Source: Bacteroidales bacterium (lineage in GTDB: Bacteria; Bacteroidota; Bacteroidia; Bacteroidales; UBA10428). From it: a stretch of DNA of 64,000 nucleotides. Below the pieces are notes generated by a model, which was not told where the DNA came from, searched no databases, and worked only from the letters and a program-made list of their open reading frames with translations. Shown piece after piece: positions 1 through 64,000 of the stretch (position 1 is the stretch's first letter; every line of letters starts with the position of its first letter). Made by a program: the position numbers and the translations under genes. The stretch covers positions 8,849-72,848 of the forward strand of contig JBGSSF010000033.1 of the NCBI GenBank assembly GCA_041737175.1, in the 5' to 3' direction.

Positions 1-662
1 AACAGGGGAATGCTCTGCTGGGAGGGAATTTCAGACCACAACTCGTTTCCGTGCATGATCCTGATGAATACCTTGGAACGGATCCGGACCATGTGGAATT
101 TGGCACACGTTTCAGCCATATTCTCGAGGCCTATAAAGCGCTGTCGGTTTTAAAATCACAGGGAAAGGTAAAAGCGATCGGCGTGGGGGCGAAGAATTGG
201 GAAACCATCCGGAGGATAACGGATGAAGTTGATCTCGATTGGGTGATGTTTGCCAACAGCATGACCATTTACCGGCACCCGAAGGATTTGTTGGATTTCA
301 TGGAAAAGCTTCATAAAAATGGCGTAGCGATCATCAATTCAGCGGTTTTTCATGCCGGATTTCTGACCGGCGGCGATTTCTTTGATTATATCCCCATAAA
401 ACCCGATTCCGATGAGAACAGGTCAAAATTTAAATGGAGGCATGATTTCTTTACCTTATGCAAAGAATATGATGTTGTCCCGGCCAATGCCTGTGTTCAA
501 TTTGCCATGACACCTCCGGGTGTGATCAGCATTTCGCTGAATACATCCAATCCGAACCGGGTGAAAAACAATGTGGAATCCGTTGCGTGCAAAATTCCGG
601 AGGGCTTCTGGAAGGAAATGGTTGAGAAGGGATTGATAGATAAGGAATATCCGCATCTTTGA
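1..662 (+). CDS. Aldo/keto reductase family sugar dehydrogenase, 5'-truncated by the window edge
   Basis: Frame 3 is open from base 3 (QGNALLGGNFRPQLVS precedes the GTG used by the ORF track), so the gene begins upstream of the window. The C-terminal sequence is AKR-like (KAIGVGAKNWE, INSAVFHAGFLTGG, VQFAMTPPGVISISLNTSNP) and resembles aldose/L-fucose 1-dehydrogenase-type AKRs. Confidence 0.75.
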   Translation, partial: QGNALLGGNFRPQLVSVHDPDEYLGTDPDHVEFGTRFSHILEAYKALSVLKSQGKVKAIGVGAKNWETIRRITDEVDLDWVMFANSMTIYRHPKDLLDFMEKLHKNGVAIINSAVFHAGFLTGGDFFDYIPIKPDSDENRSKFKWRHDFFTLCKEYDVVPANACVQFAMTPPGVISISLNTSNPNRVKNNVESVACKIPEGFWKEMVEKGLIDKEYPHL

Positions 663-696
663 TTAACATTGCAGTCTCAGATATAATGATCCCATC

Positions 697-1755
697 ATGA
701 AAAAAATGAATGCCGCGGTTCTGACCGAATACAAAAAGATTGAATGGAGGTCTGTTGATATCCCCCGGGTATCAGGCAACGAAGTTTTAATACAGGTTGG
801 TTATGCCTGCATTTGCGGCAGCGATCAGCATGTTTTCCTGGGTGAGTTTCACCCGCGTACAACTTTGCCCCTGATACAGGGTCATGAATTCGCAGGCACG
901 ATCGTTGAAACCGGTCCCGATGTCAGGAATTATAAATCAGGTGACCGGGTGGCAGTGGATCCCATCATCTGGTGCGGCCACTGTCCGGCCTGCCAAAGAC
1001 ATCATTACCCGGCCTGTTCCTCGTTAAAACTGGTAGGCATTGACCTCGACGGCGGATTCAGTGAATACATGAAAGTGCCGGAGGCCATGCTTTATCGGGT
1101 AACGGATAAAATCCCCGATGAACATGCTGCCCTGGTGGAAGTGCTGTCCATCGGATTTCATGCCTGCAAACGGGCCAAAGTTGGCGCGGGCGACAGGGTG
1201 GTCATCTGGGGTGCCGGTAAAGTGGGACAGAGCATCCTGCAGGCCGTAAAAACAAAAACGCAAAACACGGTCATCCTGGTGGATATTCTTGAAGAAAGGC
1301 TTGCCATCGCGAAAAAAGCCTATAACGATGTATCGATCCTCAATGCATCGAAAGTTAATGCCATCGACAGAATAAAAGAACTTACCGGCGGAGAAGGTGT
1401 TGATATTGCCTTTGAAGCCGTCGGTCACACAAAAGATCTGGCTGGTATCATCAATCCCGTCAGAGGCTGTATACAGGCCATACGGGGAGCCGGAACAGTT
1501 TGTGTGCTGGGCTTGTCTGCCGACCCATCTCCAATCGTAATGCGGGAACTGATCTGGAAAGAAGGAATTATCATGACCTCCCGCGTTTCGCATGGCGAAT
1601 TTGCAGAGACCATCGAAAACATGAACAAGGGAACCCTGAAGCCGGACGCCCTCGTCACCGATATCCTGCACCCATCCATGGCTCAGCAGGCATTTGAAAT
1701 GCTGGAGGAAGAACCCCAAAAACACCTTAAGATCCTGCTAAAATTTTTACCATGA
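697..1755 (+). CDS. Zinc-dependent medium-chain alcohol/polyol dehydrogenase
   Basis: Catalytic-zinc motif GHEFAGTIVETG, structural-zinc Cys cluster CGHCPACQRHHYPAC, and Rossmann motif GAGKVG. 352 aa, ATG start. Confidence 0.85.
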   Translation: MKKMNAAVLTEYKKIEWRSVDIPRVSGNEVLIQVGYACICGSDQHVFLGEFHPRTTLPLIQGHEFAGTIVETGPDVRNYKSGDRVAVDPIIWCGHCPACQRHHYPACSSLKLVGIDLDGGFSEYMKVPEAMLYRVTDKIPDEHAALVEVLSIGFHACKRAKVGAGDRVVIWGAGKVGQSILQAVKTKTQNTVILVDILEERLAIAKKAYNDVSILNASKVNAIDRIKELTGGEGVDIAFEAVGHTKDLAGIINPVRGCIQAIRGAGTVCVLGLSADPSPIVMRELIWKEGIIMTSRVSHGEFAETIENMNKGTLKPDALVTDILHPSMAQQAFEMLEEEPQKHLKILLKFLP

Positions 1756-2588
1756 AACTCGATGCCCATCAGCATTTCTGGTTGTACAGCAGTAGAGATT
1801 TTGACTGGATTGATGACCGGATGCGGGTGTTAAAGCGTAATTACCTTCCCGGGGACCTGCATCCTGAACTGGCGAAAGCCGGGATGTCAGGTTCGGTTGT
1901 TGTTCAGGCCCGACAGACGGCGGAGGAAACCCGCTGGCTGTTGCACCTCGCCGGTCAGAATGGTTTTATTAAGGGAGTGGTAGGCTGGGTGGATCTTTGC
2001 TCTGAAAGTGACTTAAAACGTCAGCTCGATGAGTTCAGCAAATCAAAAAAGTTCATCGGCGTAAGGCATGTGGTGCATGATGAACCAGAAGATAATTTTA
2101 TGCTACGCGATGATTTTCTGAAAGGCCTCAGTCTGTTAAAGGAATATAATCTCACCTATGACTTACTGTTGTTTCCAAAACATCTTCCTGTTGCCGAAGT
2201 CGTTGTAACCCTATTCCCGGAGCAGAAATTCGTACTCGATCATATCTCCAAGCCACTGATCAAAAACCGGATTATAAGTCCATGGAAAGAAGACCTCATC
2301 CGACTGGCAACGCATAAGAATGTATGGTGTAAGATCTCGGGCATGGTTACGGAGACCGACTGGAAAAAACAAAAACCGGAAGACTTTTACCCTTACCTTG
2401 ATATTGTTTTCGAAGCCTATGGCACTGACCGGCTGATGATTGGAAGCGACTGGCCGGTTTGCCTGCTGGCTGGGGAATATGCTGATGTAATAGGCATTGT
2501 GCAAAACTATATTTCAGAAATGCCGGTTGAAGTCCAGCAAAAAATACTGGGAAAAAATTGTATTGAATTTTATGGTTTGGAAGTGTAG
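1752..2588 (+). CDS. Amidohydrolase-2 family protein, probable aldonolactonase (L-fucono/rhamnono-lactonase type)
   Basis: N-terminal metal-binding DAHQHFW motif and C-terminal GSDWPV motif typical of amidohydrolase_2 lactonases. ATGA overlap with the upstream ADH suggests translational coupling. Confidence 0.8.
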   Translation: MKLDAHQHFWLYSSRDFDWIDDRMRVLKRNYLPGDLHPELAKAGMSGSVVVQARQTAEETRWLLHLAGQNGFIKGVVGWVDLCSESDLKRQLDEFSKSKKFIGVRHVVHDEPEDNFMLRDDFLKGLSLLKEYNLTYDLLLFPKHLPVAEVVVTLFPEQKFVLDHISKPLIKNRIISPWKEDLIRLATHKNVWCKISGMVTETDWKKQKPEDFYPYLDIVFEAYGTDRLMIGSDWPVCLLAGEYADVIGIVQNYISEMPVEVQQKILGKNCIEFYGLEV

Positions 2589-2613
2589 CAGCTAATGAAA
2601 ATCCTTTTATGGC

Positions 2614-3228
2614 TTATTTTAGCCCGAATCTGTTTATTATTTCCTGGCGCTCATTTAAGGCATTGGGAGCGAAAACCAATCCGTATTTTTCGTTTAGGAT
2701 ATTCATTTCTTTATTTTTGGCTTCTGAACCATCCGGATAGCCTTTTTCTGCAGTAATTTCATGGAAAATAAGTTCCAGGTATTCTTCAAATGGCTGATTA
2801 AAATACATATCGAGGAATCGCAAAGGCTTGTCCGACGCGTTCCAGAAAGTATGTTTAAGTAAACGGGGCCGCAAATGCCAACCTCCGGCTTGCACTTCCA
2901 CAATATCGTCACCAATCAGAATGCTGGCTGTACCATCAAGTACATACATTAACTCATCCAATTCTTTATGATAATGAGGAGGAGGTCCCATTAATTTTGG
3001 TGCAACTGCAGTTTCAACATTTGAATACATTCCATTTGTCATGGAGGAACGAACCCAAACCCGAATATCCATACCCCCCTTATGCTCCAGAGGAGGTAAT
3101 GAAGGTAACAGAATGGTTTTCAAAGGATCTGCGGACGTTGGACCCTGAGATGCACCCATGGTGGTTTGTGACAAAACGCCAATAGCTGTTAAAATACTTG
3201 ATTTTAAGATAAATTCACGTCTTTCCAT
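2614..3228 (-). CDS. TAT-exported cupin-domain protein
   Basis: Twin-arginine leader MERREFILKSSILTAIGVL. Cupin core motifs PPPHYHKELDELMYVLDGT and VQAGGWHLRPRLLKH. Confidence 0.7.
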   Translation of the reverse strand: MERREFILKSSILTAIGVLSQTTMGASQGPTSADPLKTILLPSLPPLEHKGGMDIRVWVRSSMTNGMYSNVETAVAPKLMGPPPHYHKELDELMYVLDGTASILIGDDIVEVQAGGWHLRPRLLKHTFWNASDKPLRFLDMYFNQPFEEYLELIFHEITAEKGYPDGSEAKNKEMNILNEKYGLVFAPNALNERQEIINRFGLK

Positions 3229-3333
3229 TTTGTTGTAATTTAGATCAATTATGCAAGTTGAAGTATAACAAAAGTTTCTGTTATATTGTTTTCAAGTAGC
3301 ATAAAATAAGTTATTGGCATATTTGATCCCTCA

Positions 3334-3511
3334 GGCGGAGTTACAAACCATAGCCGGCAACTTCAGCTAATTAATACTATTGCAGGACGTTCAGCGAAAT
3401 GATTGTTCTTCAATAGCCCCGGCCTTCAGGCCGGGGATCAAATAGGATTCGTTTATATTTCTGGGGTTTTAACCCCTACCATTTTCCCCGGCCTGAAGGC
3501 CGGGGCTATTG
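3334..3511. repeat. Copy A of a dispersed hairpin-module repeat family
   Basis: 3334-3366 GGCGGAGTTACAAACCATAGCCGGCAACTTCAG matches 27485-27517 and the inverted copy at 27738-27770. An exact 26-nt inverted repeat (CAATAGCCCCGGCCTTCAGGCCGGGG at 3411-3436, reverse complement at 3486-3511) has arms that are each a hairpin. The intervening TATATTTCTGGGGTTTT matches 56662-56676. Confidence 0.7.
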
Positions 3512-3527
3512 ATAAGTGTACTTAAAT

Positions 3528-4118
3528 TTAGTTCACCCTGATTTCCTTGCTGCTAATATTGGCGTTATTCAGGAACTTTGTAACCGCGCCAAAATCACTG
3601 ACATTTACCTTACCCTTCAGTGAGGCTAAGGGAATCCCCTCGATGATCAGCACTTTGAAAGACATAAGCGTTGAAGGCGCAAAGGTGTCATTTACCCCTT
3701 CGAAGACTTCTTTATAGATCAGATCAATGCCGCCAACATAAGCATCAAAATCCATATAAATGAACAGCGCATCATCCACATAAGTATAGGGCAACAGGTT
3801 GAAACTTTTCGGTTCGGTTTCAATTAACCTGTATACCAGAACGGCTCCTTCATAATAAATATCATCCGTTATCTCCGGCACATCAAGCCAGGCCCTGTAT
3901 CCGGAGGCATCTCCCTCCCATTCGGTGGCTTCCACATCATAAATAACGGAGTAGGCATATGCGGTTCCGTCGGCACCATCAATACCGTCATATCCCTGCG
4001 GTCCCTGCGGTCCCATAGGGCCTTCGGGTCCGGAACACTGTACAAGCAGAATTGTCAAAAATGCAAAGGAAAAGATACGGATCAATCTTCCTGTCGATGG
4101 TTGTTTATTTGTTTTCAT
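3528..4118 (-). CDS. Lipoprotein with a short collagen-like Gly-X-Y tract, function unknown
   Basis: Signal peptide with lipobox (LLVQC), followed immediately by seven G-X-Y triplets (GPEGPMGPQGPQGYDGIDGADG). I do not recognise a family for the rest of the protein. Confidence 0.6.
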   Translation of the reverse strand: MKTNKQPSTGRLIRIFSFAFLTILLVQCSGPEGPMGPQGPQGYDGIDGADGTAYAYSVIYDVEATEWEGDASGYRAWLDVPEITDDIYYEGAVLVYRLIETEPKSFNLLPYTYVDDALFIYMDFDAYVGGIDLIYKEVFEGVNDTFAPSTLMSFKVLIIEGIPLASLKGKVNVSDFGAVTKFLNNANISSKEIRVN

Positions 4119-4267
4119 TTGGGGTGATTTTGAAGTTAATGTACATGAAGCACTTGAATATAATATTTGAGAAACAATAATTGTACCACTATGTTCTACC
4201 CGTTTTTCTAAAATGATTTATATTTACGGCATCAACGGTTTCCTATCATCTTCAAATTGCAATAATA

Positions 4268-4465
4268 ATGAATACCAACACCATTACTGAAAAAGACAGG
4301 CAAATGGCCAAACAGTGCCTCGAGTGCCCCGTATGCACGAGGGCAAGAAAAAATCAAAAAGGTTTTTTTTACTGGTTCGTACAACGGATTGAAGGCGGTG
4401 TATGCCCGTATTGCCAGGCTTATGAGAAAGTATACGGTAAGAAGGCGCATGAACGTTTGAATTAA
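4268..4465 (+). CDS. Small Cys-rich (two CxxC pairs) zinc-ribbon-like protein
   Basis: 65 aa with an ATG start. CLECPVC ... CPYC has the spacing of a four-Cys zinc ribbon. There is no other homology signal, and an equally long antisense ORF exists. Confidence 0.4.
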   Translation: MNTNTITEKDRQMAKQCLECPVCTRARKNQKGFFYWFVQRIEGGVCPYCQAYEKVYGKKAHERLN

Positions 4466-4496
4466 AACACCAGAAATCTGATCTTTTCGGTTTTTG

Positions 4497-7400
4497 TTAC
4501 TTCAGTAGCTTAAATACCTGCAGCTCTCCGTTATTCACCGCAGTAACAATATACTTTTTACCGGATACTTCAACAGGTAGTATCCTCCGGCCGTCTCCTT
4601 TTGCGATATAACCGCTTTCCAAGGGCATCAGCGCGGTGTATTTATGATCTGCGCTGCCCAGCAGGCACCAGCCATAGCTGGCATCGTAGCGACCCAGCGA
4701 AGGCCTTACTGCATAATGGTTTCCGATAACGATCAGATCTGCAATGTTGTCGCGGTTGGCATCTTCAACCAATATGTGACGAACCGGGGAAAACTGGACC
4801 GGCGTGGGAAGTTTACTGATCGAAAATGCACCGTTGCCGTTATTGAGGAACACACAGCTTTCAAATAACACGGCTTTTTTTAATGTAGCTTGTTCCAGTA
4901 TATTTTTTCCGAAAATGTCCCTGGCCGTTTTGCCTCCGAAATCGGAATACCTGGGATAGTCTTTTTTCAGTACCGCCAACTGACCGGTCAGTTCATCCAG
5001 GGAAGCCACGGGATAACTGATGCCCTTCTCATAGGAGCAGATGATCTGATCCAGCGATCCGTTGTTGTCAAAGTCGTCGAGGTACATTTCAACGGGCTCC
5101 TTTACGGAAGCTTTCAGCATGGAGTTCAGTCCCAGGTTTCCCCCGACCATGTCCAAATCGCCGTCACGGTCCAGATCCGCCACTTCAATGCAATTCCACC
5201 AGCCTGAGGTTTCAGCCAGACCGGCAATGGCAGTAACGTCGGTGAAATACCCGTTGCTGTTACTGAAGATGGAAACCTTCATCCATTCACCCACCACCAC
5301 CAGATCAGGATCGCCGTCGTGGTCATAATCCATCCAGTTGGCATCAGTCACCATGCCGGCATTCCGGAGTCCTTTCATCCTTTGATCCGTCACATCTTTA
5401 AAATGTCCCCGTCCGTTATTCTCAAGCAGGTAAAGATCCGGGGGCCAGCCATAACCGCCGGGAACGGATCTGGAACCCAGGAACAGGTCAAGATCGCCGT
5501 CGTTGTCAAAATCACCCGGCCGCACACAGGATCCATTGTGGGAAATAAAAGGCAGGGATCCTTTTTCGCACGCGGCAAAACCTCCCTTGCCGTCATTGAT
5601 CAGCAACCTGTCAGCCAGCAAAGGATGGCCGATGAGTAACTCATTGCCTCCCCTTACGATATATAGATCGAGATCGCCATCCTGGTCAGCATCAAAAAAA
5701 GCAGCATCAGTATCTTCGGTATATTGGTCCAGAAGTAACACCGGCACTGGGACCGACCTGAAGCTTCCATTTTTATTCTGCACAAACAACTGTGCAGTCT
5801 GGCCTTTGGCCCCGCCCGTAAACAAATCATCCAACCCGTCGCCGTTTATATCTCCCACGGCCAATGCAGGTCCCTCCGTTGAAAGGCTGTGCGGGATCAG
5901 GTGTTCCCGGTCAAAATCCATGTAGGCATCTTCTTTGTGCCTGAACTCAAGTCCGGGTATTTGTGCAAACGAAAACAACTTAGGATTTTCACCGGTTTCA
6001 GGTGTTTTTGCAGGCCGGCTTGCATGGATCATTTCCAATACGAGGAACTGATCAGCCGCAACATCTTTCAGTATTTGTAAAGAATTGTCAGGCCAGCGCA
6101 CAATCAATGAATCAATGCTGCTCACGGATCCCAGGCCAAAGTGCAGCACATCGGAGGATGCAGACATAAAACCTCTTGTCACAAATTGCTCGGCCACCTG
6201 AATCTGCCCGTTGCTGTATAATGTTACACGCGCTCCGGTACCACGGGTGTTCAGTCCTTTCCCTTTGAATGCCACAGAAAGGAAATGATTACCTGTTTTC
6301 TCTACAGCATTATTCCTGTAGATGTAAGCCGTCTCGTTGATGTTGTTCGTTATAAGATCGAGGTCGCCGTCATTGTCCAGATCCGCATAGGCAGAACCGT
6401 TGGAATAGGAGCGGGTATTGAAGCCCCAGTCTTTGGCCTTATTGGTAAATGTCAGATCGCCGTTGTTTTTAAAGATAAAATTGATGTTCGGATACAGGGG
6501 CATCCTGGAATAAAGCACGCTGTCGGATAAATTGCTGTTATCCTTCCCGGGAAAATACCGGTTGCCGCCGGTAAGGAAATCGAGATAATCCAGGTCATTG
6601 GCCCTGCGGTAAATCCCGTTGGTGATAAAAAGGTCCTTCCACCCGTCATTGTCCACATCGCAAAACAAAGGCGACCAGCTCCAGTCGGTTGCATATACGC
6701 CCGACAACAGTCCGATTTCACTGAACATGCCTCCGCCCAGGTTCAGCTGCAGGTTATTCCGGGTAAACTGATGGTCATAGCCGTATTGTTTCTTGATCTG
6801 ATACAGCTCATAGTCGTCATCCGAGGCGGACTGCTTCCTGATTTTCTCCTCATCGGGCATCATGTCCAAAACAAATACATCCAGAAGACCATCGTTGTTA
6901 AAATCCCCGATGTCATTGCCCATGGAAGACCTGGTGGTATGCCCCATGGATTCAGTCAGGCGTTCAGAGAATGTTCCGTTCCCGTTGTTGATGTACAAAT
7001 AATCATTTTCATGAAAGTCATTGGAGATGTAGATATCGGGTAATCCGTCGTTGCTGACATCGCTGATGTTAATCCCCAGTCCGTAACCGATCTGGCTGCT
7101 GAAAATCCCTGCCTCCCGGGTGACATCCGTGAACACGCGTCGGCCCTCCGCCCCGTCATTCCGGAACAGGCGGTCGCCGGCCAGTTCATCGCGGTCCAGT
7201 CGCAGGGTATACATGCCATAGCTCCGGGAAGTATGCACCGAGTGGTTCAGCAGGTACATATCGAGGTCCCCGTCCGTGTCATAATCAAAAAAGGCTGCCT
7301 GGGTGGAGAATCCCTGGAAGTCAAGCCCGTAATCCTGCGCTTCGTCTTTAAAAGTCAGGTTTCCCTGGTTGATGAACAACTGGTTTCTTCCCTGTAAATT

Positions 7401-7814
7401 TTTGTAATTGCCAACCTGGCAAATATAGATGTCCAGGAATCCATCCCCATTCACGTCGGCCAGGGTGACACCGGTTTTCCAGGAGCCATGGCCTGCAACA
7501 CCGGCCTTGTCGGTGATATCCTCGAACCGGAGATTTCCCCTATTGAGGTATAATTTATTGGAATTTTGATTGGAGGTGAAATAAAGATCTGTCAGACCGT
7601 CGTTGTTGATGTCTCCGGCAGCAACACCTGCCCCGTTGTTGAAATAAAGGTATTTAATGATGTTGAATTCCTCAGTTTCGGTCAGCTGGTTGATGAAATC
7701 CACGCCCGTTATCTCAGCGGGAAGCAGGGAAAGCAGGAAGTCCTGTTCTTCCTTCCCCGGACTGCACGAAGAAAGCAGCATGGGCAACAACAGTATCAGC
7801 GCTGCATTTTTCAT
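4497..7814 (-). CDS. FG-GAP/VCBS-repeat + ASPIC/UnbV-domain lipoprotein (CRTAC1-like), paralogue 1
   Basis: Lipobox LLSSC. More than 10 FG-GAP calcium-loop motifs (DINNDGLTDLY, DVNGDGFLDIY, DYDTDGDLDMY, DLDNDGDLDLI ...). Central UnbV_ASPIC-type segment (GARVTLYSNGQIQVAEQ...VLHFGLG). 1105 aa. Confidence 0.85.
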   Translation of the reverse strand: MKNAALILLLPMLLSSCSPGKEEQDFLLSLLPAEITGVDFINQLTETEEFNIIKYLYFNNGAGVAAGDINNDGLTDLYFTSNQNSNKLYLNRGNLRFEDITDKAGVAGHGSWKTGVTLADVNGDGFLDIYICQVGNYKNLQGRNQLFINQGNLTFKDEAQDYGLDFQGFSTQAAFFDYDTDGDLDMYLLNHSVHTSRSYGMYTLRLDRDELAGDRLFRNDGAEGRRVFTDVTREAGIFSSQIGYGLGINISDVSNDGLPDIYISNDFHENDYLYINNGNGTFSERLTESMGHTTRSSMGNDIGDFNNDGLLDVFVLDMMPDEEKIRKQSASDDDYELYQIKKQYGYDHQFTRNNLQLNLGGGMFSEIGLLSGVYATDWSWSPLFCDVDNDGWKDLFITNGIYRRANDLDYLDFLTGGNRYFPGKDNSNLSDSVLYSRMPLYPNINFIFKNNGDLTFTNKAKDWGFNTRSYSNGSAYADLDNDGDLDLITNNINETAYIYRNNAVEKTGNHFLSVAFKGKGLNTRGTGARVTLYSNGQIQVAEQFVTRGFMSASSDVLHFGLGSVSSIDSLIVRWPDNSLQILKDVAADQFLVLEMIHASRPAKTPETGENPKLFSFAQIPGLEFRHKEDAYMDFDREHLIPHSLSTEGPALAVGDINGDGLDDLFTGGAKGQTAQLFVQNKNGSFRSVPVPVLLLDQYTEDTDAAFFDADQDGDLDLYIVRGGNELLIGHPLLADRLLINDGKGGFAACEKGSLPFISHNGSCVRPGDFDNDGDLDLFLGSRSVPGGYGWPPDLYLLENNGRGHFKDVTDQRMKGLRNAGMVTDANWMDYDHDGDPDLVVVGEWMKVSIFSNSNGYFTDVTAIAGLAETSGWWNCIEVADLDRDGDLDMVGGNLGLNSMLKASVKEPVEMYLDDFDNNGSLDQIICSYEKGISYPVASLDELTGQLAVLKKDYPRYSDFGGKTARDIFGKNILEQATLKKAVLFESCVFLNNGNGAFSISKLPTPVQFSPVRHILVEDANRDNIADLIVIGNHYAVRPSLGRYDASYGWCLLGSADHKYTALMPLESGYIAKGDGRRILPVEVSGKKYIVTAVNNGELQVFKLLK

Positions 7815-7823
7815 ACGATTGCC

Positions 7824-10800
7824 TCATCGGCCCGTTACTTTTAAAACCTGCAGGGCGTCGTTATTTCTGGCGATCAGCAGTATCTTTCCGGTTGGGGTGG
7901 TCACTTGCATGATATCACGGATCTCACCCCGAAGATAAATTCCAGATAATTTTGGCGGAACCAGGCTGAATTCACCTTGGCCGTTACCCAACAAAAGTGA
8001 TCCGTAACCAGCGTCGTATCGTCCCACCTCCGGTTTGACATTGTACAGATTACCCCCCAGCAATATGTCCGGTTTGCCATCACCGTTATAATCACTCACA
8101 TCTGCCGCATAAACCGGTGAGAACTGGACTTCTGCTGACAGTGATTTACGCGTAAATTGCCCTGTACCATCATTGATAAAGAGGGAAGTCTCCAGCATAG
8201 ATACCTCCAGGTGAACGGAATTCTTTAATTGTTCCGGTGTAAATACATCCGTAATCTGCTGGTCTTTGTATAGCTCATACTTGGGATATTTTTGCGCGAG
8301 TGCCGGGATCTGCCCCACCAGATCATGTTTTAAAACCAGCGGATAGGATTGGTCACCGTCATAGGTGCAAATGATCTGCTCCGCGCTGCCGTTCAGGTCA
8401 AAGTCATTGATGTACATACCTACCGGTTTTTCAGGAGAGGCCTTGAACCTGGAATTCAACCCGTGGTTCCCGGCAATGAAATCCATATCGCCATCAGAGT
8501 CGAAATCTCCGGCAGCCAGGCAATTCCACCAGCCCTCCGTTTTTTCGGATCCGAAGGCGTCCTTCTTTTCCGAAAAACGGTTATTCTCATTCAAAAAAAC
8601 TTTCAGGGGCATCCATTCGCCTGCCAGGATCATATCCTGGTCTCCGTCCCCGTCCACGTCTTCCCAGAGCATATCGCGGACCATGCCAACATCCTTCAAT
8701 TCAGGCGCAATCTGTTGGGTTACATTGGTGAATTTACCTTTTCCGTCATTCTCCAGAATGTAGGATGTGACAGGCACGCCATACAGGAAGGGCTTGAGCC
8801 GGATACCGACAAACAATTCCATCACACCGTCGTTGTCAAAATCCTGCGCGCGAACACAAGACGTGCTTTCATATTTCCCGGCCGGCAGGACCTGCTTTGA
8901 TTTCTCAAAATGTCCTTTACCGTTGTTCATATACAAACGATCGGCCAATGCTGAAGAACTCTCCGGAAATTCATTGCTTCCGCTGGCAACATACAAATCG
9001 TTATCACCGTCCCCGTCGGCATCAAAAAGAGCGCAATCCGTGTCTTCTGAAATCTTATCTTCTTCAAACAAAGATTTATCAACTGGTTCAAAAGTGCCAT
9101 TCCTGCGCTGTATCATCAGTTCACCGGGTTGTTCTTTGGCTCCGCCTATAAAAATATCATCCAGACCGTCTCCGTTCACATCCCCCCGGCACATGCGCGG
9201 TCCCTCGGTCGACATCATGTGATAGATCAGCTTATCGCGTTCGAAATCGTTGAAGTCATCCTCGCGATGGACGAACTTGATTCTGTTTTCGACGCTTATG
9301 TCTTTAAAATATTTATTTTCATAGGTTTTCTGTCCTGTTTTTGCCGGAGATGCTGCAACAGCATCTTTCTGATGCAGGGTTAAAACCTGGTTGGTTTCCA
9401 CATTCGTCAGCAGGGTGACCCTGTCATCGGGCCACACAACAACCAGGGAATCCACCATGGTCAGGGAGCCCAGGCCGGCATTGGGACGGGGATCCACGGT
9501 GGATAAATAACCCCGCATGGGCATTTGTTCGAGGTATATCAGTTTGCCTTTATGCCGGATGGTCACTTTGGCTCCGAGGGCATCGGTGTTTCCGGGTTCT
9601 CCCTTAAGTATCAGTTTCAGATAACGATTTTCCGGAAACTGCCGGCTGGTCTCATTGCGGTAAACAAACATGGGCATGTTGACATTATTTACCACAAGGT
9701 CCAGGTCCCCGTCATTATCCAGGTCCCCGTAGGCAGAACCATTGGAAAAGCTGGGCGTATCAAGTCCCCAGTCAGCCGCTGTATTTTCGAACCGGTAATC
9801 CCCCAGGTTTTTAAAAGCGTAACTCGGAATCTTCACCGAAGGAATAGCATCGATCAGGGTCTTGTAATCCACATTATTGCCGGATATCACGGACATGACC
9901 ATATCGCGGTTTGAAAAATACTGAATATAATCCTGGTCGGTGAGGTCCTTGTAAATGCCATTGGCCACAAAGAGATCTTTCAATCCGTCATTATCAAGAT
10001 CCATGATCAGCGCGCCCCACGACCAGTCGGTGGCATTAACGCCGGCAAATCTCCCGATCTCGCTGAAAGTGCCATCCGTATTGTTCAGCTGCAGCATATT
10101 GCGGGTGAACTGGTAATAGTAATCATTTTCCACATAGGCTTTATAGCCCTCCCAGTTATCAAAAGTCGTTTTTGTTTTCAGGCGGTCGTTGTGTTCAGGG
10201 ACCATGTCGGTGGCAAAGATCTCCGGATAATGATCGTTGTTGATATCCGCCATATCTGCACCCATGGAGGCAGCGGAAATCGATGGCATCATCGCGGTGA
10301 GGCATTCCCGGAAGGTTCCGTCATGGTTGTTGATATACAGGTAATCCCGTTCGAAAAAATCATTGGATACATAGATGTCCATCCATCCGTCCTGATCCAA
10401 ATCCCCGACGGTGACACCCAGTCCGAAACTGATCACGCTGCCATAAATGCCTGCTTCCAGGCTAACATCCGTAAATTTTCCGCCATCGTTGCGGAACAGA
10501 TTATCTCCACCGAGAGAATCTCTCACCATGCGCTGATTAACCTTCAGGTTAAAACTGCCGATGGCTTTGGAATAATTGTTCAGCAAATACAGGTCGAGGT
10601 CGCCGTCCTTGTCATAATCAAAGAAAACACCCTGCGTGGAATTCCCGGTACCACCAATGCCATATTTTTCCGCCTGTTCCGTAAAGGTCATGTCACCATT
10701 ATTGATATACAAATTATTCCGGTTGGCTTCACCGGGCAGGTTACCGGAATTACACACATAGATATCCGTCCATCCGTCTCCGTTCACATCGGCAAGGCTA

Positions 10801-11192
10801 ACGCCGGTCGACCATTCGCCTTTGCCACCAATGCCTGCACAGGCGGATATATCTTCGAATACAAAATTGCCTTTGTTCAGATACAGCACATCAGGGCCTG
10901 TGTTGGAAACCATGAACACATCGAGCAGGCTGTCGCGGTTCACATCACCCAGGGCCACGCCCCCGCCATTGTAAAAATTCCGAAAGGTGTAAATGTTGAA
11001 TTTTTTCTTGAGTTGTTCGTCGTAATCGAGGTGATTGACAAAATCAGCATGAGTAACGGATGCCGGCAAAAGGGTAAACAAAGTATTTACTGATTTTTCC
11101 TGGGACTGATCCCTGCACGCAGTAAAAGACAGGAGCAGGAAAAGATGCCCGGCCCAGGACAAAGCCCTGGCAGATGGAGTTATTTTCAACAT
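7824..11192 (-). CDS. FG-GAP/VCBS-repeat + ASPIC/UnbV-domain lipoprotein, paralogue 2
   Basis: Same architecture (DVNRDSLLDVF, DVNGDGWTDIY, DLDNDGDLDLV; GAKVTIRHKGKLIYLEQ...). I moved the start to the ATG at 11192 (MLKITPSARALSWAGHLFLLLSFTAC lipobox). The 11345 start in the ORF track would overlap the upstream lipoprotein gene by 150 nt. Confidence 0.85.
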   Translation of the reverse strand: MLKITPSARALSWAGHLFLLLSFTACRDQSQEKSVNTLFTLLPASVTHADFVNHLDYDEQLKKKFNIYTFRNFYNGGGVALGDVNRDSLLDVFMVSNTGPDVLYLNKGNFVFEDISACAGIGGKGEWSTGVSLADVNGDGWTDIYVCNSGNLPGEANRNNLYINNGDMTFTEQAEKYGIGGTGNSTQGVFFDYDKDGDLDLYLLNNYSKAIGSFNLKVNQRMVRDSLGGDNLFRNDGGKFTDVSLEAGIYGSVISFGLGVTVGDLDQDGWMDIYVSNDFFERDYLYINNHDGTFRECLTAMMPSISAASMGADMADINNDHYPEIFATDMVPEHNDRLKTKTTFDNWEGYKAYVENDYYYQFTRNMLQLNNTDGTFSEIGRFAGVNATDWSWGALIMDLDNDGLKDLFVANGIYKDLTDQDYIQYFSNRDMVMSVISGNNVDYKTLIDAIPSVKIPSYAFKNLGDYRFENTAADWGLDTPSFSNGSAYGDLDNDGDLDLVVNNVNMPMFVYRNETSRQFPENRYLKLILKGEPGNTDALGAKVTIRHKGKLIYLEQMPMRGYLSTVDPRPNAGLGSLTMVDSLVVVWPDDRVTLLTNVETNQVLTLHQKDAVAASPAKTGQKTYENKYFKDISVENRIKFVHREDDFNDFERDKLIYHMMSTEGPRMCRGDVNGDGLDDIFIGGAKEQPGELMIQRRNGTFEPVDKSLFEEDKISEDTDCALFDADGDGDNDLYVASGSNEFPESSSALADRLYMNNGKGHFEKSKQVLPAGKYESTSCVRAQDFDNDGVMELFVGIRLKPFLYGVPVTSYILENDGKGKFTNVTQQIAPELKDVGMVRDMLWEDVDGDGDQDMILAGEWMPLKVFLNENNRFSEKKDAFGSEKTEGWWNCLAAGDFDSDGDMDFIAGNHGLNSRFKASPEKPVGMYINDFDLNGSAEQIICTYDGDQSYPLVLKHDLVGQIPALAQKYPKYELYKDQQITDVFTPEQLKNSVHLEVSMLETSLFINDGTGQFTRKSLSAEVQFSPVYAADVSDYNGDGKPDILLGGNLYNVKPEVGRYDAGYGSLLLGNGQGEFSLVPPKLSGIYLRGEIRDIMQVTTPTGKILLIARNNDALQVLKVTGR

Positions 11193-11193
11193 G

Positions 11194-11823
11194 CTATTTA
11201 TTTTCGAGATCTTTGATGAAATCTTCCGGATCTGGAGGGGTGCCGGGAGCCTGACCGGCAATGTCTTTTTCCACGAGCATATCCGTAAAAATAGCCCAAA
11301 CATAAAGATCATTCTCTTTAAAAATTGTAATGCGGCGGTTGCCATTTAAAAGAACGTAAGCTATGCCTCTTTTGGGATGTTTGACTGCAATAAAACCCTT
11401 ACCATAGACTTTTTCATACCAGTTCAGCACATCTGCCTGAAGGCTATCCGAGGAAAGCGCTTTATTCCAGGGGGCCCATCCTTTATATACAAACTTGACG
11501 GGCATTTCATATATTTCTCCGTTCACAAATGACGGATAAAAGTTCATGGTGGCGGGATATTTCAACTCATTTCTTGTGGAATATTCCACAGTAGTATTGT
11601 TGGATCCCTGCTTGATCAGGCCCGTCTTGTTAAGCTTCCAGCAATGCGTATAAAAATCCTTGTCAGGCATACCGAAGTATATCCCCATAAAGAGGGAGTC
11701 ATATCTTTCACCGCCGGATAGTTCGCGCTTTAACCTGCGTTCATATTTTGCTTTAGGCGAACAACCTGTTAATGCAATACCCAAAACCAGGCAGGACATG
11801 AGCCAAAGAAACACTCTTTTCAT
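11194..11823 (-). CDS. Lipoprotein of unknown function embedded between the FG-GAP paralogues
   Basis: The ORF-track start at 11835 is a TTG. The ATG at 11823 gives a classic lipoprotein leader (MKRVFLWLMSCLVLGIALTGC). The stop lies 1 nt before the next gene's start codon. Confidence 0.6.
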   Translation of the reverse strand: MKRVFLWLMSCLVLGIALTGCSPKAKYERRLKRELSGGERYDSLFMGIYFGMPDKDFYTHCWKLNKTGLIKQGSNNTTVEYSTRNELKYPATMNFYPSFVNGEIYEMPVKFVYKGWAPWNKALSSDSLQADVLNWYEKVYGKGFIAVKHPKRGIAYVLLNGNRRITIFKENDLYVWAIFTDMLVEKDIAGQAPGTPPDPEDFIKDLENK

Positions 11824-11831
11824 ATATATTG

Positions 11832-14800
11832 TCAATATTTGTAAAACTGCAAATTATCATTATTTCTGGCAACTGCAATGATCCGTTGTCCATTTATTTT
11901 CAGAATTGACAGGTCACGGATTTCCCCTCTGGTAAGAAACCCCGATTTCACAGAGGAGGCAGTATGCCAGGTTCCTTTCTTAGTTCCGCGGATCAACATT
12001 CCGTAACTCGCATCATATATTCCGGTCTGGGGTTTCGCCCGGTACTGGTTCCCTCCAACAAGTATATCACATAAGCCGTCGTGATCAAAGTCGTCAACAG
12101 CCAGGGCATAGACCGGAGAGAATTGCGCTTCTGCAGGGAGAGGAGTTATTTGGAAAATCCCCTTGCCGGTATTCATCAAAACACAGCTCTCCATGAAACG
12201 AGCCTGTAAAACAACCGACCGCTGAATAATCTCATCCGGAAAAATATCACTGATGACAGCTTCCTTATAATCAGCATGTTTCTTGTATTTATTCTCCAGG
12301 GAAGGGATCTGTCTGACCAGGTCATCTTTAATGGCCACCGGGTATGATTTTTCACCGTTGAAGGTACAAATGATCTGCTCCACGCTTCCGTTCAGGTCAA
12401 AATCATTCACGTACATGGTGATAGGTTTTGTTTCTGTGGCTTTAAAAAAGGAATTCAATCCGTGGTTGCCCAGCACAAAGTCAACATTTCCGTCTCCGTT
12501 CAGGTCTCTGGCAATGATGGTATGCCACCAGCCTTCTGTATTTTTCAATCCGTAGTGATCGGATTCATCCGTGAAATTCCCGTTGTTATTGATAAAAACT
12601 TTTACCGGCATCCAGTCACCCACGATAACCATATCAGGGTCATTGTCGCTGTCGATATCAGCCCAGCTCATGCCGGTGATCATGCCGATTTCTTTCAATC
12701 CGGGTGCCCGGATGGAGGATACGTTGGTGAATTTACCCTTTCCGTCGTTTTCAAGCAGGTAGCCGTTTACAGGCAAACCATAGGCAAAGGGTCGGAGGCG
12801 AACGCCTACAAAAAGATCCATGTCACCGTCGCGGTCAAAATCTTCGGGTTGCACGCAGGAGGTACTTTCATAGCGTGTAACCGGCAACATCTGTTTCGAT
12901 TTGGAGAAATTTCCATTCCCGTCATTGATATACAGTCTGTCCAGCAAAGCTGATGAACTTGAAGGAAATTCATTTCCCCCGCTGGTTACATAGAGATCAG
13001 CGTCCTGATCACCATCTGCATCAAAAAAAGCACAGTCGGTATCCTCAGAGATCTTATCAGCTTCAAACAGGCCCATATTGGTTTTTTTGAAATTCCCCCG
13101 TTTGACCTGCACGAATAAAGCACCCGGCGAATCCTTGGCGCCGCATACGAACGCATCATCCAACCCATCGCCGTTCACATCTGCAGTGGCCATATGGGGA
13201 CCCTCGTTGGAAAGCATTTCGAAAAGCAGCCGGTCCCGTTCAAAATCCACGAATTCATTCTCTTGATGGGTAAATGCAAAGCCCCCGGGTGGTTCCTGTT
13301 TTTGAAAAACCGATGAAGGTTCCTTACCGGGCATGCCCGGAGGTTTCTGAACAGCTTCTTTCTGCTCCAGCGTCAGGAACTGATTTACCATTATTTTTCG
13401 CAAAACGGTTATACTGCCATCGGGCCATTCGGCAACCAGGGAATCGATGGATGCGGATCTGCCCAGACCAAAATGCAAACGGTTGTCAACGCAGGATTTA
13501 AAACCACGCATGGGTATGTTTTCCTGGTAATTCATTTGGCCATCAGAGTAAAGGGTGACACACGTGCCAATGGCAGCCGTATTTTTCCCGGTACCTTTCA
13601 GGGTAAGCATCAGAAAATTAGCTTCAGGATTTTCCCGGGTTTCATTCTGGTATACGAACGAGGGCATGTTCACATTATTCACAACCATATCTAGGTCCCC
13701 GTCGTTGTCCAGGTCCCCATAGGCAGCTCCATTCGAAAAAGATGGGGTACCCAGGCCCCAGGATGCTGATAAATTGGTGAAGGTCAGATCGTGGTTGTTA
13801 TGAAAGGCATAATTGGGAACGGGCTCCGAAGGGATCATATCAATGACCTTTATGATCGCCTGTTCCTCGGTCCTGATCATATTCCGCATGGCGGCCGGAT
13901 TCGAATAAAAATCAAGGTAATCGCGGTCCAGCAGATCTTTAAAAATGCCATTGGCGACAAAAATGTCCTTCCATCCGTCGTTGTCAAGGTCCATGATCAG
14001 GGCTCCCCAGCTCCAGTCGGTTGTACTGACGCCGCTCAATCTTCCTATTTCACTGAAATGGTTGTTGCACTTGTTCAGTTGCAGCACGTTCCGGGCAAAC
14101 TGCCGGTAATACCCGTTATTCAGTTTCATCTGGTATCTTTCCCAGTCCTCAAACAAAGCTTTTGTTTTCATCCTGGAATTTCCTTCCGGGGTCATTTCCG
14201 TAGCGAAGATCTCCGGCCACGCATCGTTGTTGATATCTGCAATATCAGCTCCCATGGCTCCCAGGCTGATCTCGCGCAGCTGTTCCTCCAGTTGTTCGGA
14301 GAAAGTGCCATTCCTGTTGTTCATATACAGGTAATCGCGTTCAAAAAAATCGTTCGATACATAGATATCCGGCCAGCCATCCCGGTTCAGATCTCCCACA
14401 CTCACACCCAGACCAAAACCGATTTTACTGCCATAGATGCCCGCCTCCTGGCTGACATCTTTAAAATGGCCCCCGTCATTTCTGTACAATTTATTGGCTC
14501 CCAGGCTGTCTCGTAACTGTCGCTGATCCGGTTTGATGTCAAATTCAGTGACGGATTGAAAAGAGTTATTTAACAGGTAGCAATCGAGGTCCCCATCCCG
14601 GTCATAGTCAAAAAATGAAGCGTGATTTGAAAGGCCGAGTACGTCGAGTCCATATTCTGCGGCCTTTTCGGTGAATGTCAGGTCTCCATTGTTGATGAAT
14701 AATTCATTCTGCCGGTGGGTTTCGCCCGGGATACCGGATTTGCAGACATAGATATCCAGCCAGCCATCCCCGTTAATATCCGCAATGCTCACCCCGGTCG

Positions 14801-15170
14801 ACCACACGTCCCTGCACTCCACGCCGGCTTTTTTTGTAATATCCTCAAAAACAAAATTCCCCATGTTCAGGTAAAGCTTGTTGTCAACCAGGTTACCGCA
14901 AAAGTAAATATCGGGCAGGCCATCGTTGTTGAAATCGCCAAGACCGACACCTGCTCCGTTGTAAAAATTCCGGTAAGTGTAAGTATTGTATTCTTCGGTG
15001 AATTCTACCTGATTAACAAAGTCAATATGGGTGCGCTTTGCATCGAGGAGGGTAAACAGAGGATCATATGACTCACCGGGATGTTTGTCACCGCATGCAT
15101 AAAAAGACAGGGCTGTCAGAAGTGACAGTCCTGCCAATGCACCACTATTTCTCCGACTGATCAAACGCAT
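11832..15170 (-). CDS. FG-GAP/VCBS-repeat + ASPIC/UnbV-domain lipoprotein, paralogue 3
   Basis: Lipobox LSFYAC. FG-GAP loops (DFNNDGLPDIY, DINGDGWLDIY, DYDRDGDLDCY, DLDNDGDLDMV). UnbV_ASPIC-like segment (GTCVTLYSDGQMNYQE...RLHFGLG). Collinear with paralogues 1 and 2 over its full length. Confidence 0.85.
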   Translation of the reverse strand: MRLISRRNSGALAGLSLLTALSFYACGDKHPGESYDPLFTLLDAKRTHIDFVNQVEFTEEYNTYTYRNFYNGAGVGLGDFNNDGLPDIYFCGNLVDNKLYLNMGNFVFEDITKKAGVECRDVWSTGVSIADINGDGWLDIYVCKSGIPGETHRQNELFINNGDLTFTEKAAEYGLDVLGLSNHASFFDYDRDGDLDCYLLNNSFQSVTEFDIKPDQRQLRDSLGANKLYRNDGGHFKDVSQEAGIYGSKIGFGLGVSVGDLNRDGWPDIYVSNDFFERDYLYMNNRNGTFSEQLEEQLREISLGAMGADIADINNDAWPEIFATEMTPEGNSRMKTKALFEDWERYQMKLNNGYYRQFARNVLQLNKCNNHFSEIGRLSGVSTTDWSWGALIMDLDNDGWKDIFVANGIFKDLLDRDYLDFYSNPAAMRNMIRTEEQAIIKVIDMIPSEPVPNYAFHNNHDLTFTNLSASWGLGTPSFSNGAAYGDLDNDGDLDMVVNNVNMPSFVYQNETRENPEANFLMLTLKGTGKNTAAIGTCVTLYSDGQMNYQENIPMRGFKSCVDNRLHFGLGRSASIDSLVAEWPDGSITVLRKIMVNQFLTLEQKEAVQKPPGMPGKEPSSVFQKQEPPGGFAFTHQENEFVDFERDRLLFEMLSNEGPHMATADVNGDGLDDAFVCGAKDSPGALFVQVKRGNFKKTNMGLFEADKISEDTDCAFFDADGDQDADLYVTSGGNEFPSSSSALLDRLYINDGNGNFSKSKQMLPVTRYESTSCVQPEDFDRDGDMDLFVGVRLRPFAYGLPVNGYLLENDGKGKFTNVSSIRAPGLKEIGMITGMSWADIDSDNDPDMVIVGDWMPVKVFINNNGNFTDESDHYGLKNTEGWWHTIIARDLNGDGNVDFVLGNHGLNSFFKATETKPITMYVNDFDLNGSVEQIICTFNGEKSYPVAIKDDLVRQIPSLENKYKKHADYKEAVISDIFPDEIIQRSVVLQARFMESCVLMNTGKGIFQITPLPAEAQFSPVYALAVDDFDHDGLCDILVGGNQYRAKPQTGIYDASYGMLIRGTKKGTWHTASSVKSGFLTRGEIRDLSILKINGQRIIAVARNNDNLQFYKY

Positions 15171-15185
15171 TGCAGTTAAAAAGAA

Positions 15186-15212
15186 AGCAGGTAAAATTAA
15201 TAATTACCTGCT
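15186..15212 (-). terminator. Intra-operon hairpin between susD-like and the first FG-GAP gene (attenuator or partial terminator)
   Basis: Perfect 9-bp stem AGCAGGTAA/TTACCTGCT with a 9-nt loop. On the transcribed (minus) strand it is followed by TTTCTTTTT, 15 nt before the ATG at 15170. Confidence 0.4.
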
Positions 15213-15240
15213 CTCCTGAAGAACAATTTATGTTTTAGAA

Positions 15241-16929
15241 TTAGTAACCCGGATTTTGGATAAGGTTCGGGTTAGCGGATAATTTATCCCTGTTGATCGG
15301 GAATATTTTGAGATAATCGTCGCTTTTCAGCACATCGCCGGGATTATTAAAAGGAAGTGTCCATTTGGCATTGTCATCCCAAAATCCCCAGCGGATCAGA
15401 TCCTGTCTACGGTTATGTTCGGCAAACATTTCACGGCCCAGTTCATTGAATAATTCACCACCCGGAACGTCTCCCCCCGTGATGTCAAAACTTACCGGAC
15501 CATCCAGGGACGTCAGGTCAGCTAAACCGGCACGATCGCGGATATCGTTAACCAGCAAAAGGGCAGCAGCGTCTGTTGCACTAGCGCTCACTCTCCAGAG
15601 TGCTTCGGCTTTCATCAGCAGCACATCGGCATAGCGGAATACGGAAAAGTCATTGCTCAAGTTGGGTGTAGCACCGTTAGCAAATTCCCACTTACCGATC
15701 CTAATGCCGGATTGCCGCCAGGATTGAGGGCCAAGTTCATTGATCTGCGGCTGACCCGAATACAGGTTTCCGAAATTAAGAGGAGCGCCGTCCGGATCAC
15801 CTGCATCTGCTGAGCCATCCTGAACAATAACACCGCCTGAGGTGTATTGATAACCGGCCAGGAAATTACCCCGTCTTCCTGCAGGTGCGTCAACCGTACC
15901 GGCATCGCCCTTGCGCAAATCGCCGTCTTCATAAGAGTTGTAAAACTCCTCGAGTGAGCAGAAACCGTTCCAGGGTTGTGCTGTCAGGTCATAGGTAAAC
16001 TGGCTGCCATAGTGCAGGGTCTGCATGGGAAGGTTGAATCCCTGGAAGAAAACTTCGTCATACGGTATGGCAAAGATGAATTCCTTGGAACCGGCATTAT
16101 CCGTGTTGAAGTTGGTAAAGTAATTGTTTTCGAGAGAATACTTACCGGAATTTATTATCTCATCACAGGCTGTGATCACTTTGTTCCACTGTGGTGTACC
16201 GACATAAACCCCTGAATTCAGGTATATTTTGGCCAACAGGGTCATTCCGGCGTAATAATTCATACGTCCATAGGTCGTACCGTCCACTGCTTTTGACAGC
16301 AAAGGCACTGATTCTTCCAGTTCAGCTACAAGGAAATCATAAATTTCCTGCCGTGTTTTTGTCGGTGGTGTAGGATCTGCATTGGCAAAATCGGTAACGA
16401 GAGGCACATTGCCATACAGGTCAACCAGTTGCCAGTAGAAGAAACCACGTAAGGTACGGAGTTCTGCCACATAGGCAGCAGCAATGGCAGGGTCAATCTG
16501 ACCATTATCAGCCAAGGTTTCGAACTGAAAAATCAGCTGATTGGCTGTAGTCACCCCACTGAAGCAGAAGTCCCATGCGCCACCCGTTGCGCCATCTTCG
16601 AATTTCCAGGAATGCAGGTGAAGCCTTCTCCAGTTACCTCCGTCATCCCAGTCGGAACCCCTGGTGGGAACAACCATCTCATCGGTAGTGGTTTCCTGCA
16701 GATTGTTTATATCGCCTGAAGCATAACCTCCAAGCTGTGTATAGGCATTTCCCAAAGCAGCGATGAACTCTTCATCGGTTTTGAAGAAATTGTCAGGTGT
16801 TACCTCACTGTACAGCTCTTCGTCCAGGTTGGTACATGACTGGTTCACAGGCATCACCAATAAAACGGTTATAAAGGCTGTGATCAGAAGGAATGTTTTT
16901 TTCATTTTATTTCTTGCTATTGTTTTCAT
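15241..16929 (-). CDS. SusD/RagB-family outer-membrane nutrient-binding lipoprotein
   Basis: The 16971 start in the ORF track is a TTG. ATGs at 16929 or 16905 give the leader MKKTFLLITAFITVLLVMPVNQSC (lipobox). Conserved RYADVLLMKAEALW and the C-terminal NPNLIQNPGY typical of SusD homologues. Sits directly downstream of a SusC gene. Confidence 0.9.
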   Translation of the reverse strand: MKTIARNKMKKTFLLITAFITVLLVMPVNQSCTNLDEELYSEVTPDNFFKTDEEFIAALGNAYTQLGGYASGDINNLQETTTDEMVVPTRGSDWDDGGNWRRLHLHSWKFEDGATGGAWDFCFSGVTTANQLIFQFETLADNGQIDPAIAAAYVAELRTLRGFFYWQLVDLYGNVPLVTDFANADPTPPTKTRQEIYDFLVAELEESVPLLSKAVDGTTYGRMNYYAGMTLLAKIYLNSGVYVGTPQWNKVITACDEIINSGKYSLENNYFTNFNTDNAGSKEFIFAIPYDEVFFQGFNLPMQTLHYGSQFTYDLTAQPWNGFCSLEEFYNSYEDGDLRKGDAGTVDAPAGRRGNFLAGYQYTSGGVIVQDGSADAGDPDGAPLNFGNLYSGQPQINELGPQSWRQSGIRIGKWEFANGATPNLSNDFSVFRYADVLLMKAEALWRVSASATDAAALLLVNDIRDRAGLADLTSLDGPVSFDITGGDVPGGELFNELGREMFAEHNRRQDLIRWGFWDDNAKWTLPFNNPGDVLKSDDYLKIFPINRDKLSANPNLIQNPGY

Positions 16930-16948
16930 GACATTTTCGTTTTCAGGA

Positions 16949-19900
16949 TTAAAAAACAATGTTTGCACCAAAGGTTACCGATCTGGTCCTGAACCAGGTA
17001 TTCCTTCTGTCGACACCCGGTAAGAGCGGATTCTCAAAGGTCCCTAAATCCCTGTCACCATCTACATATCTCGGGTTTGGATCTACCCCTTTGTACTTGG
17101 TAATATAGAATAAATTGTTACCGGCAAGGTAAAGCCGGATCCTGTTTACCTTCCAGCTTGATGGTACCTTAAAAGTGTAACCTAAGCTGGCATTATCCAG
17201 AGAAACAAAGGATGCGTTTTCAATATGATAATCGGATAACAGATTTGTGGTATTCTTCATTAAGATACCGGTTTCACTGTTTCTCAGGTCCTTGGCGGTG
17301 GTAGGAAGATTATAGGCCGAAATCAAGGCCGGCACTTCATAAAAACCGCGGAAAGAATTGAGGAGGTCATGCCCGAATATTCCACGGAAGAATACATTAA
17401 GGTCCCAATTCTTATAGGTAACGGTGTTGCCAAATCCCATGATGAATTTCGGTAAGCCGTTTCCGATAATAACCCGGTCGGCCTGGTCAACACCTGCACT
17501 TGTGCCGGGTTGATCCACCATAACCAGATCACCGTCAGCATCAACTTCTTTGAATTCCAGTCCCAATAACTGACCGATGGGTTCACCTTCTTCAACCCTA
17601 ACAAGAGGAGTCTGATTCTGACCTGGAGATCCCATATCGCCCAGGTCTTTTACCCCGTATTTCAACTCGGCGCCATTGAATTCTCCTGAAAGAGAAACCA
17701 GCGTATTTTCAAGGGTGTAGGAAGGAGTAAGGCTAAAGGTATAGGAAAGATCGGATTTTTTAACAACATTATAATTAAGTGTCAGTTCCAACCCGCTGCT
17801 CTTTATTTCTCCGATGTTCACCCATGCCGTATTGAAAAGGTTCGGAGGTTTGGGTACTTCAAAATTGAAAATAAGGTCGGTTGTGGTTCTGGTGTAAAAG
17901 TCAAACGATCCATACAACCTGGATTGAAACATCGAAAAGTCAAAACCGGCATCGAATTCACCTTTTCTTTCCCACTTCAGATCGGGATTGGCGTTGCTGG
18001 TGAAACCGTAACTCGGGAGGAATACACCATTGTAGAAGAAGTTATTGCTTTGGGCGCCCAGGCGCAGCAATGACAAATAGCTATCCCTGGGTTCGGCACC
18101 TGTTACACCGTAATTTACCCTTACTTTTAGGTTGTCAATAGCGCTGACATTCAAGAATTTGGCTAGTTCAACACCACCACCAATAGACGGGAACAGACCC
18201 CATTTGTTGTTGGCCCCGAATTTGGAAGAGCCTTCATAACGGGCGCTGGCGCTTAAAAAGTAAGTTTCATCATAATTCAGGTTAATACGTCCGAAGAATG
18301 CGATCAGCTTGTTCGAATTTTTATAACTGGTTATAGTACCCAGGCCATTTTTAAAATCGAGAGCAGCCTCGAGATCATTATAAGTGAATTTGTCATTGAT
18401 AAAATCACCACCCTCGGCCCTGAAACCTTCATTTGTAAAATCCTGGTAGGAATACCCGGCCAAAGCAGTTACATTTAAAGCGGAAGCAACAGTGCCGGTC
18501 CAGCGGCCCGTCATTTCAAAAAGCTGATTGTTGGAATTGTTCTCGGATCTGGAAGCAAGACCATTCCTGCCGTAACCCGATAAATAATCGAATTTGCTGT
18601 TGTACACTCCATTTAGGCCCGAGTAACTCTGCCTGGAATAAAAAGCGTCAACAACAAAACCGTTGAAAATTTCATAGGCGCCCTTCAGGGACAGGTTCAA
18701 CAGGCTGTTTTTCCCTTCGTTGGTATTCTGTTTAAGAATGGCAACAGGATTGTAGTAATCGAATTGCTCCTGCTGATAATACCCGGCATACTTGCTGTAT
18801 AACGGATTAGCTTCGTCAAAAAATACAGGCGCTGTTGGGTTGTAAATTGAGGCATATCGGAACGACTGGTCAAATCCGTATTCGGCTTTCCTTTCTGTAG
18901 CCCCTACGTTAACATCAATGGTTAGTTTGTCATTGAATGCCTTTTGGGTAAAATTGATCCTGCCGCTGAACTGGGTATTTCCTGTGGTAATCATAATACC
19001 ATCGGCATTGCGGTAGTTGATGGATGCCCGGTAATTGGACTTCTCCGATCCACCCGACAGAGAAATATTGTGCACCTGGGATATGGCCGTTTGTTCAATT
19101 TCCTCGAACCAATCGGTGTCAGATCCGAAGTCATTTGCAATGGGTGCCCCCAATTGTTCAGATACTTCCTGGCGCAAAGATCTCCATTCTGAAGCATTCA
19201 TTACATCTGTATTCTTGGCAACAAACTCGGCGGTGACATATCCGTTGTATTCGATCTGGGTTGTACCTGCCCTGCCTTTCTTGGTGGTAACAAGGATTAC
19301 ACCACTGGAGCCTCTTGTTCCGTAAATGGCAGCGCCGGAACCATCCTTTAAAACGCTGATGTTCTCAATATCGTTCGGATCTACATTGTCGAGATTACCT
19401 CCAACAACACCATCAATTACAACCAGCGGTCCAAGATTGGCACCAATGGTGCTCAACCCTCTTAAGCGGATGTCATAAGATCCGTTCGGGTTACCTCCGG
19501 GCCTGCTGATAGCCAACCCGGATACCTTACCCTGGATCAGCTGAACAGGACTATTCACATTACCTTTGTTAAAATCACTCGATTTAACGCTGGCAACAGA
19601 ACTGGTGGTCTCATTTTTTCTCTGGGTTCCATACCCGATGACAACAATTTCACCCAATGCCGTTGAAGAGGATGCGAGCACCACGTCGATCGTTGACTGG
19701 TCGCCAACAGTAACCGACTGACTGGTATAACTCACATAAGAAAAAACAAGAACAGTTTGAGGTCCGGGCACTGTAAGGCTGTAATTACCGTCAGCATCGG
19801 TCACTGTACCCTGCAGTGTTCCCTGGACAACGACGTTGACTCCGGGGAGAGGTCCTTCCTCTTCAGAAGTGACCTTACCTTTAACGGTTCTTTCCTGAGC

Positions 19901-19987
19901 GCTGGCTATGCCGACGGCAAAGCCGAATAAGAGAAGAGTAAGCAAACTCCCCCTTAAAAAGAATGCAGAATTCCGCATGGTTCCCAT
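16949..19987 (-). CDS. SusC/RagA-family TonB-dependent outer-membrane transporter
   Basis: Signal peptide, CarboxypepD_reg-like domain (KGKVTSEEEGPLPGVNVVVQGTLQGTVTDADGNYSL), plug region (VVIGYGTQRK, ISVLKDGSGAAIYGTRGSSGVILVTTKKG), and a long beta-barrel ending ...VTFGANIVF. Confidence 0.92.
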   Translation of the reverse strand: MGTMRNSAFFLRGSLLTLLLFGFAVGIASAQERTVKGKVTSEEEGPLPGVNVVVQGTLQGTVTDADGNYSLTVPGPQTVLVFSYVSYTSQSVTVGDQSTIDVVLASSSTALGEIVVIGYGTQRKNETTSSVASVKSSDFNKGNVNSPVQLIQGKVSGLAISRPGGNPNGSYDIRLRGLSTIGANLGPLVVIDGVVGGNLDNVDPNDIENISVLKDGSGAAIYGTRGSSGVILVTTKKGRAGTTQIEYNGYVTAEFVAKNTDVMNASEWRSLRQEVSEQLGAPIANDFGSDTDWFEEIEQTAISQVHNISLSGGSEKSNYRASINYRNADGIMITTGNTQFSGRINFTQKAFNDKLTIDVNVGATERKAEYGFDQSFRYASIYNPTAPVFFDEANPLYSKYAGYYQQEQFDYYNPVAILKQNTNEGKNSLLNLSLKGAYEIFNGFVVDAFYSRQSYSGLNGVYNSKFDYLSGYGRNGLASRSENNSNNQLFEMTGRWTGTVASALNVTALAGYSYQDFTNEGFRAEGGDFINDKFTYNDLEAALDFKNGLGTITSYKNSNKLIAFFGRINLNYDETYFLSASARYEGSSKFGANNKWGLFPSIGGGVELAKFLNVSAIDNLKVRVNYGVTGAEPRDSYLSLLRLGAQSNNFFYNGVFLPSYGFTSNANPDLKWERKGEFDAGFDFSMFQSRLYGSFDFYTRTTTDLIFNFEVPKPPNLFNTAWVNIGEIKSSGLELTLNYNVVKKSDLSYTFSLTPSYTLENTLVSLSGEFNGAELKYGVKDLGDMGSPGQNQTPLVRVEEGEPIGQLLGLEFKEVDADGDLVMVDQPGTSAGVDQADRVIIGNGLPKFIMGFGNTVTYKNWDLNVFFRGIFGHDLLNSFRGFYEVPALISAYNLPTTAKDLRNSETGILMKNTTNLLSDYHIENASFVSLDNASLGYTFKVPSSWKVNRIRLYLAGNNLFYITKYKGVDPNPRYVDGDRDLGTFENPLLPGVDRRNTWFRTRSVTFGANIVF

Positions 19988-20146
19988 AATGTAGTACTTT
20001 TTAGTTAAGTTAATTAGTATATTAGGTTGATAATGAACGCAAAGTAGTGGGGTTTTTACAATCTTAAAATTTTGTTAAATTATGTTAAAAATAGTGTTAA
20101 TAATGTTATAATCCAAAAATACACGGTCAAAACACGGAAAATCCAC

Positions 20147-20182
20147 GCAAACGATTCCGCAAACGTTTGCGGAATCGTTTGC
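20147..20182. promoter_or_regulatory. 36-bp perfect palindrome, candidate LacI-family operator in the susC/lacI divergent region
   Basis: GCAAACGATTCCGCAAAC|GTTTGCGGAATCGTTTGC is an exact reverse complement. The central GCAAACGTTTGC has the CG-centred AAnCGnTT core typical of LacI/GalR operators. It lies 58 nt upstream of the lacI-type ATG and 160 nt upstream of the susC ATG. Confidence 0.6.
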
Positions 20183-20239
20183 TTTCTAAATTTTTATTAT
20201 CATTACAAGACAAATCACTGAGAACAATTACTTTCTCTC

Positions 20240-21280
20240 ATGAAAATCCACAGGATAACCATCAAGGATATAGCCAGGGAACTGAAGGTTTCCATTTCAA
20301 CTGTCTCCCGGGCATTGACCGATCATCCGGATATAAGTGCGGGCACGAAGCAGTTAGTCAGGGATTTTGTGGAAAAAATGAGGTACAAGCCCAATGCCAT
20401 TGCTCTCAGTCTTCGGAACCAGCGTACCAAAATAATTGGTGTGATTGTACCCGAGATCGTTCATCATTTTTTCTCAGAGGTTATATCGGGTATTGATGAC
20501 GCTGCAGTCAGGGCTGGGTATAATGTCATGTTTTTCCAATCGAATGAGCGTTACGACCGGGAGATCATGAATATCCAGTCCATTTTGGCCAGCAGGGCGG
20601 ATGGTTTGTTGATTTCCTATGCGAAGGATACCCGGAATTTCAACCACATCAGGCAGCTTCTTGAGGATAATATTCCTGTGGTATTTTTCGACCGCGCTAC
20701 GGATGAAATTGCAACCGATAAAGTCATCGTTGATGATTTTGAGGGTGCTTTTAATGCAGTGGAGTACCTGATTAAAACCGGTTGCCGGCGAATCGCACAT
20801 TATGCCGGCCCACAGCACTTACAGATTCATTATCTGCGTAAAAGAGGGTATATTTCTGCACTGGAAAAAAGTGGACTTTCCCCGGATGATAACCTGATCC
20901 TGCCCTGTGATTCCTATGAGTCTGCCCTGGAGGTTACAAGAATTCTGATGGCGAGTCCCAATCCACCTGACGCTATTTTTGCCGTGAACGACATGACAGC
21001 AGTAGGCACCCTTAATGCTCTCAAGGCTATGGGATTCAGAATTCCCGAGGATGTTTCAATTGTGGGTTTCACGAACGGTTTGGTTTCTACTGTCACTGAT
21101 CCGCTCATCACGACTGTTAGTCAGCATGGTTTCGAGATCGGCAGAAAAGCAACTGAAATTCTCATCCAGCGAATCCACGAAGAGGGAAAATCCATCAACC
21201 CTATTACAGAAGTAATTAAAACAGAGCTTATTATCAGGAATTCGACCCGAAAGTTACAGGAACCGACAATGCATTCGTGA
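20240..21280 (+). CDS. LacI-family transcriptional regulator
   Basis: N-terminal HTH (ITIKDIARELKVSISTVSRALTDHPDIS) followed by a periplasmic-binding-protein-like sugar-binding core (GLLISY, VVFFDR, DAIFAVNDMTAVG). Confidence 0.9.
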   Translation: MKIHRITIKDIARELKVSISTVSRALTDHPDISAGTKQLVRDFVEKMRYKPNAIALSLRNQRTKIIGVIVPEIVHHFFSEVISGIDDAAVRAGYNVMFFQSNERYDREIMNIQSILASRADGLLISYAKDTRNFNHIRQLLEDNIPVVFFDRATDEIATDKVIVDDFEGAFNAVEYLIKTGCRRIAHYAGPQHLQIHYLRKRGYISALEKSGLSPDDNLILPCDSYESALEVTRILMASPNPPDAIFAVNDMTAVGTLNALKAMGFRIPEDVSIVGFTNGLVSTVTDPLITTVSQHGFEIGRKATEILIQRIHEEGKSINPITEVIKTELIIRNSTRKLQEPTMHS

Positions 21281-21306
21281 ATTCCGAAGGATCCACTCTG
21301 AACTAT

Positions 21307-24117
21307 TTACTCCTCTTCCGCCTCCCGGATAAGAAATTCCGTGAGATTAACTTTGTGATCAAGACGCATTTTACGGCGTAGGCGGTAACGGCCAATTTCC
21401 ACCGCCCGTCCCGAAATGTTGAGGAGCTGGGCTATTTCCTTGGTGGTGAAATTCATCCGCAGGTAAGATGATAAACGAAGATCGTTGGGTGTGAGGTCGG
21501 GGAATTTTTCCTTGAGTTTCCGGAAGAAACCTTCCTGGGAAAGCTTGAGATTGTTCATGGTATTCTTCCATTCCTCGGTCTGTGAATCCAGGCCTTCATT
21601 AATGATCCGCTCCATTTCCCTGACAAACTTGACCGGATATTTGGAGGAATCTGTTTTCATCGAGTTGATTTGCGTCTGAAGCTCTTTCAGGATTTCTGTT
21701 TTTCGGATCAGGTAACGCATGGTCAGCATCAATTCATAACTCTTATAATCAAGCTCACTCTCCAGCTTATTTTTACGGACCTCATATTCAATGAGCTGAC
21801 GATGGCGGTTGAGTTCAATTGCAAAGATCCTGCGACTAAGCAGGATTAATCCGGCCAACGCCAGGATGTAAAACACAAGCGCTACGATGCTCAGATACCA
21901 GGGCCTTTTAATTGTAAATACCGTTTCAGCGATTTCCTCACCGGTGGCAGAACGTACCTGTAAAAGATAAGTTCCGAATTTCAGTTTCAGAAAGGTGAAA
22001 TTATCCAGAATGGTTCGATGCCAGGTTTCATCGAGATCAGGGATCCTGTAAAGGAATTCCTTATCATCCAGATCAAAATGCGAAGGATCAGCCAGATATA
22101 CTGTGAGGTTATTCTGATCATTCGGAACAACGCTTTTTTTTGAAGTTTGAGGCAGAATCACCTTTGTTTTTGATTTCCCGCTGAATACCAGGCGGACCAT
22201 GACAGGAGCTTTTGTTACTTCTTTTCCATAACGGCGGGCCAGACTGAAAGTAGTAAATGCCTGTCGGGTGGGTATCATCATGGAATTCCCGTCAAGTCTT
22301 ACAATCTGTTGTTCACGGTTGGGAAGATCTGCGTACTTTTGGATTAACTCAGTTATTTTACTTGCTTCAAAAGATTTTGAAATATCAAAAAGGGCGATCT
22401 TGTTTTCAAGCATGAACCAGTAGCTGTTTTTATCATGATGACTGATCTGGGTAGCCTTTATGTATTCGCCCAGGCCGGCCTGTAGTGAGGCCAATGGATA
22501 AAAGGACAGGCTTTCATTGTCAAAGGAATAAATGTTGGATCCTGTCATGAACACAACCTGGTTATTGAGCATGGAAATGCTGTTTTTGGCAGAACTGTCA
22601 GCAATGGCATTGAAATGAAGCGTGTTCAGCACAGAATCTGCTCCTTCGTTAAGCTCAAGCCTGTAGATTCCTTTTTGCGGATGGATGGCCCATACATATC
22701 CCAGGTAATCCACTTCGACATACCGGGTAGGTTCATAAAATCCTTCAACCCTGTCCCGGAAACTCCAATCACCGGCATTGTCTTTCCTGAAGCTGACAAT
22801 GCCTGTATATGTCCCCTCGAGAAGCAGGTCATTGTATCCCGCAAAGCACCACCCACCGGTTACTTCTGAGATTTTCCGGATGGTCTGTTGTTTCACCAGG
22901 AAGGTGCCATCGTTGTGTCCGCAAAGGATCTGATCTCCGAATTCAAAGAGTTTCCATACCTGGCCCTGGGTATTCGGAATCATTCTCAGGTTGGAAAAAA
23001 TGTAATCACTGTTGTCCTCCCTGATATCGGCAACAAAGAGTCCATGATTCGTACCGAGGTACAGCAGGTCATTTTTCCGGACAATGGTATAAACAGTGCC
23101 GAGGATCCCGTCCCTGTCCGTAAATAGCTTGAAAGGAGAGGTTGTGTTGATGTAATTTGCTCCTTCATCGAGACCTATCCATAATCCCTGGTTGTCATCC
23201 CTGTAAAGCGAAAGGACCGTGTTGTTATTTAACCCGCCGGCAGAGTTAAACAGCTTCGTAATTTTTCCCCGATCATCACAAAAGACAATTCCATTGAGGA
23301 TCGTTCCGAAGACAAAAAGGGAATCATGTATGGCCAGACCTGCGTTGCAGGTCTGCAGTTTTAAGAAGCGGGAAACCGGGGTTTCAAGCAAGGAAAATGA
23401 TTGGCCGTCATACTGATAGATACCGTCGTTCGCTGTGCATATCCAAAATGTGCCATCCTTTTTTTCAATAATCGCATGTACTTTCAGGGTACCGAAAACC
23501 TGACTGCCTTCCAAAAGATCGAACCGCTTGCCGTCAAACCAAAACAAACCCCTGCCAAGAGCCTGAACTACAAATCCTTGACTAACCCTGAACATGAATA
23601 GCATTACTGCAGGTCCGCGGATGCTTTTAACCCGGTTTCCGGCATAGGCATATATCGTGGTAAACGATTGAAAATAAATGGTTCCTTCTTTTTCCAGGAT
23701 ATTCCAGATCTCATCGTTCTTCTCAACACGGATTTCCCGGGTGAGTGAGTGGTAGGCTAGTCCGCCCCGTCCGTCATTTTCCCAAAAACCGAAATCTTCG
23801 AATGATCCGCTGTAGATGATACCGGAAGAATCGGCATATACCGACCGGACTCCCTGCCTGAAAGGCAAGGCGAATACCCTTGAACTGATGCCATTGAACT
23901 CAACCAATCCTGCCGAGTTGGCAAAATACACGAAACCAGTCACCGGACTCCGGCTGATTTCCCAGTTCTGGTTTTCAAGCGGCAGATGATTCGAAATTTT
24001 TGTCTGGAGGATGTCATTCTGAAAAAGATCCTGTGCGTGAATGCCAACCCCGGTGATCAGTTGAAGTGATGCGAACAAACTTAACCATCTGTTTAGAAAA
24101 ACTTTACAGCCGGGCAT
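21307..24117 (-). CDS. Membrane-tethered one-component regulator: periplasmic beta-propeller/Y_Y_Y-type sensor, one TM helix, C-terminal LuxR-type HTH
   Basis: Signal peptide, then ~700 aa of repetitive propeller-like sequence (GLWIGLDEG, LYLGTNHGLF). A single TM (WYLSIVALVFYILALAGLILL) is followed by a coiled-coil-like linker and a GerE/LuxR HTH (LTPNDLRLSSYLRMNFTTKEIAQLLNISGRAVEIGRYRLRRKM). No histidine-kinase or receiver motifs are present. Confidence 0.8.
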   Translation of the reverse strand: MPGCKVFLNRWLSLFASLQLITGVGIHAQDLFQNDILQTKISNHLPLENQNWEISRSPVTGFVYFANSAGLVEFNGISSRVFALPFRQGVRSVYADSSGIIYSGSFEDFGFWENDGRGGLAYHSLTREIRVEKNDEIWNILEKEGTIYFQSFTTIYAYAGNRVKSIRGPAVMLFMFRVSQGFVVQALGRGLFWFDGKRFDLLEGSQVFGTLKVHAIIEKKDGTFWICTANDGIYQYDGQSFSLLETPVSRFLKLQTCNAGLAIHDSLFVFGTILNGIVFCDDRGKITKLFNSAGGLNNNTVLSLYRDDNQGLWIGLDEGANYINTTSPFKLFTDRDGILGTVYTIVRKNDLLYLGTNHGLFVADIREDNSDYIFSNLRMIPNTQGQVWKLFEFGDQILCGHNDGTFLVKQQTIRKISEVTGGWCFAGYNDLLLEGTYTGIVSFRKDNAGDWSFRDRVEGFYEPTRYVEVDYLGYVWAIHPQKGIYRLELNEGADSVLNTLHFNAIADSSAKNSISMLNNQVVFMTGSNIYSFDNESLSFYPLASLQAGLGEYIKATQISHHDKNSYWFMLENKIALFDISKSFEASKITELIQKYADLPNREQQIVRLDGNSMMIPTRQAFTTFSLARRYGKEVTKAPVMVRLVFSGKSKTKVILPQTSKKSVVPNDQNNLTVYLADPSHFDLDDKEFLYRIPDLDETWHRTILDNFTFLKLKFGTYLLQVRSATGEEIAETVFTIKRPWYLSIVALVFYILALAGLILLSRRIFAIELNRHRQLIEYEVRKNKLESELDYKSYELMLTMRYLIRKTEILKELQTQINSMKTDSSKYPVKFVREMERIINEGLDSQTEEWKNTMNNLKLSQEGFFRKLKEKFPDLTPNDLRLSSYLRMNFTTKEIAQLLNISGRAVEIGRYRLRRKMRLDHKVNLTEFLIREAEEE

Positions 24118-24166
24118 GCCATCATTTTTTTGTCATCCGGGTAAAAGTACAAAAAAATGAGTATGA

Positions 24167-24306
24167 GATTTAAGATCTAAGATTCAAGATTTAAGATCTA
24201 AGATTCAAGATTTAAGATCTAAGATTCAAGATTCAAGATCTAAGATTCAAGATTTAAGATCTAAGATTCAAGATCTAAGATTCAAGATTCAAGATCCGTG
24301 ATCCGT
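24167..24306. repeat. Heptamer tandem array, 18 x GATYYAA plus 2 x GATCCGT
   Basis: I counted the units directly: GATTTAA/GATCTAA/GATTCAA in the order T C A T C A T C A A C A T C A C A A, then GATCCGT twice. There is a partial 21-bp higher-order period. The array lies 12 nt after the stop of the 24319-25677 gene and 49 nt before the ATG at 24117. Confidence 0.95.
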
Positions 24307-24318
24307 GAAACAGGCAGG

Positions 24319-25677
24319 TTAGTCTTTTACAGTGAATCCCAATCTTTTCAAACCGGTCCTGATTTCCGGGGTTGCCATAAACAGATTCCAGAGCAGGGCA
24401 CTCCGGTAATTCTCGATCATGACCACGATGGGTCCCTGGTCGATGGCCAGGTACCTTTTGGGATACCAGTTCATTTCGATGCTGAATCCATCATAGAATC
24501 CATAAATACCCCAAATGCTGTCTCCCAGCTCATGGTAAAAATGCCGAAGCGCTTTCATGGATTCTTCGGGTGTATAGGGAAAGGATGATAAGGCAGCCGA
24601 AGGGGTGATCACCCCAAGGTCATTTTTCTCTCCCGGTGCATGGGCAGCATAACCCATGGGGGAATAACCTGCGGTGAGACCCCAGCAGGAATCGCTGTAG
24701 CCGGCATGACCCAGGGTATTCTCTTTGCACCATTGCCAGTTGATAAGTGCCAGGTTTCGGTTCAGTTCGATGTAATCGGCGTATCTGTCACTGATCTTCC
24801 AGGGATCCAGTCCCAGGTAGGAGTAATGCGCCCAGAACAACGGTCCGCCGTATTCCTCCGCATAGTTGTATTTAAGGATCAGGGGATGACCATACATTTG
24901 ATTCGTAGAAATCATTCCTCCGCTACGTGCCCATCCTTCGTGATAGGCAGCCGGATCAACGGGATGTGTAGGTGAAGATGCCGCCAGAACATAGGTGATC
25001 AGGCACTCATTGTAACCTTCAATGGGGAAGTTCATTTCCCAGCCGTAGTTGGGGGACCAGTGCCAGTATATTACAGGCTTGCCGCCCTGGGTGAACCAGT
25101 TCCATTCGACCTCCCGCCAAAGCCTGTCAATTTTGCCGGCCAGCGTCTTTTCCGCTTCAGTGCCGCTTTTAAGATATTCACGTACGGTCAGCAATCCCTG
25201 GATTAGGTAAGCTGTTTCAACGATATCGGCACCATTGTCTTTTGGACTGAAAGGTTTGACGCGTCCGGTTTCTCCGTAGAGCCAATGCGGCCAGGCCCCA
25301 TGAAACCTGTCGGATGTTTCCAGAAAATCCACAATACGTTTCAGGCGCTTATAAGCTTCCTGCCGGGTAATAAATCCCCGTTCAATTCCAACCAGGATTG
25401 CCATCAGGCCAAAACCCGTGCCCCCCGTGGTTACTACATTCATATCATTTTCGGGATATACGCCATCGACATGATAGCGCTCACGGGCCATACCCGAATT
25501 GGATTCTGCGCCGTCCCAGAAATACTGAAAGGTCCGGTATTCGGTAAGTGTAAGCAGCGAATCATCGGTTATTCTGGTTTCGACTTTATCGTAAACTGCT
25601 ACGGATATGTTCCTTGTAGTTTTGCAGCTACTCCAGAGCAATCCGGTTAGCAGAAACAGTATCAGAATTTTTTTCAT
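24319..25677 (-). CDS. GH144-like 'putative glucoamylase' family (alpha/alpha)6 glycoside hydrolase, lipoprotein
   Basis: Lipobox LWSSC. Motif string FQYFW...SGMARER...TTGGTGFGLMAILVGIERGFITRQEA...FHGAWPHWLYGETG...DIVETAYLIQGLL, as in Bacteroides 'putative glucoamylase' proteins related to endo-beta-1,2-glucanases. The family call is by recollection of motifs, not by search. Confidence 0.65.
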   Translation of the reverse strand: MKKILILFLLTGLLWSSCKTTRNISVAVYDKVETRITDDSLLTLTEYRTFQYFWDGAESNSGMARERYHVDGVYPENDMNVVTTGGTGFGLMAILVGIERGFITRQEAYKRLKRIVDFLETSDRFHGAWPHWLYGETGRVKPFSPKDNGADIVETAYLIQGLLTVREYLKSGTEAEKTLAGKIDRLWREVEWNWFTQGGKPVIYWHWSPNYGWEMNFPIEGYNECLITYVLAASSPTHPVDPAAYHEGWARSGGMISTNQMYGHPLILKYNYAEEYGGPLFWAHYSYLGLDPWKISDRYADYIELNRNLALINWQWCKENTLGHAGYSDSCWGLTAGYSPMGYAAHAPGEKNDLGVITPSAALSSFPYTPEESMKALRHFYHELGDSIWGIYGFYDGFSIEMNWYPKRYLAIDQGPIVVMIENYRSALLWNLFMATPEIRTGLKRLGFTVKD

Positions 25678-25682
25678 GGCGC

Positions 25683-27326
25683 TTAATAAGTGAATCCAAG
25701 TTTAGTCAATCCGGCCCTGATATCTTCGTCTGTCATAAATAGGTCCCAAAGGAGACCGGTGCGGTAATTTTCTATCATGCAAACGATAGGCCCCTGGTCA
25801 ATGGCCAGGTAGGAAGAAGCAAACCATGGCTCTTCAAGACTGAAAGCATCGTAGAACCCATAATCGCCCCATAGCCTGTCCCCCAGGATGTAATAAAAGA
25901 ACTTCAAAGCATCCATGCTTTCATCCGGTGTGTAAGGGAGTGAGGAAACTGCAGCGGTAGGTGCAATGACACCCAGGTCGTTTGTGGGTGAACTGGCACT
26001 GTAACCGCCGGGGATGTCACTGGCTGTAAGTCCCCAGCAATCAGATCCGTACCCTGTGTAATGCTTTGGATTTGCCTTGCAGTATTCAAAATTGATCCGG
26101 GAATGCGCGGTAAGCTGTGTCCAATAATTGGTGTACTGGTCTCCCAGTTCTCTGGGATCCAGTGCCAGGAATGAATAATGCGCAAAAAAGAGGGGACCTC
26201 CGTAATCGTACCCGAGTGGTAGCAGGATGTTATAAAATGTCTTGTTGTTCATGAAGCCGCCGTTGCGGGTCCATCCTGCATCATACACCTCTTTGGTTAT
26301 TGTGTGCGTAGGGGATGAGGCAGCCAGAACGTATACCATGAGCGCTTCATTCCAGCCCGTGACAGGCATATTCATTTGCCAGGCGTAATTGGGAGACCAG
26401 TGCCAGTACAAACGGTTCTGATCACCGTTCCTGTACCAGTCCCATTCCACACCCTCCCAGATTTTGGTAATGGAATCGCAGAGGGCATTCTCGACAGTTG
26501 ATCCGTTGATAAAATAGGCTTTTACAGTAAGCAATCCCTGTAAAAGGAATGCCGTTTCAACAAGGTCCCCGCCATCATCTTTGGAACTAAACGGGTGTAC
26601 CTTTCCGGTAGTGCCATTCAGCCAGTGTGGAAAGGCACCGTGGAACCTGTCTGTGGACGGATCAATCAGAAAGTTGACGATGGTCTTCAATCTGTCAAAT
26701 CCCTCCTGACGGGTGATGAAGCCTCTTTCGATGCCAGTAATGATGGCCATCAATCCAAATCCACTACCTCCTGAAGTGACAATATCACCCGAACCGAATC
26801 GTTCACGGGCCAGTCCCGAAACCGGGTGACCGTATTCCCAGAAGTAATCGAAGGTTTTCCGTTGCACCAGCGTAAGCAGAGAATCTTCGGTAATGGCAGG
26901 GAACTTGGGTGTCTCATCGAGACGGGTAACAAATACAAAGGAATAGCTTTTATAAATGGTTCCTCCCAGGGTCGGACCCTGGTCAAAGAGAACCCGGTAG
27001 GTTGATAATCCTTCCAGCGGGTCAGAAAGTGTAATGATCAGGGTTTGACTGTCATCCCTGAACCGGTGGTTGTAACTGGTGTCAACACCCCCTGTAATGA
27101 ACAATTTGTCTTTGCTGAATTGCAGGGTGTCTACCCGGGAATGGAACTTCACCCGGATCTCAACGCTGAGATAATCTATATTTTCAATACTGCCATTGTT
27201 GGTAACATAAACATTGTTTATGTAAAGTGAATCTATGAGGATCTCGCCATCCCCGGTGCTTTCCGGATCTTTATTGCAGGCGAAAATGAAAAATATTAAC
27301 GGTAATAAAAGAAGGGCTTTTTTCAC
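25683..27326 (-). CDS. GH144-like 'putative glucoamylase' family glycoside hydrolase with an extra N-terminal beta-sandwich-like domain, lipoprotein
   Basis: GTG start (no in-frame ATG nearby) giving MKKALLLLPLIFFIFAC (lipobox). A ~140-aa N-terminal extension precedes the same motif string as its neighbour (FDYFW...SGLARER...TSGGSGFGLMAIITGIERGFITRQEG...FHGAFPHWLNGTTG...DLVETAFLLQGLL). Confidence 0.65.
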   Translation of the reverse strand: MKKALLLLPLIFFIFACNKDPESTGDGEILIDSLYINNVYVTNNGSIENIDYLSVEIRVKFHSRVDTLQFSKDKLFITGGVDTSYNHRFRDDSQTLIITLSDPLEGLSTYRVLFDQGPTLGGTIYKSYSFVFVTRLDETPKFPAITEDSLLTLVQRKTFDYFWEYGHPVSGLARERFGSGDIVTSGGSGFGLMAIITGIERGFITRQEGFDRLKTIVNFLIDPSTDRFHGAFPHWLNGTTGKVHPFSSKDDGGDLVETAFLLQGLLTVKAYFINGSTVENALCDSITKIWEGVEWDWYRNGDQNRLYWHWSPNYAWQMNMPVTGWNEALMVYVLAASSPTHTITKEVYDAGWTRNGGFMNNKTFYNILLPLGYDYGGPLFFAHYSFLALDPRELGDQYTNYWTQLTAHSRINFEYCKANPKHYTGYGSDCWGLTASDIPGGYSASSPTNDLGVIAPTAAVSSLPYTPDESMDALKFFYYILGDRLWGDYGFYDAFSLEEPWFASSYLAIDQGPIVCMIENYRTGLLWDLFMTDEDIRAGLTKLGFTY

Positions 27327-27396
27327 TTGAATAATTATTTCAGGTAATTTAACAGGTCGCAGCTACGCCGCTTTATCTCTAGCCATTATCGTTTAT

Positions 27397-27455
27397 CTAC
27401 AAACAGGTCAGCCCCAAGGGCTTCCGGCAGCGCCGGAAATGCGACCTGTTTGTAG
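27397..27455 (-). other. Predicted three-way-junction RNA or DNA structure in the leader of the GH144-like genes
   Basis: A 13-bp outer stem (CTACAAACAGGTC 27397-27409 with GACCTGTTTGTAG 27443-27455) encloses two perfect hairpins, AGCCC-CAA-GGGCT and TCCGGC-AGC-GCCGGA. A third copy of the stem strand (AACAGGTCGC, 27351-27360) offers a mutually exclusive pairing 25 nt from the start codon at 27326. Confidence 0.5.
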
Positions 27456-27482
27456 TATATACTTTTTAAAGTATTCTTAAGC

Positions 27483-27772
27483 TCGGCGGAGTTTAAAACC
27501 ATAGCCGTCAACTTTAGATCAAACCGCGTTAGCGGTTAAATGTGAATAGCGCCGGGCGGAGCCCGGTGTAATTGACATTGATGTTTTCTACAACCACGTA
27601 GTGGTTGAATTTAATTGGAATAGCTCTCTCCTGCAATATTCAACCACGCCGTGGTTGTGAAAAATCAACCGCATATATACACCGGGTTATCACCCGGCGC
27701 TATTCAAATTAAAGCACTCCGTGCTTTCTAAAATCGCTTAAGTTGACGGCAATGGTTTTAAAACTCCGCCGA
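27483..27772. mobile_element. MITE-like ~290-bp nested imperfect palindrome (copy B of the hairpin-module family)
   Basis: Terminal inverted repeats: TCGGCGGAGTTTAAAACCATAGCCGTCAACTT at the left end, AAGTTGACGGCAATGGTTTTAAAACTCCGCCGA at the right end. Each ~135-bp arm carries three hairpins in the same order. No ORF and no obvious target-site duplication. Confidence 0.5.
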
Positions 27773-27823
27773 ACAAAAACTGACTGAAAAACTGTCAGCT
27801 TCCACTCCTAACGATTGAGAGAA

Positions 27824-28702
27824 TTAGGGATTGATCTGCGTTACTTCGGCTTGGTACAGAGCAGTAATCTCAGCCTGCGACAACGCCTTGTTATAGATCC
27901 TGAATTCGTCCACCATGCCCTGGTAATAGGTCATCCAGCCTTCGGGTGTACCGGCAATCTGCTGGGTCCATGCGCCAAAGTGGATCTTGGTCATATCCTG
28001 TCCGAGCTTGATGGGGCCCAGTGCCGGCTGTGTGCCACCTGCTTCAGGGCCGGCCCACTTGTTCTGTGAGAACACCTTGGTGCCGTTGGCATAGAATTCC
28101 ATGGTGGAAGTAGTTTTATTGTATAAAGCCACCAGGTGGAACCACATGTCATTCACGAATTTCACGCTATTTTTTCTGAGATCCTGCCCTTTCCATTCCG
28201 GAGATTCACTGTCATACAGGTAGAACTTCATATCCACGGAATCTCCTTCAGCCTGGCTCTCCTGCATAAGTGACAGAGCCCCCATGAAAGCATCACCACC
28301 GTTGATTGTAAAGATTTTGGCTGCACCGCTCGTTGTAAGAGGGGTTTTTACCCAGCAGGACATGGTAATTTCATCCAGGGTTTTCAGTGCCGTCCCGGAA
28401 GCGACATCGTATTCAAAGTAAGCTTCGCTTGTACTTCCCTTGTAGGCATTGCCTCTTCTTCCAACTGCCAGGGTTGCGCCACCAACGTCATCACTGAATG
28501 TGATGGTGTTGTTAGAATACTCAACTTCCTCATCAAGCGTTTCAAACGGGAAATAGGCAATCAGGCTGGAAGTTGCAATTGTGTTGGGATCGATCTTTCC
28601 GTCATCACCACCATCATCATCATCATCGGAACAGGAAACCATCACTCCGCCGAGGAGAAGAGTTCCGAACAAGAAACCAAATAAACCGAATTTGTTTTTC
28701 AT
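27824..28702 (-). CDS. LamG/concanavalin-A-like lectin-domain lipoprotein, candidate surface glycan-binding protein
   Basis: Lipobox VMVSC followed by an acidic linker (SDDDDDGGDDG). C-terminal VDEFRIYNKALSQAEI is the Laminin_G_3-type signature. It occupies the position directly after susD that is typical of SGBPs. Confidence 0.7.
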   Translation of the reverse strand: MKNKFGLFGFLFGTLLLGGVMVSCSDDDDDGGDDGKIDPNTIATSSLIAYFPFETLDEEVEYSNNTITFSDDVGGATLAVGRRGNAYKGSTSEAYFEYDVASGTALKTLDEITMSCWVKTPLTTSGAAKIFTINGGDAFMGALSLMQESQAEGDSVDMKFYLYDSESPEWKGQDLRKNSVKFVNDMWFHLVALYNKTTSTMEFYANGTKVFSQNKWAGPEAGGTQPALGPIKLGQDMTKIHFGAWTQQIAGTPEGWMTYYQGMVDEFRIYNKALSQAEITALYQAEVTQINP

Positions 28703-28739
28703 AATAGTCGTATTAGATTAAACATAAAATTGATTAAAA

Positions 28740-30233
28740 TTAATATCCGTTGTTTTGCACAAGATTCGGATTTAATTGTCTTTGGGCAGCAGGTATGGGA
28801 TATACTTCATGTTTGCCGGAAACAAATTTACCGGCCAGGGCAGTTGCTGCCTGTTCGGTCCTGATCAGGTCAAAGAACCTGTCTTCTTCCAGTGCCAGTT
28901 CTGCGCGCCGCTCGTCCCAGATTTGCTGCAGTGTTGCTCCTGAAAGTTCTTCCAGTCCTGCTCTTTCACGCACCAGGTTAATGGCATTGTCGGCGGTCAT
29001 TCCGCTTACAGTGGCAAATCCCGCTCCCCGCGCTTTGGCTTCGGCATACATGAGCAGTACATCGGCATAACGGAGTATCCTCACATTGTGATCGAAGCCG
29101 TATCCGTTGTAATTCCAGTTGTTGTATACCGATGGTGTATATACTTTTCCGTTGTAGACCGGGTTGATGCAAATCGACTTGATACTGTCACCCTCCGGGG
29201 TCATAGTGCCTCTGTAAAGTAATGTTGTTGCAGGTCTTATCACTTCACCTCTTGCCGTGTAGAAATCGATGAGTTTCCGGCTGGGTACGCAGAACCCCCA
29301 ACCCTGCATATTGCTGGGGTAGTTGGCGCGTGGTCCCTGGACATATGCATATTCTATAAAGGTTTGTTCACCAATTGTCTTACCAAGAGTGGAGCTTTGC
29401 AGCTCAAAAATGGATTCTTCGCTGTTTTCGCCATCGATGCTGAAAACTTCGCGAAAGTCTTCGAGCAGATCAAATCTACCCGATGCGATGATCCGATCGG
29501 TCAGAGAGGCTACCGAGTCCCATTCTGCCTGATACAGGTGTGCCTTGGCCTTTAGCGCCATTGCAGTGTATTTCGTGATCCGGCCAGCCCATTCGTTGGT
29601 GTAGCCTGCCGGCAGCACGCGTATGGCATCGCCGAGATCTTTCTCAATAAATTCATAAAGCTGTGCGGTTGAGGCCTGACCCACAGAGGCAAGTTGTTCT
29701 GCGGTCAGCAAGGTATCGATGATGGGTACCCTGCCGAATAAACGGGTCAGGTTGAAATAAGCATAAGCCCGTATTGTTTTCACTTCACCCTGGCATTGCA
29801 GGGCGTAAAGTTTGTCTGTGCTGTTCAGTAAGGTTCGTTCGAACAGGGGCATCTGGTGTATGGCATAATTGGACCCGCTGACTATATTATAATAGGCCAC
29901 CCAAAGATCATTGATAAGACCATTGTCGGCTTCATAGGTAAGATTATCCAGTTCGAGCATGGGTGGATTGTCCTCGGGCGTACTGCCCTTGTCGGCATTA
30001 TCAGATGCGATCTCAAAGGCGCCGATGTAAGGGAATACGTGGGCTCCGTAACTACGGAGGCTGGCATAGGACGCACTGACTGAAAGAAAAATATTCTCAG
30101 ACTTTGAATAATCAATGCCTGTAGTAGGCATGGTGGCTTCCGGGCGAATTTCAAGGAAGTCTTCGCAGCCTGTCAGCAACAACAGGGCTGTTATAACGGG
30201 GATGATACTGATTCTTTTCATTTTCTGACTCAT
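28740..30233 (-). CDS. SusD/RagB-family outer-membrane nutrient-binding lipoprotein
   Basis: Lipobox LLLTGC, conserved RYADVLLMYAEAKA, C-terminal NPNLVQNNGY. Lies 6 nt downstream of a SusC gene. Confidence 0.9.
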   Translation of the reverse strand: MSQKMKRISIIPVITALLLLTGCEDFLEIRPEATMPTTGIDYSKSENIFLSVSASYASLRSYGAHVFPYIGAFEIASDNADKGSTPEDNPPMLELDNLTYEADNGLINDLWVAYYNIVSGSNYAIHQMPLFERTLLNSTDKLYALQCQGEVKTIRAYAYFNLTRLFGRVPIIDTLLTAEQLASVGQASTAQLYEFIEKDLGDAIRVLPAGYTNEWAGRITKYTAMALKAKAHLYQAEWDSVASLTDRIIASGRFDLLEDFREVFSIDGENSEESIFELQSSTLGKTIGEQTFIEYAYVQGPRANYPSNMQGWGFCVPSRKLIDFYTARGEVIRPATTLLYRGTMTPEGDSIKSICINPVYNGKVYTPSVYNNWNYNGYGFDHNVRILRYADVLLMYAEAKARGAGFATVSGMTADNAINLVRERAGLEELSGATLQQIWDERRAELALEEDRFFDLIRTEQAATALAGKFVSGKHEVYPIPAAQRQLNPNLVQNNGY

Positions 30234-30239
30234 AAACTG

Positions 30240-33200
30240 TTAAAAATTAGCTTTGATGCCAACGGTATAAACCGACTGGAGTGGGTATACCGAATTATCA
30301 ATACCGCTTGAAATAGGACTTCCTCCAATCTCAGGCGTAAATCCGTTATAGGTGAAAAAGGTATAAGGCCGTTGAGCAGCGATGTAAATCCTCAGTTGGG
30401 GAATAAACGGTATTTTTGTGGTGGTGAAACCTGCCTGGATATTCTGGATCCGGATATACGATCCGCTTTCGACAAAAAAGTCATTGGCCTGTTGGATGAA
30501 AGAGTAATTATAGGCTGTGGCCGAAGGATACTCATCTGATGGGTTGTCCTTTGTCCAGCGGTTTTCATAAAAATCCTGATCGTAATTGCCATCGGTAAAA
30601 ACGTCCCTGTTCATCCTTTTTGCATTCAGGATCTTGTTTCCCAGCTGTCCCATGAGAGAGATATTCAGGTCGAAGTTTCTATAGGTAATCCCGACATCAA
30701 CACCCGAAATAAGCCATGGTATTGCACTTCCAAGGTATACCTTATCTTCTTCATTGATCACCTGGTCGCCGTTCTGATCTTTATACCTGAAGAATCCTTC
30801 ATTTTTTATGGTCTGATCGATCGGATCGAGCAATGCTTCACTTTCACTTTTGTAAACTCCGGTTATTTCATACCCGTAAAAGGAACCAATGGGATGGCCC
30901 ACAGCGGTACGGGTGGTATAATTTCCTCTCACGTAAGCGCCCGGAATGTAATTTCGGCCATCGAGCCTGGTTACTTCATTGTGGACCGTGGTTGCATTGA
31001 AACCGGCATTCATGGCGATGCCGTTCTTAAATTCCCTGGACCACCTTAAACTGAGTTCAATCCCGGCATTCACAACACTTCCATTGTTGTCGAGCAGCTC
31101 AGCCACTCCTCCACCTGTTGCGATGGGCGCAAAAAACACAACGTTGTTTGTCGTTCTGTGATAAAAGTCGAGATTACCCGATAGCTTATTGCCGGTCAGG
31201 GTAAAGTCAAAACCAACATCGTACTCATTCACCACCTCCCACCGCAGGTAATTCTGAACCACGGTCTGCGCTCCCATTCCGTCTATCAGCTGGTTATTGA
31301 AAATGGCTGAACTTCCGGCTCCGGATTGCCCCAGGATAACCGAGGAATTCGCCGGCACATTGTCGTTGCCAAGCAGGCCCCAACTGGCCCTGGCTTTCAG
31401 ATAACTGAAAATTTTCTGATTTTCCATGAATCTTTCCTGGGTTAGATTCCAACCCAGACCAACAGAAGGGAAATAGCCCCATTTTTCCTGGTATTTTGAA
31501 CTGGCATCTGCCCTGAAGGTCAGGGTGGCCAGGTATTTATCACTGATATTGAATATGCCCCGGGTAAAAAAAGAAAGGCCGTTGTACCTGTCAGCGCCGT
31601 CCCAGGCATAACGATCCCTGAATGAACCCGTGACCAGGTATTTCGACTGATCATCAAGGCCTGAAACATCAATGGCGGAGCCCGACAGATATTCTGATTT
31701 TTCCATACGGGTCGACTGTCCGATCATGATGGAGTAGTTGACTTTACCTGACTGGTCCTTATAAGTAAGGAGGTTGTCGATGATCTGCTTGGATCCGTTG
31801 CCTGAGGTCTTGGACAGGGAAGATTTTCTTACACCCTGTGAACCACCCACGTTGAAAGCTGGCGTATAATTCCGGGTTGTCCAGTTGCTGACATCCTGGT
31901 TGTATGAAATTTTAAAGGTCAGCTTGTCCTTCACCGGATAGAATTCAGCATATCCATTGAATACAAGCTTATTCCCCTTTTCATAGTTGTCGTTGTAATA
32001 AGCTGCAGCTACGGGATTGCCATACTGGTTACCAAAACCATAGGTCTGTGGTGATCCAAACAATACCGGGTAGGCTTCCGTGTTATCGGAATCGTATACA
32101 GGGTAAACGGGCGGATTCACATAAGCATTGAAAAATGCACCCTGATTGGGATTGTACTTATCGTAACGTGAAACAATGGTATTCAGGCCGATTTTTAGGT
32201 ATGCATTAACAGTCTGCTCAAGTCTTCCGCGGATATTGAAGCGGTTAAAATCATTTTGGGTATCCATAATTCCATCCTGGTAAAGGTAACTCCCTCCGAA
32301 TGAATAGGATGTTTTATCAGCAGCGCCTGAAATGTCAATGCTGTGACCACTCATGGGTGCGGGTCTCACCAGTTCCTGGTACCAGTCGGTACTTACCGGA
32401 TAATCGTCAGGGTTTTTGGGAATATAGCCTGTGGCTTCTGCATTGGCTTCATTCATGAGTTCAACGTACTGATTTTTGGAGGCCATTTTCAGAATATTCA
32501 CGGGGATCTGCATACCATAATATCCCTCATAGCTGATGGATGGCTTTTGTTCGATGCCTCTCCTGGTGGTGATCAGTATTACCCCGTTGGCAGCCCGCAC
32601 GCCGTATATGGCTGCTGCTGAAGCATCCTTAAGCACGGTAATGTCTTCAATGTCACCGGCACCGAGGAAATCAATATTGTCAACGAATACGCCGTCAACA
32701 ACATAAAGGGGATTGGCAAAATCGCCAATGGAACCAACACCGCGTATTTTTACGGAAGCCCCGCTGCCCGGAACTCCGCTGGTGATGATCTGCAGACCGG
32801 CTACCTTCCCCTGCAGGGCCTGCATGGCATTGGATGTGATCTGCCGTGAGAGATCCTCGCCCTTTACCGTAACAATGGGTGCGGTAAGGTCCTTGGCTCT
32901 CTGGGTTCCGTAGCCAATTACCACAACTTCATCCATAAGGGTTGCCTGGGTTGCCAGTATGATATCGATCACAGTCTGGTTACCTACAGCAACCTGCTGA
33001 GGTTCCATTCCAACCATGGTGAAAATTAGCGTGTCTACCGGCTGGGCCGATATCGAGAAACTACCGTCACCATCGGTAACCGTACCTCTCAGGGTATTCT
33101 TTACCTGAACTGCAACGCCCGGCAATGATATTTTCTGATCATCCACCACGCGTCCCCTTATTAATACCTGACCGTTCAGCGGTTGCAGAAGAAAAATGAC

Positions 33201-33245
33201 AAATATTGTTGCAAACAGTTCTTTCATGGGTAAGAGATATTTCAT
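30240..33245 (-). CDS. SusC/RagA-family TonB-dependent outer-membrane transporter
   Basis: CarboxypepD_reg-like domain (RGRVVDDQKISLPGVAVQVKNTLRGTVTDGDGSFSI), plug (VVVIGYGTQRAKDLT, ITVLKDASAAAIYGVRAANGVILITTRRG), and a barrel ending ...YTVGIKANF. Confidence 0.92.
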   Translation of the reverse strand: MKYLLPMKELFATIFVIFLLQPLNGQVLIRGRVVDDQKISLPGVAVQVKNTLRGTVTDGDGSFSISAQPVDTLIFTMVGMEPQQVAVGNQTVIDIILATQATLMDEVVVIGYGTQRAKDLTAPIVTVKGEDLSRQITSNAMQALQGKVAGLQIITSGVPGSGASVKIRGVGSIGDFANPLYVVDGVFVDNIDFLGAGDIEDITVLKDASAAAIYGVRAANGVILITTRRGIEQKPSISYEGYYGMQIPVNILKMASKNQYVELMNEANAEATGYIPKNPDDYPVSTDWYQELVRPAPMSGHSIDISGAADKTSYSFGGSYLYQDGIMDTQNDFNRFNIRGRLEQTVNAYLKIGLNTIVSRYDKYNPNQGAFFNAYVNPPVYPVYDSDNTEAYPVLFGSPQTYGFGNQYGNPVAAAYYNDNYEKGNKLVFNGYAEFYPVKDKLTFKISYNQDVSNWTTRNYTPAFNVGGSQGVRKSSLSKTSGNGSKQIIDNLLTYKDQSGKVNYSIMIGQSTRMEKSEYLSGSAIDVSGLDDQSKYLVTGSFRDRYAWDGADRYNGLSFFTRGIFNISDKYLATLTFRADASSKYQEKWGYFPSVGLGWNLTQERFMENQKIFSYLKARASWGLLGNDNVPANSSVILGQSGAGSSAIFNNQLIDGMGAQTVVQNYLRWEVVNEYDVGFDFTLTGNKLSGNLDFYHRTTNNVVFFAPIATGGGVAELLDNNGSVVNAGIELSLRWSREFKNGIAMNAGFNATTVHNEVTRLDGRNYIPGAYVRGNYTTRTAVGHPIGSFYGYEITGVYKSESEALLDPIDQTIKNEGFFRYKDQNGDQVINEEDKVYLGSAIPWLISGVDVGITYRNFDLNISLMGQLGNKILNAKRMNRDVFTDGNYDQDFYENRWTKDNPSDEYPSATAYNYSFIQQANDFFVESGSYIRIQNIQAGFTTTKIPFIPQLRIYIAAQRPYTFFTYNGFTPEIGGSPISSGIDNSVYPLQSVYTVGIKANF

Positions 33246-33438
33246 GAAAATTTAGGGAGAGTTACTAGATATTAAACAAATGGGAAGGCTCTTTGATTTT
33301 CTCAACAGCAGAAAAAGTTTATAAATAACCTTCATTTTACCACAACAGGAAAGAGTAAGAAATTAGAATTCAACGATATATTCAAATAGAATTTTCATTT
33401 TTTATTTTATGGAGTATCGTCATGAATAAAAAGCGATT

Positions 33439-33563
33439 ATGTCGCACCTACGGCGCTTTTTTGTGGGATCACAACAATTTTTTCTACCGTAATGTCGCAC
33501 CTCTGGTGCTTATCAACCGGATCACAACAATTTTTTCTACCGTAATGTCACATCTACGGCGCT
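33439..33563. repeat. 53-bp tandem direct repeat, ~2.4 copies
   Basis: The unit is ATGTCGCACCTACGGCGCT + ~8 nt + GGATCACAACAATTTTTTCTACCGTA, with copies starting at 33439, 33492 and 33545. The 37-nt cores at 33466-33502 and 33519-33555 differ at 2 positions. Copy 2 carries a perfect GCACC-TCT-GGTGC hairpin. Confidence 0.85.
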
Positions 33564-33585
33564 TTCATTTAAGATATATCGATTT

Positions 33586-33669
33586 AAGCCCCATTAGGGG
33601 CGATATTTTGGTAGAAGAATTATAAAGCAATTCTTTAAAAGCCCCATAGGGGCGACATTCTGGTCAGGG
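33586..33669. repeat. Two copies of a hairpin + GAYATTYTGGT module (hairpin-module family, copy C)
   Basis: AAGCCCCATTAGGGGCGATATTTTGGTAGAAG (33586-33617) and AAGCCCCATAGGGGCGACATTCTGGTCAGGG (33639-33669), separated by the 7-bp hairpin AAGAATT/AATTCTT. The tail motif resembles 3467-3481 and 56661-56676. Confidence 0.75.
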
Positions 33670-33779
33670 ATATTTGCCTTATTATCAATTATATATTATT
33701 ATTGATTACAGATAATCCTTTTCATTTTTAACATACTAAATGACTGCTACAATTACATCTACATCGCAAAAGAATACCA

Positions 33780-33810
33780 TTTGCTATTCTGGTAGTTTGT
33801 TCTAACTTTG
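33780..33810 (+). promoter_or_regulatory. Candidate Bacteroidota sigma-A promoter for the cold-shock-domain gene
   Basis: TTTG (33780-33783), a 19-nt spacer, then TAACTTTG (33803-33810). This matches the -33 TTTG / -7 TAnnTTTG consensus and leaves a ~50-nt leader before the ATG at 33869. Confidence 0.4.
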
Positions 33811-33868
33811 CCCAATTAAAATTTGAGAATCTTCGCTTACCGGAATAGTTTAATAACTAATATTAATT

Positions 33869-34324
33869 ATGGCTAAAACACAGGAAACCTATAACAAAAA
33901 GGAAGTTAGAAACAAGAAAGAAAAGAAGAGGAAAGAGAAGGAACAGAAAAGGCTTGAAAGAAGAGAAAATGCCAATGAGAGCAGAAGCTTCGAAGATATG
34001 ATAGCCTATGTTGACGAGAATGGAAGACTTACTTCCACCCCCCCTGATCCGAACATGAAAAAGAAGGTGAAAGTCGAAGATATTGAGATCAGCGTTCCCA
34101 AAAGGCTGACCGATGAAAAGGCTGACACTACCAGAACAGGCATTGTTACCTTCTTTAATGAATCAAAAGGCTTTGGTTTCATCAGGGATCTGGGGAATCA
34201 ACAAAGTGTTTTTGTCCATATCAATGATATGCTTGAGAACATTATTGAAAACAACAAGGTTACTTTCAAGGTAGAGATGGGACCTAAAGGAGCCAAGGCT
34301 GTTCAGGTCAAACTCGATAAATAA
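33869..34324 (+). CDS. Cold-shock-domain protein with an N-terminal Lys/Glu-rich extension
   Basis: C-terminal CSD with RNP1/RNP2-like motifs (GIVTFFNESKGFGFI, VFVHIND). N-terminal ~85 aa are highly charged (KKEVRNKKEKKRKEKEQKRLERRE). Confidence 0.85.
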   Translation: MAKTQETYNKKEVRNKKEKKRKEKEQKRLERRENANESRSFEDMIAYVDENGRLTSTPPDPNMKKKVKVEDIEISVPKRLTDEKADTTRTGIVTFFNESKGFGFIRDLGNQQSVFVHINDMLENIIENNKVTFKVEMGPKGAKAVQVKLDK

Positions 34325-34335
34325 CAAGATACACT

Positions 34336-34749
34336 TTATACAAGACTTGCTTCCAGGTGAATCTCCAGGTTCAGCACTTTGGATACCGGACAGGTCAATT
34401 TGGTTTCCCGGGCATATTTCTCGAAATCTGCTTTGCTGAGTCCGGGAACTTTAGCTTTCACAACCAGATTTGATGTTTTAATCACGCCATCCTCCAGGGT
34501 AATGGTGCACGTTGTTTCAACATTTTCAGGGATTATGCCGTCTTTGCCAAGCCCGGCGCTCAATGCCATACTGTAACATCCGGCATGGGCTGCTGCTATA
34601 AGTTCTTCAGGATTTGTACCTCCGGTACCATTCCCAAATCGTGAATTGAATGTATAAGGTAGATTTGCGAAAAAAGCACTTGCGGAACTGAGATGTCCGG
34701 CACCTTCCTTCAGAGAACCTTTCCAAATTGCTGTGGCTGTACTTTTCAT
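34336..34749 (-). CDS. OsmC/Ohr-family peroxiredoxin-like protein
   Basis: 137 aa. Carries the two conserved Cys contexts of OsmC (AAHAGCYSMAL and KLTCPVSKVL). Confidence 0.85.
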   Translation of the reverse strand: MKSTATAIWKGSLKEGAGHLSSASAFFANLPYTFNSRFGNGTGGTNPEELIAAAHAGCYSMALSAGLGKDGIIPENVETTCTITLEDGVIKTSNLVVKAKVPGLSKADFEKYARETKLTCPVSKVLNLEIHLEASLV

Positions 34750-34851
34750 AGGTTGGTTTTGATGTTGATGAATGCTTGTCTTTTATATCAGGAGAACACG
34801 CTGTCAGGCATTTTGTTCAACCGGGCGAATTTCACCGTTCTTTTGGCCCTC

Positions 34852-35805
34852 TTACACCTCAGGGTTCATCCAGATTACTTTTTGGAAGGATTGGTGTGGT
34901 CCGCCAATGATATCTTTGTACAATTCGGGCCGTCTGGCCATTCTGTAACGGTAACCGCCTGACTGGGTCAGCTTCTCAGGGGTGAGTACTGCCGTAACAA
35001 AATCATCACCCAGGGTACGGCACTCGGCAATGATATCACCAAAAGGATCGATGATCATGGAACAACCGTTCAACAAAAGATCATCATCCATACCTATGGG
35101 ATTGGAAAAGATCACGTAAACGCCATTGTCATAAGCCCTTGAAGGAAGCCATTTTATAAGCCAGCTCCTTCCTTTCATCCCGTCAAATTCCAGGCGCAAC
35201 GAGGTAGGATCAGCTTCCCGGTTTTCCCATAAAGCAGGATCAATGATCCCGGCACCGGGCCGGGTTGAAGGAGTACACATGGTGAAATGCGGCATAAAGA
35301 TTATTTCAGCACCCATCAGGGCAGTAGCACGGACATTTTCAATTATATTGTTGTCATAACAGATCAGGATCCCGCATTTACAGCCGTGCAGATCAAATAC
35401 ACAGTATTGATCGCCAGGTGTGAGGTACGGATTGATGAATGGGTGCAGTTTTCTGAATTTTGCCACCAATCCTGTTTTATCTACACAAACATAGGTTTTA
35501 TATAGTCTATCTTCGGAATCTTTCTCAAAAAGTCCGGCGAGGACTGATATACCATATCTGGCAGAAATATCCACCAGCTTTTTTATGCTGTCTCCCTCGG
35601 GGATATACTCAGCCAGTTCAAGCATTTGCTCTTTTGAAAGACGACGGGCAAAGTAATAGCCTGTTAAAGCACATTCATGAAAAGCAATTGCCTGAGAGCC
35701 CTGCAGGGCTGCTTTATGCGAAAGGGTATCTATAACCGACAGGTTATAAGCCTTGTCACCGCTTTTGTTTTCAAACTGGGCGGTTGAAATTTTAATTTTT
35801 TCCAT
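34852..35805 (-). CDS. Carbon-nitrogen hydrolase (nitrilase superfamily) protein
   Basis: Contexts of the Glu-Lys-Cys catalytic triad are present: AFHECALTGY, FRKLHPF, CGILICYD. Confidence 0.85.
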   Translation of the reverse strand: MEKIKISTAQFENKSGDKAYNLSVIDTLSHKAALQGSQAIAFHECALTGYYFARRLSKEQMLELAEYIPEGDSIKKLVDISARYGISVLAGLFEKDSEDRLYKTYVCVDKTGLVAKFRKLHPFINPYLTPGDQYCVFDLHGCKCGILICYDNNIIENVRATALMGAEIIFMPHFTMCTPSTRPGAGIIDPALWENREADPTSLRLEFDGMKGRSWLIKWLPSRAYDNGVYVIFSNPIGMDDDLLLNGCSMIIDPFGDIIAECRTLGDDFVTAVLTPEKLTQSGGYRYRMARRPELYKDIIGGPHQSFQKVIWMNPEV

Positions 35806-35828
35806 GCACTAAAATTAGTGCAATTTTG

Positions 35829-38153
35829 TTATTCGTAACGTATTGATAACACCGGATCACTCATGGCCACCTTCCAGGTCTGCCAGCTCACCGTTGCAAG
35901 CAGTATGATTACCATGAATAAACCTCCCAGCAGGAAGTATAAAATTCCGGGTTCAACATGTTGCGGGAAAACAGAAAGGTATGCCCCGGTGACGAAATAG
36001 GATATCGGTGTGGCAATTGCGATAGCAGCAAATGTTTGCAGTAAAAGGCCTCGGGAAAGTGTAAACATCATGCCGGTAACATTCGCGCCGAATACCTTAC
36101 GAATACCTATTTGTCTGCGGTACCGCCGGGCAATAAAGACCGACAATCCGAAAATCCCGATAAGGGAGTTGAGAATGGTGAGCAGAAAGAAAAGATGCAT
36201 CAGCCTGCTGGCGGATCCATAGGATTTAGCCTCTTTCGTGTCCATCAGGACATCCTCATGATACTTGATCTCAACAGGATAATCCGGATTGAATTTTCGG
36301 AGCGTGCCGATGATGAATTCGTGGGTTGACTCCCGTTCTTCCGGACTGATACGTATGAGAAAGTATTGATCGGAATTACCACTGCAGGTGATAAGAGCCG
36401 GCAACTGATCCACGATCGGCGGAACTGCCCGGTAGGCATCCACTATACCGATGATGGTATATTGTTTTCCCCTGAATAATACTTGTTTATGAATCGGATC
36501 GACATGTCCCAGTTCGAAGGCCGTTTTTTCATTGATCACCATGGAAGACTCTTTATCAGAGGGGTATTCCTCTGAAAAGAAACGTCCACTGAGTAACTTG
36601 ATTTGATAGACCTCGAGATAATCGGGTTCAAAGGTATAATCAACTGCCATGGTCGTGTTTTTTTCATCCTTCCATTCCATGGTGAGTCGATAGCCCATTG
36701 GTGGAATGGTGGATCCCCAGGAAACTGCTTCTACCCTGGGATTCTTTTTAAGTTCATCTTTTACCCGGGTTAAATCGCCCCAGGGGTGACCCGGAAGGCA
36801 GATTACGTATTCCCCGTCATACTTTGCAATATCTTTTCTGTCGAGATACATGTTCTGCCTGTCCATCACCATGATAACCTGGATGAAAACAACGCTCAGG
36901 AACAACTGCAAGGTTGTAAGGATCCATCTTGAGTATGCCCCGGACTGATTGGGCGTATTGTCGGATTTCATCAGAAGAACCGGTTTCACCGCGGAGTATC
37001 TGAAGGCAGGATAAAGACCGGAAAGCAAGGTGATGACTACAAACAATATTGTCCCCGACAGCAGAAACTGTTTGCTGGCCGCTAGATGTATATTGGTATA
37101 CATCTGCGCATTAAACCAGGGAAGAAATATCTTAAGCAACACGATTGCCAGGTTAAAACTGATCAGTGTATAGAGCAAGGTATCCGTTAAAAACTGGGTC
37201 AATATATGCATTTGTGTGGCGCCGTTGACTTTATGTAATCCGGTTTCACGGGTTCGGGTAGAAAACAGTATCGAAGTCAGGTTAATAAAATTCACACAGG
37301 AAATCAGCAACACAAACAGGCCTCCCAACAGGAAAACCAGGAGTTTCCCCTTGGTATTTTCATAAGTCCCCCGGAAATGGATTTCTTTCAGGGGCAGAAG
37401 AAAGACTGATATATTTTCAATTTCGACGGGTATTTTGTAGGACTGCAGTATCTTTTCGTTCAATTGTTTCACATCGGCTCCCGGTTTTAACAGCACATAT
37501 GAGTTGTATTCTGCTGAATGGTATTCCCTGTATCTCCAGTTATCAAACCTGGAGGCAAAGGAAAAAGGGATGAAAAATTCAGCCCGGACAATGGTATTGG
37601 AAGGCAATTCCTCGAAGACTCCTGTTACGGTGAAATCAACCTGCTCACCATCGCAATTGATCCTTAAGGATTTTCCAAGCGGACTGTTGCGGCCAAAATA
37701 CCGGTTTGCTGCCTGCTCTGATATAACAATGCTTTGGGGATCATAAACCGGAAAACCTTCTATGAAAGGGATGGTGAAAATCTTAAAGAATGTGGAATCC
37801 GCAAAAGTGATGTCATCTTCAATAAACAGATTCTCTCCGGCGCGCACGGTGGACGAAAATCTTCTGGACAGGGTGTGTGCCTCGATTTCTGGGAACATAT
37901 TCTGCAATGCCTCTCCCTCAGGGCCATATGAAGCAGGCAGAAAAGTAAGTTCACCAAATTTGCCATTCAGAAAAACAGTTGAAATCCGTTCAAGCTTTTC
38001 ATGGCATTCCTCATAGGAAAGTTCATATTGCGCATAGGCAATGGCTATTACGGCGGAGGCCAGGCCAAGGGTGAGCCCCACGATATTGATAACAGAGACC
38101 ATCCTGTTCTTCAACAGGTTCCTCCAGGCGGTGATTAGGTAATGCAAAAACAT
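35829..38153 (-). CDS. FtsX/MacB-type ABC transporter permease (double FtsX domain)
   Basis: ~780 aa with an N-terminal TM, a large extracytoplasmic domain and two FtsX-like 3-4 TM blocks. I took the start at the second ATG (MFLHYLITAWRNLLKNRM, the typical N-terminus of this family); the ATG at 38177 is also possible. No cognate ATPase is adjacent. Confidence 0.8.
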   Translation of the reverse strand: MFLHYLITAWRNLLKNRMVSVINIVGLTLGLASAVIAIAYAQYELSYEECHEKLERISTVFLNGKFGELTFLPASYGPEGEALQNMFPEIEAHTLSRRFSSTVRAGENLFIEDDITFADSTFFKIFTIPFIEGFPVYDPQSIVISEQAANRYFGRNSPLGKSLRINCDGEQVDFTVTGVFEELPSNTIVRAEFFIPFSFASRFDNWRYREYHSAEYNSYVLLKPGADVKQLNEKILQSYKIPVEIENISVFLLPLKEIHFRGTYENTKGKLLVFLLGGLFVLLISCVNFINLTSILFSTRTRETGLHKVNGATQMHILTQFLTDTLLYTLISFNLAIVLLKIFLPWFNAQMYTNIHLAASKQFLLSGTILFVVITLLSGLYPAFRYSAVKPVLLMKSDNTPNQSGAYSRWILTTLQLFLSVVFIQVIMVMDRQNMYLDRKDIAKYDGEYVICLPGHPWGDLTRVKDELKKNPRVEAVSWGSTIPPMGYRLTMEWKDEKNTTMAVDYTFEPDYLEVYQIKLLSGRFFSEEYPSDKESSMVINEKTAFELGHVDPIHKQVLFRGKQYTIIGIVDAYRAVPPIVDQLPALITCSGNSDQYFLIRISPEERESTHEFIIGTLRKFNPDYPVEIKYHEDVLMDTKEAKSYGSASRLMHLFFLLTILNSLIGIFGLSVFIARRYRRQIGIRKVFGANVTGMMFTLSRGLLLQTFAAIAIATPISYFVTGAYLSVFPQHVEPGILYFLLGGLFMVIILLATVSWQTWKVAMSDPVLSIRYE

Positions 38154-38198
38154 GGTTCGTAATTGTAAAGGAAACATATGGATTCAGGTGAAGACGTG

Positions 38199-38213
38199 AC
38201 AAGGTTTATGCCA
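38199..38213 (-). promoter_or_regulatory. Candidate sigma-54 (-24/-12) promoter for the FtsX-permease/C-N hydrolase operon
   Basis: The minus strand reads TGGCATAAACCTTGT against the consensus TGGCAC-N5-TTGC. Spacing is correct, with one mismatch in each element (the -12 GC is GT). It lies 22-46 nt upstream of the candidate start codons and next to an NtrC-type activator gene. It is embedded in the 17-bp palindrome GGTTTATGCCATAAACC. Confidence 0.35.
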
Positions 38214-38366
38214 TAAACCATAATAACTAGTAAATCAGAATTATACGAATCAGAAACTCTTCGATTTCCAAAAATATGTACCAAAGTGATACACTCTGTG
38301 GATGTTCCTGGTACATATTTCTTAATTTTAACCTGGTTTTATGCTTCATTAAAAATAATCCTGATC

Positions 38367-39740
38367 ATGTCAAAAATTGCAGGCCATGTTCTCATTGTTG
38401 ATGACAATACCAGTGTATTGAATTCACTCGAGCTTTTCCTGAAATATCAGTTTGAGCGGATCAGCACACTCCGCAATCCAAACCTTCTTCCTGGCTTCCT
38501 GGAGAAGGAGTCTCCTGATATCATCCTGCTCGATATGAACTTTGCAGCGGGTATCAACACAGGAAACGAGGGCATATTCTGGCTCAACAATATTCTTAAG
38601 GCTGATCCGGATGCTGCTGTGGTAATGATCACAGCATATGGTGATATTGAACTTGCCATTAAAGCCATTAAGGAAGGTGCTTCGGATTTTATACTGAAAC
38701 CGTGGGATAACAACAAGTTGTTGGCTACTTTGCAATCGGCAATGAGACTGCATCATTCAAAAACGCAGGTCAGGTATCTGCAGCTGAAAGAAAAGCAATT
38801 GAAAGAAGATATCAGCAAGGGCTTTTCGGGAATTATAGGAGATTCACCGGTTATGAACGAACTTTTGAAAACCATACAAAAAGTGGCCAAAACGGATGCC
38901 AGTGTTTTACTGACCGGTGAGAATGGCACTGGAAAAGAACTGGTCGCCCGGGAAATTCACAGGTTGTCAGATCGTCATAAAAACGATTTTATATCGGTCG
39001 ACCTGGGAGCCCTGCCCGACACGTTAATTGAAAGCGAATTGTTCGGTCATGTGAAAGGTGCCTTTACCGATGCCCGCGAAGACCGGATGGGGCGTTTCGA
39101 ATCTGCCAACGGAGGAACGCTCTTCCTCGATGAAATCGGGAATCTCGGTTATACACTTCAGCCAAAACTGCTCACGGCAATAGAGCAAAGGAAGATCACA
39201 CCACTTGGCTCAAACAGGCAACATGATGTGAATATCCGGATAATCTGCGCAACCAATAAGGATATGAATTCGCTGGTAAAGCAGAAACTCTTTCGGGAGG
39301 ACTTGTTTTACAGGATCAATACCATTCAGATTGAAATACCTCCCTTGCGTTTTCGAGGAGATGATATAATTATGCTGGCAGAGCATTATCTGGCAGAGTT
39401 TGCGTCACGGTATGGCCGTGAGGGAATAAAAATTTCGAATAAATCTGCTGAAAAGCTCAAGGCCTATGCATGGCCCGGAAATGTCAGGGAACTTCGCCAC
39501 ACCATTGAAAAGGCTGTAATACTAACTGATTCAGCAAATCTTGTTCCGGAAGATTTTTCCTTTGATTCGGATAATCTGAACCTGGATATTGTTTTACCCG
39601 GCTTGAAACTCGAAGAGGTTGAAAAAAAAGCCATAGCACTTTCCCTCAAAAACCACAGCTGGAATATTGCGGAAGTTGCCAGGGAATTGGGTATTGGAAG
39701 GCAAACCCTGTATCGCAAAATCGCCAAATACAAAATCTGA
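38367..39740 (+). CDS. Sigma-54-dependent response regulator (NtrC family)
   Basis: Start moved to the ATG at 38367 (MSKIAGHVLIVDDN). REC domain, AAA+ domain with Walker A GENGTGKE, GAFTDA (GAFTGA-type sigma-54 contact loop), ESELFGH, and a C-terminal Fis-type HTH (NIAEVARELGIGRQTLYRKI). Confidence 0.9.
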   Translation: MSKIAGHVLIVDDNTSVLNSLELFLKYQFERISTLRNPNLLPGFLEKESPDIILLDMNFAAGINTGNEGIFWLNNILKADPDAAVVMITAYGDIELAIKAIKEGASDFILKPWDNNKLLATLQSAMRLHHSKTQVRYLQLKEKQLKEDISKGFSGIIGDSPVMNELLKTIQKVAKTDASVLLTGENGTGKELVAREIHRLSDRHKNDFISVDLGALPDTLIESELFGHVKGAFTDAREDRMGRFESANGGTLFLDEIGNLGYTLQPKLLTAIEQRKITPLGSNRQHDVNIRIICATNKDMNSLVKQKLFREDLFYRINTIQIEIPPLRFRGDDIIMLAEHYLAEFASRYGREGIKISNKSAEKLKAYAWPGNVRELRHTIEKAVILTDSANLVPEDFSFDSDNLNLDIVLPGLKLEEVEKKAIALSLKNHSWNIAEVARELGIGRQTLYRKIAKYKI

Positions 39741-39767
39741 ACTTTTAAAACAGAAATCTATCTAGCC

Positions 39768-41126
39768 ATGATCCACCATAGGTTTTATATCAATGTGATC
39801 TTCCGGGTAATTCTTCTTACCGCCACCAGTCTGGTTCTCGCCTATGCATTTATTCAGAAGAATGACCTGTATATCACAGTGAATGTTTTATTGCTGCTTA
39901 TCATTCAGGTTTTTCTCCTGTTATTTTATATTAACCGGATCAACCGTGATCTGACCAACTTCTTTAGCGCTGTATCCAGTGACGAAACTACGGTTTCATA
40001 TACAAAAGCCGCACCCGGCAGTTCATTTGTGAAACTTTATGAGCTTTTTGATGAGGTTAACCAAAGAATACAGCAACTTAAACTGGAAAGCAGCAGGCGT
40101 TCATTCTACCTGCAGCACCTTGTGGATAATGCTGGCATCGGAATCCTGTCCATTACATCAGAGGACATGATTGACATCATTAATCCGGCTGCCAGACAAT
40201 TACTGAATCTTTCATCCAAAAACGGAACACAATATTTCAGTGATATCGGTAAATCAATTGTGGCACAGCTTAAGGAAATCAAGCCCGGTGAACAACGCTT
40301 GCTGAAAACGGCAACGGGTCATGATACCCTTCCTCTCGCGATAAGGGCCAGTGATTTTACTTTCCGCGGTGATACCATCCGATTGTTCACCTTTCAGAGT
40401 ATAAAAAATGAATTGGAGGAAAATGAACAAGCATCATGGCAAAAACTTATCCGTACCCTGACGCATGAAATCATGAATTCCGTTGGTCCCATCTCATCCA
40501 CCATAAAGACAATCCGTTCATTCTATGAAAAAAAGGCCGGGGAATTATACGGGGAATCTCCAGAGTTCCCCAAAGAAACATTGACGGATACTTTACATGG
40601 ACTGGATATTATTGATGAAAGGGCCCAGGGGATGCTTGACTTTGTGAGCAAATTCCGCAGTCTTACAATACTCCCCACACTCAATCTTACCAAATTAGAG
40701 GTCAAAGAGCTTTTAAGCGGGATTGAATGCTTGTTTTCGTCGGAAATTCTGAATCTCCGCATTCAGATGTCTGTTGTGGTCAATCCTGAATCGCTTTCGA
40801 TAACTGCGGATAAACAGTTGATAGAGCAGGTTTTAATAAATCTTGTAACCAATGCAATACAGGCTCTTCCTGAAATATTCCCGAGAAAAATAAAAATGGC
40901 TGCTTTTAGCGATTATGCTGGCAAGGTATTCATTCAGATAGCAGATAATGGAACAGGTATCAGTGAAGAAATCAGGGACCGGATATTCATACCTTTTTTT
41001 TCAACCAAAGAAAAGGGATCAGGAATAGGACTAAGTCTGTCGCGCCAGATCATGATGCTGCACAACGGTAAAATAGCTTTTCATTCGGTTCCGGGAGTTG
41101 AAACAGTTTTCACACTGGTGTTTTAG
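39768..41126 (+). CDS. Sensor histidine kinase (two TM helices, PAS-like, HisKA, HATPase_c)
   Basis: Two N-terminal TM helices, H-box LTHEIMNSVGPI, N-box LINLVTNAIQA, G-boxes DNGTGI and GSGIGLSLSRQI. Lies 27 nt downstream of the NtrC-type gene. Confidence 0.88.
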   Translation: MIHHRFYINVIFRVILLTATSLVLAYAFIQKNDLYITVNVLLLLIIQVFLLLFYINRINRDLTNFFSAVSSDETTVSYTKAAPGSSFVKLYELFDEVNQRIQQLKLESSRRSFYLQHLVDNAGIGILSITSEDMIDIINPAARQLLNLSSKNGTQYFSDIGKSIVAQLKEIKPGEQRLLKTATGHDTLPLAIRASDFTFRGDTIRLFTFQSIKNELEENEQASWQKLIRTLTHEIMNSVGPISSTIKTIRSFYEKKAGELYGESPEFPKETLTDTLHGLDIIDERAQGMLDFVSKFRSLTILPTLNLTKLEVKELLSGIECLFSSEILNLRIQMSVVVNPESLSITADKQLIEQVLINLVTNAIQALPEIFPRKIKMAAFSDYAGKVFIQIADNGTGISEEIRDRIFIPFFSTKEKGSGIGLSLSRQIMMLHNGKIAFHSVPGVETVFTLVF

Positions 41127-42358
41127 GCAATTTCTTCCACATAATCCAATTCCTTTCCATAGGTTTCCTCCGTGAGGAATACCGACCACAAGGCAACTCC
41201 GATAAAGATCACCCCGACTATCACTCCGGAGGTCCACAATCCCGTCACCGGGGTAAGTGTGCCCAGGAGAAAGGTCATCAGTATGGTGGCGCCCCGCACA
41301 AAATTCGGAGCTGTTGTTGTAACCGTGGCCCTAATGTTCGTGCCAAACTGTTCAGATGCAGCGGCCACAAAAATCGCCCACAAACCACCCATGGGGATAC
41401 CCAGAATGAACAAATCGAGGTAAAGCATGAAAGGAGCGGCATCAAAAAGTGAGAAATACACGATGGTGAAAATGGCGATACAGGATGTGGCCAGAACAAT
41501 CGCTTTTTTGCGTGACCGGAAAATCATGGACAGGTAACCGAAGAGGAAGCTTCCGATGGCGGCCCCGGTATAATGGAGCATCACCGAGGTAGATCCCTTG
41601 ACCGTACCGGTTATCCTGAGGGCATCCTGCGCAAATGACGGCGCGTTAATGGTAAGCACACTCACCGTATACCAGCAGGGAAGTGCAAGCAAAGTGGCAA
41701 AAAGGAATTTCCGGAACCTGGTTTTATGGGTAAACAAGGCGAGAAAATTACCCTTGCTGACTTTCTGCGCTTTTGTTTTTTCATACATCCCTGATTCATA
41801 AACTGCCAGTCTCAGAAAAAGTAATGCCAGTCCCAATCCTCCGCCTGCCCAATAAGCCGTTCGCCAGCTGAAACGTTCGGCAACCACAAAAGCCAGCACA
41901 GCACCCAGAATGCCAATACCTGAAACGATGCTGGCCCCCAGCCCTCTCTTTTCCTTCGACATAACCTCGGATATAAGTGTCACGCCCAGACCGAATTCCC
42001 CCGAGAGTCCGAATCCTGCCACAAACCTCAGCCAGGCGTATTGATGTATGCTGGTTACAAAACCATTGGCGATATTGGCCACCGAATAAAGCAGGATTGT
42101 CAGGAACAGGATGGAAAGCCTGCCTTTCTTATCGCCCAGCACTCCCCACACAATCCCGCCAATCAGCATGCCGGCCATTTGCATGCTCAGAATAAAATTG
42201 CCGGTATTGAATAAATCAGCGCTGCTGGTAAGTCCCAGGTCAGTGAGGCTAGGATTCTTGACAATTCCGAAAATAATCAGGTCATAGATGTCAACGAAGT
42301 AACCCAGGGAGGCTACGATCACAAGAATATTGAACAGTTTGGGCGGGCGGGTTTGCAT
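41123..42358 (-). CDS. MFS transporter
   Basis: 411 aa, ~12 predicted TM helices, MFS loop-2/3 motif GVLGDKKGR. Its 3' end overlaps the convergent kinase gene by 4 nt. Confidence 0.8.
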   Translation of the reverse strand: MQTRPPKLFNILVIVASLGYFVDIYDLIIFGIVKNPSLTDLGLTSSADLFNTGNFILSMQMAGMLIGGIVWGVLGDKKGRLSILFLTILLYSVANIANGFVTSIHQYAWLRFVAGFGLSGEFGLGVTLISEVMSKEKRGLGASIVSGIGILGAVLAFVVAERFSWRTAYWAGGGLGLALLFLRLAVYESGMYEKTKAQKVSKGNFLALFTHKTRFRKFLFATLLALPCWYTVSVLTINAPSFAQDALRITGTVKGSTSVMLHYTGAAIGSFLFGYLSMIFRSRKKAIVLATSCIAIFTIVYFSLFDAAPFMLYLDLFILGIPMGGLWAIFVAAASEQFGTNIRATVTTTAPNFVRGATILMTFLLGTLTPVTGLWTSGVIVGVIFIGVALWSVFLTEETYGKELDYVEEIA

Positions 42359-42485
42359 GGTCTGTAGAATTTATTCCATGCATCAAAGTTAGCATTTGGA
42401 TGATTCGGTGGTACTTTATGATGATCTGCATTAACATTTTTATAGGGTAGTTGTTATTCCTTTAAACCTTAAATGCATCAACATT

Positions 42486-42962
42486 ATGCCACAAAAAGCA
42501 CCCAAACCAGTACCTGAAGGCATGAATACTGTCACCACACACCTGTTGTTCAACGGTAACTGCCGGCAGGCAATCGAGTTTTATGAAAAAACCTTTAACG
42601 CTTCCGTGGTCGGAGAAATCATGGATGGTCCGGGCGGAAAGACCGTAATGCACGCTCTTATGAAATTTGGTGACACATTTATCATGATGGCGGATGGCAT
42701 GCCGGGAAGCTGGGAGAAAGGCCCGGCTGATCACACTACGGCAAGCCTGTTCATGTATGTGAATGATTGTGATGCCGTGTATAACAAAGCTCTTGCCGCA
42801 GGATGCAAGGTTGAACATCCGATGATGGATGCTTTCTGGGGTGACCGGATGGGCAACATCATTGATCCCTTTGGTCATGCCTGGGGAATTGCCTCGCACC
42901 TTTGGGATCTTACGCCTGAAGAAATGGCGAAGGGGTATGAGGAGTGGATTAGGGAAATGTAA
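42486..42962 (+). CDS. VOC/glyoxalase-superfamily (PhnB-like) protein
   Basis: 158 aa. LLFNGNCRQAIEFYEKTF...FMMADG...DAFWGDRMGNIIDPFGHAW is the characteristic PhnB/3-demethylubiquinone methyltransferase-like VOC pattern. Confidence 0.8.
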   Translation: MPQKAPKPVPEGMNTVTTHLLFNGNCRQAIEFYEKTFNASVVGEIMDGPGGKTVMHALMKFGDTFIMMADGMPGSWEKGPADHTTASLFMYVNDCDAVYNKALAAGCKVEHPMMDAFWGDRMGNIIDPFGHAWGIASHLWDLTPEEMAKGYEEWIREM

Positions 42963-43102
42963 CTTCGTAATTCTTAAATCGGTGTTCCTTGTTCAATATT
43001 CTTATGAACGCTTATATTATTTTGACCTCCCAATTCTATTGATTTGGCCCCCTTTATTTTTAAGGATTATTGCGTGTAATCAGAAAAAAAATTCTAACTT
43101 GC

Positions 43103-43116
43103 CGTGAACGTACACG
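43103..43116. promoter_or_regulatory. Candidate LacI-type operator upstream of the hexuronate-locus regulator
   Basis: CGTGAACGTACACG is a 14-bp imperfect palindrome (12 of 14 positions symmetric) centred on ACGT, 19 nt upstream of the ATG at 43135. Confidence 0.3.
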
Positions 43117-43134
43117 AGATTAACTCCGCACGGG

Positions 43135-44235
43135 ATGAGCAAGAACGTCAGGGCACAGCAAAAACGCGTTACCATCAAGGACATCGCTGCGCTTTCACAT
43201 GTATCTATCGGGACAGTTGATCGTGTTTTGCATAATCGCGGTGAGGTTAACCAGGAAACCCATGAAAGGGTTATGTCGTTTGTGGAGGAGCTGGGCTATA
43301 CGCCTAACCTGCTTGCCAAATCACTTGCTTTAAAGAAGAGTTTTACCATTGCTGCCCTGATTCCGGAGACAGGCCCTGGCAATCCCTATTGGGGAATGCC
43401 CTTGGCCGGTATTAGCAAAGCCGTTGAAGAACTTAAAGATTTCAATACCCGGATATCAGTTTTCCATTTCGATATGGGAGATGAGACATCTTTTATCAGA
43501 CAATTCGACAATGTCCTGGATATTCATCCCCAGGGCATCATCATGGCGCCTACCTTTCATGAAACTGCGATGCGTTATTTGTCAAAATGTGAAGAATTAA
43601 ATATTCCGCTGATTTTGATAGACAATAACCTGGACGCCGGCACAAGACTGGGTTATTTCGGACAGGACGCCCTGCAGAGCGGCTATGTGGCGGCCAAGTT
43701 GATGAATTACGGATTGCCGGGCTGTTCAACGGTGCTCATCCTTAACCTGGCGCAGAATAAGGTTATCACGCGGCATATGAACCGGAGGGAACAGGGATTC
43801 AGGGAGTATTTTCAAAAGATAGTTCCCGGCAATTGCATTGAGGCAGTGTCGGTTGAAATTGATCTGATCCGTCAGGATGAACCTGAAAGAAGCCTGAAGG
43901 AAATCTTCGGCAGGTATTCCGATATTTCGGGGATCTTTGTTACCAATTCCAGGGTCCACAAGGTGGCCAGGTACTTTACCCAACACAAAAAAGGAGGCAT
44001 TCTTCTTGTTGGGTACGACCTGATTAATGCCAACATGGAATTTGTGGAGAACGGGATCGTGGATTTTCTGATTTGCCAGAAACCCGAAGATCAGGGATAC
44101 AAATCTGCCATGGCGATGTTTAATTATCTGCTTACCGGTAAGCCGGTTGAAAAAGTTAACTACAGCCCTATTGATATCATCATTAAAGAAAATTCAGGGT
44201 ATTATAAAAACATAAACAATTCTTACCGTGCATGA
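43135..44235 (+). CDS. LacI-family transcriptional regulator heading the hexuronate locus
   Basis: HTH VTIKDIAALSHVSIGTVDRVLHNRGEV followed by a PBP-like sugar-binding core. Its stop overlaps the next gene's start (ATGA). Confidence 0.88.
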   Translation: MSKNVRAQQKRVTIKDIAALSHVSIGTVDRVLHNRGEVNQETHERVMSFVEELGYTPNLLAKSLALKKSFTIAALIPETGPGNPYWGMPLAGISKAVEELKDFNTRISVFHFDMGDETSFIRQFDNVLDIHPQGIIMAPTFHETAMRYLSKCEELNIPLILIDNNLDAGTRLGYFGQDALQSGYVAAKLMNYGLPGCSTVLILNLAQNKVITRHMNRREQGFREYFQKIVPGNCIEAVSVEIDLIRQDEPERSLKEIFGRYSDISGIFVTNSRVHKVARYFTQHKKGGILLVGYDLINANMEFVENGIVDFLICQKPEDQGYKSAMAMFNYLLTGKPVEKVNYSPIDIIIKENSGYYKNINNSYRA

Positions 44236-45080
44236 AAAAGCTGGATTTTTCTGATCTCGAAGGTAAAGTTTGTGTCATTACCGGGGGCGCAGGGGTAATT
44301 GGCAGAGCCATTTGTGAAGCCCTGGCTGCAAACGGAATAAAAACCGCCGTCAGCGATATGAAACTGGATGCGGCGGAGGAAATGGCCGGGAATCTTACAG
44401 GCAGATATGGCACCAAGTGCATCGGGGTGCAAGCCAATGTGCTTGATAAAGAATCACTGATCAAAGCCAGAGATCTGATCCATGAAAAACTCGGTCCCAT
44501 TGACATCTTAATCAATGGCGCAGGAGGCAATTCACCCGATGCTACTACCCGGCTGGAACAGATTTCTGATTCAGAAGCTCAGCTCGACGACAGCTTCTTT
44601 GGATTGGGCATGGCCGGATTTGACAAGGTATTTGCGTTGAATTTCACAGGGACACTTTTACCAACCCTTGTTTTTGCCAGGGAAATGGTTGAAAACGGGA
44701 AAGGTGTGATTTTGAACATCTCGTCCATGAACTCATTCAGGCCACTCACAAAAATTCCCGCATATTCAGCTGCCAAAGCATCTGTGAATAATTTTACCCA
44801 GTGGTTGTCAGTTCACCTGGCCAAAACAGGTGTAAGGGTCAATGCGATTGCACCGGGTTTTTTTCTGACCAACCAGAACCGGTTTCTGCTGACCGATGAA
44901 AAAACTGGAGAGGCCACGGCACGCGGCAGGAAAATAATCGGCAATACACCGACGGGCAAATATGGTCAACCTGAAGATCTGCAGGGAGCTGTTCTTTTCC
45001 TGCTGTCTGATTTGTCTTCTTTCATCACCGGGATTGTGTTGCCGGTTGACGGCGGATACAGCGCTTACGGGGGAGTTTAA
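44232..45080 (+). CDS. SDR-family oxidoreductase, probable fructuronate reductase / D-mannonate oxidoreductase (short-chain UxuB type)
   Basis: TGGAGVIG cofactor motif and catalytic Y-x3-K (YSAAKASV). The GFFLTNQNRFLL tail is characteristic of the short-chain mannonate oxidoreductases found in uronate loci. The functional assignment rests on locus context. Confidence 0.65.
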   Translation: MKKLDFSDLEGKVCVITGGAGVIGRAICEALAANGIKTAVSDMKLDAAEEMAGNLTGRYGTKCIGVQANVLDKESLIKARDLIHEKLGPIDILINGAGGNSPDATTRLEQISDSEAQLDDSFFGLGMAGFDKVFALNFTGTLLPTLVFAREMVENGKGVILNISSMNSFRPLTKIPAYSAAKASVNNFTQWLSVHLAKTGVRVNAIAPGFFLTNQNRFLLTDEKTGEATARGRKIIGNTPTGKYGQPEDLQGAVLFLLSDLSSFITGIVLPVDGGYSAYGGV

Positions 45081-45133
45081 GCGGCGGGGGATATGGATAC
45101 TTTTTACTATATTCGGTTTAAAATAATTGCCAA

Positions 45134-46429
45134 ATGATATATTTTGAGCAGGGATCCGAAAATACAGTTCTGTCAGACAGTGATCTGAAGAAGGGACTGT
45201 TCAGTGCTCTTGACAAACTGGGAAAACGGGAAAAGGTGCTGGCCATTCCCCCCGACTTTACCCGTTTTCATTCTCATGCCGGGGAGCTCACTTCAATGTT
45301 GTACGAATATTACGGCGATAAGCTGACAGATGTACTTCCGGCGTTGGGAACCCATTCACCCATGACGCCGGATCAATTGAGCGCCATGTTTCCGGGCATA
45401 CCGGAAGAGCTCTTCAGAGTGCATTACTGGCGCAGTGATGTTCTCACTTTAGGAAGAGTTCCGGGGGACTATATTGCCGAGATTACCGATAATGCCCTGA
45501 ATTACGATTGGCCGGCCCAGCTGAATAAACTGGTTTGCCAGGGCGGGCACGATCTGATATTGTCCCTGGGACAGGTTGTTCCCCACGAGGTCATCGGAAT
45601 GGCCAACTATAACAAGAATCTTTTTGTTGGTACCGGAGGAGCCGAGGGTATCAACAAAAGCCACTTTGTGGGCGCTGTTTATGGAATGGAACGCATGATG
45701 GGCCGGGCAGATAATCCGGTGCGGAAAATACTCAATTATGCATCATCACATTTTATAAGTGACCTGCCCGTTGTATATGTGCATACCGTTGTAGGCAGAG
45801 ATGACAATGAGAACCTGGTGGTGAGGGGCCTTTATATCGGGGATGATGAACAGGTTTTCACCCGTGCTGCCGACTTATCACTCAAGGTGAATTTCACCGT
45901 GCTTGATAAACCGGTCAAAAAGGTAGTCGTCTACCTCGATCCTGCAGAATTTAAAAGCACATGGCTGGGCAATAAAAGCATTTACCGCACCCGGATGGCC
46001 ATTGCGGATGGAGGTGAACTTCTGGTGCTTGCCCCGGGAGTGAAGGAATTCGGGGAAGACCCGGAGATCGACCAGTTGATCAGGAAGTACGGGTACTTTG
46101 GAACCGCGGAAACTCTTCAGAACCTGAAAGAAAACAAGGACCTGGAGGGTAACCTCAGTGCAGCCGCCCATCTTATTCATGGCAGTTCCGAAGGCAGGTT
46201 CACCATCACCTATTGTCCCGGTCACCTGACCAAGCGGGAAATCGAAAAGGTGAATTTCAGGTACGGTTCCCTGAAGAATATGCTCGTGAAGTACAATCCG
46301 GCAAGCATGAAGGAAGGCTACAATTTGCAGGAGGACGGTGAAGTGGTCTTTTATATTTCCAATCCTGCGCTAGGGCTTTGGGCTTGTAAGGAGAGGCTGC
46401 AGACCAAAGACCTAAGTCCAAAGGCCTAA
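45134..46429 (+). CDS. LarA-like (DUF2088 / lactate-racemase N-terminal domain) protein, putative nickel-pincer-dependent 2-hydroxyacid epimerase
   Basis: 431 aa, the size of the LarA family. Has an N-terminal PPDFTRFHS (D-x-T-R) motif, VVPHEVIGMANYNKN, and a GTGGAEGINKSH Gly-rich/Lys-His region. The last 9 codons and the stop are encoded by the heptamer array at 46401-46477. Confidence 0.55.
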   Translation: MIYFEQGSENTVLSDSDLKKGLFSALDKLGKREKVLAIPPDFTRFHSHAGELTSMLYEYYGDKLTDVLPALGTHSPMTPDQLSAMFPGIPEELFRVHYWRSDVLTLGRVPGDYIAEITDNALNYDWPAQLNKLVCQGGHDLILSLGQVVPHEVIGMANYNKNLFVGTGGAEGINKSHFVGAVYGMERMMGRADNPVRKILNYASSHFISDLPVVYVHTVVGRDDNENLVVRGLYIGDDEQVFTRAADLSLKVNFTVLDKPVKKVVVYLDPAEFKSTWLGNKSIYRTRMAIADGGELLVLAPGVKEFGEDPEIDQLIRKYGYFGTAETLQNLKENKDLEGNLSAAAHLIHGSSEGRFTITYCPGHLTKREIEKVNFRYGSLKNMLVKYNPASMKEGYNLQEDGEVVFYISNPALGLWACKERLQTKDLSPKA

Positions 46430-46477
46430 GACTAAAGACCAAAGACCAAAGACCAAAGACCTAAGACGAAAGGCGAA
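46401..46477. repeat. Heptamer tandem array, 11 x AGNCNWA (consensus AGACCAA)
   Basis: Units counted directly: AGACCAA AGACCTA AGTCCAA AGGCCTA AGACTAA AGACCAA AGACCAA AGACCAA AGACCTA AGACGAA AGGCGAA. The array contains the TAA stop (46427-46429) of the LarA-like gene and ends 51 nt before the MFS ATG. Confidence 0.95.
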
Positions 46478-46528
46478 GATTGATTCTTACGATTTAATGA
46501 CTAATAAAATACGCTAACAAGTAACTCC

Positions 46529-47923
46529 ATGACAACAATCTCCGAGCAAATCGGAAAATACCGATGGACGATCTGCACCCTTGTATTTTTTGCTACCACA
46601 GTTAACTATTTTGATCGCAATGTTTTGGGACTTTTGAAGCCCATCCTGTCTGATGCAGGTATGTTCGGCGCGGACAAACCCAACCAGGAGTTGTATTATT
46701 CCTATGTGGTGATGAGTTTTCAGATTGCTTACGCTATTGGCATGCTGCTGGCAGGAAGGCTTATCGACTGGTTCGGGACAAGAAAAGGATATGCCTTTTC
46801 ATTGCTGGGATGGAGCATTGCTGCCATAGGCCACGCCCTCGCCCAGAATACCTTTACATTTGGTTTTTGGCGGGCCGCGCTGGGTTTTACCGAATCAGGC
46901 AATTTCCCGGCAGCCAACAAGACCATGGCAGAATGGTTTCCGAAGAAGGAAAGGGCATTTGCCACAGGTATTTATAATTCCGGCGCCAATGTGGGTGCCA
47001 TCGTTACTCCGTTGTTTGTTCCCTGGATGGCCAGGGAATGGGGATGGCAATGGGCTTTTATTTTTGTGGGTGCCATCGGTCTGATCTGGCTGTATTTCTG
47101 GTTTCGCATTTATGGTTCACCTGAACAAAAGCTGAAAGCAGGCGTTCTTTCGCAGGCAGAATATGATTATATTCACAGCGACCTGGATGAGCAGGCTGAA
47201 GAGAAAAAAAGCGGCGACAAGGTATCATGGTTTAAGCTTCTGACCTATCGCCAGACCTGGTCATTCTTTTTTGGAAAATTTCTGACTGACGGGGTATGGT
47301 GGTTCTATCTTTTCTGGCTTCCAGCTTTTCTGAGTGGTGAAAACACCCGGAAAATCCAGGAATACATGGCAGCTCATCCGGATTTCACAGGCGATCAGTC
47401 CGCCGTACCGGGGATTATCAGCTGGACCCTGGCGGTAGCTGTGGTTTACACGATTTCAACCATTGGTTCGGTCTATGGAGGTTGGCTTCCCAAAAGATTC
47501 ATTAATAATGGAATGGCTGCGTACAAAGCGCGTAAAACATCCATGTTTATTTATGCTTTATTTCCGCTTACCGTATTGTTAGCCAGCAGGCTGGGCCATA
47601 TTAACACATGGTATGCAGTTCTCGTCATTGGTATTGCCTGCGCAGCTCACCAGGCCTGGTCGGCAAACATTTTCACCACGGTCACCGATATGTTCCCCAA
47701 AAGGGCCGTGGCATCTGTCACCGGCATTGGGGGAATGGCGGGAGCTGTAGGTGGCATACTGATCGCACAGTCAGCCGGGCTGATTTTGAAACATTATTCA
47801 GCGCTCGGAAATATCCAGGCAGGCTACGGGTACCTGTTCATCTTCTGCGGAATTGCCTACATCGCAGCCTGGCTCCTCATGCATTTTATGGTGCCTAAAT
47901 TAAAGCGCGTTGAAAATTTGTAA
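46529..47923 (+). CDS. MFS transporter, ExuT-like hexuronate transporter (anion:cation symporter subfamily)
   Basis: 464 aa, 12 TM helices. The N-terminal FFATTVNYFDRNVLG motif is typical of the ACS/ExuT family. Located immediately upstream of uxaC. Confidence 0.75.
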   Translation: MTTISEQIGKYRWTICTLVFFATTVNYFDRNVLGLLKPILSDAGMFGADKPNQELYYSYVVMSFQIAYAIGMLLAGRLIDWFGTRKGYAFSLLGWSIAAIGHALAQNTFTFGFWRAALGFTESGNFPAANKTMAEWFPKKERAFATGIYNSGANVGAIVTPLFVPWMAREWGWQWAFIFVGAIGLIWLYFWFRIYGSPEQKLKAGVLSQAEYDYIHSDLDEQAEEKKSGDKVSWFKLLTYRQTWSFFFGKFLTDGVWWFYLFWLPAFLSGENTRKIQEYMAAHPDFTGDQSAVPGIISWTLAVAVVYTISTIGSVYGGWLPKRFINNGMAAYKARKTSMFIYALFPLTVLLASRLGHINTWYAVLVIGIACAAHQAWSANIFTTVTDMFPKRAVASVTGIGGMAGAVGGILIAQSAGLILKHYSALGNIQAGYGYLFIFCGIAYIAAWLLMHFMVPKLKRVENL

Positions 47924-47935
47924 ACAAGGATTAGG

Positions 47936-49336
47936 ATGAAAGGCTTTTTAGATTCCAATTTCCTTCTGCATACAAAAACTGCGGAATATCTTTACCATCA
48001 GCATGCGGCCGGGATGCCCATCATCGACTACCACTGTCATCTCTCCCCGAAACAAATTGCTGAAAATAAGAATTTTGACAACCTTACCCAGCCCTGGCTG
48101 TACGGTGACCATTATAAATGGCGCGCCATGCGCTCCAACGGAATTGATGAACGGTATTGCTCGGGCAATGCTTCAGACTGGGAAAAGTTTGAGAAATGGG
48201 CGGAAACCGTGCCCTTTACCATGAGGAACCCGCTTTATCACTGGACGCATCTTGAACTTCAGCGGTATTTTGGTATTACTGATCTTTTAAGTCTGCACAC
48301 TGCTGCCTCCATATACGAAAAGACGTCGGGCATGCTCGGACAGAAAGACTTTAGTCCCGTTGGCCTTATTAAAAGGATGAACGTAGAGATTGTCTGCACC
48401 ACGGATGACCCGGTGGATTCGCTGGAATATCACCGTAAGATCAAGGAAACCACAACCGGGATCCGTGTAATTCCTGCCTGGAGACCGGATAAAGTGCTCA
48501 TGGCGGATAATCCGACAGGATTTAATGAATACATCGGCAAACTGGCGGTTGTATCGGGAATTGATATTACCAGTTATGGCCATTTACTGGAAGCTTTGGA
48601 CAAAAGGCACGAATTCTTTCATGACTCCGGATGCCGGCTCTCCGACCATGGTTTGGAAAGCTTCTATTGCGACAGTTATACGCTGCCTGAGATAAATGCG
48701 ATTTTTGGCAGAATCAGGAAGGGTTTCGATCTGGCTCCCGCTGAGGTTTCCAAATTCAGGTCAGCCATGCTTTATGACCTGGCCGTAATGGATTGTGAGA
48801 GAGGCTGGACCCAGCAATTCCACGTAGGAGCCATGCGCAATAACAATGCCCGGATGTTCATAACCTACGGACCTGATGGCGGCTTCGATTCCATAGGTGA
48901 TTATGCGGTCGCCATTCCTACGTCACGTTTTCTCGACAGGCTCGATAAGGAAGGCAAACTGGCCAAGACGATATTGTATAACCTGAACCCTTCGGATAAT
49001 GAGGTAATGGCAACCATGATCGGGAATTTCCAGGACGGTACGGTACCGGGTAAAATTCAATGGGGTTCGGGATGGTGGTTCCTGGATCAGAAGGACGGCA
49101 TGGAGAAACAACTGAATGCACTCTCTAACCTGGGATTGCTCAGCCGGTTTGTCGGTATGCTCACCGATTCACGCAGCCTGCTCTCTTACCCCCGCCATGA
49201 ATATTTCCGCAGGGTACTTTGCAACCTGATCGGGAATGACGTTGAAAACGGAGAACTGCCGGATGATAAAACCTGGCTGGGCAAAATCGTGGAGGATGTA
49301 TGCTATAATAATGCACGAAATTATTTCAATTTTTAA
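47936..49336 (+). CDS. uxaC: Glucuronate isomerase (uronate isomerase)
   Basis: Full-length 466-aa match to the UxaC pattern: FLLHTKTAEYLYH..., PIIDYHCHLSPKQI, DHYKWRAMRSNG, NPLYHWTHLELQRYFG, GMLTDSRSLLSYPRHEYFRR. Confidence 0.95.
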   Translation: MKGFLDSNFLLHTKTAEYLYHQHAAGMPIIDYHCHLSPKQIAENKNFDNLTQPWLYGDHYKWRAMRSNGIDERYCSGNASDWEKFEKWAETVPFTMRNPLYHWTHLELQRYFGITDLLSLHTAASIYEKTSGMLGQKDFSPVGLIKRMNVEIVCTTDDPVDSLEYHRKIKETTTGIRVIPAWRPDKVLMADNPTGFNEYIGKLAVVSGIDITSYGHLLEALDKRHEFFHDSGCRLSDHGLESFYCDSYTLPEINAIFGRIRKGFDLAPAEVSKFRSAMLYDLAVMDCERGWTQQFHVGAMRNNNARMFITYGPDGGFDSIGDYAVAIPTSRFLDRLDKEGKLAKTILYNLNPSDNEVMATMIGNFQDGTVPGKIQWGSGWWFLDQKDGMEKQLNALSNLGLLSRFVGMLTDSRSLLSYPRHEYFRRVLCNLIGNDVENGELPDDKTWLGKIVEDVCYNNARNYFNF

Positions 49337-49358
49337 AACACCCTAAAAAGAAAATACT

Positions 49359-50714
49359 GTGAAATCTGAAAAAAAACACAATTCCCGTCGTAATTTCATT
49401 AAGAAAGCGGTACTGGGTACGGCATCACTGACCCTGGGCGGACTGGGATTATCTGCCTCATCCTATGCACGTATCAGGGGCGCAAACGAACGGATGAACA
49501 TTGCCATCCTTGGCTGTTACAGGCGGTTTAATGCGCTTATGGAATCATTGCCCAAACTAAGTGACGACATAAACATAGCCTTTGTTTGTGATGTTGATCA
49601 GAAGAGGTTATCGGAAGCGCAGGCTAAAGTGAAAGAGAAGATGGGCATGATGCCGGGCGGAGAGGAGGATCTGCGAAAAATACTGGAAAACAAAGGTGTG
49701 GATGCCATCATCAATGCCACACCGGATCACTGGCATGCTCCGGCAACCTTCCTGGCGCTTCAGGCCGGAAAGCATGTTTACCTGGAGAAACCATGTTCTC
49801 ACAATCCCCGTGAGGGTGAACTGCTGGTTGATTTCCAGAAGAAATACAACAAAGTAATACAAATGGGATCACAGCAGCGTTCAGCGCCTGATACAAGGGA
49901 GATTGTCGATGAAATACACAAAGGACTGATTGGGGACCCTTATCTGGGGGTTGCATTTTATGCCAACAGCAGGGGTCGTGTGCCTAATCCCCGGCAGGTT
50001 CCTCCCCCGCTTACACTTAACTGGGAACTTTTCCAGGGGCCAGCTCCGCGTGAACCGTATATGGATATTTATTTTGATTACAACTGGCACTGGTTCTGGC
50101 AGTATGGCACCGGTGAGACCGGGAACAATGCCGTGCATGAACTCGATGTATGCCGCTGGGCGCTGCAACTCGATTACCCGAAACAGGTCATCGTGAACGC
50201 CGCAAAGCAACATTATCGCGACGATGGATGGCAGATGTATGATACCATGGATGCGGATTTTATTTTCGGGAACGGAAAGACCATAAAATGGGACGGCAAG
50301 AGCCGCACAAATTACTATACCTATGGCATGGACCGGGGCAGTATCATTTACGGATCAACGGGAACGGCAGTGGTTAACCGGAATGGTTACAGGGTATTTG
50401 ATTTGCTGGGTAAGCTTACCCGTGAGCGGAAAGCCGATGAGGTTGCACAGACTACGCAGCCTGGCGGAGCCGGAGGTATGGATGGGCTGCATATCATGAA
50501 CTTCATCAATACAATACGCGGTACTGCTTTATTGCAGCACCAGCCCATAACGGAGGGAGCCAAAAGCACGCTGCTCGGACATCTGGCCAACATCTCCTTC
50601 CGGGTGAATGCTCCGCTCACCATGGATGAAAGCAACGGTCGCATTCTGAACAATCCGGAAGCCATGAAACTTTGGGACAGGCAATATGAAAAAGGGTGGG
50701 AACCGAAAATTTAA
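49359..50714 (+). CDS. TAT-exported Gfo/Idh/MocA-family oxidoreductase (GH109-like architecture)
   Basis: GTG start. Twin-arginine leader NSRRNFIKKAVLGTASLTLGG. N-terminal Rossmann domain and the PDHWHA / YLEKP motifs of the Gfo/Idh/MocA fold. Confidence 0.8.
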   Translation: MKSEKKHNSRRNFIKKAVLGTASLTLGGLGLSASSYARIRGANERMNIAILGCYRRFNALMESLPKLSDDINIAFVCDVDQKRLSEAQAKVKEKMGMMPGGEEDLRKILENKGVDAIINATPDHWHAPATFLALQAGKHVYLEKPCSHNPREGELLVDFQKKYNKVIQMGSQQRSAPDTREIVDEIHKGLIGDPYLGVAFYANSRGRVPNPRQVPPPLTLNWELFQGPAPREPYMDIYFDYNWHWFWQYGTGETGNNAVHELDVCRWALQLDYPKQVIVNAAKQHYRDDGWQMYDTMDADFIFGNGKTIKWDGKSRTNYYTYGMDRGSIIYGSTGTAVVNRNGYRVFDLLGKLTRERKADEVAQTTQPGGAGGMDGLHIMNFINTIRGTALLQHQPITEGAKSTLLGHLANISFRVNAPLTMDESNGRILNNPEAMKLWDRQYEKGWEPKI

Positions 50715-50727
50715 AAAATAGGATGCC

Positions 50728-52032
50728 ATGAATTCAACACGCAGAGGTTTTATTAAAAATGCTTCCCTGCTGGCTGCCGGGGCGGCTCTTCCTTTTGATG
50801 CATTATCCTTCATCCAAAGGAAAGTCGCAGCAACCGATAAAATCCGCGTGGCGCTTATTGGTGCCAACGGTATGGGATTTAATAACCTGGCTTCCTTTCT
50901 GAAAAATCCCGAAATCGCATGTACCGCCCTGTGCGATGTGGATAAGAATGTGCTGGACAAGCGGACAAAAGACCTTACGGAACTTGGCGCGCCTGCGCCG
51001 AAGCATTTTGCTGATTACAGGAAGATGCTGGAGTACAAGGATATCGATGTAGTAATCATAGGCACTCCTGATCACTGGCACTGCATGCAGTTTGTCGATT
51101 CTTTGGAGGCCGGGAAACATGTGTATGTTGAGAAACCTTTGGGCAACTCAATTGCTGAGATCAATATCATGCAAAAGGCGGCAAGGCGGTATGGTACAAT
51201 GGTGCAGGTAGGGCAGTGGCAAAGAAGCCAGCCCCATTTCGTGGATGCCATCCGTTTTCTGAAGACGGGAACCCTGGGTCGCATACGCACATGCAAAGCC
51301 TGGTCGTATGTCGACTGGAAGGGGCCGGTTCCCAAAGTACCGGACACACCTGTACCTGAAGGAGTGGATTACGACATGTGGCTGGGACCCGCTCCCAAAC
51401 GTCCCTTTAATAAAAACCGGTTTCATTTTACATGGCGCTGGTACTGGGAATATGCCGGCGGCTTGATGACCGACTGGGGAGTGCACCTGATTGATTACAT
51501 TTTGTATGGAATGGATAAATCAATTCCGGTATCAGTGATGGCAACCGGCGGGAAATACGCCTATCCCGAGGATGACATGGTTACGCCGGATACAATGACC
51601 GCCGTATATGATTTCAAGGATTTCACCATGATCTGGGAGCATACCATTGGCATCGGGCTTGGGAACTGGAGAAGGCCTCATGGTATGGCTTACATTGGCG
51701 AGAACGGCACCCTGGTACTGGATCGTAACGGATGGGAAGTAGTGCCGGAAAAGCAAAAAATAGAAGCCATTCCCGTACAAAAGAATGTGGGCGTAGGTCT
51801 CGACCTGCATGGGCGGAATTTTATCGATTGCCTTAAAAACAATGTGCCCGGGGATCTTCATGCTGGCATTGACGCGGGCAGGAACGTGGCTCTTGTGGCG
51901 CAAATGGGAAATATTGCATACAGAACAGGAGAAAAAGTATACTGGGACGATGACAAACAATTGTTCAGCACTCCCGCGGCCAATGAACTGATTATACCAG
52001 AGTACCAGAATGGCTGGAAATTGCCTCAATGA
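50728..52032 (+). CDS. TAT-exported Gfo/Idh/MocA-family oxidoreductase, second paralogue
   Basis: Twin-arginine leader MNSTRRGFIKNASLLAAGAALP. Rossmann motif IGANGMGFNN, and the PDHWHC and YVEKP motifs. Confidence 0.8.
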   Translation: MNSTRRGFIKNASLLAAGAALPFDALSFIQRKVAATDKIRVALIGANGMGFNNLASFLKNPEIACTALCDVDKNVLDKRTKDLTELGAPAPKHFADYRKMLEYKDIDVVIIGTPDHWHCMQFVDSLEAGKHVYVEKPLGNSIAEINIMQKAARRYGTMVQVGQWQRSQPHFVDAIRFLKTGTLGRIRTCKAWSYVDWKGPVPKVPDTPVPEGVDYDMWLGPAPKRPFNKNRFHFTWRWYWEYAGGLMTDWGVHLIDYILYGMDKSIPVSVMATGGKYAYPEDDMVTPDTMTAVYDFKDFTMIWEHTIGIGLGNWRRPHGMAYIGENGTLVLDRNGWEVVPEKQKIEAIPVQKNVGVGLDLHGRNFIDCLKNNVPGDLHAGIDAGRNVALVAQMGNIAYRTGEKVYWDDDKQLFSTPAANELIIPEYQNGWKLPQ

Positions 52033-52039
52033 TAAGCGT

Positions 52040-53287
52040 ATGAAAATTGAAAAATACTCCTTCGGAACAGGCGACCGCTTTGGAAAAGAAGGCCTTGCCC
52101 AATTACAGGCCATACAGGATATCAACCGCCTCGGGATACCGGTGGTGCCTGTCTGGAACAAGTCCAACCGGGAGCATTCCATTATACATTCCGTTCCTTC
52201 CGATGTAAAGCAGGAAGCGGCCACAGCAGTTGCAGAAGGCAGGTATACCGGCAATTACTATGTTGATGCGGATCATATCAATATGGATACGGTGGACAGA
52301 TTTGTCAGCAGCAGCAATTTCTTTACCATTGATGTGGCGCATTTCATTGGCAGGAAAGCATCACAGGAAGCCATTGCTGATTTTCAAACAAGGTACTCGA
52401 AATACCTGGGTGATATGAGCATTCCGGGTATCGAACAAAAGCTGAATGTCACCGCCGGCTTTTTGACTCACCTTGCCGAAGACTATCTTGTAGCCATTGC
52501 GGAAGTAAAAAAGATCTATGATCACATTTGCACGATTAAGGGTCAGTCAAACTTCGTAGCGGAAGTATCCGTTGACGAGGCAGAAATAGTGCAGGGGCCG
52601 CTGGAACTGTTTTTTATACTCGCTGAATTAAAAGAAAAGGGCGTGGAGGTTCAGACCATTGCACCCAAGTTCTCAGGCTTGTTTGCCAAGGGCGTCGATT
52701 ATATCGGAGACGTGCAGGGATTTGCCAGAGAATTTGAACAGGATGTAGCTGTAGTTAAGCATGCGGTAAAAGAACTGGGATTACCGGAAAGCCTCAAGTT
52801 AAGCGTGCACAGCGGCAGCGACAAGTTTTCGATTTATCCTGCCATCCGGGCGGCCATCCGGAAATTTGATGCAGGGATACATGTGAAAACAGCCGGCACA
52901 AACTGGCTGGAGGAAGTGATCGGACTGGCTGAAGCGGGTGATGACGGTCTTGAGATCGCCAGGGCTGTATACGCGAAATCCATGGATCGTTATGATGAAC
53001 TCACCGGACCCTATGCCACAGTATTAAACATAAACCGGCAATTGCTTCCGGAAGTTGCCACGGTAAATTCATGGAACAGCAAACAATTCAGTGAAGCACT
53101 TACACACGATCAAAGCTGCAAAAATTACAACCCGCATTTCAGGCAGCTGATCCATGTAGGATACAAGATTGCCGCGGAAATGGGAGATCGTTTTCTCTCA
53201 ACCCTGGATAAGCATCATGAGATCATTGCCGGCAAAGTGAAGTATAATTTGCTGGAGAGGCATCTGAAACCCTTGTTTAAAGCTTAA
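52040..53287 (+). CDS. uxaE: Tagaturonate/fructuronate epimerase family protein
   Basis: Start set at the ATG at 52040 (MKIEKYSFGTGDRFG). Collinear conserved blocks shared with Thermotoga-type UxaE: SFGTGDR, DADH, EVSVDE, LSVHSGSDKFSIYPA, HVKTAGTNWLE, RQLIHVGY. No signal peptide. Confidence 0.85.
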   Translation: MKIEKYSFGTGDRFGKEGLAQLQAIQDINRLGIPVVPVWNKSNREHSIIHSVPSDVKQEAATAVAEGRYTGNYYVDADHINMDTVDRFVSSSNFFTIDVAHFIGRKASQEAIADFQTRYSKYLGDMSIPGIEQKLNVTAGFLTHLAEDYLVAIAEVKKIYDHICTIKGQSNFVAEVSVDEAEIVQGPLELFFILAELKEKGVEVQTIAPKFSGLFAKGVDYIGDVQGFAREFEQDVAVVKHAVKELGLPESLKLSVHSGSDKFSIYPAIRAAIRKFDAGIHVKTAGTNWLEEVIGLAEAGDDGLEIARAVYAKSMDRYDELTGPYATVLNINRQLLPEVATVNSWNSKQFSEALTHDQSCKNYNPHFRQLIHVGYKIAAEMGDRFLSTLDKHHEIIAGKVKYNLLERHLKPLFKA

Positions 53288-55256
53288 CCAGCTTATTCAC
53301 GGCAATTAACCTGTCACTTTCTACAATATGAAGAAAGTATATACCTGAAGGCAGGTCAGAAATATTCAGGTCCTTTTCCGTAAAAATGCGTGTCTCCATG
53401 CGAATTCTGCCTGTATTGTCAATGATCCTGGCATATAAGGGATCGTTTGTCCTGCTGGAAATAAAGAGAAAATCATGTACCGGGTTGGGATATATCCGGA
53501 TATCCCGGATTGGGTTTATAAAATCCGTACGGTACGAAAAATAGGATTCTTCAAAAACCCTGGCAGTATCCAGATTGGCAATATGAATATTGTCGAACCA
53601 CAAATCCTTACCTGACAGGCTTTGCTGCTCCGATACGATTTCCACCCTGTCAATGGCCTTCCAGTCGAATTTACCCTCAGGATTGTACCAGGTATTGTTA
53701 TCCCATGACCCCTGTTCCGTAAAACTGCTCAAGGGGATATGGAAATGATGCCATCGACCGTCAAAAGTGGAATTTGTTCCGTTGAAAGTGTAGCGCATTC
53801 GCCAGGGATGATCGGCAGGATCCGTTGTTTTGGTATCCATGAACCTGATATCGAAACTGATGGAAGATGAACTTCCCCGCAGCATCAGGTCGAGTGAATA
53901 ACCTTCACTGACAAGTCGCGACAGGTCTTTATCCGGCTGAAAATCAAATCCGACCGTATTGTATTGCGCGGCCCCGCTCCAGGAAAGGCAGTAGTTGTCG
54001 TTGTTGGGTTTGCCTGTGGAATAAAAGCTGAGAACGTGGCTGCCATAGCCTGATTCAAATATCCGGCTGCCGATATAGTCGGTGTAAAGCATAAAACCCA
54101 CGCTGTCTGCCTTCTGAACATAAATCGTTTGTTCCGGTATATTCATTCCCAGAGAATCGAGAAGGGGAACGTTCAGATCATGGTCAAACATCCCGTTCCC
54201 GTCTTCCTCGAACAGGCCGAATCCACCGTGATAATCCCAGACAGTCCAGGCGATCCCGTTTTCCTCGAGGTATTTTCGCACGATACTATACCAATAGTTA
54301 CGGGAATAATTGTTGCTGTTGGGAATGTACACGCCGAATTCTCCGCAATAAACCGGAACATTCTTGGCATTTTTAAACTGTATGGCAATGTCTAACCATG
54401 ATTTTACCCTGGCTGCCGTGCCCTGGTTCTGGTAATCATTAAAGTTTTGCTGTATCCAGGTTCCGTTCAGGCTTGAAGGAAAGACCGGCATACTGTCGGG
54501 ATGGTAAGGGAAAGGGACGCCGCTTAATGGTACCATGGAAGGATCAACCCAGCTTGCACCCTGGTGGGTGAAGATAAATGGATCATAGTAGTGGAATGTG
54601 TAAATCAGCTTGCTGTCGGTATAAACCGGCATGTCGTCGAGATTGTTGTAACTGTTCCAACCGGCCGGTCCGATAACAATAAAATGTTTTGTATCCACTT
54701 CACGGATCGCTTCGATGACCTGCTGCTGAATCGTATTCCACAAGTTATCGCTGATCCCGTGGGGTTCATTCAACACTTCATAATAAAGCAATTCAGTAGC
54801 ATCTTTATAATGAGAGGCCATTTGCGTCCACACCTTTTCCAGGACAGGGCCGATATCGGGATCTGTGTCTGAAGTAACATCAAAGGTGTGGTTATCCAGG
54901 ATCAGATGTATCTCCAGCTCTTCAGCCCAGCTGACAACTTCATCCAGAAATTCATAAAACAAGGGTTCAATAATATAATCGGGTGCCCCCCTGGTCATAT
55001 AATGCAGATTGATAGGCAGGCGGATCACATCGCAACCCAGACTTTTTATCTGTTCGAAGTCAGTTTTTGTATACCGGGTAAACTGGATCTGACCGGCGCC
55101 GGAGACCTGGAACCAGCCTGTGAGGTTAACACCGCGGTGAAAAGGGACTTCCTGGGATTGGAGGGGATAGGAGATGGATATCAGCAATAGCCAGAGCAGG
55201 GACAAAAGACCACCTCGCGACAGTCTCTTGCCGAAGAGATTGGCAGAATAAAGCAT
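53277..55256 (-). CDS. GH5-family glycoside hydrolase (cellulase/mannanase-type) with a C-terminal beta-sandwich region and a T9SS sorting domain
   Basis: Signal peptide. GH5 blocks RGVNLTGWF, VIRLPI, ILDNHTF, acid/base YEVLNEPHG, nucleophile VYCGEFG. C-terminal T9SS type-A CTD (IYPNPVHDFLFI...GIYFLHIV...KLVKL). The 3' end overlaps uxaE by 11 nt. Confidence 0.85.
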   Translation of the reverse strand: MLYSANLFGKRLSRGGLLSLLWLLLISISYPLQSQEVPFHRGVNLTGWFQVSGAGQIQFTRYTKTDFEQIKSLGCDVIRLPINLHYMTRGAPDYIIEPLFYEFLDEVVSWAEELEIHLILDNHTFDVTSDTDPDIGPVLEKVWTQMASHYKDATELLYYEVLNEPHGISDNLWNTIQQQVIEAIREVDTKHFIVIGPAGWNSYNNLDDMPVYTDSKLIYTFHYYDPFIFTHQGASWVDPSMVPLSGVPFPYHPDSMPVFPSSLNGTWIQQNFNDYQNQGTAARVKSWLDIAIQFKNAKNVPVYCGEFGVYIPNSNNYSRNYWYSIVRKYLEENGIAWTVWDYHGGFGLFEEDGNGMFDHDLNVPLLDSLGMNIPEQTIYVQKADSVGFMLYTDYIGSRIFESGYGSHVLSFYSTGKPNNDNYCLSWSGAAQYNTVGFDFQPDKDLSRLVSEGYSLDLMLRGSSSSISFDIRFMDTKTTDPADHPWRMRYTFNGTNSTFDGRWHHFHIPLSSFTEQGSWDNNTWYNPEGKFDWKAIDRVEIVSEQQSLSGKDLWFDNIHIANLDTARVFEESYFSYRTDFINPIRDIRIYPNPVHDFLFISSRTNDPLYARIIDNTGRIRMETRIFTEKDLNISDLPSGIYFLHIVESDRLIAVNKLVKL

Positions 55257-55285
55257 GCAATATCAGTTTTAAGGTTCTACGACCT

Positions 55286-56491
55286 CTAAGTTAATAAAAA
55301 TTCCCTGGGTACATCTTTCAGCCTGGCGATATTCCGGATCCTGTCCTTCACATCAAAGCCCGAAGCGCAGTTGACCTGGCATACATCGCACTGTTCACAC
55401 GGTTTGCCGGATAAATCAGCCAGGTTGAGGGTTTGCTGCGCATGATCAAGATTTCTGTATCCGTAGGCATACATAAAACTTCGCATAATGGTGGGAATAT
55501 CGAGGCCATGCGGACACTGACTGCTGCACTTCCTGCACTGCAGGCAGTAAAGGCTTTGTCCGGCTTGCGCCAGTTTTAAATCCTTCAGTTCGTCATCCGT
55601 GATTTTAAGATCCCCCATCATGGTTATATTATGCTGCAATTCCTCGAAGTTGGTCATGCCTGACATCAGGGTATGAACATTTTCATTTTGGGCTACCCAT
55701 TTAAGTGCTGCTTTTGAACTGATCGGTTCTGTACGGTTCTGATCCCAAAAGCCGCCTGCCATTGTCTTCATGGCAATGATACCCAGGCCGGTTGATGCGC
55801 CGTATTGAACGGCTTCATTCACCTCCTGCAATTTCTGGAGCCGGAAATTGTAAGCTGCCATGGCCACATCATAAATACCTGTGTCTGCAGCAGCACGGAT
55901 GGCTTCATCCACATAGCTGTGCGTTGCAATACCTATGAAACGCGCCTTGCCGCTCTTTTTAAAATCCTCCATCACCCTGAGCAGGGGTTCGAAAAACACC
56001 GATTCACGTTTGGCTGCAAAGGGTAAAAAGAGAATATCCAGGTAGTCGACTCCGAGACGCTTCATGCTGTTCTCGATATCACTCTTAAAATCAGATCCGG
56101 CATTCGGATCAGTAAAAACTCCCTTCTGATGATCTGTTCCTTTGGGCATGGAACTGGTGGCAATCAGGTAGGATTCCCTGGGGAGGTTTTTGAGCACTCC
56201 TCCGAGCATGGTTTCGTTGTTGCCGTTTCCATAGTAAGTGGAGGTTCCCAGCAACCTGACACCCTTTTCCAGGGCAGCCTGAACCAGAGCGGGATTGTTG
56301 GTGTCCCCGGTTCCCATGCTCAACAGGGGAATCTTCAGGCCGGTTTTACCAAGTGTTCTTAAAGGCATTGCCAGAGAAGGATCAGCAGCGGATTGCGGGG
56401 CAAAAGCTTTTAACGATCCGGGGACCAGGACTGTTCCTGAAAGCCCCAGGATACTTTTTTTCAGAAAATCACGTCGATGATTGGGTTTCAT
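55286..56491 (-). CDS. TAT-exported aldo/keto reductase fused to a C-terminal 2x[4Fe-4S] ferredoxin-like domain
   Basis: Twin-arginine leader HRRDFLKKSILGLSG. AKR core (GTSTYYGNGNNE, LDILFLPF). Two ferredoxin Cys motifs: CLQCRKCSSQCP and CEQCDVCQVNC. Confidence 0.8.
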   Translation of the reverse strand: MKPNHRRDFLKKSILGLSGTVLVPGSLKAFAPQSAADPSLAMPLRTLGKTGLKIPLLSMGTGDTNNPALVQAALEKGVRLLGTSTYYGNGNNETMLGGVLKNLPRESYLIATSSMPKGTDHQKGVFTDPNAGSDFKSDIENSMKRLGVDYLDILFLPFAAKRESVFFEPLLRVMEDFKKSGKARFIGIATHSYVDEAIRAAADTGIYDVAMAAYNFRLQKLQEVNEAVQYGASTGLGIIAMKTMAGGFWDQNRTEPISSKAALKWVAQNENVHTLMSGMTNFEELQHNITMMGDLKITDDELKDLKLAQAGQSLYCLQCRKCSSQCPHGLDIPTIMRSFMYAYGYRNLDHAQQTLNLADLSGKPCEQCDVCQVNCASGFDVKDRIRNIARLKDVPREFLLT

Positions 56492-56643
56492 TTTGGGTAT
56501 TTTTTTGGGTAATGAGAAATTCTGGCTAAACGAAGTTTGTTTAAAAGTGTTGGAAATTTACTAAACATTGCCGGATTGATGTTTTTTATATCACGAGTAT
56601 TTTGTTAAAGGATAGTTAAATCTTTGAATCAATTGTAATAATT

Positions 56644-56702
56644 CAGCCCGCTTCGGGGCTGATATATCTGGGGTTTGTTTTACCGTGGGCTTCACCCACG
56701 GT
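56644..56702. repeat. Copy D of the hairpin-module family
   Basis: Hairpin CAGCCC-GCTTCG-GGGCTG, followed by GATATATCTGGGGTTTG (compare 3467-3481), then an 8-bp hairpin ACCGTGGG-CTTCA-CCCACGGT followed by TATTGAAAA (compare CTATTGATAA at 3506). Confidence 0.6.
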
Positions 56703-56796
56703 TATTGAAAATAAATCCCTTTCGGAATTAAAAAAATACCCAAATGATTTTTACCAGTGAGCATTTGTGTCGTATCATTGGTAAAAATAACAGCCT

Positions 56797-57384
56797 TTGG
56801 AGTCTTTAACAGTTAACATTCATAAAGGCACTAGTGATGAAAAACTGGTTGAAATGACTATTAATGGTAATACATTGGCCTTCAGGATGCTCATAGAAAA
56901 ACACAGCGGTTATGTGGCGGGCATAGCTTCGCGGTTTCTGCTCAGCCATGAAGATACCCGCGATGTGGTGCAGGATACTTTTATCAGGATATGGAAACAT
57001 CTGGGCAGTTATGATAAACGTTCTCTATTTACAACCTGGCTCTATGCGATTGCTTTTAATCTATGCCTGGACAAGCTTCGGATTAACCGCAGAAGAATGG
57101 AGATCAGCCTGACAGAGGAACATATGAATGAACCCGGAAGAAAGACCGATACAGAGAACACATCGCAAAACATGGACTCCGGAACTATTTCAAGGGCCAT
57201 TGGCATGTATTCGGAAAAATTAAGTGCCATTCAGAAACAGGTATTTGTTTTAAGGGACCTGCAGGATCTTCCTGTGGATGAAGTATGCAGGATAACAGGT
57301 TATGATACGGATAAGGTAAAATCCAATCTCTATCATGCCAGGAAATTCATGCGTGAAAAATTACTGAAGGGAGGATATTTATGA
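56797..57384 (+). CDS. ECF-type RNA polymerase sigma-70 family factor
   Basis: Region 2 (DVVQDTFIRIWKHL, FTTWLYAIAFNLCLDKLR) and region 4 (QKQVFVLRDLQDLPVDEVCRITGYDTDKVKSNLYHARKFM). A TTG start is needed to retain the conserved N-terminal SDEKLVE...GN..AF segment. Confidence 0.85.
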   Translation: MESLTVNIHKGTSDEKLVEMTINGNTLAFRMLIEKHSGYVAGIASRFLLSHEDTRDVVQDTFIRIWKHLGSYDKRSLFTTWLYAIAFNLCLDKLRINRRRMEISLTEEHMNEPGRKTDTENTSQNMDSGTISRAIGMYSEKLSAIQKQVFVLRDLQDLPVDEVCRITGYDTDKVKSNLYHARKFMREKLLKGGYL

Positions 57385-58007
57385 AATGCAAGGAAATAGA
57401 GCCTCTTATATACCTGATAAGGGAAGGAGAGCTTTCAGCAAGTGAAAAAACAGAACTCGAAAGACACCTGGTTTTTTGTGAAAACTGCAGAAACCTTTAT
57501 GATTCGGTAAACAGGATGACTACGCTGATCGGACAAATTAATTTCAGATCCGGGAGGGAATCTGGTGAGGAAATGACAGGAACCATTATGGACAGGATTG
57601 AAAAATTAAAGGTGGGGGGAAAGAATAGTGGTCATTCCAATGGATATGACCTTTTATTGAAGGTTGTGGCTGCTTCATTGTTGCTGTTCATGATCTTAAG
57701 TTTTATAAGGGAGCAGACCAGTTTTAACAGTCAGAAATCAGCCATGCAAGCACGCCTGGAAGAATCCGCCATTCTTGCAGGAAATGAAGATCCGGCTGTT
57801 GATTGCATCCAGGAACTGGAAAGAAAGATCAGGATCAGCAAACGATCTTCCTTTCTTCAGGCCGATATGACAGCCTTCAACCCGGTGAATGAAGATCAGC
57901 TGGCCCAATATATCCATGAGATATGCGGACAGAAAACCGGAAATGTTAATCGCATGAAGCAAATGCTTCAACAGGCCGGCATATTGACAAATTCCACAAC
58001 AAATTAA
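57381..58007 (+). CDS. Anti-sigma factor (zf-HC2 type, single-pass membrane protein)
   Basis: ATGA overlap with the sigma gene. H-x3-C-x2-C motif (HLVFCENC) and one TM helix (LLLKVVAASLLLFMILSFI). Confidence 0.75.
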   Translation: MKCKEIEPLIYLIREGELSASEKTELERHLVFCENCRNLYDSVNRMTTLIGQINFRSGRESGEEMTGTIMDRIEKLKVGGKNSGHSNGYDLLLKVVAASLLLFMILSFIREQTSFNSQKSAMQARLEESAILAGNEDPAVDCIQELERKIRISKRSSFLQADMTAFNPVNEDQLAQYIHEICGQKTGNVNRMKQMLQQAGILTNSTTN

Positions 58008-58017
58008 ACAGACACCC

Positions 58018-59148
58018 ATGAAAAAGATTTTTTTTATTTTCAGAAGCCGTTATCTGGCTTTTTCAATGCTATTGATTCTGGCAGGTTCGTGCTTGGATTA
58101 TACCGTGAAAACCAAAGTGAACAAAGACGGATCCATTTACCGGGAATACCTGGTGAGGGGAGACTCTGCCGATGTTTTCAAGGGTTCATTGAGAATACCA
58201 TCGGATAATCTATGGCGGGTTAGTCATATATATGATCATAAGGACAAGAACGACTCTGCTTCCGAAAAGTCGCAATATGTTTATAAGGCTTCCAGAACCT
58301 TTAAAAATCTTCATGAACTGAACGATTGGTTGGCATCCGACACTTCCCGGAAAACGGAAAAAGCCCAGGTAAGCCTGAAAAGAAGTTTTCGGTGGTTCTA
58401 TACGTATTATGATTACAGAGAAACGTTTCCCATGTCGTTTCCATTCCAAAGAATCCCGGTGGACAGTTTCCTGACGGATCTGGAGCAAGCAATGGTCATC
58501 TATGATACAAAGGTGGCATATTCTCCGGCAGAAAGAAAAATGATATGGAAAAAAGATACAGTAGATTTTCATTACAGTCCGGAGGACAGCCTCGAAATGA
58601 AGAGGATCTCTGAACAAGTCAATGAAAAAATGCTCCGTTGGATGACATCCTCTTTCGTTGAGGAGTTCATCAGTTTGCTGGAAGCTGATTTTAGCGACTA
58701 TAAAGCCACAAAGCCAATTCGTCAAAATGCGGATCAGTTTGCAGATGTCGTTTTTAAGAAGAAGGCTTTTGATGACTTTGATTCCCTGGATATCCAATTA
58801 TTTATTGTCACAGGCGATTCTTTAATTGGTACAGATGATTTAACAGAACTTTACACCGGCAACCCGGCTGCTTTTGTGCCTTTAAACGAAAAACTGGAAC
58901 AATTGGATTTCCTGGAAAATACGGATGATTATTTCCAAAGCCTAACCATGCCCGGAACTGTTTTTTCGACCAATGCGGATGAAGTCAGAGGAACAACATT
59001 AAATTGGGATTTTGAACCGGAAAGCTTTATGATGAAAGATTATGTAATGCTCGCTTCCTCGCGTACCGTAAATCCCTGGATCATGGCAGTGACCGGAGTT
59101 CTGGCAGTATTCCTCATGGTGGTTCTACTATTGAGGCGAAAGAAATAA
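58018..59148 (+). CDS. Hypothetical lipoprotein with a C-terminal TM anchor, third gene of the ECF module
   Basis: Lipobox LILAGSC, a ~330-aa domain I do not recognise, then a C-terminal TM (WIMAVTGVLAVFLMVVLLL) followed by RRKK. Lies 10 nt downstream of the anti-sigma gene. Confidence 0.55.
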   Translation: MKKIFFIFRSRYLAFSMLLILAGSCLDYTVKTKVNKDGSIYREYLVRGDSADVFKGSLRIPSDNLWRVSHIYDHKDKNDSASEKSQYVYKASRTFKNLHELNDWLASDTSRKTEKAQVSLKRSFRWFYTYYDYRETFPMSFPFQRIPVDSFLTDLEQAMVIYDTKVAYSPAERKMIWKKDTVDFHYSPEDSLEMKRISEQVNEKMLRWMTSSFVEEFISLLEADFSDYKATKPIRQNADQFADVVFKKKAFDDFDSLDIQLFIVTGDSLIGTDDLTELYTGNPAAFVPLNEKLEQLDFLENTDDYFQSLTMPGTVFSTNADEVRGTTLNWDFEPESFMMKDYVMLASSRTVNPWIMAVTGVLAVFLMVVLLLRRKK

Positions 59149-59151
59149 TCG

Positions 59152-59823
59152 CTATTTCTTATACTTTTTGGCTATTTCAAGTACTTTTTTACAGGTGTCT
59201 GTAATTTGACCGAAATCACCGCTTTCAATCCATGATTTTACGAAGAGCTGCGAGCCCATGCCTACACAGGCTGCTCCTGCCTGAAACCAGGCCTTTAGAT
59301 TCTCTTCAGAGGTGTCAACGCCACCGGTTGGCATGATATGTGTCCAAGGCATCGGACCTTTCATAGCTTCAATGAACTTTGGTCCGCCCACCTGGCTCCC
59401 CGGAAATATTTTAACGATCTCGGCACCGAGCTCTTCAGCCCGGGAGATTTCCGATATCGATCCGCATCCGGGAGACCAGAGAATCTTACGCCGGTTGCAT
59501 ACTTTGGCCATATCCTCATTCAGAACCGGCGATACAATAAAAGCAGCTCCCAGCTGGATATAGAGGGAAGCTGTCCCTGCTTCCACAACCGAACCCGCAC
59601 CCATGATCATCCCGGGCAATTCCTGGGCAGCATACTTGTTCAGATCTCTGAAAACCTCATGGGCGAAATCGCCCCGGTTGGTGAATTCAAAAACCCTGAT
59701 GCCGCCTTCATAACAGGCTTTCAGCACGTTTTTACAGGTCATCAGATCTTTGTGATAAAACACAGGTATAATACCTGTTTCTAGCATGGTGGTGGCTACC
59801 TGGAGACGGGAGAAGAGGGGCAT
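59152..59823 (-). CDS. eda: 2-dehydro-3-deoxyphosphogluconate / 4-hydroxy-2-oxoglutarate aldolase
   Basis: 223 aa. Typical Eda blocks GIIPVFYH, GIRVFEFTNR, VSPVLN, the Schiff-base Lys context (VKIFPG), and MPTGGV. Confidence 0.88.
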   Translation of the reverse strand: MPLFSRLQVATTMLETGIIPVFYHKDLMTCKNVLKACYEGGIRVFEFTNRGDFAHEVFRDLNKYAAQELPGMIMGAGSVVEAGTASLYIQLGAAFIVSPVLNEDMAKVCNRRKILWSPGCGSISEISRAEELGAEIVKIFPGSQVGGPKFIEAMKGPMPWTHIMPTGGVDTSEENLKAWFQAGAACVGMGSQLFVKSWIESGDFGQITDTCKKVLEIAKKYKK

Positions 59824-59851
59824 AGCAGTATGATTTAAGTTTGCAGTTTGA

Positions 59852-60023
59852 GGTTGTATGTTGTATGTTGTGGTTGTTGTGATTGTTGTGGTTGTTGTGA
59901 TTGTTGTGGTTGTTGTGGTTGTTGTGATTGTTGTGGTTGTTGTGATTGTTGAAATGGTTATACCTACAGCCTATAGCCTATAGCCTATAGCCTATAGCCT
60001 ATAGCCTATAGCCTATAGCCTAT
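59852..60023. repeat. Composite tandem array: ~10 x 9-mer TGRTTGTTG followed by 8 x heptamer CCTAYAG
   Basis: 59871-59951 holds nine exact-length 9-mers alternating TGGTTGTTG/TGATTGTTG, preceded by degenerate units from 59852. 59963-60018 holds CCTACAG then 7 x CCTATAG, and a partial unit supplies the kdgK stop codon (CTA at 60020-60022). On the transcribed strand this reads (CTATAGG)n(CAACAAYCA)n. Confidence 0.95.
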
Positions 60024-61054
60024 CTCGCTACTCTCCCCGATGCATCCCCTCCCATCAGCTTCTCCACTTCCTCCACCGATACGAGGTTAAAATCACCCGG
60101 TATGGTGTGTTTCAGGCAGGAGGCGGCCACCGCGAAATTCAGGGCTTTCTGGTCATCACCCGGGTAAGTAATCAATCCGTAAATCAATCCACCCATGAAT
60201 GAATCACCTCCACCTACGCGGTCCACGATGTGCGTGATGTCATAGGTCGGAGCCTGTAAAAGTCTTTTTCCATCCCACAGCACACCGCTCCAGGTATTGT
60301 GGCTGGCGCTGATTGATCCGCGAAGCGTAATGATCACCTTTTTGGACTTTGGGAACTTTTGCATCAGCTGCCGGCAGACAGATTCATAGGCCGATGCTTC
60401 AACGTGTCCGCCGGTAACATTCCCATGATCCGGTTTAATGCCGAATACCTTCTCCGCATCTTCTTCGTTGCCGAGGATAATGTCACAGCCGGCAACCAGA
60501 TCAGGCATCACTTCAGAAACTTTTTTTCCGTATTTCCAGAGGTTCTTTCTGTAATTCAGATCAGTTGAAACCGTGATCCCCTTTTTGCCGGCAGCCTGAA
60601 TGGCTTCCAGGCATACCTTTGCCGTTCCTTCGGCAATGGCCGGAGTGATACCGGTCCAGTGAAACCAGGAAACGCCGTCAAATGCCATTTCCCAATCGAT
60701 CATTCCCGGCTGAATGGTGGCAATGGAGGAATGTGCACGGTCGTAAATGACTTTGCTGGCCCGGGCCACAGCACCACTCTCGAGGAAGTAAATGCCCAGG
60801 CGTTCGCCGCCATAAGCAATTTTTCCGGTGCCCACGCCATATCTTTTTAATTCCATTACACACGCCTGTGCCAAATCGTTTTGCGGCAGGCGGGTAATAA
60901 AATCCACCGGAATGCCGAAATTGGCCAGAGATACGGCCACGTTGGCCTCACCACCGCCAAACTGGATGTTGAATTGCCGCGATTGGGAGAATCTTTCATA
61001 ACCCGGTGTGGAAAGCCGGAGCATGATCTCACCGAAAGTGATAACCTTGGTCAT
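60020..61054 (-). CDS. kdgK: 2-dehydro-3-deoxygluconokinase (PfkB family)
   Basis: N-terminus VITFGEIMLRLSTPGYERFSQSRQFNIQFGGGEANVAVSLANFG is the KdgK hallmark. C-terminal PfkB motif DRVGGGDSFMGGLIYG. Located upstream of eda. Confidence 0.9.
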   Translation of the reverse strand: MTKVITFGEIMLRLSTPGYERFSQSRQFNIQFGGGEANVAVSLANFGIPVDFITRLPQNDLAQACVMELKRYGVGTGKIAYGGERLGIYFLESGAVARASKVIYDRAHSSIATIQPGMIDWEMAFDGVSWFHWTGITPAIAEGTAKVCLEAIQAAGKKGITVSTDLNYRKNLWKYGKKVSEVMPDLVAGCDIILGNEEDAEKVFGIKPDHGNVTGGHVEASAYESVCRQLMQKFPKSKKVIITLRGSISASHNTWSGVLWDGKRLLQAPTYDITHIVDRVGGGDSFMGGLIYGLITYPGDDQKALNFAVAASCLKHTIPGDFNLVSVEEVEKLMGGDASGRVAR

Positions 61055-61133
61055 TGGTTTGATTTTGAAAACAATGAATAAGCCCTAAAGATAGCATTCC
61101 CGAGACAAACTTACAAACCCAAATCAAACCTCT

Positions 61134-61919
61134 TCATGGAAGAGGCAGTCTGCAGCTGATTCCGAAACTGATGAAATAATCCAGTGCCTCTTCATTCAGT
61201 CCCAATCCGCCGGATGCATCCAGTTGCAGGTTTGGGTTAATTAAAAAGGTAATACCTCCGTCAATCAAATGGGTCGAATTTCCTTTTTCCGGAACTAATC
61301 CGAAAAACTCGATAAATGCTCCTGCTTTTCCGGTTATACTTAAACCCAATGCAACCGAATAAAAATAGGAAGGAACCGGTGTATCGCCGTCCCATTCCGC
61401 TCCAAGGTTATACCCCAATGAAAACCTTTCGGATAATGTATGCGACAGTGAAAAGCGCATATTTGCTGCGGTATGGGATGTCTTAAATGTTTTGTGGGCT
61501 GTAAAGGGCAGTTCCAGACCAGCCAGAAAAGCTACTTCAGGTAATAGGCCTCTCTCATGAGCAACCTGGATTTTAATTCCGGTGTAAAGCGGGCAAAAAC
61601 CATTGGAGGAGGTCTTTGTCTCCATGTTTTTATCCAGGGTTTCTTCACCGGCATATTCAATACCCAGGCGCAGCTCCATATTTTCGAGCAAGCCATACCG
61701 CATGAGGGTGGTATTATAGCTTATATTCTTCTCTCTGGTGAGCGTGTTTTCATCCATAGCATAAACGAATCCCGATTCTATCTGGAGCGATTTCAAAGGA
61801 ACAACAATTGAAGATTCAGTTTGATCGGGTCTGTCGGTTACCATTTCCGTTGCATTCTCCTGTGCTTTAACCTGAAAAAAAGCAAAACCAGACAGAAGGC
61901 AAATCCATAGTGTTTTCAT
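61134..61919 (-). CDS. Outer-membrane beta-barrel protein (MetA/phenol-degradation-like 'transporter' family)
   Basis: The ORF-track start at 61964 is a TTG. The ATG at 61919 gives the signal peptide MKTLWICLLSGFAFFQVKAQ. Alternating amphipathic beta-strand pattern throughout. Last gene of an ABC-2 exporter operon. Confidence 0.55.
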   Translation of the reverse strand: MKTLWICLLSGFAFFQVKAQENATEMVTDRPDQTESSIVVPLKSLQIESGFVYAMDENTLTREKNISYNTTLMRYGLLENMELRLGIEYAGEETLDKNMETKTSSNGFCPLYTGIKIQVAHERGLLPEVAFLAGLELPFTAHKTFKTSHTAANMRFSLSHTLSERFSLGYNLGAEWDGDTPVPSYFYSVALGLSITGKAGAFIEFFGLVPEKGNSTHLIDGGITFLINPNLQLDASGGLGLNEEALDYFISFGISCRLPLP

Positions 61920-61960
61920 ACTGATTAAACAACCGTTATCAGAAAAGTATACAATTTTCT

Positions 61961-63277
61961 TCAACCTTTTAACGCATAACGGATCAGATTGGCAAGTGTT
62001 GGTTTCTGACCCTGCAAAAGGATACCTGTCCGGAAGATCCTCCCGCCGATCCAGACTGACAGAATGGTGAATAAAACCACACCGGCCAGTCCCACGTATG
62101 GCTGCCAGGCGGGTATGGTCACAGGCGTAGCGAGTCTGGCCAGCATCAGCATGGGTGTGAAAGGGGGGAAAAGCGATAACCAGGTGGAAAGACTGCCTGT
62201 GGGATTTTGCATAACCGGAACCATGACGAATAACGGAAGAAGAATCGGCAACATGGCCGGGAACTGCAGGTTCTGGGAATCCTTGTTATCATTGCAGGCA
62301 GAACCCAGGGCTGCCATCCCGGAGCCCGTCATGATTACAGACAGAATGAGGTAAATAAAGAACCAGGGAATCACATGGTACGGTATGGCTGAGTCCATGC
62401 CAATTTGTTTCATGGTGATGACGGAGCCTAAAATATATATGGCAGCTGTTGTAAGCGAAACACTTATACTGCCCAGAATTTTGCCCACCATAAACTGGAA
62501 AGGCGTTATGGATGCAAGAAGCACTTCTGCAATTCTTTCCATTTTCTCCTCCATCACGGCAGTGAGTAATGGCATTGAACCACCCATAACCAGCATAAAC
62601 ATGAGTAAAACCATGAAATAAGGAACCAGGAACGATTCAAGTTCATTTGTTTTTTGTGCATCCTGCACATCACCGGTCCTTTTATCCACCTCCACCAGGC
62701 CCATGCCCTCCACATTGATATAGTAAAACAAATCCCTGGTTTCTTCAGGCGAAAGGTTCATTTCATTGATTCTTAGCTGGCGGATATGATTGTTTACAGG
62801 ATCAGAGAACCAGTACCGTACATCGTCCATAAAAGAATGTTCGGAATAATACCGGATTAATGAGTTTTCAAGGGTACTGTCGGGATGCAGAATCGAAGAT
62901 CCAATCTCAACGAAGGCATGCAGTTCGCCCGACCTGATACGGTTAGACAGATCAAGTCTCAGTTGGAAAGCATTTACAGTATCAGGTTGTATAAAATCCA
63001 GAATATAAGCCGGTTTGACCTTTTCTCCGGTTTCTTTGTCAAAGATCTCATTTTCATTCCTGTACCTGGCTCTTTCTTCGAGGGATTCCCGTATGATTTT
63101 CGAGTGATCTATCACTGCAATTTTTAGATCATCAGTATCAACCTTATTCCTGAAGATCATAAAGGCCGCCATTCCGCCACCCATTAAAACAGGCATCAGC
63201 ACCAGACCCAGAATAAAGCTTTTTGTTTTTACAGCCTCTTTGTATTCGCGGAGGGCTATGATCCATATCTTACGCAT
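61961..63277 (-). CDS. ABC-2 type transporter permease (NatB-like)
   Basis: Start set at the ATG at 63277 (MRKIWIIALREYKEAVKTKSF), overlapping the ATPase stop by 8 nt. N-terminal TM, a ~190-aa extracytoplasmic loop, then 5 C-terminal TM helices. Confidence 0.8.
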   Translation of the reverse strand: MRKIWIIALREYKEAVKTKSFILGLVLMPVLMGGGMAAFMIFRNKVDTDDLKIAVIDHSKIIRESLEERARYRNENEIFDKETGEKVKPAYILDFIQPDTVNAFQLRLDLSNRIRSGELHAFVEIGSSILHPDSTLENSLIRYYSEHSFMDDVRYWFSDPVNNHIRQLRINEMNLSPEETRDLFYYINVEGMGLVEVDKRTGDVQDAQKTNELESFLVPYFMVLLMFMLVMGGSMPLLTAVMEEKMERIAEVLLASITPFQFMVGKILGSISVSLTTAAIYILGSVITMKQIGMDSAIPYHVIPWFFIYLILSVIMTGSGMAALGSACNDNKDSQNLQFPAMLPILLPLFVMVPVMQNPTGSLSTWLSLFPPFTPMLMLARLATPVTIPAWQPYVGLAGVVLFTILSVWIGGRIFRTGILLQGQKPTLANLIRYALKG

Positions 63278-64000
63278 AAAGGTCCTCCTTTCTGTCAGGA
63301 GCTGCAATCCGGATAAATATATCCTGCAATGATGGCCTGGTAACCTCAAACCTGAGCACCCGCGATCTGTTCATAATATCTGTAAGTATGGCTTGAGAAT
63401 CTGCCTTCGGACTTAGCCGCACTTCCTGAACCTGTCCGAAATCATTGATCTTTTCAATACCCTTTATACCATCCAGGGCCTCGGCTCCCAGTTCAGTCCG
63501 GATTCTGATAGTATCATTTCCATAATGATCCTGGATATCCGTCAGCGTGCCATCCAGAACCTTTCGGCCTTTATGGATCATAAAAATGTAATCACACATC
63601 TTTTCAGCCATATTCATATCATGGGTACTGAAAATGATGGTGGCACCGGCCTTCTGCAATTCAAGCAAGGACTCCCTGAGTATCTCGGCATTGACCGGGT
63701 CCAGTCCGCTGAAGGGTTCATCAAGGATAATAATCCCGGGCCTGTCGATTACAGTGGCAATGAACTGCAGTTTTTGTGTCATGCCTTTGCTGAGTGATTC
63801 TACTTTTTTATCCCGCCAAGCTGATAAATCCAGTTTTTTGAGCCAGTAATCAATTTCCTGTCTGATGTTTTTCCCGTTTTTGAGTTCTCCGTGGAACTTT
63901 AAAACATCATAAACCTTCATTTTCTTGTACAATCCTCTTTCTTCAGGCAGATAACCGACATGATCAAGGCGCTGATCCTTTTGTTTTTTGCCAAAGAGAA
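63270..64000 (-). CDS. ABC transporter ATP-binding protein, 5'-truncated by the window edge
   Basis: The frame stays open to base 64000 (LFGKKQKDQRLDHVGYLPEERGLY precedes the Met used by the ORF track). Signature-like LSKGMTQKL, Walker B IIILDEPFSGLD, H-loop FSTHDM. Confidence 0.88.
   Translation of the reverse strand, partial: LFGKKQKDQRLDHVGYLPEERGLYKKMKVYDVLKFHGELKNGKNIRQEIDYWLKKLDLSAWRDKKVESLSKGMTQKLQFIATVIDRPGIIILDEPFSGLDPVNAEILRESLLELQKAGATIIFSTHDMNMAEKMCDYIFMIHKGRKVLDGTLTDIQDHYGNDTIRIRTELGAEALDGIKGIEKINDFGQVQEVRLSPKADSQAILTDIMNRSRVLRFEVTRPSLQDIFIRIAAPDRKEDLYA

Follow-up and report, generated by a model that had tools for sequence, protein, structure and literature searches.

Gene cluster in the 64-kb window

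The window, i.e., the whole 64-kb stretch of DNA that was analyzed, contains a cluster of eight genes on the same strand that encode, in this order, a LacI-family regulator, a UxuB-type SDR, a LarA homolog, an MFS transporter, the uronate isomerase UxaC, two Gfo/Idh/MocA oxidoreductases, and a UxaE-family epimerase (Table 1). ORF calling combined with Pfam and NCBIfam scans thus reproduced the gene order given in a preliminary description of this DNA. The intergenic distances from the LacI to the UxaE gene lie between -23 and +99 nt, consistent with a single operon; the LacI stop and the SDR start overlap by 4 nt. A promoter and terminator scan of positions 42300 to 53800 yielded counts that did not differ from those of shuffled sequence. 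The span highlighted in the preliminary description, 44232-46429, comprises the SDR and LarA homolog genes together.

TABLE 1 Genes of the cluster and the distal Eda and kinase genes in the 64-kb window
Product	Position	Strand	Evidence
LacI-family regulator	43135..44235	+	Pfam LacI and Peripla_BP_4
UxuB-type SDR (fructuronate reductase/D-mannonate oxidoreductase)	44232..45080	+	NCBIfam NF006132, 369 bits (cut-off, 281)
LarA homolog, group 18, predicted NPN-dependent hexonate 2-epimerase	45134..46429	+	NF052594, 660.5 bits (cut-off, 500); Pfam Lar_N, 26.6 bits (GA, 23.3)
MFS transporter, anion:cation symporter (ACS) type, ExuT/DgoT-like	46529..47923	+	Pfam MFS_1, 184 bits
Uronate isomerase UxaC	47936..49336	+	Pfam UxaC, 683 bits; NF002794, 634 bits
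Gfo/Idh/MocA oxidoreductase 1	49359..50714	+	Pfam; twin-arginine signal SRRNFIKK
Gfo/Idh/MocA oxidoreductase 2	50728..52032	+	Pfam; twin-arginine signal TRRGFIKN
UxaE-family tagaturonate/fructuronate epimerase	52010..53287	+	Pfam PF16257, 207 bits
KDPG/KHG aldolase Eda	59152..59823	-	Pfam Aldolase, 128 bits
PfkB-family kinase, KdgK subgroup	60020..61054	-	Pfam PfkB

The LacI-family protein is probably the repressor of the cluster, and the MFS transporter, whose top NCBIfam match (TIGR00893) stayed under its cut-off, is probably an importer of a hexuronate or an aldonate; homologs of the two occur in 28 and 23, respectively, of the 80 related loci surveyed below. In the NCBIfam scan, the D-mannonate oxidoreductase model was the only one whose cut-off was cleared by the SDR, the gluconate 5-dehydrogenase models reaching 155 bits, under their cut-off. 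Judging from its sequence, the first Gfo/Idh/MocA protein is probably periplasmic; it gave a partial NCBIfam match, far under the cut-off, to the BT_2158 glycoside 3-dehydrogenase family. Among the related loci, the second one is confined to L002 and L003, which are the closest relatives, and to a few further loci.

The kdgK-eda pair, previously placed about 7 kb downstream, was located 5.9 to 7.8 kb beyond uxaE on the opposite strand. The PfkB protein clusters with Eda/UxaC-linked kinases, the ten nearest sharing 68 to 74% identity, and stands apart from the kinases of approximately 359 residues that adjoin the LarA homolog in other genomes. A role as epimerase-linked kinase was therefore excluded for it, since it groups with the Eda-linked KdgK.

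Pfam scans of all nonoverlapping ORFs of at least 150 residues revealed no UxuA, UxaA, UxaB, Gnd, LarB, LarC, or LarE in the 64 kb, and tblastn searches of the window with UxuA, Gnd, LarB, LarC, and LarE seeds (E ≤ 1e-3) gave no match; nor was a gluconate kinase found in the window. The earlier statement that these 64 kb encode neither a mannonate or altronate dehydratase nor uxaB thus holds. The lack of uxuA is, however, a weak clue that says little, as 64 kb are a small part of the genome.

Family, active site, and fold of the LarA homolog

The LarA homolog matches the NCBIfam model NF052594, "nickel-dependent putative hexonate epimerase," over model positions 2 to 410 of 411. It shares 61% identity with ACP_2683 of Acidobacterium capsulatum, a member of LarAH group 18, and all 19 checked positions of the group 18 signature (D R H H E V K H. 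W L N K S A A L I H S, taken from Dataset S2 of Desguin et al.) are identical to those of ACP_2683; nothing essential distinguishes the window protein from this group. More than 8,000 homologs were scored, the best 120 of which were all at least 71% identical, and a relative is present in at least 585 species genomes. By sequence criteria, the gene is clearly real and conserved and encodes an intact member of the LarA superfamily belonging to group 18.

As had been suggested earlier, the protein was aligned with LarA of Lactiplantibacillus plantarum, and the catalytic His pair, the tethering Lys, and the nickel-binding His were all present. Specifically, H74 (in LGTH) and H151 (in VVPH) correspond to the catalytic residues H108 and H174, K161, located 10 residues past H151 with the same spacing as in LarA, corresponds to K184, and H177, within an INKSH motif, corresponds to H200, whereas D41, R44, and K281 are the equivalents of the cofactor- and carboxylate-binding residues D72, R75, and K298. 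The catalytic and cofactor residues are unchanged in 15 aligned homologs. An hhalign comparison with L. plantarum LarA aligned all motifs correctly, yet was nonsignificant (probability, 0.75%; E, 0.074) because of a shallow profile and a single-sequence template; the assignment to the LarA family is therefore based on the matches in Pfam, NCBIfam, PDB, and Foldseek. The top PDB match by sequence was 4NAR (Thermotoga maritima TM0442/GntE2; E, 1.7e-37). Foldseek searches with the AF2 model (pLDDT, 75; pTM, 0.78) placed LarA-family structures at ranks 1 to 19 (E, 1e-22 to 7.5e-9), followed by a match with an E value of 0.03; the top fold match was again 4NAR (TM, 0.70), with L. plantarum LarA (5HUQ) reaching a TM of 0.63.

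Thus, the window protein shares with LarA the fold and the catalytic, tethering, and nickel-binding residues, whereas identity is only about 13 to 15%, the context is sugar acid catabolism rather than lactate, and the substrate pocket differs: LarA F175-F176 is replaced by E152-V153 and Y294-Q295-x-V297 by W-L-x-N. Pocket signatures of this kind (the E-V loop and the W-L-x-N positions) separate hexonate groups from lactate racemases (PMC7583248). Many homolog entries are named "nickel-dependent lactate racemase" or "DUF2088," and larBCE are missing from the window, as would be expected if the protein functioned as a lactate racemase or were an inactive relic devoid of the nickel-pincer cofactor. 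We consider this highly improbable. The lactate racemase reading was rejected on the substrate-pocket residues. As to a relic, no catalytic or cofactor residue varies between phyla at identities of 63 to 98%, which indicates strong purifying selection, and in one related locus (L016) NikR-LarB-LarC-LarE lie directly beside the operon; another (L074) has LarB and LarC within 10 kb.

The rule formulated for GntE enzymes (D-gluconate/D-mannonate 2-epimerases, groups 19 and 20) requires E, V, A, and H at the positions of LarA F175, F176, W358, and T359 (PMC11770544). E152 and V153 clearly agree with the first two. By inspection, A345 and H346 fit the last two positions of this 2024 rule, but the assignment is alignment dependent, as the 2020 alignment puts L347 and I348 at W358 and T359. 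GntE2 (LarAH20, TM0442) has the catalytic and cofactor residues and an E-(V/S) loop in common with the window protein; it differs in belonging to another LarAH group, with about 24% of residues identical when the two are structurally aligned, and in sharing no NCBIfam model with it. Beyond GntE2, group 18 features additional conserved basic or polar residues, namely, K175, R285, R287, and an HGSSEGR motif.

Gene context of related loci

The survey of gene context covered 80 related loci, which represent at least eight phyla, and used tblastn-based counts in place of a greedy ORF calling that had missed the LarA homolog in eight high-GC loci. The linkage of this LarA-like clade to uronate genes, raised as a question in the preliminary description, proved to be conserved. 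The UxuB-type SDR is present in 53 loci (in 49 within 3 kb of the LarA homolog and in the same orientation), UxaC in 33, and UxaE in 30, and 6-phosphogluconate dehydrogenase (Gnd) is encoded in 50 (in 47 within 3 kb and on the same strand). A distinct PfkB kinase, PfkB2, which forms its own clade separate from KdgK, occurs in 40 loci; in 34, its gene immediately precedes that of the LarA homolog. The conserved context does not include UxaB, UxaA, or altronate-pathway genes. The context published for group 18 (SDR, 36%; 6PGDH, 32%; ribokinase-family kinase, 16%; UxaC, 12%) (PMC7583248) matches this larger survey.

In the window, SDR and UxaC accompany the LarA homolog, and Gnd and the group-specific PfkB2 are absent. 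Within the clade formed by the window and L001 to L003, the adjacent kinase and Gnd genes have been moved or lost, and MFS-UxaC-Gfo-Gfo-UxaE have been gained downstream. A dedicated kinase is also absent from Rikenellaceae-type operons (UxaC-SDR-LarAH-Gfo-Gnd). These kinase-less operons fit gluconate as the product, because it can be used by a housekeeping gluconokinase.

UxuA was found within 10 kb in just 6 of the 80 loci, compared with 14 for KduI/KduD and 13 for KdgK/Eda. Together with the lack of UxuA in the 64 kb, this low count would suit a full replacement of UxuA by the LarA homolog, in which all hexuronate carbon passes through gluconate and KdgK and Eda serve only the KDG derived from unsaturated uronates. 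Such a replacement is possible but rather doubtful here: uxuA may lie elsewhere in the genome, of which the window is a small part, and in the six loci the UxuA gene is flanked by those of the SDR and the LarA homolog within one operon, so that both exits from mannonate coexist. The epimerase is therefore better described as a branch than simply as a substitute for UxuA.

Predicted substrate and pathway

An epimerization of aldonates at C2, of the D-mannonate/D-gluconate type, had been predicted in the preliminary description and is still the best reading, given the membership in group 18, the closest match to 4NAR, and the linkage to SDR and Gnd. Such a branch is not undescribed, as was then supposed. 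A mannonate-to-gluconate branch was proposed for T. maritima by Rodionova et al. 2012, as cited by Valk et al. 2020 (PMC6978723); GntE1 and GntE2 were shown biochemically to be epimerases, with GntE2 converting D-mannonate to D-gluconate, and group 18 was labeled "putative hexonate epimerase" (Desguin et al. 2020, PMC7583248). The role discussed here for the window gene is this published hypothesis, and the NCBIfam name, too, says putative. What is gained beyond that family-level hypothesis, to which the window gene itself adds nothing, is a larger context survey and sharper assay targets. Searches of the literature after 2020 retrieved no assay of group 18, of 6-phosphomannonate, or of mannonate kinase, and neither PMC7583248 nor PMC11770544 contains an assay of a group 18 member.

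We lean toward the view that the LarA homolog is a hexonate 2-epimerase taking D-mannonate to D-gluconate and thus toward the pentose phosphate pathway. A path from mannonate via gluconate or its 6-phosphate to pentose phosphates is supported by the frequencies of SDR, Gnd, and PfkB2 among the 80 loci. We infer the substrate, the order of steps, and the cofactor loading as follows. Glucuronate or galacturonate would be imported by the MFS transporter and converted by UxaC to fructuronate or tagaturonate, the latter being turned into fructuronate via UxaE; the UxuB-type SDR would reduce fructuronate to D-mannonate, which the LarA homolog would epimerize to D-gluconate. A kinase would then form 6-phosphogluconate, and decarboxylation by Gnd would lead into the pentose phosphate pathway. 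Neither such a kinase nor Gnd is encoded in the window; most related genomes have them next to the gene. In the epimerase, the NPN cofactor would be tethered at K161 with the nickel held by H177, and H74 and H151 would act as acid/base pair, C2 of the hexonate being inverted by transient abstraction of a hydride, with a 2-keto compound as the intermediate.

In the canonical isomerase pathway, the exit from mannonate is formed by UxuA (mannonate dehydratase), KdgK, and Eda. The window has UxaC, the UxuB-type reductase, and the mannonate node in common with it and also encodes KdgK and Eda; in contrast, UxuA is absent from the window, and the epimerase would direct mannonate to 6-phosphogluconate and the pentose phosphate pathway rather than to KDG. 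If this is correct, many Bacteroidales of anaerobic and sediment types, along with representatives of at least seven further phyla, use a nickel-dependent epimerase, besides the textbook UxuA-KdgK-Eda route, to feed the pentose phosphate pathway with glucuronate and galacturonate released from the glycans of plants and hosts. Redox and carbon balances would be altered, with one CO2 and one NADPH formed per uronate at Gnd, and uronate use would be tied to nickel and NPN biosynthesis, with consequences for metabolic reconstructions of gut and sediment MAGs.

A close parallel is Thermotoga GntE2, where UxaC, UxaE, fructuronate reductase, epimerase, kinase, and Gnd are clustered, according to Rodionova 2012 as cited in PMC6978723 and to PMC7583248; unlike there, no kinase or Gnd adjoins the window gene. 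For GntE1, GntE2, and LarAH15, the enzyme of Phytophthora nicotianae and third GntE assayed, activity on the free acid is established. The KM values for D-mannonate are high, however, at 3.8 to 120 mM across LarAH10, LarAH15, GntE2, and GntE1, which counts against the D-mannonate reading, and the authors of the GntE work questioned whether GntE1 has mannonate as its native substrate (PMC7583248, PMC11770544).

For group 18, Desguin et al. go no further than "a hexonate," whereas their suggestion for group 19 is a uronic or aldaric acid (PMC7583248), and the enzyme might accordingly act on another 2-hydroxy sugar acid, such as D-altronate, L-gulonate/L-idonate, an aldarate, or fructuronate, which would be converted to 5-keto-D-gluconate ahead of the SDR. 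The subthreshold score of the SDR on gluconate 5-dehydrogenase models and the unexplained 332-residue Gfo/Idh/MocA gene that follows the LarA homolog in 23 of the 80 loci would agree with this. We nevertheless regard another substrate as quite improbable: the SDR clears the D-mannonate oxidoreductase cut-off alone, the linkage to Gnd requires an end product that is a gluco-configured 6-phosphate, and altronate genes, UxaA, and UxaB do not belong to the conserved context. Fructuronate and 5-keto-D-gluconate are C2 epimers in aldonate numbering, and the fructuronate variant would yield an identical net pathway.

A different order of steps, namely, reduction, phosphorylation, and epimerization, would apply if the enzyme were a 6-phosphomannonate/6-phosphogluconate 2-epimerase and PfkB2 a mannonate kinase. 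Both activities were measured in extracts of Lactobacillus suebicus, where 6-phosphomannonate was epimerized and free mannonate was not, and the genes were not named (Valk et al. 2020, PMC6978723). This route, known from extract activities alone, resembles the one proposed here in its entry (UxaC, UxaE, and fructuronate reductase) and its exit (6-phosphogluconate, then Gnd), whereas the order of phosphorylation and epimerization is reversed compared with Thermotoga. The separate PfkB2 clade and its position directly upstream of the LarA homolog point in the same direction, as do the Verrucomicrobia, in which the kinase-epimerase pair is the sole conserved module, the PdxB-like dehydrogenase that 26 of the 80 loci encode between the LarA homolog and Gnd and whose family has a phosphorylated 2-hydroxy acid as substrate, and the additional basic and polar residues of group 18 relative to GntE2. 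On the other hand, about half of the loci, the window among them, lack a dedicated kinase next to the gene, the characterized GntE enzymes use the free acid, and the substrate-recognition signature is common to group 18 and the free-acid GntE groups. A phosphorylated substrate appears unlikely, and it is a slightly more tentative suggestion still that the group 18 LarA homologs and PfkB2 are the missing genes of the L. suebicus mannonate kinase/6-phosphomannonate 2-epimerase route. If so, this would be the first phosphorylated substrate, a phospho-sugar acid, of a nickel-pincer enzyme, and a hexuronate-to-pentose-phosphate route missing from standard pathway reconstructions would be widespread in Bacteroidota, Verrucomicrobiota, Acidobacteriota, Planctomycetota, and Ignavibacteriota. 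The kinases themselves differ between the systems: that of Thermotoga is of the COG1070/FGGY type, whereas group 18 genomes have a PfkB-type kinase, a HAD protein paired with a PFK-like one, or no kinase in the vicinity.

Hexuronate gene cluster of the window

Genes were called by combining an ORF listing with Pfam and NCBIfam scans. From LacI to UxaE, neighbouring genes overlap by at most 23 nt or lie at most 99 nt apart, and the cluster is therefore likely to be one operon; a scan for consensus promoters and terminators over it was uninformative. The PfkB kinase found with Eda 6 to 8 kb downstream, on the opposite strand, belongs to the Eda-linked KdgK clade. In a Pfam search covering all remaining sizeable ORFs, no UxuA, UxaA, UxaB, Gnd (6-phosphogluconate dehydrogenase), LarB, LarC, or LarE was found in the 64 kb, and tblastn over the same stretch recovered none of the five seeds used (UxuA, Gnd, LarB, LarC, and LarE). 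The preliminary description had reported the same gene order from LacI to uxaE, kdgK-eda about 7 kb downstream, and the lack of a mannonate or altronate dehydratase in the 64 kb, all of which agrees with these results. The host is recognisable as a member of the Bacteroidota by its SusC/SusD pairs and a T9SS sorting domain; the database proteins nearest to the LarA homolog come from Bacteroidales MAGs.

Both Gfo/Idh/MocA proteins carry twin-arginine signal peptides and are thus probably located in the periplasm; their resemblance to the BT_2158 glycoside 3-dehydrogenase family is weak. An extra secreted protein lies beside this pair in two related loci, L002 and L003.

Features of the window and, where an L number is given, of related loci holding the LarA homolog in other genomes
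Feature	Position	Strand	Remark
Aldo/keto reductase, zinc alcohol dehydrogenase, Amidohydro_2 protein, cupin protein	51-3228		grouped
Three FG-GAP, ASPIC/UnbV proteins	4497-15170	-	tandem, ~1100 aa each
SusD/SusC pair	15241-19987		
Second LacI regulator	20240-21280		
Polysaccharide utilisation locus	24319-33245	-	
LacI	43135-44235	+	
Short-chain dehydrogenase (SDR)	44232-45080	+	NF006132 D-mannonate oxidoreductase, 369 bits (curated cut-off 281)
LarA homolog	45134-46429	+	
MFS transporter	46529-47923	+	anion:cation-symporter type
UxaC	47936-49336	+	
Gfo/Idh/MocA oxidoreductase, first	49359-50714	+	
Gfo/Idh/MocA oxidoreductase, second	50728-52032	+	
UxaE-family epimerase	52010-53287	+	
GH5 cellulase	53277-55256		T9SS tail
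Aldo/keto reductase-4Fe-4S dicluster fusion	55286-56491	-	
Eda	59152-59823	-	
PfkB kinase	60020-61054	-	
PfkB2	L039:8808-9887		
PfkB2	L049:8905-9984		
PdxB-like dehydrogenase	L072:12757-13896		
HAD_2-like protein	L024:5827-6717		
PPi-PFK family protein	L015:7581-8867		
Nickel and lar genes	L016:12819-18599		
Extra secreted protein	L003:14276-15667		

Identity and active site of the LarA homolog

The Pfam Lar_N match of the LarA homolog is weak (26.6 bits); its NCBIfam match to the equivalog NF052594, i.e., LarAH group 18, is unambiguous (660.5 bits; cut-off, 500). By sequence, the best-matching solved structure is 4NAR (E 1.7e-37), which is T. maritima TM0442 (GntE2), an enzyme shown to convert D-mannonate to D-gluconate (Desguin et al. 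2020, PMC7583248). Fold matches of the AlphaFold model (pLDDT 75, pTM 0.78) in the PDB are confined to the LarA family, with 4NAR at the top (TM 0.70) followed by lactate and malate racemases; the first match outside the family drops to E 0.03. Among more than 8000 proteins scored, the best 120 are all at least 71% identical to the LarA homolog, and relatives occur in at least 585 species genomes with at least 63% identity across phyla, so that the family is, judged from these comparisons, large and very conserved.

Residue equivalences were obtained by motif alignment to L. plantarum LarA and by transfer from entry ACP_2683 (61% identity) of Dataset S2 of Desguin et al. Specifically, LarA D72 and R75 (cofactor and substrate binding) correspond to D41 and R44, the catalytic pair H108 and H174 to H74 and H151, the cofactor tether K184 to K161, the nickel ligand H200 to H177, and the carboxylate-binding K298 to K281; the His pair, tethering Lys, and nickel-binding His singled out in the preliminary description are thus all present. 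The group 18 signature (the E-V loop, W-L-x-N-K, and S-x-A-A-x-L-I-H-x-S) is identical at 19 of 19 positions checked, and its residues are invariant in 15 homologs. That the protein is a lactate racemase or a dead enzyme, a reading of negligible probability, is ruled out by the pocket residues and by conservation.

Gene context and the proposed route

To survey the context of the LarA homolog, 80 loci with flanks of at most 10 kb were taken from Bacteroidota, Verrucomicrobiota, Acidobacteriota, Planctomycetota, Ignavibacteriota, Rhodothermaceae, Spirochaetales, and Gammaproteobacteria; proteins were clustered, representatives were annotated, and occurrences were counted again with tblastn, which does not depend on ORF calls.

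Gene neighbours of the LarA homolog in the 80 loci
Neighbour	Loci	Within 3 kb, same strand
UxuB-type SDR	53	49
Gnd	50	47
PfkB2	40	34
UxaC	33	18
UxaE	30	6
LacI	28	14
PdxB-like dehydrogenase	26	26
332-aa Gfo/Idh/MocA	23	22
KduI and KduD	14	3
KdgK and Eda	13	2
HAD-like protein	10	10
UxuA	6	6
PPi-PFK-like protein	5	5

The commonest operon order is LacI-SDR-PfkB2-LarAH-(Gfo)-(PdxB-like)-Gnd. The window variant, shared with its closest relatives L001 to L003 (75 to 78% identity), has no kinase or Gnd adjoining LarAH and carries MFS-UxaC-Gfo-Gfo-UxaE downstream. The strong Gnd linkage argues for 6-phosphogluconate as the end product of the pathway, which would call for C2 to be inverted from manno to gluco once fructuronate has been reduced. 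We lean, if only slightly, towards the LarA homolog being a nickel-pincer nucleotide (NPN)-dependent epimerase that converts D-mannonate to D-gluconate and completes a route in which UxaC/UxaE would be followed by the SDR, the epimerase, a kinase, and finally Gnd. Action on another hexonate or uronate is improbable. Where UxuA is present, the SDR lies on one side of it and the LarA homolog on the other, so that the epimerase would give mannonate an additional way out rather than just standing in for UxuA; in the source organism it possibly replaces UxuA fully.

The family is already named and already hypothesised for such a role. According to Valk et al. 2020 (PMC6978723), it was Rodionova et al. 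2012 who suggested that a gluconate 2-epimerase of T. maritima (GntE) connects the isomerase pathway for hexuronates with gluconate kinase and 6-phosphogluconate, and who remarked on homologs in Acidobacterium and Terriglobus. Epimerase activity was proven for GntE2 (group 20) and GntE1 (group 19) by Desguin et al. 2020, whose Table S1 lists for the group 18 context SDR at 36%, 6-phosphogluconate dehydrogenase at 32%, ribokinase-family kinase at 16%, and MFS, UxaC, and KduI at 12% each (PMC7583248); Urdiain-Arraiza et al. 2024 extended the set to a eukaryotic GntE and delimited a GntE branch (PMC11770544). The interconversion of aldonates such as D-mannonate and D-gluconate put forward in the preliminary description is therefore sound, and modestly strengthened by the comparative evidence, but not new, and the branch, there called undescribed, had been described (PMC6978723, PMC7583248). 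The gene itself is real, was correctly described, and is a routine member of its family.

Genomics leaves either order, phosphorylation before or after epimerisation, and does not fix it. In L. suebicus extracts, mannonate is phosphorylated first and 6-phosphomannonate is then epimerised to 6-phosphogluconate (Valk et al. 2020, PMC6978723); the genes were not named there, and no later paper on them was found in the literature searched. A 6-phosphomannonate epimerase is an unlikely but not negligible reading of the LarA homolog: in Verrucomicrobia, conservation is confined to a tight PfkB2-LarAH pair with housekeeping genes on its flanks, and the PdxB-like neighbour points the same way, whereas operons without a dedicated kinase, including that of the window, and the activity of assayed relatives on the free acid favour the unphosphorylated substrate.

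PfkB2, a PfkB-family kinase of ~359 aa whose clade is separate from KdgK, lies directly upstream of the LarA homolog in L039 and 39 other loci and is absent from the window. It matches no NCBIfam equivalog and is a candidate for a kinase of gluconate or mannonate. Its usual place is taken in 10 loci by a HAD_2-like protein, accompanied in 5 of them by a diphosphate-dependent phosphofructokinase-family protein, and these genes may carry out the kinase step as non-orthologous substitutes. The PdxB-like D-2-hydroxyacid dehydrogenase (397 bits, below the PdxB cut-off of 434) is encoded between LarAH and Gnd in L072 and 25 other loci, including the Gammaproteobacteria MAGs L061 and L062; its substrate may be a 2-hydroxy or 2-keto sugar acid that carries a phosphate.

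The window holds no lar biosynthesis genes. Directly after the SDR-PfkB2-LarAH-Gnd operon of Saccharicrinis sp. FJH62 (L016) come genes for a TonB-dependent receptor, NikR, a 244-aa membrane protein, LarB, LarC, and LarE, which together have the appearance of an island, complete for nickel uptake and NPN biosynthesis, that is coupled to the pathway. LarB and LarC also lie within 10 kb of the LarA homolog in L074, an Acidobacteriaceae MAG, and the lar genes of both loci support NPN dependence of group 18.

Other genes in the window

The tandem FG-GAP proteins adjoin a SusD/SusC pair and the second LacI regulator, and the polysaccharide utilisation locus comprises two PF10091 ('putative glucoamylase') proteins, a Laminin_G_3 protein, and a SusD/SusC pair. 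The group at the start of the window may serve a different pathway, for a sugar or sugar acid (lactone), that has no relation to the LarA homolog. L003 and L011 also have, close to LarAH, a gene like the aldo/keto reductase-4Fe-4S fusion.
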